Assembly (NCBI GenBank): GCA_964016885.1
Contig: OZ024743.1
Location: 350,982,001 to 351,046,000 of the forward strand
Length of the DNA stretch: 64,000 nucleotides
Origin: Eledone cirrhosa
Lineage: Eukaryota
Reading direction: 5' to 3'
A program made the translations under genes and the position numbers. Below, one piece after another: positions 1-64,000 of the stretch (within the stretch, counting starts at the first letter, position 1; each line of letters starts with the position of its first letter). The notes beneath the pieces are model-generated. The model saw only the letters and a list, made by a program, of their open reading frames with translations. It made no database searches and was not told where the DNA came from.

Positions 1-27
1 GGAACACAGAATCAGTGTTACATAATA

Positions 28-120
28 TACATATTTAGGAGCTTCCGATTCCAGAGTTAGGTTTGATCATTAATAGATCGTTTCTCGAACTGATCGACAG
101 TGAAACATATGTAATATGTA
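28..120 (+). ncRNA. Degenerate hammerhead-like motif (PLE tail)
   Basis: tacatat [ttagga, damaged core] ... GAAA catatg TA atatgta; 7-bp stem I and palindromic stem III intact; 1-23 is an imperfect inverted repeat of ~136-158. Confidence 0.4.
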
Positions 121-247
121 ATAAATATCTATATGATGCAACACTGATTCGTTGTTCCTTTATACATTAATACTATTTATACTCTGCTCCCCAAGATATC
201 GAGTGTTCACCCGGCATACCACCCACGGACGCAATTAACTTGCACCT

Positions 248-349
<102 letters not shown>

Positions 350-365
350 ACACACACACATATAT

Positions 366-406
<41 letters not shown>

Positions 407-496
407 CGACGCGTACGCACTTAAACATGCACACGCACGCACTCACACTCACACACACACACGCACACATTCTCTCTCTCTCTCACCCTTCACACC

Positions 497-527
<31 letters not shown>

Positions 528-730
528 AAACCTAATGTAACAGTGTAATTTTGTCTCCTGTGTGTTGTTTGTTTCATTTATTAACTATATATATATATAT
601 CATATTATATTATAGGTTCTTATTATATTACATATTTTAAGTAGACTGGATATGTTTATTTAGTTACAGTTCGTTCACCAACTGCTAAATTTATATGTTC
701 TAGATTACATTAAAACATGAATGATGATAT

Positions 731-890
731 ATTTCTGACGAGCAGGTAGAACTCAGCCTTGTCTGAATTCATAGATAAGTAAGGCAATGATTTTTTAAAA
801 TACATAGGTTCCCTGATATTTTATATAATTAGAGAAAGATCTACCCACCATTTATGGTGAGATTCCGGTGAAACTGCGCAGTCTGAAAAA
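731..890 (+). ncRNA. Hammerhead-like motif with ~130-nt insertion in domain II
   Basis: CTGACGA (735-741) ... ggtaga/tctacc ... GAAA (870-873) ctgcgcag TC; perfect palindrome ACTGCGCAGT and GUC site, but stem I is weak. Confidence 0.5.
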
Positions 891-924
891 ATTACGTATC
901 ACACTTTTTCTTTAAATATATAAC

Positions 925-1222
925 TCCGTTCTAGCTGTTTGAACAACGGAACAAACAGCTTGTAAAATTAACTTGCAAGTGGCTGAGCATTCCACAGATA
1001 TGTGCACTCTTAACGTAGTTCTCAGGGAGATATTCAGCATAACCGAGTATGTGATAAGCCTGCCTGTTTGAATTACATGTACAACTCGTGTTTTCTAGCT
1101 AGGTGAACTGGAGACAGGTGAAATACAGTGCTTTGCACAATGACACACGATAATGTCAGGAGTGGATTTCATGACTTTAGAGATTGCAAGCTGAACAGCC
1201 TAACCACTCAGCCACGTACCTT
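925..1222 (-). mobile_element. Different tRNA-derived SINE (decayed)
   Basis: Minus strand begins gtggctgagtggttagg (A box) and later reads gtgtcattgtgcaaagcact, a typical SINE central-domain motif. Confidence 0.55.
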
Positions 1223-2215
1223 TACTGTTATACTTAGAGTGAATAAATAGCACGCGACTGTCGTTTCGGACTATGCATGAGTAGCATGATTCATTAAAAA
1301 TCTGTAAAATTGCTGATGATTAGGAAGAGATGATAATCTTAGCAAGAACTGATTTATGCTATGCTGGGTGATCTTTGCACTTATCAAGCTTTTCTTGCCC
1401 GGGTCTCTCTGGGGTTGAGGAAAGGCAAAGACTGTACATGAAGAGATTCAGTAATATTATACTTAATGGCTCTCAGGTAAATTCACAGGTTGAATGAATG
1501 GCTATTAATCCCTAGTTGAGTTCAACCACACTTGCTTCTGTTCTTGTAGGAATACTCATCCACCTTCCACTCACTGAGGAGTAGCATAACACCGAAAGTT
1601 GCCGGAGGTGTAGCGTTGTTGAATAAAAGTCGGGATTGTAATAAGTGGAATGCTTTTGATAAAAGGCCTGATCGATCAAAGTCTATTGGTGTATGTGGAG
1701 CAAAACATAAAAAAAGAACATCAACAACAGAAATTAATAAAATATTTAAAATAATGACACTAGTGAGACTGTTTTCACAGAACCACTTTAACATATGAAC
1801 TTCATCAATGCATCATCGATTTTGTCGAAATCCACTTTGTATCAGAGAATCATTGAATTAGCTATTTTTGACAGCGTTCTATTTCAGAGAACTTAGTTAA
1901 CAAATGTTCCTCATGTTTTTATCAATGAAATGAAGTTCAAACAATTACAGCTTAGCTAATTGAAAAGTCCTCGGGGAGCGGTGTAATTAACGAACCATTT
2001 AAAATGAGCTGCTATCTTTTACAAGCTGCTCAACGGGGGGTTTTCACTTGAATGCAGGTAAGTAGTATAAGAATGGACATATATACGAAAGAACTGAACT
2101 GTTCAGCAAATTGAACCACTCCATTAGAGAAACACATCCTATATAAAACAGTCAACATACACCGTAGTTGTTTAATCGATTCCTTTCTTTTTCCACTCTC
2201 ACAATCTGCTTCTCT

Positions 2216-2318
<103 letters not shown>

Positions 2319-2415
2319 CCGATGGAGAAAAAGAGAGATACTTACATACATACTTGTACACACACACATACATACATGCATAAATACATGTGTGTGTTTG
2401 TATATATGTATGCAT

Positions 2416-2534
<119 letters not shown>

Positions 2535-2856
2535 GTGAGAGATACATATATAAAGACATTATGCATACATACATACATCAAATATAAACAAAATCTTTGA
2601 GTACATGGAAGCCAGGAAAATATTCAACAACAGAAACCTCTAGCCGTTTTACAGCTTCCCAATTTTCCTTTTCTCTCTCCTTTTCTGATACATAATCTGC
2701 TTCCCATTGACCTTCAATATTGGAGATTTTAATTTTAATTTTATTTTTATTCTTTTTCGACCGGTGCAAATCACTCCTTTCCATATCGGGTGGTTAGTGT
2801 CAACACATGCATAGACGTCTCCTATTAGGATATATGACTCAGTCTTAATATTTATT

Positions 2857-3400
2857 ATGATATCGGACAGGGAGAAGAAAACATGCATAGTAGTGGAAAT
2901 TAGCTGCCCAGCAGATGCCAATATAGTATCAAAGATTAGTGAAAAGGAGAATATTTATGCAGAACTGATGAGAAATCTGCAGATACTCCACCCTGATTAC
3001 ACCTTCAGATTTATGCCTGTGATTATTGGGGCACTGGGATATGTTAGTAACTGCCTCAATACAAATCTTGAGAAGCTAGGCTTCACAGGAACAGAAAGAA
3101 CATAACTAGTTAGGAAATTACAAGTAGAATCCATTAATGGAACAGTAAAAATATGTAAAACATTCCAAAAACTTTGCATCTAATAACTGCATATACACAT
3201 GTACAGATGCACACATACAACTCAAAACATACACATCCACACATACAATAACATCCATATCTACACATACATGCATACATACATAATCTACCTAGTTGAT
3301 GTGTAAATTCCAATGAGAGAGTCTTGTGTTAGAAACCGACTCTCTCTCTATTGGTAAAACTTTGTGAAATTATAAAACCAGAAGAACATACATACATACA
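2857..3400 (+). mobile_element. R4/Dong-like non-LTR 3' end (restriction-like endonuclease) with (TACA)n tail
   Basis: DREKKTCIVVEISCP...KISEKENIYAEL...PVIIGALG; 3' UTR ends in catacatacata. Confidence 0.75.
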
Positions 3401-4621
3401 TATTTGATGATTGCTTCACCGTTTCAGATGATAGTGGTCTCAACATCAGCTTAATCTTTCCAGTAAATCTACAACTTCTCGTGTAAACGAGGTTTACTTT
3501 TCAATCCAGCAACAAAAGGTAAGACCAAAAAAGAACCCACCCCAGACAATGACAACACTTCAACATAGGACACATCAGCATAGGTAACTGGGGAAACATG
3601 AATGAGCCTGCATATACTACATCATCCGACGGGATGAATCTACGGAAGTTGTGGTATTTCATTGCCCTGAGAGATAAAATGACAGATGAGAAAATTGCAA
3701 AAGAGACATCAGTACATCATGGATTATTATGACAAACTCTTACACAACACGTGTGCCACTCTCTAAGTCTCATTGATTATTGTCGGATGACAAGCCTAAA
3801 TAGGATGACCATTAATCATGTAGTTTTCGTCTCTTAGAAGAATGTGACAACAACAGCTTGGAGTCTTTCATTTCAAGTGAACTTACTGCACACTCTGGCA
3901 TTAACCAGGGGGTGTTTCTGAGTTCCCGCGCACAGATGGGTTGTCATAGTTATGACTAAGGTTTCCCATCATGCCTGGTTTTGAAATCAGAGTGGCCCGT
4001 CTCCTTGATAGACTGCTATCCAAGGCTGACGAGTTCTGCTACTCAAGGAAAAAGGTTTTAAGACGCCAGTAACTCACCTCATCCCCTTCCTTTTGTCAAT
4101 TACAAACCTCTCCGCCATGGGAAAGCCAGGAGCTCTGAATCGGTTGTCAGAGGCTACCTGAGAGGCAAGACATTTTGGCCATCTTAGTAGTCAGTAGATT
4201 CTCAGGCCTACACACACACTGGCAATAATAACCTTAGGGATATACATATATATATGATGACTGCTACTCGAGTACTGTCACCGCTTCATACTTAAGCATA
4301 AACATCACGGACGGGGCTTTATTGTCCTGCTAGGGACTTGCCTATGGCCAGCAATACCATGCATCGCAAAAAATGTCACATAGCAAGTGATGCCTGTGCT
4401 TGAAGCTTTTTAAGTGAGGAAAGGCTTTGCACCGGGTCAATCCCACTTCCTGAACTTTGAATGCATTTGCCCATAAAGAAGAACTGGTCCCCATCATTGG
4501 ATGCAAACGAAGTCTCAGTGACCTTCTCCTAATGAAGACTAGGAATCTCTCGCTCTACAAGAAAAAATTAAAAAAAGATTATACATGTATACATACATAC
4601 ATACATACATACATACATACA

Positions 4622-4652
<31 letters not shown>

Positions 4653-4655
<3 letters not shown>

Positions 4656-4964
4656 GGAAATTACAAGTACACTCCATTAATGGAACAGTAAAAATATGTA
4701 AAATATTCCAAAAATGTTGCATCTAATAACAAATACAAAGCATATACACATGCACACATACAACTCAAAACATACACATCCACACATACAATAACATCCA
4801 TATCTACACATGCATGCCATGCATGCATGAATACATAATCTACCTAGTTGATGTTGTGTAAATTCCAATGAGAGAGTCTTGTGTCTATGTTAGAAACCGA
4901 CTCTCTCTCTATTGGGAAAACATTTGTGAAATTATAAAACCAGAAGAACATACATACATACATA
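4653..4964 (+). mobile_element. Second, shorter 3' copy of the same R4/Dong-like element, inside (CATA)n
   Basis: Near-identical to ~3111-3400; preceded by (CATA)n 4587-4650 and followed by (CATA)n. Confidence 0.75.
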
Positions 4965-5015
4965 GGGGAAATACTATATATATATATATTGCTCAGAGCA
5001 ATACATATATATATG

Positions 5016-5138
<123 letters not shown>

Positions 5139-5292
5139 CCTATTCCCAGTTTTACTTTTATTTAGGATGATAGTCTTTGGTACATATGTAATCATCCTAT
5201 CCTTGAAATCACTATCATTAAGTTCTTTATTATAGTATGGGGTTGCCTTATTGAATATTTCTTTAGAAGGAGATGAATTTGAGATCCTACGC
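5139..5292 (-). pseudogene. PLE thumb-domain fragment abutting (TA)n
   Basis: [27 protein letters not shown] resembles NRISSLSYDANIFSKNSQYYNQALASS of the 16839 ORF. Confidence 0.6.
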
Positions 5293-6720
5293 AGAAGTGA
5301 CAGTACGAAGCATTGGTGTAGTCCGACTCCTACATTGAATTTCGGTTTAGTACCATTTATCCGGACACAAATAGTCGGGAATTTATATAGGGACTTGAGG
5401 GCAACAAGATGACCATCAATCCCATAATCCACAGCAGGTCCCGAGGAACGCGGTCATATGCCTTTTCGGGGTTTACAAAACAAGAATACACATCTTGGCA
5501 ATACTCCCACGATTTCTCAAAGCCACGTTGCAGTGTGAATATTTGGACGGCTGTGCTACATCTAGGGTGAAAACCACACTGCTCATCAGCTAGCTTGGAC
5601 TCGAAAATCTCCCTACATCTCTTTGCCAGTCACTTATCATAGACTTTACCAAGGAGGCTTAACAAGGAGATCTCTCTGTAATTGGAACAATATCTCTTGT
5701 CTCTCTTTTTGAAAATTGTGATTATCACTCCTGATTGCCATTGCTTAGGTGCCTTTCCAGAGATCCAGTCATCCCGTCACACACGAATCCTTTTCTATTT
5801 ACGGTTTTTGACATCTCGGGCCGGATTTCATCTTTCCCAGCGGCCTTACCTTGAGTTCTTTAATTGCTTTTGTAACCTCAGCATCCTAGAGATTAGTTGC
5901 CGCTCTCAGCCGCACCTCGTGTACATCAGAAGATGCTGTTGTGATCGAGTTTAGGAGATCAGCAAAGTATTCCCTCCACCTCGCGAGGATGCACCTTTCT
6001 TATGCAGATAACTAAATGACGATCAGTTGACAACTCAGCCCCTCTCATAATACGAACATCCAGCTCAGAATCGATGAGATTAGAGGCAATAATAGAATCA
6101 ATTATTGATCTCTAGTTCCCCTTATACCATGTATATTTATGAATGTCTCTGCTGGAAGAAGATGTTCATAATAGAGAGTCCATTGCTAAAACAGAAGTCT
6201 AATAAGGCATCTGAATTCGTATTTAGATCGCGATCGCCGTTCCTTCCAATCACTCCTTTCCATATCGGGTGGTTAGTCTCAACACATGCATAGACGTCTC
6301 CTATTAGGATATATGACTCAGTCTTAACTATATCTAACGTTGCAGTGTCTTTATCATGGAAGGATCTGTATTTACCCACCTCCTTGTTTAGTGCATTAAC
6401 TTGCACCACCAGCAGAGACCTACCTTTCAGCCATAGCTTCAAGCGACAAATCTTCCCTCCTAATGAGATCCAGTCAATAACACATTCTGACAGCGGGGAC
6501 TTGTGAGTATCCCCACTCCCACCTATGCAGACATTTCTGGCGCCACAGTTTCCAGTTTCCATCCTCCATCCAACTTCAGAGAACCAGCCGGTAGCATATT
6601 GCCTTCTCCACTAGTTCCAGCTCCTTATCTGTTCTGATGATCCAGGCCCATTGCCAGTTTTTGCGGCACGAACTGGAGACTGCAATATATTTTTCGAACC
6701 GGTCCCTTTACTCAAGGCAT
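5293..6720 (-). mobile_element. Degenerate RTE-like LINE (APE + RT fragments)
   Basis: APE-like LIGDVYACV...WKGVIGRNG...LLDFCFSNGLSIMNIFF; RT-like EKAYDRVPR and CVRING...FNVGVGLHQ. Confidence 0.75.
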
Positions 6721-8607
6721 GAACACGACTTTTGTTAACCCACAGAAAGGACGATGTGATATGGTTATTTTTCGCACCTCTCACCTATGGTCTTATTCTC
6801 GCCAGTCGCCAATCTGGTACTTTCTCAAACCTGCGAAGCTATATAATACTGAACGAGTAATAGAAGTGTAAAAAGTTCGTGATGTCAAATTGTGTGAAAC
6901 TAGTTTTATTTTTATCAGTGATATTGTTAGACGATGATATTATTGAAGACGTATTAATGCATTGTAATAGGTTGGCCTTACTGTTAGTACTTTTATTTAT
7001 ATCTCTTAGTATCTTCCTGTCTCAGTTCTACAACTAGGCCTATTATTAAAGCCATTTTTATAATCCTTCAAAGTGACATAAGCACTACGTCGTTTTGCTA
7101 AGCTTTCCGTTCTGTTATCTATCTTTAAATGTTTAGCGATATATTTAGGTTCATTGTTAATATTAATGTAAGCGGTTGGTTTAGCTTTCTGGTATTTATT
7201 AGTGATAGTTGATTATGTTTATCATCCTTACGGGGCCGATAAAATAAAGTACCAGTAATGTACTGGGTAATTGCTGGCCTTGTGCCAAAAGTAGAAACAA
7301 TTATGTTTATGTGTATCTATAGCGTAGATTGATGGTCGTGTTGGTAGTTGATTGTGTTGTTGTGTTGATTCGTTTGTTGCGTGTATGCTTACTTGTAGAT
7401 TGCAGAGTGGTGTGGTCACTGTTGTATGATACAGTGTGATCAGGGGTTGTGTGTATGCAGATAATCGAGTAACTGTTCATTAAGATGATGATGATGATAG
7501 TTCCTTGAAAATGAAAATATATAAATGAACCACGATAACACCAAAGCGCTATATTATTAATTTATTGAAAATAACTTACGCCGAAGCTATACGAAAAATA
7601 CACAAGAATTGTGGACGTTATTTGTTTGTTTGTAAAAGTAGAAATTAAAGTCGTATTTACCATGGAAACTTCGTGAGCTTCACTGGCTTGATCGAGAGAG
7701 AGACCAAGAGATAGAGTAAAATAGAGAGAGTAAGAGAAAGTAAGAGTCAATAAGACCCAAAGAGTTTGTGGTAAGCAAATGTTTATTCTATCAATAATCG
7801 CTCCTAACTGCCTGGCTCGGTTTAAGGCAGGTTATTTATCTATGTCACTTCCTCTGTCTCCAAGAATTGAGAACACAGGGCTGATCTATCGAGGTCGTCC
7901 AATCTCAGACCTATTGAGACCCGAAAGGAGATAACCCAGAAAATGACTGTTAAATGTCACCCAGGGGTCAACATATCGACAGTTTTCGCTACATATCTAC
8001 TTCGTATAAGTTTTTTTGTTTTATCAGAGAAGACAAACATATTTTAGAAGGTTTAAATTTGTTGATACCATGTGACAGTTTAGATTGGAAATTGTTATAG
8101 TATTCATGGAATTTTATATTACTCACCATATATAATTGTTTCTACTTTTGGCACAATGCCAGCAATTACCCAGTACATTACTGGTACTTTACTTTATCGA
8201 CCCCATAAGGATGAAAGGCAAAGTTAACTCATCATATATAATAAGCCCGCTTCAAATGGCGCTGGTTCTCCAACTCTAGAAGGGAATAGACTTGACTTGA
8301 TATTAAAATGGTCAGTGGCAATGGTAGCTACTTCTTCGTCGAAAAATAGTGCCTTCCATATCAGTATGCAAACAATATATTCCACTTGGTGTTGGTATAT
8401 TTTTGTGAAATAGTTGATCTCATATAAATCCATCTTGTTATGTTGATTTATGTCTTTGTATCTTTTGAGTATTCAGCTTGCCGGGCTAAAGAATGTTTAT
8501 CCTGGTACGAAATACAAGACTTTGTACCTACCATTTCCCGTGATGATCTGTATGGTTATTGTTGAATGATTCCTTTGAACATATAAAGGAAACAGAGTGT
8601 TCTATGG

Positions 8608-8646
<39 letters not shown>

Positions 8647-8649
8647 TAT

Positions 8650-8827
8650 CGGAAAGAAGGTGTGGTAAGATACCAGGTGGCGCATAACGCACCAGAGTAC
8701 ACAATACTTAGAGTAGTAGAGTGGGTAATAGGAAAAGAGTCAGGACCCCGGCGGCTGAGATCCGGCCTCAGTTCGAATCTAGCTGTCGAAACGGCCGGAG
8801 CTCAGCCGTCGGGGTCCTGTCGCTTTT

Positions 8828-8895
<68 letters not shown>

Positions 8896-9078
8896 AATTG
8901 TGGTAAGAAACCAGATGGACCATAACGCACCAGAGTACTCAATACTTAGAGTAGTAGAGTGGGTAATAGGAAAAAGTATGACACTGACGGCAGAGCTCAA
9001 GCCGTTTCGACGGCTATTTATGTCCAGAAATAGCCGACGAAACAACTTGAGCTCTGCCGTCGGGGTCATACCTTTTCC

Positions 9079-9080
<2 letters not shown>
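8650..9080. mobile_element. Two related hairpin elements (PLE-tail-like) between (TA)n tracts; third copy at 36833-37020
   Basis: Shared arm accagagtac.caatacttagagtagtagagtgggtaataggaaaa, then a GC-rich hairpin containing GAAAcggccg-like half-hammerhead sequence. Confidence 0.6.
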
Positions 9081-9112
<32 letters not shown>

Positions 9113-9220
9113 ATTAGTATATTTACCAACATATGCGTACATATGTACACTAATGCTAGCAAATACATAAGTTATGTCATAGTACCTAGGTGGTTCTATG
9201 CAGGGGGATGCAGAACAATT

Positions 9221-9704
9221 ATATGAAAGACGTAAAATAAGAAAATTTAAAAAATTAAAAATTAACTTACTTACTAAAATTTTCACTAGTTTCTGTAATG
9301 GGATAAAGATAGTTACGCAATGTAACTATCGAGAATTCATTACGTCATCATTGTAGTGGTAGTAGGCTCTTGTCATAATACCATCCCACTCCTACTGACT
9401 AGCCTCAGTGTCACGTGATTGATTCTTTAGAATCTGCCACTTGACCAGAGACAGTGAACTTTTTCAGTGCTATGGAATTCAGTCCCCGCTAGCTGTTCCA
9501 TCCACCGAATTATTATTTTTATATGAGTCCCTAGTGTCCGCGCATTGCCTGGGGACTTAGCTGAGAATAGACTCCCTGATGACGTAATGAATTCTCGATA
9601 GTTACATTGCGTAACTATCTTTATCCCATTACAGAAACTAATTAGTTGGAGTGAAAATTTTAGTAAGTTAATTTTTAATTTTTAAAATTTTATTATTTTA
9701 CGTC

Positions 9705-9712
<8 letters not shown>
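9221..9712. mobile_element. PLE-type terminal fragment with an inverted partial copy of the HHR-containing end
   Basis: 9221-9350 is the reverse complement of ~9577-9712 (small deletion); right end abuts (TA)n. Confidence 0.75.
9571..9652 (+). ncRNA. Type I hammerhead ribozyme with long stem II (PLE tail)
   Basis: actcc CTGATGA c-gtaatg...gatagttac-attgc-gtaactatc...cattac-a GAAA ctaattag TT ggagt; 10-nt palindromic stem III ACTAATTAGT. Confidence 0.85.
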
Positions 9713-9764
<52 letters not shown>

Positions 9765-10296
9765 TGAAACCAGAGATGCATGAAAAACAGGGTATTCTGT
9801 GAATACCACAATGAATCTTCTCCGAGGTTCAAACAATTGCACCAATCCTCAGCCCTAGTCTGATACTATATTTTATTGACCCTGAACAGATGAAAGCACA
9901 AAGCTGACTTCGCTTGGATTTGAACTCAGAGTTTGAACGCAGATAATCGTAATATATTAATAAAGCATTCTATGCGACACTTTTATGGTGAGAAGCAGAG
10001 CAATAGAGAGAAAGAAAACTGATATGTTTAGAGATAGCCGCCCGAGGCGGATATACATGTAATCAGTCATTACGAATATCGTATTCCTGCTGCCATAACT
10101 TAAGACATATATATGTCACAGGATCGCAGAAATAATAATATATCAGTAGAGATTAATTTCATATTTATCTTCCACCAAGGTTTTTATTATTATTATAATC
10201 AACACATTATGTTGTTTTTGTTGGCTTCTCTATTATTGTCGCTTTAATTCCATTCCACTTATTGAGTTGGCTGTTTACATTAAATTTTTATTGTGC

Positions 10297-10368
<72 letters not shown>

Positions 10369-10562
10369 GATAAATCTACCAAAAGTTTACGGTAGTGTCC
10401 AATCCGTATGAAGTACTCAATGTAATCCGGATATCATGGAAAGAAGAGATGCATTCAAAAATCACTTTCGGTGAAAGATAAACGGAATACATAGTCAAGA
10501 TAAAATATTAAAAAAATAATGAATAAAACAATGAAACAGTTCCTTATATTAAACAAAAAAAG

Positions 10563-10705
10563 TTCATTATTTAACGATCGTTTCTAGGACATATATGTGT
10601 TAGAATTGGCATGCATATTCAAAAGATCTATGTACAAAATTATACAAACTATCAAAGAGAATATACATACCATCACATATATATGCTGTCTTCAGAAATA
10701 ATGAA
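10563..10705 (-). ncRNA. Type I hammerhead ribozyme with ~100-nt stem II domain (PLE tail)
   Basis: Minus strand: ttcattattt CTGAAGA ...catatatatgtg...cacatatatg... GAAA cgatcg TT aaataatgaa; 10-bp stem I, palindromic stem III ACGATCGT. Confidence 0.8.
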
Positions 10706-10949
10706 GTATATTTATTGATAATAACAACAATTCAAAATTACAGGTCTGTTTGGGAACAGATTTTAAATAGACCAATGAAATACATAAAAATTCATCAAGA
10801 AAATACAGTTAGGTGTGTGTATATATGCAAGTAACTTCGTTCACAGATATGCATAAAAATGTATGTTCACATGCATACGCATGTCGAAAAAGTGTATGTA
10901 AATATAAAAATTCAGGGCTAATGTCTCTGTATGTTTATAATCCACAGAC

Positions 10950-11482
10950 AAAATATACATACATATACATATACATATACACACATATATACACACATAT
11001 ACATACATTCATACACACACACGCATATACACATAAACACACACATACCTACGAACACACACACATATATACACACACACACACACACACATACGTATAT
11101 ATTATTATTATAACTATATGGATATTGAGGCGCACACATAAACACGGCCACACACACTTACATCTAGATGCAGAATTAAAAGGAGGTAAGGGAGTAAGTA
11201 ATTAAGGAGGGTGTCAGACTCAGCATATTTATAAAAATGTATCTATAAATTTAGAAATAAAAAGAAATATAATAAAAGAAATATAATAAAAACATAAAAA
11301 AACATAAAAGAGAGACATAAAATATACATGCTTATATACATACGCACATTTACACATCCATACGTTCGAAACATACATACGTACACACACACACATACAC
11401 ATACTTAACCTCACGCATATTAACCTGTTTGTATGCATATACATAAAAACAAATAAAACATATATTCATACATATAAATACA

Positions 11483-11534
<52 letters not shown>

Positions 11535-11590
11535 CACATACGCACAACACACATATATACATATATGTACACACACATACACACATACAT

Positions 11591-11633
<43 letters not shown>

Positions 11634-11830
11634 TATATACACACATATATATACACACATATATATACACACACACACATACATATACGTATATATAACC
11701 ATACACACACATACCCATGTATATATACACACAACCACACACTCACACACACTCAGACATACATAAATATAGAGACATACATACACACATATATGTTTAT
11801 ATATATATATATATACATATATATACATAT

Positions 11831-11890
<60 letters not shown>

Positions 11891-11983
11891 AATAAATACA
11901 CACAGTCAGACAATTATGCACATATATACACATACATACACACATCACTACAAATACATATACATACACATACATACATACAC

Positions 11984-12079
<96 letters not shown>

Positions 12080-12180
12080 TCATACACACTTATTTACATG
12101 CGCACATATGTATTTTTATACTCACATACAAACACACAAACATACATACATACTTACATACACATACATACATCCACGCT
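10950..12180. repeat. Compound (TA)n/(CA)n/(TACA)n microsatellite region
   Basis: Direct reading. Similar tracts at 250-530, 2220-2580, 5000-5137, 13380-14085, 33475-33955, 37420-38010. Confidence 0.95.
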
Positions 12181-12446
12181 TACAAATACGAATAATTATG
12201 GGGGGGGGGATCAAAATTATTAGTGGGAAATAGTAAATATAGGTTTCAAGGAACATAGAATATTAATCTGCATTTAAATCATAATATGTGTTTACATAGT
12301 AGTGTCAGTATTAGGAAATTGTATTTGTAAGAAAGAAGGCTAAATTATGCATTTTAATATAAGTAGACTATTAATTATAGGTTAATTAAAGTAAAAATAG
12401 TTAATATATTAATTTCTAAGGTGTATACTACTTAGGTTTATAATAT

Positions 12447-13377
12447 TTGCGCGGACGGCTGGCTAAGAGACACTCCACCAGACATGACAACTGCTGCAGA
12501 CTAGCCAACTGCCCCATCAACGACACAGACCTATGCCACCAGGCTTACGTAGTATACAGACTAGAGTGTGACAAATGCAACAACTTCTACGTAGGTAGCA
12601 CCACCAGACCACTCCACATAAGAATAAAAGAACACCTCAATACTAACGCTTCCTCATTTAAGAAACACCTAGTTAAATGCAAAAACACCGATAAAAACAT
12701 AACAGTTAGGATAGAAACTAAGGAAAGAAACCTCGGCAATCTTAGAATTAAGGAAGCACTTATTATAGATAGAACACATCCACCAATCAATAATAGACTA
12801 GAGCTCAACACCCAATTTATAACCTGATAGGGCCTCTAGCCCCAATTTTACACACCCCACACACACGCACGCGCACACCTCCACTTATTCTCTCTCACAC
12901 ATACACACACAAAACCAGTTCTAACACCAGATAACACCTACCCCCCACTTTTACGATTAGACCTATCTTCCCACACTCACACACACACACCCACATTCCT
13001 ACACCTTCATGCATTCTCCCACACACATATACAGGCACGTATATAAAATAAAAAATAAAAAAAATAAAAAATAAAAAAACCTAAACAAACCCCTCTTAAA
13101 GGGAGACTACTCTTTATCCACCTAATTTTAATTCTTTGATATTAGAGTTAGAACAGATACTCTATACTATTTCCGGTCAGCATGGCTTGACTAGAGATTT
13201 AAAGACGCTGGTTTGAGACCTTTACTTCCCTCCGAAGAAGAGATATTATCTCGAAAATTAAGGACATTTAAATAAATTCAAGGTGAAAGACGAATTCACA
13301 TCAATACCTTTCACTATTGCATTCTTTTTTCTATGTCCATACCTGCATTGTCTTGGCCTTATTACACATATTCAAAC

Positions 13378-13380
<3 letters not shown>
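12447..13380 (+). mobile_element. 5'-truncated Penelope-like element: GIY-YIG endonuclease end + 3' UTR
   Basis: VVYRLECDKCNNFYVGSTTRPLHIRIKEH...LRIKEALII...INNRLE (GIY-YIG with CxxC..H..H), stop at 12827, then HHR-like motif and (TA)n. Confidence 0.85.
13229..13263 (+). ncRNA. Minimal hammerhead-like motif with CCGAAGA core, downstream of a GIY-YIG fragment
   Basis: cct CCGAAGA a-gagata-t-tatctc GAAA at TA agg. Confidence 0.5.
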
Positions 13381-13419
<39 letters not shown>

Positions 13420-13603
13420 ATATGTATATATGTAAAAGGTAAACAGAAATAACAACACAATCGGTACAGTATATGGAAGGGATATATTAGGTTAACGCTT
13501 GATATAGCAGGAAATGCACATTTATATATAAATACATACATACATATGTACACAAACACATATATATATTATATATGTGTTGTTTGTGTATATATATATA
13601 TAT

Positions 13604-13670
<67 letters not shown>

Positions 13671-13676
<6 letters not shown>

Positions 13677-13902
13677 CAACAGATTAAAGTTTAAGCAAAG
13701 AATCGCTGCTTTCACCCTTAATTAAGATCCCGTTAAGGGTGAAAGCAGCGATTCTTTGCTTAAACTTTAATCTGTTATTTTAATAAATATTTGCTCTACG
13801 GTTCTTATATATTTGATATATATTTATCCTTATCGAGCCCTCTTTGGATTTTAGTCTTCAAATTTATTATTATTACTATATATATATATATATATATACA
13901 AC

Positions 13903-13981
<79 letters not shown>

Positions 13982-13998
13982 ACATATGTATGTATATA

Positions 13999-14089
<91 letters not shown>

Positions 14090-14557
14090 ATAATAATAAA
14101 GTTGAAGACTAAAATCCAAAGAGAGCTCCATAAGGATAAATATATATCAAATATATAAGAACCGTAGAGAAAATATTTATTAAAATAACAGATTAAAGTT
14201 TAAGCAAAGAATCGCTGCTTTCACCACTGAAACTAACAAAGTCAATCTGTGAACGCGGAAGTGAATATTTCAAAAAACGTTGCAACCGGAGGAAGACAGG
14301 AAGACGATACTTTGGTTTTGTCTTTGCGTGTAATTGTTTTTCACCGCTCCGAATAATGACGTATTATATTCGTTTTTTCCCGTTCTTTGCGAGGGACCGT
14401 TTCCACGAACCAAAGTATCGTCTTCCTGTCTTCCTCCGGTTGCAACGTTTTTTTAAATATTCACTTCCGCGTTCACAGATTGACTTTGTTAGTTTCAGAA
14501 GATCCCGTTAAGGGTGAAAGCAGCGATTCTTTGCTTAAATTTTAATCTGTTATTTTA

Positions 14558-14565
<8 letters not shown>
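13671..14565. mobile_element. Cluster of palindromic PLE-tail-like elements in (TA)n
   Basis: The same ~150-bp tail in both orientations (13725-13878, 14087-14225, 14500-14565; also 37240-37420, 39031-39072); long inverted repeat 14228-14317/14409-14498. Confidence 0.65.
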
Positions 14566-14601
<36 letters not shown>

Positions 14602-14604
14602 AGT

Positions 14605-14655
14605 GGCTTCTACGAGACTAGAACTGTTTCATTCGGGACAAATCATCAGGAAGCC
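14605..14655 (-). ncRNA. Hammerhead-like motif in an inverted-duplicated PLE tail
   Basis: Minus strand: ggcttc CTGATGA tttgtcccgaat GAAA c...g TA gaagcc; decayed mirror copy on the plus strand ~14656-14708. Confidence 0.65.
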
Positions 14656-16082
14656 CTGGTTTGCCCCGAATGTAACAGTTCTAGTCCGGTAGAAGCCATT
14701 TCTATATTAGACATTTATACTCTGCTATGCATTGAGTACCTTACTTACTGTGGTTACCCCCGATTGAACTCGGGATAAACTTATATATACACACACACAT
14801 ATATATATATATATATTATTTAAGTCACTCCCAACAAGGTGTCAAGTAACAAACAATACACCAGCTTACAAACTACCCCTTAATTTGATCAATCTCAAAA
14901 CCTCATGTGGCAGAGCGTGCTTCTCAATATTTTCAGGATACCTGCGTCCATGCCTGAAGAATTGTAACGGCCATTCAAAACCACACTGTATTGGCATTTT
15001 ACTAATATATATGGTGCAATATCCTGAGAATTGCGGTAAGAATCCTTTCGGCAGGCAGAATACGAACTTACAAAACACGAGTTTAAAAACACGCTCTTAT
15101 CTCTCTGGCCAGAATACAATCAAACGATAATATATCTTAATTGTATATTTCTTTAAAAGTAAATTCTAGAATTAAATGACAATTGTAACATAATTATTTT
15201 AACTTATTTTAAATTATTTAAACATTCCTTCTATGTAACAACTAAACTTTACATAAATATTTATTTTCGTTAACTTAATAAATTTTTGGTGAATGTCTCC
15301 TATCTTGATTGAACTATCTGAATGTACAAAATAATCTTCTCAAATAAAATGTTATAACTACGTCCTTTTCTTAACTATATATTGAAAATGTAAACACATT
15401 CTTCGTAACCCTTAACATATATAAAAATATTTAAATTATCTATCTAGTGAAAATAACAACATATATACTCACCAAAAATATTTATATAAATTCTTATATA
15501 AATAACCCGTTGTAATATAATAAACTAAAATATACTTACAACCTTAAAATATACTTATAAATATTATCTATATAATATAACTCATGATTTGAATAGATCC
15601 AATAATTAGTTGAATATCTCAATTTAAAATAATTTTAAATTGGTATTCTACCACTTCAACAGATTCTTAACTCTCATATTATTTTATAGATACTACCAAG
15701 ATATATGATTATATAATTAAATAATTAAATATAATTATATCACTCTCTTTACACCATCACTGATATCATCCATACAATTTTATCTTAATAATAATAGTGT
15801 ATTTCTAACTATAATTTTTTCTTATAATCATTCCTTAAATTTTCTTACACCCCAATATTAATATTAGCCTCTCTTTTTTTCTTCCTCCATTTATAAATTG
15901 TCCTAATAATTATTTAAATTTACCTAGCGTCTAAATATAACGATCTTTTTTCAGCCTTACGTTTCAACCTCATTTACATATTCATCTAAAAGATTTGAAA
16001 TGTTTCTTTCATTATCCAAACTGAACCTGAACCGATAAGGTCTGGTTTATCGGGTATGTCACCATTTATAAAACAAATTTTG

Positions 16083-16141
16083 TATTTTATCTGATGAGAG
16101 CGTACCAAAATTTTTGTACCCTTGAAATATATTAAATAATA
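16083..16141 (+). ncRNA. Degenerate hammerhead-like motif at the end of an AT-rich element
   Basis: CTGATGA gagcgtac-caaaattttt-gtaccctt GAAA tata TT; stem I has mismatches; ~40 bp before (TA)n. Confidence 0.55.
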
Positions 16142-16478
16142 TATAGTTGAATAACCAACAAATTAAATATCTCTTTGCTTATATATATATATATATATAT
16201 ATAAAAACAAATAACGAAACGAAATTAAATTTCGTTTCGTTTGTAACTCACTTTTGTATGACTGACGCTTAAACAATTAAGTTAAAAATGTACATCCACA
16301 TATGTATACTGAAATACTAGTATGCATATGAATACACACACGTATACATATGTAGATGTACCAAGTTTTTTCACTGGTCACTTTACTGTGAGTGTCCAGC
16401 TATTCTGTATGTAAACACACAGACAAACCGGTTTTTAGAGTCATACTGGTTTTTGAGGAAACACCTTTCCTCTATTCA

Positions 16479-16564
16479 CCAGAAAGCCAGACAAGGAATA
16501 TTGAACTAGTTTCGTTGTTGTTACAACTCATCAGCAATATTTACCTATCTTCCGGCCTTTCTGG
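16479..16564 (-). ncRNA. Type I hammerhead ribozyme (family B), canonical core
   Basis: Minus strand: aatattg CTGATGA gttg-taacaa-caac GAAA ctag TT caatatt. 7-bp stem I plus long extension (ccagaaag..gcc/ggctttctgg). GUU site; predicted cleavage between 16504 and 16503. Confidence 0.92.
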
Positions 16565-16626
16565 AGAATCATAAAAGCACATATCGTTATATGCTTTTTC
16601 TATGAAAATTAGTAGTGGGCAGACTA

Positions 16627-16634
16627 ATTTGCAT
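16627..16634 (-). promoter_or_regulatory. Octamer ATGCAAAT in the conserved block of the retrozyme-like units (putative snRNA-type distal element)
   Basis: ATTTGCAT here and in each family A unit (e.g. 21211-21218), in homologous context upstream of the HHR. Function is inferred. Confidence 0.45.
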
Positions 16635-16838
16635 AGAGTGTGAGTACGTACCGGTTCAACGGAGACGATAAAAACAAATAACGAAACGAAATTAAATTTC
16701 ACTTCTATTAATGGATTCAAAACTAGTAATAAAATTATTGTACACGCAGATAAAACTAATAACATATACAGCCTAGATTATAATACTTATAGAAAGTTTA
16801 TATATAATGAACTACATAAAAGCTACAAAAAAACCACC

Positions 16839-18842
16839 TTGAAAAACTTAGAAGATATTAATGTTGAGGGTTATAATATAGTGTCTAAACTAGGACTACA
16901 GAGGCATACACAACCCTTCACTCCGAACCCCCCTAGATTCTCTCTGAAGGACCATAAGGAGAACTTCATCAGCAACCCCACGATAAGACTTATCTGCCCT
17001 TCCAAGTCCGACATTGGTATTATCAGCAAGAAGATTTTGGATAAAATCATCCCACAAATTAAACACAAGATACACCTTAAACAATGGGGAAATACGGGTG
17101 AAGTGATTGAATGGTTCAAGGATATCAAGAATAATAAGAACAAAAAATGTATTCAATTCGATATCAATTCGTACTACACCTCTATTTCCCCTATCCTATT
17201 AAATAAGGCACTTATCATGGCCATGACCAATAGCGACCTGACTAGAGCCCAGGTTGATGTCATCCTTGCGGCCCGTAAAACCATAATCACCTTTGAGGAC
17301 CAACTATGGACACGCAAGGATACGCACAACAACTTCGACATAACCATGGGATCTAGTGACTCGGCGCAGGTCACTGATTTGGTCGGCCTATACCTCCTCA
17401 ATGAAATCCATAAGGACCTCCCTTACCTCAACGGTGGTTTGTACCGCGATGATGCACTTCTACTTATAGAATATAAAAAATTTAATATAGAAAGAACTAG
17501 AAAACAACTGCATAAGACATTCAAAAACTTTAACCTTAGTATCACCATGGACAAAAACACTAAAAATGTTAACTTCCTAGACGCCACACTATACCTAGAC
17601 TCAAAAATATATACACCTTTCCATAAGCCTAATGAGAAACTTATTTACGTAGATACCAAGTCTAATCACCCTAGATCAATATTAAACTCTATCTCTAAGG
17701 GGGTGTCCAATAGAATCTCTAGTCTGTCCTATGACGCAAACATATTTAGCAAAAACTCACAATATTACAATCAAGCATTAGCTAGCTCCGGCCATAATAT
17801 AGAAATTGAGTTCCTACCTAAGAAAACACATAGCTACAACATCATCTCGCACAACATGTCCATGAGAAAATCTAATAATAGGAATAGCAACCACAAGTAC
17901 ACCAAAGCGGAGGGTGCCACCGGTAGTAACCATTACCATGGAAACTACTGTGGGGCCTTAGGAGGAAGCAACACACCAAACACTAAAAGCAAAAGTAGAA
18001 GAAGAAATAATACATTTTTCAACCCTCCTTTCAACCTAAATGTCTCCACCAACATACCTAGGGCTTTCTTCTCACTACTAGATAAAAACTTCCCTCTAGG
18101 ACACAAGTACCACAACCACTTAAACAAAAACACCATTAAAATCTCATACTCTACGACGCCTAACTTAGCATACCACATAGCTAGCAGCAATAATAGTAAA
18201 ATTAGTTCTTACTTCCAACAAACAAAATCACAACGGGATGCAAACCCTCTAAATACCACTGTAGCAAGCAACCATAGCAACGGCAGTATCAATAGAAATA
18301 ACACTAGTATAAGTAATAACACCAGGGTTGTCAACCCGAACACCCAAAATCCTATATCTACCACACAGACTTCCGCATTGCATTATAACCAGCGGACCAA
18401 CGCACAGGATAATTGTAACTGTAGAGCTAATAGAACCTGCCCTTTAGATAAAAAATGCCTAACCAAGGATGTCATATACTCATGCACCGTCACGACTAAT
18501 AACTCTTCAGAAACCTATGTAGGCTCCACTTCTAACTGCTTCAAAATCAGATATAATTCGCACATCCACTCGTTCAAAAAGCACAGCCTAGCCAACTCCA
18601 CCTCACTTTCTAGCTACATACACTATCTAAAATCTAAAAATAAACCATACACACTCAAATGGGAAGTGATAGGCAGCGCGACCTCGTACAAACCACCTAA
18701 TAAATTCTGCAACCTCTGTATACTAGAGACACACAATATTATCTTCTCCAACCGTAACCTACTTAACAAAAAATCTGAGGTGTTTGCAACTTGCCAGCAC
18801 CGCCTCAGACATTTCTTCCAAAACTTTAAGCCCAATATATAG
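16839..18842 (+). CDS. Penelope-like element polyprotein (reverse transcriptase + thumb + C-terminal GIY-YIG endonuclease), Naiad-like; 5'-truncated
   Basis: 667-aa ORF. RT motifs FDINSYYTSI, ITMGSSDSAQVTDLVG, GGLYRDDAL, VNFLDATL. Linker CNCRANRTCPLDKKC. GIY-YIG VIYSC...TYVGST...FKIRYNSH; C-terminal CNLCILE...LLNKKSE...CQH. The frame stays open upstream to the junction at 16701 and includes ADKTNNIY (DKG-type motif as DKT), so the listed TTG start is not the true start. Confidence 0.93.
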   Translation: MKNLEDINVEGYNIVSKLGLQRHTQPFTPNPPRFSLKDHKENFISNPTIRLICPSKSDIGIISKKILDKIIPQIKHKIHLKQWGNTGEVIEWFKDIKNNKNKKCIQFDINSYYTSISPILLNKALIMAMTNSDLTRAQVDVILAARKTIITFEDQLWTRKDTHNNFDITMGSSDSAQVTDLVGLYLLNEIHKDLPYLNGGLYRDDALLLIEYKKFNIERTRKQLHKTFKNFNLSITMDKNTKNVNFLDATLYLDSKIYTPFHKPNEKLIYVDTKSNHPRSILNSISKGVSNRISSLSYDANIFSKNSQYYNQALASSGHNIEIEFLPKKTHSYNIISHNMSMRKSNNRNSNHKYTKAEGATGSNHYHGNYCGALGGSNTPNTKSKSRRRNNTFFNPPFNLNVSTNIPRAFFSLLDKNFPLGHKYHNHLNKNTIKISYSTTPNLAYHIASSNNSKISSYFQQTKSQRDANPLNTTVASNHSNGSINRNNTSISNNTRVVNPNTQNPISTTQTSALHYNQRTNAQDNCNCRANRTCPLDKKCLTKDVIYSCTVTTNNSSETYVGSTSNCFKIRYNSHIHSFKKHSLANSTSLSSYIHYLKSKNKPYTLKWEVIGSATSYKPPNKFCNLCILETHNIIFSNRNLLNKKSEVFATCQHRLRHFFQNFKPNI

Positions 18843-20286
18843 CAATTTTGGACTGGAACCTAACACCACATCTAGCATCAAACACCAGAGACACACCTTA
18901 TACTACATACCCAACACTAACTGATCCATTATAACACAAACAACGACATCCCTCTGAAACCCTTCGCAGGGAGAATACCCATTTATACCTCTACGGCAGG
19001 TGTGACAACATCCACCCACTTGAACGGCACTACACCGCTCTAAGGGTAATTCGAGCATGAATTGATCGGTTGGTTGGTGTTGTGCAGAGGAAACACCTTC
19101 CTTAGACGGATGTAAAATGATTTATTCGAGTAGCGCTGTTGACCAGTAGGACCGGACTGCTGAGCGCAGTGAGTAAATGCATTGCAACTGCCGTGCGGGT
19201 TGTACGTATATGGATGATCTGACGGTCAGAGAGGGGTCGCGAGGACTGCGGATTGACCTTTGGCCGGCCTGGGGATGATTATCTTTCGACATCAAATGTA
19301 GCAAGCAATGACCCAGATCCTACCAGAGATCATTGGGTCCTGAAGCAAGCCCGCAATCACCGCGCCTGGTCATATGAGCAGACTACAACCACAGAGATCA
19401 TTAATTTAGAATCCTCGCTCATCATCTATAATTTCCATTTGTGGCACCTTAAGATGGGTTAATCCACCATAATAATATGATCACCTTCAGCATAACTTCA
19501 TTAAACTACTCTATAGTTAATACACGTTATGCTTTAAAAATCTCTCTTGGAAGATGCGCATCACCATAGAATTTAGGGTCTATATTGGGACACATTTTAA
19601 TGGCTAGATATAGAAACCCCAGAGTTACCTCCCCGCATACATTAACTCCCCTTAGCCACACACACACTTCCGGGCGGTATTCAATGGCGTTTCTAGAAAC
19701 GTAACAACCTCCTGTATCGAACTAAAGAACACCAGACTACGATCTCTAACTGGATTGTCGTGGATTATGTGAAGGGCATATAATCGAAAAATACACTCCC
19801 CTGACCATGAAAATGCCGAAGTACATGAAATACTTGACATCCCTGCGCTGTGCATCTCCATTACTTATAACACTTTTAATGCTTGCACTATCTTTAATGC
19901 TTATAATATTTCTCCACACACAGACTATATCAATCATATAAAGAATTTGCCACCAGATCTACCAACCTAACACTCTTATTTACCTACCTAAGTGCCTCTA
20001 CCACACATATCTCTCTGCCACACTATATAAACAAGACGCACATGCGTGCCACACATATAACATTTGCACTATATAACCGCTTATCTTCATGTTGTATTTT
20101 AACCTATATTTTTGATTTTTGATTGTACCTATTAATATAAATGTAATCTCGAAGTGTGTACTGCCACTCTAAATTCTGTAATGAATGTTGACCCACAATG
20201 TTTGAATATGTATCAATGTTTGAATATGTGTTGGTATGTCTCTCGGCTGAAAAGGAGGTCATATAACTGTCCATGCATTAATAAAT

Positions 20287-20333
20287 TGCTCCGAAGAATC
20301 CAAACCTCGGTTTGGAGGAAACAGCCATAAGCA
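20287..20333 (+). ncRNA. Hammerhead-like motif with CCGAAGA core at the PLE 3' end
   Basis: tgct CCGAAGA a-tccaaacc-tc-ggtttgga-g GAAA cagcca TA agca. Confidence 0.6.
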
Positions 20334-20364
20334 TAATAATGTTTTGAACAGTTCTTTGATTCTT

Positions 20365-20409
<45 letters not shown>

Positions 20410-20843
20410 GGAAGCATTGTGGAATATGAAAAATCGCTTTTTAGAAGCCTCTACAATGCAGATGGATAAATCTCTGGGCAACACAATCAGGTAGCAGTAG
20501 GAAGAAAAATGTAAAAAGAAATGTAAAATGAAATGAAAACCAGAGATGAAGTTACCCTAGAATAATTTTATGCGTCCCTGTATTTCGGATTTCATATCCA
20601 TCGTCGAGTGATTCAGAAATAAAATTAGAGATTTGTCGGAAAAGAATCTACGTGACCGTTTGTTGCTAGTCTCGGTGAAGTGTGGAGCGATTATGAGACT
20701 CATAAAAAAATGTAGTAAGACTAAGCGCTTCGAAATGTCAAGCGCATAGTGATATGATACTTAGCGTGGTGACAGGAAACGTAAGCATATGTGTGTGTGT
20801 TCATGTGTGCGTGTGTATGTGTGTATGATGAGTGTGTGTAAAC

Positions 20844-20900
<57 letters not shown>

Positions 20901-21082
20901 TATGTACACGTACATACATATATGTATACAGACGTACAGTAGTATGTATATATATATACATACATGCACACATATATATATGTACGTATGGAATCACCGA
21001 ACATTTATTATAATGCTCGGTGTGTTTGTAAACAAACATCCCGTATTAAGCCGTAGTGTCCAGCAACCATCGTTGCTCGTTT

Positions 21083-21169
21083 GTTCAACACTGACAAAGG
21101 AACGATGTACTAGTTTCAAGCTTATTAGCTATCGTCAGCAACGTATACCTTCCTGCCAGATTGTTGAAC
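21083..21169 (-). ncRNA. Type I hammerhead ribozyme (family A copy 1)
   Basis: Minus strand: acgttg CTGACGA t-agct-aata-agct-t GAAA ctag TA catcgt. Palindromic stem III ACTAGT, GUA site, extended stem I (gttcaaca/tgttgaac, ctggca/tgtcag, aagg/cctt). Confidence 0.88.
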
Positions 21170-21516
21170 GTATATACTTAGCTTATGCATATTAACGGCT
21201 GAGTAGCCCAATTTGCATATCGAGTGGGTTAATCGGCCGGGTGCACCGAAAACAATAAACGGAAAAATGAAACGCAATTTCATTTCCCACACTTAGTACG
21301 GCTGTTACTTAAATATAAGTATGTACACGTACATACATATATGTATACAGTCGTACAGTAGTATGTATATATATATACATGCACACATATATATATAAAC
21401 GTATGGATTCAGCGAACATTTATTATAATGCTCGGTGTGTTTGTAAACAAACATCCCGTATTAAGCCGTAGTGTCCAGCAACCATCGTTGCTTGTTTGTT
21501 CAACGCTGACAAAGGA

Positions 21517-21559
21517 ACGCTCTACTAGTTTCAAGATTATTAGCTATCGTCAGCAACGT
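21517..21559 (-). ncRNA. Hammerhead ribozyme (family A copy 2, stems I and II mutated)
   Basis: Same core; one substitution in stem II and one in the first stem I pair. Confidence 0.7.
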
Positions 21560-21938
21560 ATACCTTCCTGCCAGATTGTTGAACGTATATACTTACCTTA
21601 TTCATATTAACGGCTGAGTAGCCCAATTTGCATATCGAGTGGGTTAATCGGCCGGGTGCACCGAAAACGATAAACGGAAAAAATGAAACGAAATTTCATT
21701 TCCCACTCTTATTACGGCTGTTACTTAAATATAATTATGTACACGTACATACATATATGTATACAGTCGTACAGTAGTATGTATATATATATATACATAC
21801 ATGCACACATATATATATGTACGTATGGATTCACCGAACATTTATTATAATGCTCGGTGTGTTTGTAAACAAACATCCCGTATTAAGCCGTAGTGTCCAG
21901 CAACCATCGCTGCTCGTTTGTTCAACACTGACAAAGGA

Positions 21939-21981
21939 ACGTCGTACTACTTTCAAGCTTATTAGCTATCGTCAGCAACGT
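21939..21981 (-). ncRNA. Hammerhead ribozyme (family A copy 3, stem III mutated)
   Basis: Same core; stem III reads gtag instead of ctag; stem I acgttg/cgacgt still pairs. Confidence 0.7.
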
Positions 21982-22338
21982 ATACCTTCCTGCCAGATTG
22001 TTGAACGTATATACTTACCTTATGCATATTAACGGATGGGTAGCCCAATTTGCATATCGAGTGGGTTAATCGGCCGGGTGCACCGAAAACGATAAACGGA
22101 AAAAATGAAACGAAATTTCATTTCCCACTCTTAGTACGGCTGTTACTTAAATATAAGTATGTATACAGTCGTACAGTAGTATGTATATATATATACATAC
22201 ATGCACACATATATATATGAACGTATGGATTCACCGAACATTTATTATAATGCTCGGTGTGTTTGTAAACAAACATCTCGTATTAAGCCGTAGTGTCCAG
22301 CAAACATCGTTGCTCGTTTGTTCAACACTGACAAAGGA

Positions 22339-22381
22339 ACGATGTACTAGTTTCAAGCTTATTAGCTATCGTCAGCAACGT
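22339..22381 (-). ncRNA. Hammerhead ribozyme (family A copy 4)
   Basis: Core identical to copy 1. Confidence 0.85.
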
Positions 22382-22758
22382 ATACCTTCCTGCCAGATTG
22401 TTGAACGTATATACTTACCTTATGCATATTAACGGCTGAGTAGCCCAATTTGCATATCGAGTGGGTTAATCGGCCGGGTGCACCGAAAACGATAAACGGA
22501 AAAAATGAAACGAAATTTCATTTCTCACTCTTAGTACGGCTGTTACTTAAATATAAGTATGTACACGTACATACATATATGTAAACAGTCGTACAGTAGT
22601 ATGTATATATATATACATACATGCACACATATATATATGTACGTATGGATTCACCGAACATTTATTATAATGCTCGGTGTGTTTGTAAACAAACATCCCG
22701 TATTAAGCCGTAGTGTCCAGCAACCATCGCTGCTCGTTTGTTCAACACTGACAAAGGA

Positions 22759-22801
22759 ACGCTGTACTAGTTTCAAGCTTATTAGCTATCGTCAGCAACG
22801 C
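22759..22801 (-). ncRNA. Hammerhead ribozyme (family A copy 5)
   Basis: gcgttg CTGACGA tagctaataagctt GAAA ctag TA cagcgt; stem I fully paired including G-U. Confidence 0.87.
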
Positions 22802-23235
22802 ATACCTTCCTGCCAGATTGTTGAACGTATATACTTACCTTATGCATATTAACGGCTGAGTAGCCCAATTTGCATATCGAGTGAGTTAATCGGCCGGGTG
22901 CACCGAAAATGATAAACGGGATGTTTGTTTACAAACACACCGAGCATTATAATAAATGTTCGGTGAATCCATACGTGCATATATAAATGTGTGCATGTAT
23001 GTATATATATATACATACTACTGTACGACTGTATACATATATGTATGTACGTGTACATACTTATATTTAAGTAACAGCCGTACTAAGAGTGGGAAATGAA
23101 ATTTCATTTCATTTTTTCCGTTTATCGTTTTCGGTGCACCCGGCCGATTAACCCACTCGATATGCAAATTGGGCTACTCAGCCGTTAATATGCATAAGGT
23201 AAGTATATACGTTAAACTATCTGGCAGGAAGGTAT

Positions 23236-23278
23236 ACGTTGCTGACGATAGCTAATAAGCTTGAAACTAGTACAGTGT
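23236..23278 (+). ncRNA. Hammerhead ribozyme (family A, inverted copy)
   Basis: Plus strand: acgttg CTGACGA(23242-48) t-agct-aata-agct-t GAAA(23263-66) ctag TA cagtgt. Confidence 0.87.
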
Positions 23279-23539
23279 TCCTTTGTCAGTGTTGAACAAA
23301 CGAGCAACGATGGTTGCTGGACACTACGGCTTAATACGGGATGTTTGTTTACAAACACACGGAGCATTATAATAAATGTTCGGTGAATCCATACGTGCAT
23401 ATATATATGTGTGCATGTATGTATATTTATATACATACTACTGTACGTCTGTATACATATATGCATGTACGTGTACATACTTATATTTAAGTAACAGCCG
23501 TACTAAGAGTGGGAAATGAAATTACGTTTCATTTTTTCC

Positions 23540-23579
<40 letters not shown>

Positions 23580-23655
23580 AGTAAGGTTGCTTGGATGCGT
23601 CCATAGGTGGTATGCCTGTTGTGTTCCGATGCATCACTGATTCTTCGTTTTCCAA

Positions 23656-23733
<78 letters not shown>

Positions 23734-23929
23734 TTAGGGAGTTTGACTTCCGAGAGTGTTCTATTCCGAATGGCGTATTTCTTCCTTGAGCATGACTATT
23801 TCACTTTGCTTCAGTCAACTCAAATGGGAAAAAAGTGAATTGTACATGATATTCAAAGGGTGACCATGTCACACACTAAATCACCCCGAAGTTCCGTTAA
23901 GTTTGCACGCAGGTGTCAAATGCTTGCCC

Positions 23930-23997
23930 ACTTCCTGGTTAGTTTCCCGAGAATGTTATTCCGTTCTGCGAATAACCGGAACACTCATCGTCGGAGT
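23930..23997 (-). ncRNA. Degenerate hammerhead-like motif with CCGACGA core
   Basis: Minus strand: act CCGACGA t-gagtgtt-ccg...cgg...aacattc..GAAA ct-aacc-ag ga agt; U16.1 is replaced by G. Confidence 0.4.
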
Positions 23998-25058
23998 CGA
24001 CGGAGATCCAACAACAGTATGCATATATGTTATATCTTTGTGGGTGGACGATCAGTCTAAACCATTTTCCCTAATATCCTTACAACCTTTCTTGCCACTA
24101 TTTTTTTTTATGATTTCCTTCATTTTATATGTATGCATGCATTTTGTGTCTGTGTATGTGTACGTGTATGTCTGTATCTGTATTTGTATGTGTATTGTTG
24201 CGTGTTAGTATGTATGTGTGTGTGTGCATTTATATGTATGAGATTGCTTGCGTTCGGTATTTAATATTTATTACGACTATGAGACATTCATTTCCATGTA
24301 AGCGATACAGACAGAAAACGAACATAAAATATTACATATTGAAGAAACAGTAAACGCCGTGGGACTATGGCCTCGGAGTTTGTTATACATAAAATAAAGA
24401 GAATAAATCAGCTGGATTAAATTATATAAAAACAAATAAATTAATGAATCCTTAAGCAATTTTAATCAGTGATTATTTTCGCTGCGTATAGTGCTGGAGA
24501 TAGAATAGATCACGTTGAATTGAACCACTAGCAAATCATATTCGTAGGTTGGTCGGTTGCAGCAGTTTGTGTCTATCACTTGTAATGTATTGTGCATATG
24601 TCGACATGAAAATGGAAAACGACAAAATATAAGAACAACACGTTTTAAGTGGGTTGATTAACGGTTTATATTAGCAAAAATGCAACACAAGCAAATTCAA
24701 AGACCCAGTATTCTGTATCGTAGCAGTGCCTAAAGTATTATTTCGTTAACAAGGCGATTCATTCAAAAATTGTGCATCTCGTGTCAAGGGAAAAAACATT
24801 CAGTGACGTAACAGTAATTAGAACATTGTTATATCGTCAAGATAATAGTTTTCCCGATTACCATTCGAATGTAAGCTGGTGGTAGTAAAACTCTATGTTA
24901 TTTTTGAATTCTCTTCTTCCCCTTGCTTTGAGGCAACTCAGCAAAAAGTTGCAATTGTGTAATTTTCGTTCAATGAGAAAATACGCTCCAGTTTTCATCT
25001 ACCTGGTGGCCATGTTAAATTTTTGTTGTTGTGTAAGGGACATAAGCCCTTGGAAATT

Positions 25059-28000
25059 ATAATATTTGGGCCAAAAGGCCCAAATATTTGAACATTTTAC
25101 TTTAAAAAATTATCAAAAATAAAAACATGGCTGAGCCAAGCCTCCCAGCATGTCTGCTGTCGTGTGACAACGACGTAAAAGTTGAGAGGAGGATTACGGT
25201 GAACACAGAAATTGATACAACAAACACCACCACAAACAACGGGAACAAAGACAGCAATGACAACAACACTAAGAACACTAATTTTTTTTTAAATGACCAC
25301 ACCAACTACAACAATAACAGCGACAACCAAAATACAGACAACAGAAAAAATGACAACAAATGCAACAACGATATTAACACTACTAACAAGAAAATAAATA
25401 ACGACAACACCGACAGCAACAATACAAATTGCACCGAGAACAACAGCAACGGCGGCACTAAAAACACAACCAACTACAACAGTGATAACAGCAACAACAC
25501 GAACAACACCGTTTCTAGCAGTACCAACAGCAACAGCACCAACAGCTAGGCCAGTAACAGCAGTAGCCGCAGTGATAATGGTGCCGCTGAAAAAGTGGCC
25601 ACTTCTTTCGCAGTTGTGGCTCGAAATATAGAGACAGTGCTAGTCACGGAGGAGGAGATGGCAGTCGCAGGGGACATGGTGACAAGAAATGACAGAGTTT
25701 CCCTGTAACCTCTACCCGAATTTTTCAAGGACCAGCAGCTACGGACAGTGACTTACCGCACTGTAAGCAAAATGTCACATCGGGTGGAGAGATCCACGGA
25801 GGCTCAAATCCAAAGGCCTTGGTGTGAGTCTGGGCGCGCAAAACCCACATCACCCAAGGCAAAAAGTATGTCACAGTAGACGTACTTTTCGCCACCACTA
25901 AGAGGCGAAGTCTTACTCTTTGGAAACACTAAAGAGTGAGGAGATAGTCTTAGTCCCCTCCTACTGCGGGCAGAAAATTGTGAGGGTCAAAGTGACCCGG
26001 GTCCCACCCTACGTGCCCATATTTTGGCTGGCTGCGTCTGTTCTTGCTGGAAAAGAGGACAGGACCACTATGCTACAAGTACAGAGAATGGGAAGAGAGA
26101 ACTGGTCAGGTATAGGCATGCAATATTAATACAAACTGACCAGGAGTGTATCGAGGCAATCCCAGATATTATAGACCTCGAGGAAGGACTCCCACTCTCC
26201 CTATAAGTGTGGAAGGAAGGCGCCCAAAGTGCTATCTCTGTGAGCAAAAGGGTCACCTCAGGGCCTTTTGCCCGGAGAAGACAGCCAAGAAGAGAGCCCC
26301 CCTCCTTTCGACGCCTGATCCGCTGCTACCAAAAACAGCGCAGGTAGCAGAGGCAGAGACCCTTCTACGGTGAGTAGGAGAGCAAGGTCCGTGGCACCCA
26401 TACCAAGGCCACGGATAACTAAAACAGCGGCAACAGTGGCGGCAACACCAGTAGCTACATTTGCAGTAGCTGCACCAGCAACAAAATCGCCGGAGAGTGC
26501 TATACTACCACCACCAACAGCCGTGGAGCACATACCCCTCCCAGATTCCACGGAATCCGACATGGAGTATGAGGCGGGAGTGAAGTGGCAAAAGGTCTGC
26601 CACAAAAAACAAAAACGAAAGAACCACTTAGCTTTGCCCTCCAAAAGCGAGGACAAACAAAGAAGGGTAAAGGCTGCAAGGTGACTTGCTGCAACACCAC
26701 CACCACCATCACTACCACAAGCATCACTACCAACAACAACCACATCACCACCAGCATCACCACAAACAGCAACATCGCAAACACAACAAAGCACACACAC
26801 ACAACAGCAACAACAAGAAAACAGTACACCGCCATCAGCGAGACCAGAATCTCCGAAGCACGAGCCTTCGCACCGATCTTCGGCGGCTACGATCTGTATG
26901 CATCTCCCAGCCGTGCTTTTTCGGATCTCGCCATCTTCCTGGACCCAGAAGGTAAGTCAGTGGTGCTGGACGTGACCGGCAGCGAAGGCAATGCTTATAG
27001 GCTAGTAGCCGTCTACCCCCCTACAGGGGCAGGACGGCCAGATTTCTTCAGACGTCTAGAGACCTTTCTTGAAACGTCCCGCTCTTTAGGGTTAGTGGGT
27101 GACTGGAGCGGTATCTTAGATGCACGCTGGGATTATGTGGGGCTAGTATACAAGACAAGGGTGGGGGTGTAAAACCTCAACAACCTGCTCAGACCTTTTG
27201 AACTGCTTGATAGGTATAGACTGGATAATCCGAATGTGCCAATGTGGACATGGGCAAACCGTATCAGGTCATCCAGATCGTATTTAGATAGGGTATTCTG
27301 TAGGGAAACATAAGGCTAGTGTAGATTGTACACAATTTAAAGTAGTCGACTATACGGACCACAAATTTGTGATCTGTGTAGTTGACTTAGATAGACTCCA
27401 TAGGCAAGGGCCCAGTTACTGGAAGCTGAACGTGTCGTTCCCGGCGCGCAAAGCTTACAGAGACCGGATTAGCGAATTAGTTAAGCGTGCGTTGACGGGT
27501 GCGACCGTCAACAACAAGTGATGGTTTACCCTGAAAAGACCTATTAGAGTAGAATCGATAAGGTTTAGCAAAGGGGTAAAGATAGAGGAAAATAGAGTAG
27601 AGGAAGAGCTAGTGAGAAAGCTAAAAGTGGCGTTTAGGACAGGCATCGCAACTGACGTGCTTGCGGTGAGGTTGGCACTCGACCAATTCTTCAACGCAAA
27701 GCATGAAGGCAGCGTTGTCAGAGCGAGAGCGCGTGCTCTGCGACACGAGGGGACGAAAGCCGTTCAATGGGCCCGGGTGGTGGAGTCGTGACGTGGCAAC
27801 AAATCCACAATTCGGTCTTTGCCTGATCAAAACGGGCGCATGTTGCTCGAACCCGAGCAGGTGTGCGGCTTTTCAACAGCACTTTGCTCAATTGTTCGGG
27901 AGCGGCGGGGTGTCGGATCGGAGTATGGACTTCAGTGCATACCGAGACGGACTGCCGCGGCTCTCGACGACTGCAGCGCAGTGCTGCGAAAAGCCGATAA

Positions 28001-30244
28001 CAACAAGTGAAATACGGGAAGCGATGTCTGACTGCACGAGGGGTCAATCGCCAGGTTTGGATGGTCTCCCCTACGAGCTCAATGCGTATATGCCAGACTT
28101 GTTCGGCGACCTCTTGGCAGATGTCTACTGCAACTAGAAGCAGAACGGAAGCATTGCCAGTTTTGTGAGCCGGGGAGCGGTGGCGTTGCTGAGAAAAGAC
28201 CCGAACAAGGGGAAGTCTGCTAAACGCAGAGTTCAAGACTTTGGCCAAGGTGTTAGCAAAGAGATTGGCGCTTGTTATCGGGGATCTGGTGGGAGAGGCG
28301 CAGCTATGCGCCATTCCGGACAGATCCATCCACGACAACCTCCATCTCATGCGATACACCATAGAGAGGGTGGTTAAGGAACCTATCACGGGTGGGGCCC
28401 TGATCAACTTGGATCAATCTAAAGCATTTGATAGGGTCGACCATCGGTACCTGGCTGCGGTCCTAGAGGCGACCGGCTTCGGGTCCGTTTTTAGGGGCTG
28501 GATCGCTGCGATGCACAGTGACATCTGCTCGATTGTGAGGATGAATGGTCACCTGTCGCAGCCGTTCAGCATCATGCGCTCTGTCCGCCAGGGTTGTCCC
28601 TTCTCGTCCCTCTTGTCCTGGGATGCGGGAGATCCGTGTCGGCCTACGCCGACGACGTCACCGTGGTGGTGTCGAGCAGCAAACATGTCCAGATGCTCGG
28701 CATCGCTCTCAAGGAATACGAAGCGGTGATAAACCACGAAAAGTCGGTGGGCTTGCAACTCGGCACCTGGAGAGGCAAGTCCATGAGTCCGACAGCGTCG
28801 TGGGACGCTGGACGGATGGACCGGTTAAATTGCTCGGGGTCTGGTTCGGTCCGGACCTCCAGATGGAGAAAAACTGGAGCGAGGTGACGAGCAGGGTGGC
28901 TTGTCTCACCCAGAAATGGGCCGAGAGGAGGCTGTCTCTGAGTTGCGTCCGTCATCCGCTACCGCCTGACCGTTGTACCTTGCTCCCGTCCAACTCTGAC
29001 CAAAATGGAGCGCCTTCTCTTCCGCTTTTTGTGGAAGGTACGTGCTCTTATGGTTAGACAATCTACCTGCTGTCATTTCCCATTGCGTGCAGGATTGGGT
29101 ATGCCGTGGGTGATGATGCGCAAACATGCGATGAGGCTGCGACATATCTGGTGCTTCCTTGACGGTGAACAGGTGTGGTCGCCGTTTGCCAGACACGCTT
29201 TTCCCCAGCTCGTCTCCTTGACGGGGCTCCTGTCCTGGATCAGGAAAAGACCGAGGGATAGAGGTTGGAGGTTGGAATGTCCCCAAGCGCTCACCGCCCT
29301 CTACCAACTGGGCACTGATATCGGTGGAACATCCACCTCGGCATTCTATAGAGGGCTAGTGGAGGGGAAGAGCGACGACGTTCTCGGGGAGACCCTGGGC
29401 GTCGAAGACGATCAGCTGTTCGCTCTCTTCAAGAGAACTGTCAGCACAGGGCCTATGGACAACTTCCAGAAATCACTGGCCTGGCGGTGCTACCGGGGAG
29501 CGTTGTCGGTTCGGGATAAGTTCTACAGGCACGGAGGTGCTGTCAGCCGAGCCTGTCCGAGATGCGCGCAGGGCGACGAAACCGTCCTGCACGCACTCGT
29601 TCAGTGCCCGACGATTGCTGTCTTGTGTAGCTATGTCGAACAGTTGCTGTCGCGTGTAGGACGGATCCGGTTATCGACTAAGTCCATTGTGCAGATAGCC
29701 CCGCCATCCTCCTTTAAAAACGAGGAAGGGCAGCCAGTTTTCATCTGCCCGGTGGCCATGGCGAAAGAGATTGTGTGGTGGACAATGTTGAAAGGGTTGA
29801 AGACGGACACATTCCTCTCCGGCCAATCCCTGATTAACTTTTTCAAGTTTCACTTGAAGAGGAAAATCAAGGTGGAGGGGCAAGTGCTGTCTTCTAGTAA
29901 GTTTGTTGAAAAGTGGATGAAACTTGCGAGTCTGATCCGAGTGAACGGGCCCGATCTGTGTATGCGCCTGTAGACTGAGTGGGAAAACTGAGAGAGGGTG
30001 CTTGCCTGGTGGTCAGGGGGGCCGTGGTCTTTTGTGTGGTTTTCGCCACGAGTGACCCTCGGAGGTTTCCCCCTTTTGGGGGAATTTTGTTGCTTGAATT
30101 TTTTTTTATTTCTATCCCGATTTCTATCTTGTTATAACCTGTTTTCACGACCAAAACCCACTTTGTATCGTCCTGTACTGTTCTGTGCCCTCTGTAATGT
30201 TAGCCCTTGTGGATAATAAAGAAACCATTATTATTATTATTATT
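25059..30244 (+). mobile_element. Tx1/L1-clade LINE, near full-length but frameshifted
   Basis: ORF1 remnant with zinc knuckle CYLCEQKGHLRAFC. ORF2 APE (YRLVAVYPP, VGDW), RT (SPGLDGLPYE, DQSKAFDRVDH, SVRQGCP, AYADD), C-terminal CPRC..ETVLHALVQC. Ends AATAAA + (ATT)n. Confidence 0.88.
26790..29973 (+). pseudogene. LINE ORF2 (APE-RT-zinc finger) pseudogene
   Basis: Motifs are spread across ORFs 26585, 27703, 28241, 28594, 28545 and 29005 in different frames. Confidence 0.85.
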
Positions 30245-30386
30245 GGCGAGTGACTTGTTAAGACGTGTTATTGTGAACTCCGAAAGGTTTGTTGTTTAAA
30301 GTTGTTTTGAATTTCTAGTTGTGGAAAATTTAGGTTGTTTACTGTTGACAAGTTCATATATATTGCTCTCGCAAAAGGACACTCCA

Positions 30387-31503
30387 TAATATTTGGGCCG
30401 AAGTCCCATATATTTTAACTTTATTCAATCTGCTGACCGCCTTCTCTTGGCATGACGTTGGTTGGTTAATGAGGCACAAACATACGCTTAGGCTACGGCA
30501 TCTTTAGATATTCTTAAACGGTGAACAGGTGTTGTTGTTCTTTGCAAGACATGCCTTTCCGCAGCCCATCCCCTCACCGAGTTACAGTCATGGGTCAAGA
30601 ATAGACCGAGGCTGGGCGCTAGCATCTGAAATGTTGCCATGCGATCAATGCCCTCTACCAGGCGGGCAATGCGGTCAGTAGAAATTCCACTCTCGAGTTT
30701 TATAGCGGATTACTGGTGGTCAAAAATCCCTCGCTTGGCAGTGCTACCGAGGACTCTGCCGGTTCGAGATAAACTCTACAAGCACGGAAGTCCTGTCATA
30801 CTGACCTGTCCGAGATGCGCGCAGAATGACAAAACCCTTCTGCACGCACTCGTTCAGTGTCCGTGTATTACTGACTTGTGGTGTTATGTCGAACAGCTGT
30901 TATCGTAGGATGGATCCGTCTATCGACCGAGTCCATGGTGAAGATCACCCTGCCTCCTTCTTTTAGCCTGGAAGGGCAGGCATTTTCCCCTGTCTGGTGA
31001 CCGTAGGGAAAGAGTGGTGGAAACTTTTCTCTCCGACCAATCAATCATCAACTTTTCTAAGTTTCACTTGGAAAGGAATGTGAGGGTGGAGAGGGAAGTG
31101 CTGCCTTCAAAAAAATTTGTTGAGAGGTGGGTGAGAGAGGCAGGCATGGCCCGAATGAATGGGCCAGCTTTGAGTATGAGCCTGTAGGCTGGAGTAGGAT
31201 AACTTGAACAATGGCACTTACCCCAGAGATCAGGGCACCCGTGGTTTTATGTGGGGTTTTCCACGAGTGACCCTCGAACATCTCCTCCCTATTGAGCAAT
31301 CCCCTTTGTTTTAATTTTATTGTTGTCTCTTTTTTTATCATTGTTAATTATATTTACACACAAAACTCACACACCAACACACACACCAACACACACATAT
31401 ACACACACATATATACACACTCTATGTTTACGTCCTGTGCTGTCTTAATAATTTTCTTAATGTTAACTCTTGTGGTGAATAAAGAAATCATTATTATTAT
31501 TAA
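30387..31503 (+). mobile_element. Internally deleted relative of the Tx1-like LINE
   Basis: Starts ataatatttgggcc like 25059, jumps to the ORF2 C-terminus (LPVRDKLYKHG...CPRC..LLHALVQC), same AATAAAGAAA-(ATT)n tail. Confidence 0.8.
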
Positions 31504-31773
31504 TAGTAGTCCTCTTATGTTTATTGCATATGGTCAGTGCATTACCGGCCAACAGCTCTGTGCCCCTTGGGTAACTGCCGTGTGATTTTTGATAGTCTTG
31601 TTTTTATTGTATTACCCTTCGTAGTATGTGTGCAGTACCTAGTAGTTCTTTTTTTTGTTTTTGGTATGCAGTATATATTCGTAAGTCCTGAGGTTTTGTT
31701 TATGCATCTGTTTGTGTACTTTTATCAGTTCCAGAGAACTTATTTTTAATAGGTATTATTTATTTTCATCAAT

Positions 31774-31960
31774 GGGTGGATTGGCAGTATTGGTAGAGGG
31801 TCGGACGCCATGCTTTCCAGCATAGTTACGTCCCTTTACGATCTGAGTTCAAATCCCGCCGAGGTTGACTTTGCCTTTCATCCTTACGGGGTCGATAAAA
31901 TAAAGTACCAGTAATGCACTGGGTAATTGCTGGCCTTGTGCCTAAAGTAGAAACAATTAT
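31774..31960 (+). mobile_element. tRNA-derived SINE with Meta/MESC-like core, full length
   Basis: A-box-like tggcagtattgg, B-box gagttcaaatcc, core gactttgcctttcatccttacggggtcgataaaataaagtaccag, tail agtagaaacaattat. Confidence 0.8.
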
Positions 31961-31984
31961 TTATTTTCATCATCAAAATTTGCG

Positions 31985-32930
31985 TTATTTCTATCTATAG
32001 ATTTTTATATTTGGATAATTTCTCCATTTTCTTGGTAGATAAATTGTTGTCTGTGGAGATTGATACATCATTAGAAGACATTTACTTTCTTTGTGTTCGT
32101 TGACTAGAATATCCAGTCTGTTGACTTTGATCTCCCTGTCTGTGTCTATTGACACAAAGAGTATGGTTGCTTTGTCACACACATTATGATACGTTTTCTG
32201 GTGTGTGTTTCTACCATCATTTTTATGTTGGTATTTCGTAATGTTGGCATAACATCTAGTGTATTTTAACCCCAACTCTGTCATATCTGTGGATATATTC
32301 CATTTTGATTGAGAATGGGGGGCCAGATATAATGTGATTAATTGTTTCTTCGCCACCTCCACATATTCTGCGGTTACTTACTGAGTCCTGCTTCATTGCG
32401 AACTTCAGGTGGTTTCAGGTGGAGAAGCTTTGAACTTATACTGCGATTAGAAATCCTTCAGTCTCGACTGTTAGTGAATGCTTCGTAGCTAGTTTTGTTA
32501 GTTTTTGCTTGTCAACTTCCTCTCTATTCAGCTTTTACAGTTATTTGCTATGTCAGGATATTTCTTGCCATCATTTTAGCATATCATTCTAGAGATGTGT
32601 TTTCAATTTAGATTTTATGTTTTTCACAATTTCTGTTGTTTTTCTTCTTTGTTTCATTTTCACATTTTTCTGACAATCCAGCTTCTGCTTTGAATTTGTA
32701 GGCTTCCTTAAAGACAGAAAACATTTTTTTTATTGTTTCGTGGTTATTTGTAATAATTTTCCTGTTCTTCATTAGATATTTCTGTAGCTCTAAAGTAGTT
32801 ATTTTATAATAAGTTTCTAGTTGCATAAGACACCTTCCTCCTTGTGTTCGTGGTAGATACACTATTTCTACATCTCATTTAAATGAGGTATTCTAAATGA
32901 AGTTATTATTGTTCTTGTTTTTCTCTCCCT
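31985..32930 (-). mobile_element. Degenerate R4/Dong-like LINE 3' part
   Basis: YLPRTQGGRCLMQLE and TDREIKVNRLDILV...KCLL (RLE region) with frameshifts. Confidence 0.65.
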
Positions 32931-33469
32931 TCCTGCTAGTTGTTTTATTATTATTATTGTTGTGCCTAGAGCAGATATCCTTACTATTATTATGGTGGTA
33001 GATTGGCAGTATCTGAACGGCGTCTGGCAGCATGCTTTGCGGCTCATAGTTACGGCCCGTTTACATTCTGAGTTGAAATCACGCCAAGATGAGCTTTGCC
33101 GTTCGTTCTTACGAGGTCAGAAAAATAAAGTTAGGTCCTAGGGCCAATATAATTGACTTTCCTCCTTCTTCCAAATTACTGGCCTTGTGCCAATATAAGA
33201 AATAATTATTATTATTTAAATTGTTTTCACTATTTCGATTATAAAAATACCTTTATCATGTAACATGACATGGCTCTAAAGGCAAAGTTGAAACAAATTC
33301 AAATGCTATATAGCTGTCTGGAGGATTCATGTTTGTCGTCAGTCTATTGGCTTATATTCACAATACAGCTACATAGGTGGTAAGTAATATTTCTTAGCAC
33401 GTGTCTACAGACATTGATCGATGAATTTCTGATGTGACTACGCACATTGACAAATCGAAATATGGTTTA

Positions 33470-33576
<107 letters not shown>

Positions 33577-33728
33577 CGTGTGTGTGTAGGTGATTGGGTG
33601 GAGTGTGTGTGTGTGTGTGTGTCCGTATGAATGTATGCGATAAGTAAACGTATAAATAACACTGGGAAACAATACTGTGCAATGAAGATATATTAGTTTA
33701 ACGCTTGATATTCGAGTAGTAGAAAAAG

Positions 33729-33767
33729 ATTCGTAACGTTTCGGGTGATAGCCCTTCACCAGAAGAT
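33729..33767 (-). ncRNA. Degenerate minimal hammerhead (CTGGTGA core), PLE tail
   Basis: Minus strand: CTGGTGA a-ggg-ctatca-ccc GAAA cg TT; downstream tail shares tatcaagcgttaa.ctaatatatc with the minus strand at ~13480-13505. Confidence 0.5.
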
Positions 33768-34271
33768 AGAATGAGAGTAAGAAGAGGAAGAAACGGAAAA
33801 AATTTTTTTGAAGAGATACATAAACACACATACATACACACTCACATACACATGCATACACACAAACACACACACATACATACACACGCACACACACAAA
33901 CACATACACACACATACATACACACACACACAAACACACACACATACACACACGCTGAAAAGGTGCCTAGCTGAAAGTTTCTGCTACTTTCTACTTAAAG
34001 AATAAAACTTACACTCTACCCACAAATCTGAGTGCACAGTAAGTAAATGTTTGAATGCTTTACATACTATTACATTTCAAAATCACATTCTCATACACAC
34101 ACTCATTTTATGGTGTCGCTGTTCCTTAACATTTTGTGTTCAGTCTGAGTAGAAATCTATCAATTACTCACTCATTGAGTATTTCGTGACAGCTTCTGAT
34201 AATTCTATTGTTCATCTGGTATAGTGCAGCTGCAACTTCGGTTATATTCATTATTTTTTTTTTCTCCTGAT

Positions 34272-34490
34272 CGGGTTGGCAGTATCGGTAGAGCGTCGGA
34301 CAACATGCTTTGCAGTATTTAGTTACGGACCTTTGCGTTCTGAATTCAAATGCCGCCGAGATTAGCTTTGCCTTTCAGCCTTACGGGGGTCGATAAAATA
34401 AAGTACCAGTAATGCACTCGGGCCGATTTAATCATCGACTTTCCCCTCTCCCCAAATTCCTGGCCTTATGCTTATAGTAGAAATCATTAT
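34272..34490 (+). mobile_element. Same SINE superfamily, longer subfamily
   Basis: Same head and core. Further partial or divergent copies at ~7218-7302 (+), 8134-8227 (-), 9870-9930 (-), 32993-33215 (+), 42340-42470 (+), 44024-44190 (+). Confidence 0.75.
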
Positions 34491-35084
34491 TTTCTCTCCT
34501 AGTCATTATAATTAATTGTTTAATTGATTGTTTGTAAACCTAGTTCAGAGCTTATTTTGAGGCTGTGAAAATACCTTTGTTCACATTTTAAATGTACCCG
34601 CTAAAGTTTCGGTGAACTGACCTTCCTTTTTTTTAGAAAGACCACATGACCTCACTGCCAAATCTACTGCTACAGCTGACTGACAGTGCTGTCTCAGAAC
34701 CCAAAGAAAACGGATACATGGAACATAAAACCTGTTGACAAAGGGATATCCCCGTTCCATCATGAGATGTTACTGACTTGCATATACATTACGCAAGTTG
34801 GAATGTAACTCTCCATATTTCCCAGAAACCTTTGCTTTTATCGATTCATATCTAATCGAGATAGTCCAGGTTTATGTTTCGACCTGTTTGTATATTTCGA
34901 TGTTGTTGTATTACTGTGGTAACATGCCTCTAGTTACTTTATTCATAGTGTCACTATTCCTTAACTTTTTGTGTTCACTCTGAGTAGAAATTTATCAATT
35001 ACTCACTCATTGAGTGTTTCGTGACAGCCTCAGATAATTCGATTGTTCATCTGCTATACTGCAGCTGCAACTTTGGTTATATAT

Positions 35085-36790
35085 ATATATAACTGATTTA
35101 GTTCTAGTTCTTTTCCTCAATTTGTTTGGCGTATGGGTGTTTGAATTATAATTATTAGAGTTTCGTTTATGTATGCCATTATTTTTATCAGGATTAAAAC
35201 TTGGATTATTATTATCTACATACTCTATATTATTCTCATATCCTGCTCTTTTTAACGCGTCATTGCAGTATGCTGCATTATCATCAAATTGAGGAAAAGA
35301 ACTAGAACTAAATCAGTCATATGGTTTGCCCCCCCTCCCCCTGCTTCGGTAGCAGTTAGAACACCAGTTGCAAAATTATTCTTTAATGCTTTGGACACCT
35401 CTTTCCCTACTCAACATAAATACCATTCCATTTTTAATAGACACACTATTAAATTATCTTATTCTATGACTATGAATGTGGCCCAAAACATTGCTAAATT
35501 AAACAGTAAAATTCTAAAGCAGAATCAGCATAATGATCTTAATAATAGTGTTAACATAAATGTTAATAAGCCAAAATTTAATTGTAGAAATAAAATTGAT
35601 TGCCCTCTGCAAAATAATTGTTTGGATAGTAATTTGGTTATATATATATATAACTGATTTAGTTCTAGTTCTTTTCCTCAATTTGTTTGGCGTATGGGTG
35701 TTTGAATTATAATTATTAGAGTTTCGTAAAAACTGATTACAACACATATAACTACATAGGATCGACTTCTTCTACATTTAAAGCTAGATTCGCGAATCAT
35801 AAATGCTCATTTTCGAACTCCAAGAGGAAATCATCCACTTCTTTATCACAGCTAATATGGTCATTAAAAGAGAAGAATTTAAAATACTCCATTTTTTGGA
35901 CGAAACTTCGTAATACTGGTGTTTACCGCAACTCAAGTATATCAAGTAACTGCGCGCTTTGTACAAAGGAGACCCTGTTGATTATTAATAATTATGAGAC
36001 CTTAATCAACAAAAAAGTGAATTATTCTCTAACTGCCTTCATAAAGCCTTGTCTACATTCCAAGCCTCTCATAAGACCAGGAAAAAACAGTAAGCAACCA
36101 AATTTGGTTTTTAGACGTACATAATCAACAGTTGAAAACCTTAATGGCCTTTAATATTGCTTTATCTTCTAACCATCTATAAAGGAAATAACGTTTGAAT
36201 GAATGACACTTGTTTAATAACATGCTGGTACGTTGATATACATAACATATAGTTTTTTGAATATTATTATTAACTTTGATCCATACCATTATTTATCTAT
36301 CTTTATTTTTCTATCTATGTTTTAAATATAGTTCGAATATCCAACCTGTAATTTTTTACGGACCTTATTTTGAACTGTGAATCATTCATGCGTTTACACT
36401 CTTTTATATATATGTATCTACTTAACTTATACATATTTGAATCTATTATCTAAGATTATAATCGTTATCATTTACCAAAAGTATACTGTCTCATTAATAC
36501 TTAGTATATCTCTCTATACCTAATTTTTTGCATATATGTTTATATTGTATAATAACATAATCATATTATTAGTTACGTATATCTCTACATTTAGGTTTGT
36601 TTTTTTTGCATCTATATTTATAGTGTATAATAACTTAATCATAATTATTGTTTCGGTATAACGCTATATATAGTTTTGTGCAAATATAAATATATTGTAC
36701 AATACCTTAATCATTATTTAGAGTTCATTCTTCCCTTAAAGATAGAACTAATATAGGATTCTAATATAATAAATATTAATTTATTACGAT
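35085..36790. mobile_element. Rearranged Naiad-like PLE remnant (thumb/linker/GIY-YIG pieces in alternating orientation + AT-rich 3' UTR)
   Basis: Minus 35090-35290: YCNDALKRAGYENNIEY. Plus 35289-35645: WFAPP...IKLSYS...NCRNKIDCPLQNNCL..LVIY. Second short inversion 35650-35726. Plus from ~35750: YIGST...RFANHK. Homologous to the 16839 ORF. 3' limit is approximate. Confidence 0.8.
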
Positions 36791-36795
36791 AAATG

Positions 36796-36832
<37 letters not shown>

Positions 36833-37031
36833 CAGATAGGATGTGGTTAAAACCAGGTAGACCATAACTCACCAGAGTACTCGATACTTGGGGTAGTAGA
36901 GTGGGTAATATCAAAAGATTCAGGAGCCGACAGCTGAGCTTCGGCCGTTTCGACGACTAGTTCGGATCTAGCTGTAGAAACAGCCGGAGCTCAGCCATTG
37001 GGGTCCTGAATCTTTTCATATATATATATAT

Positions 37032-37222
37032 AGTAATTGTTTCTACTTTTGGCACAAGGCCAGCAATTACCCAGTGTATTACTGGTACTTTATTTTATCG
37101 ACCCCGTAAGGATGAAAGGCAAAGTTAACCTCGGCGGGATTTGAACTCAGAATGGCAAGGGCCGTAACTCAATGCGTCAAAGCATGGCGTCCGACCCTCT
37201 ACCGATACTGCCAATCCACCGC
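37032..37222 (-). mobile_element. Same SINE family, full length
   Basis: Reverse complement of the 31774 consensus. Confidence 0.8.
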
Positions 37223-37415
37223 CCTTAAAATATATATATATAGTAATAATAATAAATTTCAAGTCTAAAATCCAAAGAGGGCTCAATAGGGATAGATATA
37301 TATCAAATATATAAGAACCGTACAGCAAATATTTATTAAAATAACAGATTAAAGTTTAAGCAAGATCCCGTTAAGGGTGAAAGCAGCGATTCTTTGCTTA
37401 AACTTTAATCTGTTA

Positions 37416-37511
<96 letters not shown>

Positions 37512-37699
37512 TATATATTCAGGAAAGGCATGACGGCGGGGTATGGAAAAGTGTTATCAAACCGGAGACTTGGATCGAATTCTTCCCACAGAGTGAAATT
37601 CATTAAAAGCTGGTAATAATGTTAAACCGGGAGATCAGACACACACACACACGCATATATATATATATACACAAACACACACACATATATATGTATATA

Positions 37700-37776
37700 T
37701 AGGGTGTCCACCAAAAATGTATACACACTTTGATTAGAATGTTGTTGAAGTGTGTATACATTTTTGGGACACCCTG
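37700..37776. mobile_element. Tiny Tc1/mariner-type MITE
   Basis: TIRs agggtgtcc..aaaaatgtatacacactt / aagtgtgtatacatttttgggacaccctg, flanked by TA. Confidence 0.7.
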
Positions 37777-37810
<34 letters not shown>

Positions 37811-37901
37811 CGCGAATGATGTTTACACTACACACTTTCATCAAGCAATATGTAATGTGATGACGCAAGACGCATTTTTCTATGCATATATATGTCAAAT
37901 G

Positions 37902-38016
<115 letters not shown>

Positions 38017-38162
38017 ATACTTTGGGAAGGTCATGTTGCCAATAAGAAACACACGCACCAGTTGCTTTCACTTCAATTTATTATAATAAATTTATAAATT
38101 TAGGAATTTATAAATTTCCGGTTGGTTGGTTGGTTCCACAACCAGATGGTTGTTTATATATT

Positions 38163-38205
38163 GTCAAAGTTCTTTCGTCACACATTCTGTGACCTCTTCA
38201 GTGAC
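38163..38205 (-). ncRNA. Minimal type I hammerhead ribozyme (PLE tail)
   Basis: Minus strand: gtca CTGAAGA g-gtcaca-gaatg-tgtgac GAAA gaac TT tgac; in a ~280-bp segment between (TA)n tracts. Confidence 0.75.
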
Positions 38206-38409
38206 TGGGGATTCTTTTCTTTGTTTTTTGTGCCTCTCCTTTGTTCTGTCCTACGCCATCTTGTTTTTGTGTGTGTGTTGTGTATACATATATAAGCATA
38301 TATATATATATATATATATATATACGTATGTGTGTATGACTATATAAATGAGTCAGATAACTGTTGTCTACATTCACTATCACTATCTGTCGTGACTCAA
38401 TTCCCGCCA

Positions 38410-38990
38410 CTACTACTACTACTACAACTCCAAACTGACTTCCTGTCTTAAGGCCACCTATGTCGTTATTCTTATCACCTTCAAGTCATTGCTTCTTTCT
38501 GTCATTACCAGCTGCATTTTCAACTTGCTGCTGCTGTTGTTGTCATTTTTGTTGCATTGCTGTTGTTCTCGTCGTTGTTGATGTCAACGCCGTTGTTTCT
38601 GCTGTTGTTGTTGTTCTTGTTGTTGTTGCTGTTGTTGTTGTTGCTGTTGTTGTTGTTGTTGTTTACCCGGCAGACATTGCTTGCTGTCCTTGCAACATGC
38701 GGATGTCGTTCGTTGTATTTCAGCAATAATAGCAAGATAAGAATGAAGATAATACTGATTGATTATACTTAATGTGAGGGAGATGATGGTGATGACGATG
38801 GAGATGATGATGGAGATGATGATAATCATCATCATCATCATCAAATTGATGATGATGATGATGATGATATCAATATCATGATTATGATGATGATTATGAC
38901 GCCGACGACACCGACGACGCCCACGACGCTGATGATCACATTGATGGTAATGATGCTAATTATGAAGATTACAATAATGGTTTTAGTGAT
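38410..38990. repeat. Mixed trinucleotide microsatellites (CTA, GTT/GCT, GAT)
   Basis: Direct reading; similar tract at 42080-42225. Confidence 0.85.
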
Positions 38991-39204
38991 AACTAGCAGA
39001 ATGGTCCGGCGTTGCTCGGGATTTTCTCTAGGATTCTTATATATTTCATATATATTTATCCTTATCGAGCCTCGTGAAATAAATACGTTTATATATAAAT
39101 TAGAAATATAAGCTATCGCCGTATTTTGACTAAAGAAATTAAAGAAACTATTTAGCCTGATAGTGGGGTTAAGAACCCTCGGAGAAATGGAAAAAGATGA
39201 GTAT

Positions 39205-39275
39205 TGACGTATATGGGAGTCGAACCCACATCTGCGGTTATCCAGACCAATGTGCTATCATTACACCAACACATC
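39205..39275 (-). tRNA. tRNA-like cloverleaf (nominal anticodon GGA, short variable loop); probably a pseudo-tRNA or mobile Pol III unit
   Basis: gatgtgt-tg-gtgt-aatgata-gcac-a-ttggt-ctGGAta-accgc-agat-gtggg-ttcgact-cccat-atacgtc-a; all four stems pair (one anticodon-stem mismatch); TTTTT ~10 nt downstream. Confidence 0.55.
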
Positions 39276-39619
39276 ACCCGTCTTCTTCCATTCAAATTAG
39301 AAGCTATAATCTTAGCAAGTGTAATGTCAAGTAAGAATATTTTCGAAACAGCGAGCGAGTTTGAAATTAGAAATATAAGCTATCGCCGTATTTTGACTAA
39401 AGAAATTAAAGAAATTATTTAGCCTGATAGTGGGGTTAAGAACCCTCGGAGAAATGGAAAAAGATGAGTAATTTCTTTAGTCAAAATACGGCAATAGCTT
39501 ATATTTCTAATTTCAAACTCGCTTGCTGTTTCGAAAATGTATATTTTGCGTATATTTTGCATCTTACTTTGCGCGAGATACCCTTCTAGTTTCTGCCGCA
39601 GTAGTTCTAGAATCAGTAC

Positions 39620-40830
39620 ATACAGCCGAGACAAGAGGGTACAACCTTGATGAACTCTACTCAGGATGGTGAACGTTTCCTATAGGCAGCTATTTAATCT
39701 GAACACTGAAAACATGTCGCTATACACTGCGGCTGTCCAGCCTCGAAAACGGGACTGAATAATTTCGATTGACCTAATCTGATCAAGGCTCAACCCGAGC
39801 AAGATTCTTTACCCACCCTCTCTAGGATGTATCGCATGGGGTGGAGGTTGCCCTGAATAGATTTGTTCGGGATGGCGCATGCCTGCGTAGCACCAATCAG
39901 ACTAACCCCGACGAGCGACAGCCCTTTCGCTAACAGCTTGGCCAACATCTTGAACTCTGCATTCAGCAAAGCTATGAATCGAAAAGTATCAGTGTGTACT
40001 TATGGTTATGTGCATTCACACTGGCTACTCTGAGGCAGGTCATGCTATATAAAGAGAAGGAAAGCGAAAACGACTATTTACCTTATTCCCGTGCAAGAAC
40101 AGGTAATCTGTTCTTCCGGCTAGTTGCGGGTGTTTCTTCGAATAGGTCTTTATAATTCCTATTGTTTTCAATTCCTCAGAAACCTCCGATCATTTATGTA
40201 GTCATTGTGTTATATGTGTATGTCATTAATAATTTTTTATTTGTATTTTAGCTATGAAGATAATGAAATGTTTCTTTGTTCAAGTTGAGGGTATCGTTCT
40301 TAGTGTAGGTGTGAACTGGATTGTTGTAATGTTTATGGTGTTGGTGTTATTTGTGATGTGTGGGCTATGGTGGAGTGAGAGTGTGGTGTTGCGATATTGT
40401 GAGACTACTGTTTTTAACTTTCTTCTGCCATTTTGTGGGCTCGTTTGTCTTGATTTTTCTTTTCTCTTCTGAGATATCTGAAGTAGGGAGGGGCACGCCC
40501 TGAAGTGTTGTGTTTGAGTCAGAAGTTTCTGACTCCGCCAGAAAGCCTTTAGATGGATGTTGGGATCACATATGTAACATGTTGCTTTCTGCCCACTTCA
40601 GCCATGAAACGTTGGGTGTTATCTGGCAGGTTAATAAGGTCTGAGATGGTTTCCAAGCTGTCTTGATCAGTTTGGATCAGATACTTCATCTTCGAACCTT
40701 TCCAGCTTTCCTTTCGTAACTTTGGGACTTGGAGATTTTCTACCTTGTCCTCAATTGGGGACAAGACCGAAATTCTCTAATTCTGGTGGCACGTCAATAA
40801 TTCTTATTATTGCCGCGCGTTTCCTGCGAT
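39620..40830 (-). mobile_element. Degenerate Tx1-like LINE (ORF1 and RT remnants)
   Basis: Minus strand LLNAEFKMLAKLLAK...QACAIPNKSIQGNLHPMRYILERV and LIQTDQDSLETISDLINL, both matching the 25-30 kb element. Confidence 0.7.
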
Positions 40831-40899
40831 TTGTCGATATGATAAGAAATTTAGGTGTCTAGACCACTTCAACGAAATCATTCAACCACTTCGTGATGA

Positions 40900-41800
40900 C
40901 GTGAAATGTTAGATATAATACAATGGTGAATAATCTCCTAAATATGACATCACAAGGTTGCGTACTCGTATCACGCTATTTCAACCGACGACGACGTAAA
41001 TTTAAAAACCATATATCTATGACCATGATCTTTGAGCTGTAAATTGTCAGCTAAAATGCTGGTCTGTTTTTAACTAAATTCGATCTAGAAACCACACCGA
41101 TGCTTTTTTTTATTTTACCTTCATACCAAAGACCAAGATTTTTGCTCACTATCTACACGGAGAAGAAATATAAAACAACTCTTCAAATTACCACTCATGA
41201 GGAACTAGGCAAAGAAGTTGCTTCTTTCACATATCTCGGCAGCATCTTGTCCAACTCCTCCTCCCTCAAAGATGACACCGAATAGTCCATAGTTACTTTA
41301 GGCACTTTTATTTTTTCACCATACTGGTTTTCACAATCGTAATTTGTAGTGCTTTCCACACTGTTCTCTGTTGATTTTCTGTGAGATTTGAACAGGATAT
41401 TAGCATCAAATATGTCGATATGAGAAAGTTTCTCAAACCTTCGCTCGATTCAAAACATCAAATATGATGACAATGTCACTAGCAACGATATACTGGCAAA
41501 AACAAAATCCATGAGAATCCAAACCATCACTAAAAAAAACTTTAGTTCCAATGGCTAGAAGCAAAAATGCCCATATAGATCCTTTACCCTGAACTTAAAG
41601 AAAGTTATTATCCATGAAGTGCACCTTAGAAACGCATTAGTACCTTCACCAAAATTATGCCAACATTCAAAGTCTATCGTATGGAAAATATAAACCTCGC
41701 TATCCAAACGACTCTGAAAAAAATTAAAGACCAAATGAACTAGCTGTTGTTGCAGATCATATTCGACATGAATATGCTGAAGAAAAAAGAACCAGAAGGA
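40900..41800 (+). pseudogene. Highly decayed RTE-like RT/thumb remnant
   Basis: EVASFTYLGSILS motif; remainder heavily decayed, limits approximate. Confidence 0.45.
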
Positions 41801-43042
41801 AGTTGTTGAACAAAGCCTTCTGGAACTAGAGTTTCAGTATAGATGTTGTGATCAATGATTTATTTCAAACATCGGAAGGCACAGCAATGAAAAAAAAAAT
41901 GTTTAAGTCAGCAATATCGATGACGAAACCTTGGCAACATCCTCGACAATGAAAAAAACTCTGCCGACGAATACAACGAGGGTATGTGTTAACAATAGCG
42001 ACACTATCACTATAGCAACAACAACAGCAATAACTGCATTCAGCAGCACTGATGGTGATGACCATCGTATTGGTGCTAGTGGTTATTGCTGTGGTGGTGG
42101 TGGTGGCGGCGGTGCTGCTGCTGCTGCTGCTGCTGCTGCTTGTGCTGGTGCTGGTGCTAGTGGTGATGGTGGCGACGGTGGTGGTGTGGTGGTAGTACTG
42201 GTGCTGGTGCTGGTGCTGGTGGTTAATGTGTGAATGTGTGTATGTTAAACTGGGTGACTCATTAAGCCTGCCACCCCAGAACAGGAACTTTTGTTTTCAT
42301 GGAATTTCATCCAGTTTCTGTCTACCAAATTTCACTCCTAATTGAGAATTAAAAGAATCGTTAGAGCTTTGTGTTATTTGTTAGAGCTCCCTGTGCCCTG
42401 AGTTCACATTTCGCTGATGTTAACCTTTGCCTTTCATTCTTTCGTAGTCGATAAAATAAGCATTAGTCCAAGAAGGTGGATTAGTGCAATCGGTACAGCT
42501 TCGGGCGAGATCTCTTGCGGTATTTAACCCGCTGCTTTGTATTATGTGTTCAAATCCTATCATCAGGCTTAACACGAACACCTGGACCTTTGAGTGTCTT
42601 TAATAGAATCCCAGTTGTTGTAAGCATTTGAACTTAGCCTCCAGCTTGAAAATGCCTCCATTCCTCATTTCTGACAATCTCAGCGAGCCTGATAGAGGAG
42701 TCGCGAGCAGCACCCTCCCCCGTTTGACTATACGGTAAATAAATAACTTTCACGGAACTGTTTTGGTCAACACGAAACTATGGTAGAAGACCACGCGTAG
42801 TTCCGAAAAGCCTTGTCTTTCTCCATTTTTGTTATGTTGTAGTTGAAATTATTGTTGTAGCTGTATAAGTGGTTGTTATTGTTGTTGCTGTCGTTATTAG
42901 TGGTGAGAAGGGATGTTTAACCCAAGATTAACACTGAAGAAGCAAAGCTATGATTAAAGGCATTCCATCCGTGATCATTTCCTTATATGTACTTGCCAAC
43001 AAGATCACGTTATCCTACTCGCCTTTCTGTAAGACAGTAGCG

Positions 43043-43196
43043 CAGCGGTTTTCAACCTTTTCAGTAAAAAGGCCCCTCTTTATTTACCCACAAATCAAGG
43101 GCTTGGAAATGTCTAACTATTCAACAAGCTCACAGAAAACAAGTGGTACCTTTGCGAAACTCCGGGGACCCACAGAGCACAGGTAGAAAACCATTG
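43043..43196. mobile_element. hAT-like MITE
   Basis: Imperfect TIRs cagcggttttcaacct / aggtagaaaaccattg; no clear TSD. Confidence 0.5.
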
Positions 43197-43289
43197 CGAT
43201 TGGGTGTGATTTGAGGGAGATTTGACTGCTATTTCTAGTATGATGAACGACCATATAAAGGCTCCATCACTGCCTCGTATAATTGTTGT

Positions 43290-43646
<357 letters not shown>

Positions 43647-44733
43647 CAGTAACAGTTATTGTTTCTATTGACAATTATTTTTTGTGTAGGTTTAGTTGAT
43701 GTTATTGTTACTGATCCTGTTAGGACAACTTGGTTCGAAAAGTCCTATGTTCAAAAGCTTTTCATCCACGACTGTCTCGTCTTTTCTGCATATGTACTGG
43801 GAATACTGGCGCTCATTATCCAACCTGTTTTTTCTTAGGCTGTGAAGTGTATTTTGAAGGAGATTTGGTTGTTATTTCTAGTAGGCTGAGTTACCACGTA
43901 GAACTTCCTCGCTGAATTCTTGGTGGTTGTGTTACTGTTGTGATACTATTGCCGTTGTTATTATAGTTATTACTGTCGTGATTGTTGCTCTCACTGAGTC
44001 TATTGCTGCTGGTGTTATTGGTAGCGAGGTGGCGAATTATCAGAACCGTCAGGGTGTCGGAGTAAAAATGCCTCAATATTTGGTCAAACTCACTGCACAG
44101 CAAAGTTCGAATCCCATCGAGGTCAACTTTGTCTTTCATCCTTTCGAGGTTGACAAATAAAGTACCAGTCCAGTAATGGGGTTGGTTATTTCCACTATCT
44201 TTCTTTATCACTTTCTTTCTCTGAAAAGAAAGCAGCTGTGTTCTGAACTGGAGTGGGATGAGTTCCACCAGGTTTTAAACATTCAATACGGCGCTTGTAT
44301 GTGACGACGGCCTTCCTACGACTCCATCAAGAATGAAGGTCCTTTTTTAGGTATTGATAATAGTATTGCTGTTGACAGTAATATTGATGTTGTTCTTGTG
44401 CTTTGTTTTTTTTTATCGTATTTCCTAAATCTGGAGGAAGAGATAGGGCCCAAAACCTTCACACCTTCTCCCTCCACGAGTGGAGTGACCGGTGATGTTA
44501 ATGCTGCGTTTAAACTATTGCAAGTCGAAAGTTCTCGAGGACCAAAGTACGGCGTAGAGATTACTGGATGTACTGGTTAGTGAGGTTGCCTAGGAGGGGA
44601 GACAAGTGAATCGGGTGTGTCGAAGTCGAAGTGACATAGAACCAGCAAGCTCCACAGAGCACAAACAGTGTTGTTGTTGTTGTTGTCGTTGTTGTTGTTG
44701 TTCTGTAGAAGTTGCTGCGACATTAACAACATT

Positions 44734-45015
44734 AATAATTGTTTCTACTTTAGGCACAAGGCCAGCAAATACCCAGTGCATTACTGGTACTTTTATTTTA
44801 TCGACCCCGTAAGGATGAAAGGCAAAGTTAACCTCGGCGGGATTTGAACTCAGATCGTAAAGGGACGTAACTATGCTGGAAAGCATGGCGCCCGACCCTC
44901 TACCGATACTGCCAATTGTTTCTTCTTTGCCTTTCATCCTTACGTGGTTAATAAAATAAAGTACCAGTAATACACTGGTAAATTTGCTGGCCTTGTGCCA
45001 AAAGTAGAAACAATT
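44734..45015. mobile_element. Same SINE (minus, 44734-44915) with an adjacent inverted 3' half (plus, ~44925-45015)
   Basis: Direct sequence match to the 31774 copy on both strands. Confidence 0.78.
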
Positions 45016-45026
45016 AGTAATGTTGG

Positions 45027-45058
<32 letters not shown>

Positions 45059-45229
45059 CTGTTGCTGCTGCTGCTGTTGTTATTATTGCAACTGTTACTG
45101 TTGTGATGTTGTTCCTGCTGCTACTGTTGCTGTTGATGCTATTGTTGTTATTATTGAAACTGTTACTGCTGTTGTTGTTGTTGTTGTTGTTATTGCGGCT
45201 GCTGTTATTATGCAACTGTTACTGTTGTG

Positions 45230-48200
45230 GTTGCTGCTGCTACTTTTGTTGTGTTACTGCTGCTGATGTTACTGTTACTACTGCTGTTGATGCTGCTGCT
45301 GTTGTCTTACTGCTGCTGCTATTACTGTTACTATTACTGTTGATGCTGCTGCTGTTGTCTTACTGGTGCTGCTATTACTGTTACTACTACTGTTGATGCT
45401 GCTGCTGTTGTGTTACTGCTGCTGCTATTACTGTTACTACTACTGTTTATGCTGCTGCTGTTGTGTTACTGCTGCTGCTATTACTGTTACTATTACTGTT
45501 GATGCTGCTGCTGTTGTCTTACTGGTGCTGCTACTACTGTTACTACTACTGTTGATGCTGCTGCTGTTGTGTTACTGCTGTTGCTATTGCTGTTACTACT
45601 ACTGTTGATGCTGCTGCTGTTGTGTTACTGCTGCAGCTATTACTGTTACTACTACTGTTGATGCTGCTGCCGTGGTGTTACTGCTGCTGCTATTACTGTT
45701 ACTACTACTGTTGATGCTGCTGCTGTTGTGGTACTACTGCTGCTATTACTGTTACTACTACTGTTTATGCTGCTGCTGTTGTGTTACTGCTGCTGCTATT
45801 ACTGTTACTATTACTGTTGATGCTGCTGCTGTGGTGTTACTGCTGCTGCTATTAGTGTTACTACTACTGTTGATGCTGCTGCTGTTGTGGTACTACTGCT
45901 GCTATTACTGTTACTACTACTGTTTATGTTGCTGCTGTTGTGTTACTGCTGCTGCTATTACTGTTACTATTACTGTTGATGCTGCTGCTGTTGTCTTACT
46001 GGTGCTGCTACTACTGTTACTACTACTGTTGATGCTGCTGCTGTTGTGTTACTGCTGCTGCTATTACTGTTACTACTACTGTTGATGCTGCTGCTGTTGT
46101 GTTACTGCTGCTGCTATTGCTGTTACTACTACTGTTTATGCTGCTGCTGTTGTGTTACTGCTGCTGCTATTGCTGTTACTACTACTGTTGATGCTGCTGC
46201 TGTTGTGTTACTGCTGCTGCTATTGCTGTTACTACTAGTGTTTATGCTGCTGCTGTTGTGTTACTGCTGCTGCTATTACTGTTACTACTACTGTTGATGC
46301 TGCTGCTGTTGTCTTACTGCTGCTGCTATAGCTGTTACTACTACTGTTGATGCTGCTGCTGTTGTGTTACTGCTGCTGCTATTACTGTTATTACTACTGT
46401 TGATGCTGCTGCTGTCGTGTTACTGCTGCTGCTATTGCTGTTACTACTACTGTTGATGCTGCTGCTGTTGTATTACTGCTGCTGCTATTACTGTTACTAC
46501 TACTGTTGATGCTGCTGCTGTTGTGTTACTGCTGCTGCTATTACTGTTACTACTACTGTTGATGCTGCTGCTGTTGTGTTACTGCTGCTGCTATTACTGG
46601 TACTCCTACTGTTGATGCTGCTGCTGTTGTCTTACTGCTGCTGCTATTACTGTTACTACTACTGTTGATGCTGCTGCTGTTGTGTTACTGCTGCTGCTAT
46701 TACTGTTACAACTACTGTTGATGCTGCTGCTGTTGTCTTACTGCTGCTGCTATTACTGTTACTACTACTGTTGATGCAGCTGCTGTTGTGTTACTGCTGC
46801 TGCTATTACTGTTACTACTACTGTTGATGCTGCTGCTGTTGTGTTACTGCTGCTGCTATTACTGTTACTATTACTGTTGATGCTGCTGCTGTTGTCTTAC
46901 TGGTGCTGCTACTACTGTTACTACTACTGTTGATGCTGCTGCTGTGTGTTACTTCTGCTGCTATTACTGTTACTACTACTGTTGATGCTGCTGCTGTGGT
47001 GTTACTGCTGCTGCTATTACTGTTACTACTACTGTTGATGCTGCTGCTGTGGTGTTACTGCTGCTGCTATTACTGTTACTACTACTGTTGATGCTGCTGC
47101 TGTGGTGTTACTGCTGCTGCTATTACTGTTACTACTACTGTTGATGCTGCTGCTGTTGTGTTACTGCTGCTGCTATTACTGTTACTACTACTGTTGATGC
47201 TGCTGCTGTTGTCTTACTGCTGCTGCTATTGCTGTTACTACTACTGTTGATGCTGCTGCTGTTGTGTTACTGCTGCTGCTATTACTGTTATTACTACTGT
47301 TGATGCTGCTGCTGTCGTGTTACTGCTGCTGCTATTGCTGTTACTACTACTGTTGATGCTGCTGCTGTTGTATTACTGCTGCTGCTATTACTGTTACTAC
47401 TACTGTTGATGCTGCTGCTGTTGTGTTACTGCTGCTGCTATTACTGTTACTACTACTGTTGATGCTGCTGCTGTTGTGTTACTGCTGCTGCTATTACTGG
47501 TACTCCTACTGTTGATGCTGCTGCTGTTGTCTTACTGCTGCTGCTATTACTGTTACTACTACTGTTGATGCTGCTGCTGTTGTATTACTGCTGCTGCTAT
47601 TACTGTTACAACTACTGTTGATGCTGCTGCTGTTGTCTTACTGCTGCTGCTATTACTGTTACTACTACTGTTGATGCAGCTGCTGTTGTGTTACTGCTGC
47701 TGCTATTACTGTTACTACTACTGTTGATGCTGCTGCTGTTGTGTTACTGCTGCTGCTATTACTGTTACTATTACTGTTGATGCTGCTGCTGTTGTCTTAC
47801 TGGTGCTGCTACTACTGTTACTACTACTGTTGATGCTGCTGCTGTGTGTTACTTCTGCTGCTATTACTGTTACTACTACTGTTGATGCTGCTGCTGTGGT
47901 GTTACTGCTGCTGCTATTACTGTTACTACTACTGTTGATGCTGCTGCTGTGGTGTTACTGCTGCTGCTATTACTGTTACTACTACTGTTGATGCTGCTGC
48001 TGTGGTGTTACTGCTGCTGCTATTACTGTTACTACTACTGTTGATGCTGCTGCTGTTGTGTTACTGCTGCTGCTATTACTGTTACTACTACTGTTTATGC
48101 TGCTGCTGTTGTGTTACTGCTGCAGCTATTACTGTTACTACTACTGTTGATGCTGCTGCTGTGGTGTTACTGCTGCTGCTATTACTGTTACTACTACTGT

Positions 48201-51200
48201 TGATGCTGCTGCTGTTGTGGTACTTCTGCTGCTATTACTGTTACTACTACTGTTTATGCTGCTGCTGTTGTGTTACTGCTGCTGCTATTACTGTTACTAC
48301 TACTGTTGATGCTGCTGCTGTTGTGTTACTGCTGCAGCTATTACTGTTACTACTACTGTTGATGCTGCTGCTGTGGTGTTACTGCTGCTGCTATTACTGT
48401 TACTACTACTGTTGATGCTGCTGCTGTTGTGGTACTACTGCTGCTATTACTGTTACTACTACTGTTTATGCTGCTGCTGTTGTATTACTGCTGCTGCTAT
48501 TGCTGTTACTACTACTGTTGATGCTGCTGCTGTTGTGGTACTACTGCTGCTATTGCTGTTACTACTACTGTTTATGCTGCTGCTGTTGTGTTACTGCTGC
48601 TGCTATTGCTGTTACTACTACTGTTGATGCTGCTTCTGTTGTGGTACTACTGCTGCTATTACTGTTACTACTACTGTTGATGCTGCTGCTGTTGTGTTAC
48701 TGCTGCTATTACTGTTACTACTACTGTTGATGCTGCTGCTGTTGTGTTACTGCTGCTGCTATTGCTGTTACTACTATTGTTGGTGCTGCTGCTGTTGTGT
48801 TACTGCTGCTGCTATTGCTGTTACTACTACTGTTGATGATGCTGCTGTCGTGTTACTGCTGATGCTATTACTGTTACTACTACTGTTGATGCTGGTGCTG
48901 TTGTGTTACTGCTGCTGCTATTGCTGTTACTACTACTGTTGATGCTGCTGCTGTTGTGGTACTACTGCTGCTATTGCTGTTACTACTACTGTTTATGCTG
49001 CTGCTGTTGTGTTACTGCTGCTGCTATTGCTGTTACTACTACTGTTGATGATGCTGCTGTCGTGTTACTGCTGATGCTATTACTGTTACTACTACTGTTG
49101 ATGCTGGTGCTGTTGTGTTACTGCTGCTGCTATTACTGTTACTACTACTGTTGATGCTGGTGCTGTTGTGTTACTACTGCTGCTATTACTGTTACTACTA
49201 CTGTTGGTGCTGCAGCTGTTGTGGTACTACTGCTGCTATTACTGTTACTACTACTGTTGATGCTGCTGCTGTTGTGTTACTGCTGCTGCTATTACTGTTA
49301 CTACTACTGTTGATGCTGCTGCTGTTGTGTTACTGCTGCTGCTATTACTGTTACTACTACTGTTGATGCTGCTGCTGTTGTGTTACTGCTGCTGCTATTA
49401 CTGTTACTACTACTGTTGATGCTGCTGCTGTTGTGTTACTGCTGCTGCTATTACTGTTACTACTACTGTTGATGCTGCTGCTGTGTGTTACTGCTGCTGC
49501 TATTACTGTTACTACTACTGTTGATGTTGCTGCTGTTATGTTACTGCTGCTGCTATTACTGTTACTACTACTGTTGATGTTGCTGCTGTTGTGTTACTGC
49601 TGCTGCTACTACTGTTACTACTACTGTTGATGTTGCTGCTGTTGTCTTACTGCTGCTGCTATTACTGTTACTACTACTGTTGATGCTGCTGCTGTTGTGT
49701 TACTGCTGCTGCTATTACTGTTACAACTACTGTTGATGCTGCTGCTGTTGTCTTACTGCTGCTGCTATTACTGTTACTACTACTGTTGATGCAGCTGCTG
49801 TTGTCTTACTGCTGCTGCTATTACTGTTACTACTACTGTTGATGCTGCTGCTGTTGTGTTACTGCTGCTGCTATTACTGTTACTATTACTGTTGATGCTG
49901 CTGCTGTTGTCTTACTGGTGCTGCTACTACTGTTACTACTACTGTTGATGCTGCTGCTGTGTGTTACTTCTGCTGCTATTACTGTTACTACTACTGTTGA
50001 TGCTGCTGCTGTGGTGTTACTGCTGCTGCTATTACTGTTACTACTACTGTTGATGCTGCTGCTGTGGTGTTACTGCTGCTGCTATTACTGTTACTACTAC
50101 TGTTGATGCTGCTGCTGTGGTGTTACTGCTGCTGCTATTACTGTTACTACTACTGTTGATGCTGCTGCTGTTGTGTTACTGCTGCTGCTATTACTGTTAC
50201 TACTACTGTTTATGCTGCTGCTGTTGTGTTACTGCTGCAGCTATTACTGTTACTACTACTGTTGATGCTGCTGCTGTGGTGTTACTGCTGCTGCTATTAC
50301 TGTTACTACTACTGTTGATGCTGCTGCTGTTGTGGTACTTCTGCTGCTATTACTGTTACTACTACTGTTGATGCTGCTGCTGTTGTGTTACTGCTGCAGC
50401 TATTACTGTTACTACTACTGTTGATGCTGCTGCTGTGGTGTTACTGCTGCTGCTATTACTGTTACTACTACTGTTGATGCTGCTGCTGTTGTGGTACTAC
50501 TGCTGCTATTACTGTTACTACTACTGTTTATGCTGCTGCTGTTGTATTACTGCTGCTGCTATTGCTGTTACTACTACTGTTGATGCTGCTGCTGTTGTGG
50601 TACTACTGCTGCTATTGCTGTTACTACTACTGTTTATGCTGCTGCTGTTGTGTTACTGCTGCTGCTATTGCTGTTACTACTACTGTTGATGCTGCTTCTG
50701 TTGTGGTACTACTGCTGCTATTACTGTTACTACTACTGTTGATGCTGCTGCTGTTGTGTTACTGCTGCTATTACTGTTACTACTACTGTTGATGCTGCTG
50801 CTGTTGTGTTACTGCTGCTGCTATTGCTGTTACTACTATTGTTGGTGCTGCTGCTGTTGTGTTACTGCTGCTGCTATTGCTGTTACTACTACTGTTGATG
50901 ATGCTGCTGTCGTGTTACTGCTGATGCTATTACTGTTACTACTACTGTTGATGCTGGTGCTGTTGTGTTACTGCTGCTGCTATTGCTGTTACTACTACTG
51001 TTGATGCTGCTGCTGTTGTGGTACTACTGCTGCTATTGCTGTTACTACTACTGTTTATGCTGCTGCTGTTGTGTTACTGCTGCTGCTATTGCTGTTACTA
51101 CCACTGTTGATGATGCTGCTGTCGTGTTACTGCTGATGCTATTACTGTTACTACTACTGTTGATGCTGGTGCTGTTGTGTTACTGCTGCTGCTATTACTG

Positions 51201-54200
51201 TTACTACTACTGTTGATGCTGGTGCTGTTGTGTTACTACTGCTGCTATTACTGTTACTACTACTGTTGGTGCTGCAGCTGTTGTGGTACTACTGCTGCTA
51301 TTACTGTTACTACTACTGTTGATGCTGCTGCTGTTGTGTTACTGCTGCTGCTATTACTGTTACTACTACTGTTGATGCTGCTGCTGTTGTGTTACTGCTG
51401 CTGCTATTACTGTTACTACTACTGTTGATGCTGCTGCTGTTGTGTTACTGCTGCTGCTATTACTGTTACTACTACTGTTGATGCTGCTGCTGTTGTGTTA
51501 CTGCTGCTGCTATTACTGTTACTACTACTGTTGATGCTGCTGCTGTGTGTTACTGCTGCTGCTATTACTCTTACTACTACTGTTTATGCTGCTGCTGTTA
51601 TGTTACTGCTGCTGCTATTACTGTTACTACTACTGTTGATGTTGCTGCTGTTGTGTTACTGCTGCTGCTACTACTGTTACTACTACTGTTGATGTTGCTG
51701 CTGTTGTCTTACTGCTGCTGCTATTACTGTTACTACTACTGTTGATGCTGCTGCTGTTGTGTTACTGCTGCTGCTATTACTGTTACAACTACTGTTGATG
51801 CTGCTGCTGTTGTCTTACTGCTGCTGCTATTACTGTTACTACTACTGTTGATGATGCTGCTGTGGTGTTACTGCTGCTGCTATTACTGTTACTACTACTG
51901 TTGATGCTGCTGCTGTGGTGTTACTGCTGCTGCTATTACTGTTACTACTACTGTTGATGCTGCTGCCGTGGTGTTACTGCTGCTGCTATTACTGTTACTA
52001 CTACTGTTGATGCTGCTGCTGTTGTGTTACTGCTGCTGCTACTACTGTTACTACTACTGTTGATGCTGCTGCTGTTGTGTTACTGCTGCTGCTATTACTG
52101 TTACTACTACTGTTGATGCTGCTGCTGTTGTCTTGCTGCTGCTGCTATTACTGTTACTACTACTGTTGATGATGCTGCTGTGGTGTTACTGCTGCTGCTA
52201 TTACTGTTACTACTACTGTTGATGCTGCTGCTGTGGTGTTACTGCTGCTGCTATTACTGTTACTACTACTGTTGATGCTGCTGCCGTGGTGTTACTGCTG
52301 CTGCTATTACTGTTACTACTACTGTTGATGCTGCTGCTGTTGTGTTACTGCTGCTGCTATTACTGTTACTACTACTGTTGATGCTGCTGCTGTTGTGTTA
52401 CTGCTGCTGCTATTACTGTTACTACTACTGTTGATGCTGCTGCTGTGGTGTTACTGCTGCTGCTATTACTGTTACTACTACTGTTGATGCTGCTGCTGTT
52501 GTGTTACTGCTGCTGCTATTACTGTTACTACTACTGTTGATGCTGCTGCTGTGGTGTTACTGCTGCTGCTATTACTGTTACTACTACTGTTGATGTTGCT
52601 GCTGTTGTGTTACTGCTGCTGCTATTGCTGTTACTACTACTGTTGATGCTGCTGCTGTTGTGGTACTACTGCTGCTATTGCTGTTACTACTACTGTTTAT
52701 GCTGCTGCTGTGTGTTACTGCTGCTGCTATTACTCTTACTACTACTGTTTATGCTGCTGCTGTTATGTTACTGCTGCTGCTATTACTGTTACTACTACTG
52801 TTGATGTTGCTGCTGTTGTGTTACTGCTGCTGCTACTACTGTTACTACTACTGTTGATGTTGCTGCTGTTGTCTTACTGCTGCTGCTATTACTGTTACTA
52901 CTACTGTTGATGCTGCTGCTGTTGTGTTACTGCTGCTGCTATTACTGTTACAACTACTGTTGATGCTGCTGCTGTTGTCTTACTGCTGCTGCTATTACTG
53001 TTACTACTACTGTTGATGATGCTGCTGTGGTGTTACTGCTGCTGCTATTACTGTTACTACTACTGTTGATGCTGCTGCTGTGGTGTTACTGCTGCTGCTA
53101 TTACTGTTACTACTACTGTTGATGCTGCTGCCGTGGTGTTACTGCTGCTGCTATTACTGTTACTACTACTGTTGATGCTGCTGCTGTTGTGTTACTGCTG
53201 CTGCTACTACTGTTACTACTACTGTTGATGCTGCTGCTGTTGTGTTACTGCTGCTGCTATTACTGTTACTACTACTGTTGATGCTGCTGCTGTTGTCTTG
53301 CTGCTGCTGCTATTACTGTTACTACTACTGTTGATGATGCTGCTGTGGTGTTACTGCTGCTGCTATTACTGTTACTACTACTGTTGATGCTGCTGCTGTG
53401 GTGTTACTGCTGCTGCTATTACTGTTACTACTACTGTTGATGCTGCTGCCGTGGTGTTACTGCTGCTGCTATTACTGTTACTACTACTGTTGATGCTGCT
53501 GCTGTTGTGGTACTACTGCTGCTATTACTGTTACTACTACTGTTTATGCTGCTGCTGTTGTATTACTGCTGCTGCTATTGCTGTTACTACTACTGTTGAT
53601 GCTGCTGCTGTTGTGGTACTACTGCTGCTATTGCTGTTACTACTACTGTTTATGCTGCTGCTGTTGTGTTACTGCTGCTGCTATTGCTGTTACTACTACT
53701 GTTGATGCTGCTTCTGTTGTGGTACTACTGCTGCTATTACTGTTACTACTACTGTTGATGCTGCTGCTGTTGTGTTACTGCTGCTATTACTGTTACTACT
53801 ACTGTTGATGCTGCTGCTGTTGTGTTACTGCTGCTGCTATTGCTGTTACTACTATTGTTGGTGCTGCTGCTGTTGTGTTACTGCTGCTGCTATTGCTGTT
53901 ACTACTACTGTTGATGATGCTGCTGTCGTGTTACTGCTGATGCTATTACTGTTACTACTACTGTTGATGCTGGTGCTGTTGTGTTACTGCTGCTGCTATT
54001 GCTGTTACTACTACTGTTGATGCTGCTGCTGTTGTGGTACTACTGCTGCTATTGCTGTTACTACTACTGTTTATGCTGCTGCTGTTGTGTTACTGCTGCT
54101 GCTATTGCTGTTACTACCACTGTTGATGATGCTGCTGTCGTGTTACTGCTGATGCTATTACTGTTACTACTACTGTTGATGCTGGTGCTGTTGTGTTACT

Positions 54201-57200
54201 GCTGCTGCTATTACTGTTACTACTACTGTTGATGCTGGTGCTGTTGTGTTACTACTGCTGCTATTACTGTTACTACTACTGTTGGTGCTGCAGCTGTTGT
54301 GGTACTACTGCTGCTATTACTGTTACTACTACTGTTGATGCTGCTGCTGTTGTGTTACTGCTGCTGCTATTACTGTTACTACTACTGTTGATGCTGCTGC
54401 TGTTGTGTTACTGCTGCTGCTATTACTGTTACTACTACTGTTGATGCTGCTGCTGTTGTGTTACTGCTGCTGCTATTACTGTTACTACTACTGTTGATGC
54501 TGCTGCTGTTGTGTTACTGCTGCTGCTATTACTGTTACTACTACTGTTGATGCTGCTGCTGTGTGTTACTGCTGCTGCTATTACTCTTACTACTACTGTT
54601 TATGCTGCTGCTGTTATGTTACTGCTGCTGCTATTACTGTTACTACTACTGTTGATGTTGCTGCTGTTGTGTTACTGCTGCTGCTACTACTGTTACTACT
54701 ACTGTTGATGTTGCTGCTGTTGTCTTACTGCTGCTGCTATTACTGTTACTACTACTGTTGATGCTGCTGCTGTTGTGTTACTGCTGCTGCTATTACTGTT
54801 ACAACTACTGTTGATGCTGCTGCTGTTGTCTTACTGCTGCTGCTATTACTGTTACTACTACTGTTGATGATGCTGCTGTGGTGTTACTGCTGCTGCTATT
54901 ACTGTTACTACTACTGTTGATGCTGCTGCTGTGGTGTTACTGCTGCTGCTATTACTGTTACTACTACTGTTGATGCTGCTGCCGTGGTGTTACTGCTGCT
55001 GCTATTACTGTTACTACTACTGTTGATGCTGCTGCTGTTGTGTTACTGCTGCTGCTACTACTGTTACTACTACTGTTGATGCTGCTGCTGTTGTGTTACT
55101 GCTGCTGCTATTACTGTTACTACTACTGTTGATGCTGCTGCTGTTGTCTTGCTGCTGCTGCTATTACTGTTACTACTACTGTTGATGATGCTGCTGTGGT
55201 GTTACTGCTGCTGCTATTACTGTTACTACTACTGTTGATGCTGCTGCTGTGGTGTTACTGCTGCTGCTATTACTGTTACTACTACTGTTGATGCTGCTGC
55301 CGTGGTGTTACTGCTGCTGCTATTACTGTTACTACTACTGTTGATGCTGCTGCTGTTGTGTTACTGCTGCTGCTATTACTGTTACTACTACTGTTGATGC
55401 TGCTGCTGTTGTGTTACTGCTGCTGCTATTACTGTTACTACTACTGTTGATGCTGCTGCTGTGGTGTTACTGCTGCTGCTATTACTGTTACTACTACTGT
55501 TGATGCTGCTGCTGTTGTGTTACTGCTGCTGCTATTACTGTTACTACTACTGTTGATGCTGCTGCTGTGGTGTTACTGCTGCTGCTATTACTGTTACTAC
55601 TACTGTTGATGTTGCTGCTGTTGTGTTACTGCTGCTGCTATTGCTGTTACTACTACTGTTGATGCTGCTGCTGTTGTGGTACTACTGCTGCTATTGCTGT
55701 TACTACTACTGTTTATGCTGCTGCTGTTGTGTTACTGCTGCTGCTATTGCTGTTACTACTACTGTTGATGCTGCTTCTGTTGTGGTACTACTGCTGCTAT
55801 TACTGTTACTACTACTGTTGATGCTGCTGCTGTTGTGTTACTGCTGCTGCTATTACTGTTACTACTACTGTTGATGCTGCTGCTGTTGTGTTACTGCTGC
55901 TGCTATTACTGTTACTACTACTGTTGATGCTGCTGCTTTTGTGTTACTGCTGCTGCTATTACTGTTACTACTACTGTTGATGCTGCTGCTGTTGTGTTAC
56001 TGCTGCTGCTATTACTGTTACTACTACTGTTGATGCTGCTGCTGTTGTGTTACTGCTGCTGCTATTACTGTTACTACTACTGTTGATGCTGCTGCTGTTG
56101 TGTTACTGCTGCTGCTATTACAGTTACTACTACTGTTTATGCTGCTGCTGTTGTGTTACTGCTGCTGCTATTACTGTTACTACTACTGTTGATGCTGCTC
56201 TCTTTTGTGTTACTGCTGCTGCTATTGCTGTTACTACTACTGTTGATGCTGCTGCTTTTGTGTTACTGCTGCTGCTATTACTGTTACTACTACTGTTGAT
56301 GTTGCTGCTATTGTGTTACTGCTGCTGCTATTACTGTTACTACTACTGTTGATGCTGCTGCTGCTGTGTTACTGCTGCTGCTATTGCTGTTACTACTACT
56401 GTTGATGCTGCTGCTGTTGTGTTACTGCTGCTGCTATTACTGTTAGTACTACTGTTGATGCTGCTGCTGTTGTGTTACAGCTGCTGCTATTACTGTTACT
56501 ACTACTGTTGATGCTGCTGCTGTTGTGTTACTGCTGCTGCTATTAGTTACTACTACTGTTGATGCTGCTGCTGTTGTGTTACTGCTGTTGCTATTACTGT
56601 TACTACTACTGTTGGGGCTGCTGTTGTGTTAATGCTGCTGCTATTACTGTTACTACTACTGTTGGTGCTGCTGCTGTTGTGTTACTGCTGCTGCTATTAC
56701 TATTACTACTACTGTTTATGCTGCTGTTGTGTTACTGCTGCTTCTATTACTGTTACTACTACTGTTGATGCTGCTGCTGTTGTGGTACTGCTGCTGCTAT
56801 TACTGTTACTACTACTGTTTATGCTGCTGCTGTGTGGTACTGCTGCTGCTATTGTTGTTACTACTACTGTTGATGCTGCTGCTGTTGTGTTACTACTACT
56901 GTTTATGCTGCTGCTGTTGTGTTACTGCTGCTGCTATTGCTGTTACTATTACTGTTTATGCTGCTGTTGTTGTGTTACTGCTGCTGCTATTGCTGTTACT
57001 ACTACTATTTATGCTGCTGCTGTTGTGTTACTGCTGCTGCTATTGCTGTTACTACTACTGTTTATGCTGCTGCTGTGTGTTACTGCTGCTGCTATTACTG
57101 ATACTACTACTGTTTATGCTGCTGCTGTGGTGTTACTGCTGCTGCTATTACTGATAATACTACTGTTGATGCTGCTGCTGTTGTGTTACTGCTGTTGCTA

Positions 57201-60200
57201 TTACTGTTACTACTACTACTGTTTATGATGCTGCTGTTGTATTACTACTGCTGCTATTACTGTTACTACTACTGTTGATGCTGCTGCTGTTGTGGTACTA
57301 CTGCTGCTAATACTGATACTACTACTGTTTATGCTGCTGCTGTGGTGTTACTGCTGCTGCTATTACTGATACTACTACTGTTGATGCTGCTGCTGTTGTG
57401 TTACTGCTGTTGCTATTACTGTTACTACTACTGTTGATGCTGCTGCTATTACTGTTACTACTACTGTTGATGCTGCTGCTGTTGTGTTACTGCTGCTGCT
57501 ATTACTGTTACTACTACTGTTGATGCTGCTGCTGTTGTGGTACTACTGCTGCTATTACTGTTACTACTACTGTTGATGCTGCTGCTGTTGTCTTACTGGT
57601 GCTGCTATTACTGTTACTACTACTGTTGATGCTGCTGCTGTTGTGGTACTACTGCTGCTATTACTGTTACTACTTCTGTTGATGCTGCTGCTGTTGTCTT
57701 ACTGCTGCTGCTATTACTGTTACTACTTCTGTTTATGCTGCTGCTGTTGTGTTACTGCTGCTGCTATTGCTGTTACTACTATTGTTGGTGCTGCTGCTGT
57801 TGTGTTACTGCTGCTGCTATTACTGTTACTACTACTGTTTATGCTGCTGCTGTTGTGGTACTGCTGCTGCTATTCCTGTTACTACTACTGTTGATGCTGT
57901 TGCTGTTGTGTTACTGCTGCTGCTATTGCTGTTACTACTATTGTTGGTGCTGCTGCTGTTGTGTTACTGCTGCTGCTATTACTGTTACTACAACTATTAA
58001 TGCTGCTGCTGTTGTGTTACTGCTGCTGCTATTGCTGTTAATACTACTGTTGATGCTGCTGTTGTGTTACTGCTGCTGCTATTACTGATACTACTACTGT
58101 TGATGTTGCTGCTGTTGTGTTACTGCTGCTGCTATTACTGTTACTACTACTGTTGATGCTGCTGTTGTGTTACTGCTGCTGCTATTACTGTTACTACTAC
58201 TGTTGGTGCTGCTGCTGTTGAGGTACTACTGCTGCTATTACTGTTACTACTACTGTTTATGCTGCTGCTGTTGTGTTACTGCTGCTGCTATTGCTGTTAC
58301 TACTACTGTTGCTGCTGCTGCTGTTGTGGTACTACTGCTGCTATTGCTGTTACTACTACTGTTTATGCTGCTGTTGTGTTACTGCTGCTGCTATTGCTGT
58401 TACTACTACTGTTGATGCTGCTGCTGTTGTGGTACTACTGCTGCTATTACTGTTACTACTACTGTTGATGCTGCTGTTGTGTTACTGCTGCTGCTATTAC
58501 TGTTACTACTACTGTTGGTGCTGCTGCTGTTGTGGTACTACTACTGCTATTGCTGTTACTACTACTGTTGATGCTGCTACTGTTGTGTTACTGCTGCAGC
58601 TATTACTGTTACTACTACTGTTGATGCTGCAGCTGTTGTATTACTGCTGCTGCTATTACTGTTACTACTACTGTTGATGCTGCTGCTGTTGTGTTACTGC
58701 TGCTGTAATTACTGTTACTACTACTGTTGATGCTGCTGCTGTGATGTTACTGCTGCTGCTATTGCTGTTACTACTACTGTTGATGCTGCTGCTGTTGTGT
58801 TACTACTGCTGCTATTGCTGTTACTACTACTGTTGATGCTGCTGCTGTTGTGTTACTGCTGCTGCTATTACTGTTACTACTTCTGTTGATGCTGCTGCTG
58901 TTGTGGTACTGCTGCTGCTATTGCTGTTACTACTACTGTTGATGATGCTGCTGTTGTGGTACTGCTGCTGCTATTGGTGTTACTACTACTGTTGATGCTG
59001 CTGCTGTGGTGTTACTACTGCTGCTATTGCTGTTACTACTACTGTTGATGATGCTGCTGTTGGTTACTGCTGCTGCTATTGCTGTTACTACTACTGTTGA
59101 TGCTGCTGCTGTTGTGTTACTGCTGCTGCTATTACTGTTACTATTACTGTTGATGCTGCTGCTATTACTGTTACTACTACTGTTGATGCTGCTGCTGTTG
59201 TGTTACTGCTGCTGCTATTACTGTTACTACTACTGTTGATGCTGCTGCTGTTGTGTTACTGCTGCTGCCATTACTGTTACTACTACTGTTTATGCTGCTG
59301 CTGTTGTGTTACTACTGCTGATATTCCTGTTACTACTACTGTTTATGCTGCTGCTGTTGTGTTACTGCTGCTGCTATTGCTGTTACTACTACTGTTGATG
59401 CTGCTGCTGTTGTATTACTGTTGCTGCTATTGCTGTTACTACTACTGTTGATGCTGCTGCTGTTGTGTTACTGCTGCTGCTATTGCTGTTACTACTACTG
59501 TTTATGCTGCTGCTGTTGTGTTACCGCTGCTGCTATTGCTGTTACTACTACCGTTTATGATGCTGCTGTTGTATTACTACTGCTGCTATTACTGTTACTA
59601 CTACTGTTGATGTTGCTGCTGTTGTGTTACTGCTGCTGCTACTACTGTTAATACTACTGTTGATGCTGCTGCTGTTGTGTTACTGCTGCTGCTATTGCTG
59701 TTACTACTACTGTTTATGCTGCTGCTGTTGTGTTACTGCTGCTGCTATTGCTGTTACTACTACTGTTGATGCTGCTGCTGTTGTGTTACTGCTGCTGCTA
59801 TTACTGTTCCTACTACTGTTTATGCTGCTGCTGTTGTGTTACTGCTGCTGCTATTGCTGTTACTACTACTGTTTATGCTGCTGCTGCCGTGTTACTGCTG
59901 CTGCTATTGCTGTTACTACTACTGTTTATGTTGCTGCTGTTGTGTTACTGCTGCTGCTATTACTGTTACTACTACTGTTTATGCTGCTGCTGTCGTGTTA
60001 CTGCTGCTGCTATTACTGTTACTACTACTGTTTATGCTGCTGCTGTGTGTTACTGCTGCTGCTATTACTGTTACTACTACTGTTTATGCTGCTGCTGTTG
60101 TGTTACTGCTGCTGCTACTACTGTTACTACTACTGTTTATGCTGCTGCTGTTGTGTTACTGCTGCTGCTATTACTGTTACTACTACTGTTTATGCTGCTG

Positions 60201-63200
60201 CTGTTGTGTTACTGCTGCTGCTATTACTGTTACTACTACTGTTGATGCTGCTGCTGTTGTGTTACTGCTGCTGCTATTGCTGTTACTACTACTGTTGATG
60301 ATGCTGCTGTCGTGTTACTGCTGCTGCTATTGCTGTTACTACTACTGTTTATGCTGCTGTTGTGTTACTGCTGCTGCTATTACTGTTACTACTACTGTTG
60401 ATGCTGCTGTTGTGGTACTGCTGCAGCTATTGCTGTTACTACTACTGTTGATGCTGCTGCTGTTGTGTTACTGCTGCTGCTATTACTGTTACTACTACTG
60501 TTGATGCTGCTGCTGTTGTGTTACAGCTGCTGCTATTACTGTTACTACTACTGTTGTGCTGCTGCTGTTGTGTTACTGGTGCTGCTATTGCTGTTACTAC
60601 TACTGTTGATGCTGCTGCTGTTGTGTTACTGCTTCTGCTATTACTGTTACTACTACTGTTGATGCTGCTGCTGTTGTGTTACTACTGCTGCTATTGCTGT
60701 TACTACTACTGTTGATGCTGCTGCCGTTGTGTTACAGCTGCTGCTATTACTGTTACTACTACTGTTGATGCTGCTGCTGTTGTGTTACTGCTGCTGCTAT
60801 TAGTTACTACTACTGTTGATGCTGCTGCTGTTGTGTTACTGCTGTTGCTATTACTGTTACTACTACTGTTGGTGCTGCTGTTTTGTTACTGCTGCTGCTA
60901 TTACTGTTACTACTACTGTTGGTGCTGCTGCTGTTGTGTTACTGCTGCTGCTATTACTATTACTACTACTGTTTATGCTGCTGTTGTGTTACTGCTGCTT
61001 CTATTACTGATACTACTACTGTTGATGCTGCTGCTGTTGTGTTACTGCTGCTGCTATTACTGTTACTACTACTGTTGGTGCTGCTGCTGTGGTGGTACTG
61101 CTGCTGCTATTACTGTTACTACTACTGTTGATGTTGCTGCTGTTGTGTTACTGCCTCTGCTATTACTGTTACTACTACTGTTGATGCTGCTGCTGTCGTG
61201 TTACTGCTGCTGCTATTGTTGTTACTACTACTGTTTATGTTGCTGCTGTTGTGTTACTGCTGCTGCTATTGCTGTTACTACTACTGTTTATGCTGCTGCT
61301 GTTTTGTTACTGCTGCTGCTATTGCTGTTACTACTACTGTTGATGCTGCTGTTGTGTTACTGCTTATGCTATTGCTGTTACTACTACTGTTGATGATGCT
61401 GCTGTTGTGTTACTGCTGCTGCTATTGCTGTTATTACTACTGTTTATGCTGCTGTTGTGTTACTGCTGCTGCTATTACTGTTACTACTACTGTTTATGCT
61501 GCTGCTGTTGTGTTACTGCTGCTGCTATTGCTGTTACTACTACTGTTGATGCTGCTGCTGTTGTGTTACTGCTGCTGCTATTGCTGTTACTACTACTGTT
61601 TATGCTGCTGTTGTGTTACTGCTGCTGCTATTACTGTTACTACTACTGTTGATGCTGCTGCTGTTGTGTTACTGCTGCTGCTATTACTGTTACTACTACT
61701 GTTTATGCTGCTGCTGTTGTGTTACTGCTGCTGCTATTACTGTTACTACTACTGTTTATGCTGCTGCTATTGTGTTACTGCTGCTGCTATTACTGTTACT
61801 ACTACTGTTGCTGCTGCTGCTGTTGTGTTACTGCTGCTGCTATTACTGTTACTACTACTGTTTATGCTGCTGCTGTTGTGTTACTGCTGCTGCTATTACT
61901 GTTACTACTACTGTTTATGCTGCTGTTGTGTTACTGCTGCTGCTATTGCTGTTACTACTACTGTTGATGATGCTGCTGTTGTGTTACTGCTGCTGCTATA
62001 ACTGTTACTACTACTGTTTATGCTGCTGTTGTGTTACTGCTGCTGCTATTACTGTTACTAGTACTGTTGATGCTGCTGCTGTTGTGTTACTGCTGCTGCT
62101 ATTACTGTTACTACTACTGTTTATGCTGCTGCTGCTGTTGTGTTACTGCTGCTGCTATTACTGTTACTACTACTGTTTATGCTGCTGCTGTTGTGTTACT
62201 GCTGCTGCTATTACTGTTACTACTACTGTTGATCATGCTGCTGTTGTGTTACTGCTGCTGCTATTACTGTTACTACTACTGTTTATGTTGCTGCTGTTGT
62301 GTTACTGCTGCTGCTATTGCTGTTACTACTACTGTTGATGATGCTGCTGTTGTGTTACTGCTGCTGCTATTACTGTTACTACTACTGTTTATGCTGCTGC
62401 TGTTGTGTTACTGCTGCTGCTATTACTGTTACTACTACTGTTGATGCTGCTGCTGTTGTGTTACTGCTGCTGCTATTACTGTTACTACTACTGTTGATGC
62501 TACTGCTGTTGTGTTACTGCTGCTGCTATTGCTGTTACTACTACTGTTGATGCTGCTGCTGTTGTGTTACTGCTGCTGCTATTGCTGTTACTACTACTGT
62601 TGATGCTGCTGCTGTTGTGTTACTGCTGCTGTAATTACTGTTTCTACTACTGTTGATGCTGCTGCTGTTGTGTTACTGCTGCTGCTATTGCTGTTACTAC
62701 TACTGTTTATGCTGCTGTTGTGTTACTGCTGCTGCTATTACTGTTACTACTACTGTTTAGGCTGCTGCTGTTGTGTTACTGCTGCTGCTATTACTGTTAC
62801 TACTACTGTTGATGCTGCTGCTGTCGTGTTACTGCTGCTGCTATTACTGTTACTACTACTGTTTATGCTGCTGCTGTTGTGTTACAGCTGCTGCTATTAC
62901 TGTTACTACTACTGTTGATGATGCTGCTGTTATGTTACTGCTGCTGCTATTACTGTTACTACTACTGTTTATGTTGCTGCTGTTGTGTTACTGCTGCTGC
63001 TATTGCTGTTACTACTACTGTTGATGCTGCTGCTGTTGTGTTACTTCTGCTGCTATTACTGTTACTACTACTGTTTATGCTGCTGCTGTTGTGTTACTGC
63101 TGCTGCTATTACTGTTACTACTACTGTTGATGCTGCTGTTGTTGTGTTACTGCTGCTGCTATTACTGTTACTACTACTGTTTATGCTGCTGCTGTTGTGT

Positions 63201-64000
63201 TACTGCTGCTGCTATTACTGTTACTACTACTGTTTATGCTGCTGCTGTTGTGTTACTTCTGCTGCTATTACTGTTACTACTACTGTTGATGATGCTGCTG
63301 TTGTGTTACTGCTGCTGCTATTACTGTTACTACTACTGTTGATGATGCTGCTGTTGTGTTACTGCTGCTGCTATTACTGTTACTACTACTGTTGGTGCTG
63401 CTGTTGTGTTAATGCTGCTGCTATTACTGTTACTACTACTGTTGGTGCTGCTGCTGTTGTGTTACTGCTGCTGCTATTACTGTTTCTACTACTGTTGATG
63501 CTGCTGCTGTTGTGTTACTGCTGCTGCTATTACTGTTACTACTACTGTTGATGCTGCTGCTGTTGTGTTACTGCTGCTGCTATTGCTGTTTCTACTACTG
63601 TTGATGCTGCTGCTGTTGTGTTACTGCTGCTGCTATTACTGTTACTACTACTGTTTATGCTGCTGCTGTTGTGTTACTGCTGCTGCTATTACTGTTACTA
63701 CTACTGTTGATGATGCTGCTGTTGTGTTACTGCTGCTGCTATTACTGTTACTACTACTGTTTATGTTGCTGCTGTTGTGTTACTGCTGCTGCTATTGCTG
63801 TTACTACTACTGTTGATGATGCTGCTGTTACTGTTACTACTACTGTTTATGCTGCTGCTGTTGTGTTACTGCTGCTGCTATTACTGTTACTATTACTGTT
63901 GATGCTGCTGCTGTTGTGTTACTGCTGCTGCTATTACTGTTACTACTACTGTTGATGCTACTGCTGTTGTGTTACTGCTGCTGCTATTGCTGTTACTACT
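45230..64000. repeat. 53-bp satellite (gttgatgctgctgctgttgtgttactgctgctgctattactgttactactact)n with higher-order duplications; continues past the window end
   Basis: Direct reading of the unit; roughly 350 copies; variant blocks recur at offsets 900, 1165, 2062/2115 and 3016 bp. Confidence 0.97.

What the first reader, a model, noticed from the sequence alone, without database searches (positions are those of the whole stretch)
16201..18842. Second retrozyme family fused head-to-head to the truncated 5' end of an uninterrupted Penelope ORF
Seen: after (TA)n comes a 467-bp unit with a canonical minus-strand HHR. It runs 33 bp beyond one full unit (16201-16233 = 16668-16700) and joins directly at 16700/16701 to PLE RT sequence just upstream of the DKT motif. 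The composite is bounded by (TA)n at both ends (~16180-16202 and ~20372). Established: PLE insertions often carry an inverted segment at the truncated 5' end. Inference: here that position is taken by a different RNA, so one integration may have used both PLE mRNA and retrozyme RNA. That would physically link this retrozyme to its autonomous partner. Reading past one unit fits a circular or multimeric template.
Basis: partly seen in the sequence, partly recalled or inferred. Interest (0 to 1): 0.88.

Follow-up and report, generated by a model that had tools for sequence, protein, structure and literature searches.

The report
Retrozyme fused head-to-head to Penelope element
A repeat carrying a self-cutting RNA motif is joined head-to-head to a broken-off Penelope-type jumping gene, likely because two different RNAs were copied into one DNA break, but the same jumping gene is also fused to other repeats, so the join does not show which enzyme spreads this repeat.

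Summary
A 467-bp hammerhead unit plus 33 bp joins, with 1 nt of microhomology, a Hydra-clade Penelope-like element (PLE) lacking its first 106 codons, all between (TA)n tracts. Both parts are independent young families: the unit has at least 2,236 TA-anchored ends, and 29 of 29 other PLE copies have ordinary coding sequence upstream. Both families insert as two head-to-head arms, one starting at a tailed site and one at a tail-less site; same-family arms are nearly identical, so normally one template serves both. Here the tailed arm is retrozyme and the tail-less arm PLE. Best reading (0.6): one integration primed from both ends of a (TA)n break on two RNAs, like antisense LINE-1 chimeras. Main rival (0.28): two neighbouring insertions fused by deletion. 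Among 143 insertions of this PLE I found four more foreign-arm fusions: two with another retrozyme, two with other autonomous PLE families; only one is tailed plus tail-less. So such fusions are promiscuous and do not name the retrozyme's partner. Read support for the junction is untested. This scan noted two-armed retrozymes and similar fusions before, on other DNA of this genome.

The parts
16180..16202 (.). left (TA)n tract, target remnant; its left side is the HHR-bearing 3' end of an older repeat
16201..16667 (-). retrozyme unit, 467 bp (466 bp in most copies); hammerhead strand is minus; about 99% identical to its best genomic copies
16201..16275 (-). tail of the unit: between the tailed start site (16201) and the tail-less start site (unit position 70-78) used by the family's arms
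16213..16241 (-). 13-bp hairpin in the tail (z -3.08 for 16201-16280)
16481..16552 (-). type I hammerhead ribozyme, predicted cut after GUU between 16504 and 16503 (inferred from the canonical numbering)
16627..16634 (+). octamer ATTTGCAT, kept in 287 of 306 listed matches and in the 422-bp family; promoter role is inference
16668..16700 (-). 33 bp of a second unit; the arm ends inside the hairpin
16700..16701 (.). head-to-head junction, 1 nt (C) shared by both parents, no added bases
16701..18842 (+). 5'-truncated Hydra-clade PLE ORF (713 codons; DKT 16749, RDD 17445, CxCx5C 18414, GIY-YIG-like 18513, CxxC 18708, CxH 18792); intact copies encode 819-846 aa
18843..20371 (+). PLE 3' untranslated region / pLTR, ending at the family's tail-less site (672 exact TA-anchored matches genome-wide)
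20287..20335 (+). minimal hammerhead-like motif of the PLE (core CCGAAGA, palindromic stem III in 93 of 127 copies; three changes unique to this copy)
20372..20406 (.). right (TA)17.5 tract

Best explanation
This is a two-armed Penelope-type insertion whose arms come from two different repeat families, likely made in one event in which a cut in a (TA)n tract primed reverse transcription from both ends, one end on the PLE RNA and the other on the retrozyme RNA. Shown: both families insert into (TA)n as two head-to-head arms with two fixed start sites; the retrozyme arm here starts at its tailed site, the PLE arm at its tail-less site; they join with 1 nt of microhomology. Inferred: a PLE GIY-YIG endonuclease cut both strands; one RT copied 3.67 kb of PLE RNA; a second RT copied 500 nt of an uncut multimeric or circular retrozyme RNA, passing the hammerhead cut site and stalling in the tail hairpin; the two cDNA ends were joined by end-joining. 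Normally both arms come from one RNA or one source locus; use of a second, unrelated RNA is a rare accident (about 3% of this PLE's insertions) and is not specific to the element's own non-autonomous partner.
For: Architecture: 33 of 33 short/long end pairs within 15 kb on contig C1 bracket head-to-head, 0 short-short, 0 long-long; in 120 fetched PLE loci 59 long+short, 9 more with a mini partner, 1 long+long, 0 short+short. Unit: about 30 of 34 closed tail-anchored insertions have a short-site partner, none a second tailed end (hand count). The composite is long+short. The retrozyme arm ends at unit position 33; 9 of 46 boundary-crossing arms end at 25-51 (window chosen after seeing the data, p 0.001) and 3 of 17 in a second set (p 0.07). 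Both parts are equally young: 2 private differences in 467 bp against 31 in 3,671 (p 0.58). 1-nt overlap is within the range of same-family junctions. Foreign sequence is captured inside otherwise normal long+short insertions (L229, L191). Two fusions to the 422-bp retrozyme among 143 insertions against 0.09-0.17 expected from its 0.9% local density if 10-19 joins were random deletions (p about 0.004-0.013). The unit covers only 0.02-0.07% of those flanks. In vitro a PLE cuts and extends both strands and starts at two internal sites that bound the tail (PMC11167929); opposite-orientation LINE-1 chimeras are ascribed to twin priming (PMC13174262).
Against: Only 2 of 5 foreign-arm fusions (window included) are long+short; L108 and L132 are short+short, L178 long+long, so the long+short match here carries little weight. 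L108 and L112 keep an inverted inner piece, as a deletion between two two-armed insertions would leave. Same-family arms are far closer to each other than to other copies (e.g. 0 differences in 1,684, 2 in 1,495), so two-RNA events are not the norm. The site is a pile-up of TA-targeted repeats, and 2 unit insertions lie 1-3.3 kb from a PLE end in C1:0-122 Mb. About a fifth of PLE insertions have no partner arm (28 of 120 TA/AT-only). Pure (TA)n flanks give no target-site duplication. No second fusion of this unit with this PLE was found (0 of 120 PLE loci, 0 of 40 unit loci).
Confidence: 0.6

Rival explanations
1. Two separate insertions into the same (TA)n hot spot, one retrozyme and one PLE, were fused by loss of the inner arms and spacer, either when the second inserted or later.
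For: TA tracts collect several elements; PLE arms are joined directly to unrelated neighbouring repeats in several loci (L110, L125, L152, L168, L185, L200); 2 of 5 fusions long+short fits the 50% that deletion predicts; L108 and L112 keep inverted inner pieces.
Against: The unit is sparse beside PLE copies (0.02-0.07% of flank); fusions to the 422-bp family exceed the random expectation; the arm ends in a zone where cDNA ends are enriched about 3.5-fold; both parts are the same age.
Confidence: 0.28
2. One RNA carried both sequences (read-through or ligated transcript), or one RT switched template, so only one RNA-protein complex was involved.
For: Same-family arms share one template; discontinuous cDNA pieces occur inside intact insertions (L129, L130, L147).
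Against: RNA fusion and template switching give same-orientation chimeras (PMC13174262); here the two RNAs are in opposite orientation and each arm begins at its own family's start site at a (TA)n edge. No source locus with both parts was seen.
Confidence: 0.07
3. The junction is an assembly chimera between two repeats.
For: The junction is single-copy and no listed contig piece bridged it (which lists only 32 of over 6,300 pieces).
Against: Both arms carry their own private variants and end at canonical sites; four comparable fusions occur elsewhere; the parents share only 1 nt at the join, giving an assembler no overlap.
Confidence: 0.05

Closest known systems
Head-to-head insertions and the optional 'tail' of EN+ Penelope-like elements (PMC8557442 passages and section 11; PMC3846280 passages; PMC11167929 parts 1-2 of 4)
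   Same: Inverted 5'-truncated partner at the 5' end, a tail at only one end, two RT start sites bounding the tail, AT-rich target.
   Different: The inverted partner here is a different, non-coding element; tails are 169 nt (PLE) and about 72 nt (unit) rather than 30-40 nt; the start sites show a few AT bases matching the (TA)n primer.
Antisense LINE-1 chimeras with Alu, tRNA, 5S or U5 RNA, ascribed to twin priming (PMC13174262 passages)
   Same: A foreign RNA is copied at the 5' end of a truncated autonomous element in opposite orientation.
   Different: PLE enzyme, (TA)n target without a diagnostic duplication, internal start sites instead of poly(A), and a partner read past one unit length.
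Metazoan non-LTR retrozymes (PMC7229834 passages and Discussion; bioRxiv 10.64898/2026.07.22.740005 parts 1-3 of 5)
   Same: Tandem non-coding units each with one type I hammerhead with a short palindromic helix III; PLEs proposed as the mobilising enzyme.
   Different: 467 bp (above the 150-400 nt typical size, within the 51-972 bp range of the preprint); no homology to this PLE's pLTR, unlike the Xenopus families; the texts read describe neither two-armed insertions nor fusions to PLEs.
Hydra clade of PLEs (PMC8557442 section 11)
   Same: DKT, CxCx5C linker, CxxC and CxH, no CCHH, (TA)n target, C-terminal endonuclease.
   Different: RWR rather than RWK; monomer 4.2 kb rather than under 3 kb; hammerhead core CCGAAGA rather than canonical.

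Membership tests
Hydra-clade PLE | DKG modified to DKT | tested here: met
   DKT at 16749
Hydra-clade PLE | N-terminal RWK motif | tested here: inconclusive
   intact copies read RVRWR at that place; missing from the window copy
Hydra-clade PLE | CxCx5C linker, CxxC and CxH in a C-terminal GIY-YIG, no CCHH | tested here: met
   motifs at 18414, 18708, 18792; no CxxH..H pattern; Pfam GIY-YIG E 0.02, below cut-off
Hydra-clade PLE | insertion into (TA)n | tested here: met
   672 and 877 TA-anchored exact ends
Hydra-clade PLE | canonical hammerhead in the pLTR | tested here: inconclusive
   minimal motif with core CCGAAGA; not found by Rfam
Hydra-clade PLE | generally under 3 kb | tested here: not met
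   tandem period 3,671 + 529 = 4,200 bp; the paper says 'generally'
Hydra-clade PLE | placement in an RT tree | not tested
   no reference sequences were obtained
Non-LTR retrozyme | short non-coding tandem unit, one type I hammerhead per unit | tested here: met
   466-bp arrays, 3,544 exact 26-mer matches; covarying stem II
Non-LTR retrozyme | self-cleavage and circular RNA in vivo | not testable with these tools
   needs bench assay or RNA data
Non-LTR retrozyme derived from a PLE pLTR | homology to the pLTR of the PLE | tested here: not met
   best local score 27 against shuffled maximum 31 for this PLE; other PLE families not tested
Twin-primed chimeric insertion | segments in opposite orientation, each starting at its own priming site | tested here: met
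Twin-primed chimeric insertion | one target-site duplication or one empty site spanning both | tested here: inconclusive
   flanks are pure (TA)n; no close paralog of the right flank (best other match 73-86%)

The most novel reading that the evidence does not exclude
PLE integration is a two-ended reaction in which one RNA normally feeds both ends from two start sites, but in about 3% of events the second end is taken by another RNA-protein complex, of a retrozyme circle or of a different PLE family; this locus is a fossil of a retrozyme RNA and a PLE mRNA being reverse-transcribed into one break.
Probability: 0.45. Interest if true: 0.72.

Novelty: new variant of a known kind. Interest (0 to 1): 0.52.

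Why it matters
How PLEs make their tandem and inverted insertions, and whether they mobilise animal retrozymes, are both stated as open in the papers read. A fusion in which each arm starts at its own family's RT start site shows, if it is one event, that retrozyme RNA is used at the same break and by the same kind of machinery as PLE mRNA, and gives exact RNAs, start sites and target for the existing in vitro PLE assay. It also warns that such fusions cannot be used to pair a retrozyme with its driver.

Tried and rejected
Unit as the regular 5' part or pLTR of this PLE: rejected (29 of 29 other copies have coding sequence upstream; no homology). Chimeric protein: rejected (no ATG in the unit part; first Met at 17217). 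Long+short rule as proof of one event: weakened by my own sample (2 of 5). L188 (15-nt arm of family Y) was dropped from the fusion count because it is an inverted copy of its neighbour's end across the TA tract, and L082 (7 nt) because it is too short. Enrichment of arm ends at the hammerhead cut site: not found (5 of 67, p 0.18). Reads: no RNA holder listed; contigs of four runs cover both families, no listed piece bridges the junction, and several window-private letters were absent, so the runs are uninformative. Siblings of this PLE copy by its private 3' variants: none (1 match); 20 of 61 matches to a unit variant examined, none beside this PLE. Empty paralog of the right flank: none. Pfam on the whole ORF gave only a chance DDE_3 hit; PDB nothing. 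No relatives of the protein were obtained, so no tree. Look-ups of earlier notes by sequence gave nothing. A paper for an octamer-driven promoter in hammerhead repeats was not found; the newt satellite 2 parallel is recalled only.

Full report
Observation. The coordinates hold. 16201-16233 equals 16668-16700. A minus-strand hammerhead lies at 16481-16552 (Rfam HH9, E 6.1e-06, under the gathering score), with core CUGAUGA, a 5-bp stem II, a 7-bp stem I and a 2-nt palindromic loop III. In 187 held copies stem II covaries (T-A 118, A-T 67) and the triplet is GUU in 140, GUC in 45. The frame 16644-18842 is open. The composite runs from (TA)n at about 16180-16202 to (TA)17.5 at 20372-20406. The join has one shared base and no added bases and only this locus spans it among 40 scored candidates.

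The two parts are independent families. The unit occurs as dispersed 466-bp arrays at 98-99% identity, with 3,544 exact matches of one 26-mer and 2,236 TA-anchored tailed ends. All 29 other PLE copies examined have ordinary coding sequence upstream of 16701; 8 of 8 tandem copies translated give 819-846 aa ORFs, so the window copy lacks 106 codons. DKT, CxCx5C, CxxC, CxH, no CCHH and (TA)n targeting match the Hydra clade as defined in section 11 of PMC8557442; RWR for RWK, a 4.2-kb monomer and a CCGAAGA hammerhead core differ, and no tree was built. The unit has no homology to this PLE's UTR or tail, though it is related to the window's 422-bp retrozyme (score 56 against shuffled maximum 25).

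Both families share one insertion architecture. The PLE ends at a tail-less site (672 exact ends) or 169 nt further on (877). On contig C1, from the first 100 listed matches of each pattern, 33 of 33 pairs within 15 kb bracket head-to-head, with no like-with-like pair. I fetched 120 loci: 69 of 92 tail-less ends and 51 of the 67 unpaired tailed ends. The script classed 59 as long+short, 9 as having a mini partner, 1 long+long, 0 short+short, 28 TA/AT only, 19 other, 4 open (it misplaced L130, L191 and L132, corrected by eye). For the unit, about 30 of 34 closed insertions among 40 consecutive tail-anchored loci have a partner starting at position 70-80, none a second tailed end (hand count); L286 is a short+short exception. 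This is the PLE 'tail' signature, which in vitro marks two internal RT start sites used on both strands (PMC11167929; PMC8557442). The two arms of one insertion are far closer to each other than to other copies (35 PLE and 28 unit insertions; e.g. 0 of 1,684, 2 of 1,495, 3 of 2,203 differences against medians of about 1%). That points to one RNA or one source locus for both arms; conversion between inverted arms could also do it and was not excluded.

The composite is a tailed retrozyme arm plus a tail-less PLE arm. Its retrozyme arm ends at unit position 33, inside the tail hairpin; 9 of 46 boundary-crossing arms end at 25-51 (post hoc window) and 3 of 17 in a second set. The two parts carry 2 of 467 and 31 of 3,671 private differences (p 0.58). 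The arm passes the predicted cut site once and re-enters the tail, which a self-cleaved linear monomer could not template; circle and uncut multimer were not told apart.

Other fusions. Among 143 insertions of this PLE on C1 (120 fetched, 23 known only as coordinate pairs) four have a foreign arm of over 100 nt that starts at a canonical site at a (TA)n edge: L112 (422-bp retrozyme long + PLE short), L108 (422-bp short + short), L132 (a second Hydra-like PLE, short + short) and L178 (a third Hydra-like PLE, long + long). L188 and L082 were dropped. None involves the 467-bp unit, nor did any of 40 unit loci. Two fusions to the 422-bp family exceed the 0.09-0.17 expected from random deletion at 0.9% local density, which favours co-integration as a class. 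But only 2 of 5 fusions, window included, are long+short, which fits either random deletion or two independent complexes each free to start at either site, and L108 and L112 keep inverted inner pieces. Since autonomous families with their own proteins are among the partners, a fusion does not show that this PLE drives this retrozyme. That some PLE drives it is well supported by the shared footprint; at least four Hydra-like families are present.

Mechanism. Most likely (0.6) one (TA)n break was primed from both ends on two RNAs and the cDNA ends were joined; steps beyond the architecture are inferred. Fusion of neighbours by deletion (0.28) stays open because the site is a pile-up of TA-targeted repeats, arms without partners are common, and pure TA flanks give no duplication. 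Read evidence across the junction and empty-site haplotypes remain untested (one search is uninformative).

Known and new. Head-to-head PLE insertions, the tail, PLE mobilisation in trans of host sequence (PMC3846280, passages), the proposal that PLEs move retrozymes (PMC7229834, passages and Discussion; bioRxiv 10.64898/2026.07.22.740005, parts 1-3 of 5) and antisense LINE-1 chimeras by twin priming (PMC13174262, passages) are in print. I found no paper describing a retrozyme-PLE head-to-head fusion in searches; PMC13282606 (passages) has no 'retrozyme'; PMC4209133 and PMC9977147 were seen as passages. No supplements were read, and those of the preprint and of PMC8557442 may bear on Hydra hammerheads and retrozyme-PLE homology. 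Earlier notes of this scan describe two-armed retrozymes and several fusions on other DNA of this genome; I had recorded the two-site rule before reading them. Verdict: a real, new variant of a known kind; interest 0.52.

Noticed in passing
window 20894-23545: 422-bp retrozyme insertion with the same two-armed build: tail-less start at 20894, tailed start at 23545, arms meeting near 22920; hammerheads end in GUA; core reads CUGACGA; related to the 467-bp unit.
   Followed up: partly
window 16064-16179: 3' end of another high-copy repeat with a plus-strand minimal hammerhead core at 16091, abutting the left (TA)n.
   Followed up: no
window 20408-20680: Arm of an old repeat family (about 79% to other copies) whose matches start at two positions about 28 nt apart.
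   Followed up: no
window 45247-64000: 53-bp satellite, over 350 copies.
   Followed up: no
window 13683-13771, 14503-14599, 37329-37460: Palindromic AT-rich repeat family; a hammerhead-like core lies on the minus strand at 14649.
   Followed up: no
L229 (G000:C1:104178350-104182050): 65 nt of GC-rich foreign sequence between the tailed and tail-less arms of a unit insertion.
   Followed up: no
L191 (G000:C1:245727231-245734066): A piece that looks like another retroelement's RT lies between the two arms of a normal PLE insertion (identity read by eye).
   Followed up: no
L188 (G000:C1:197721055-197727890): 15-nt inverted copy of the neighbouring element's end across a TA tract stands in for the partner arm, suggesting local fold-back copying.
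   Followed up: partly
G000:C1:5738102-5752751: Unit array of about 30 copies in one arm facing a very short tailed arm.
   Followed up: no
window 16504-16506 and family copies: The youngest unit subfamily has the GUU triplet, older ones GUC; a weaker ribozyme may favour long templates (inference).
   Followed up: partly
window 39205-39275: tRNA-like match on the minus strand, 50.1 bits.
   Followed up: no
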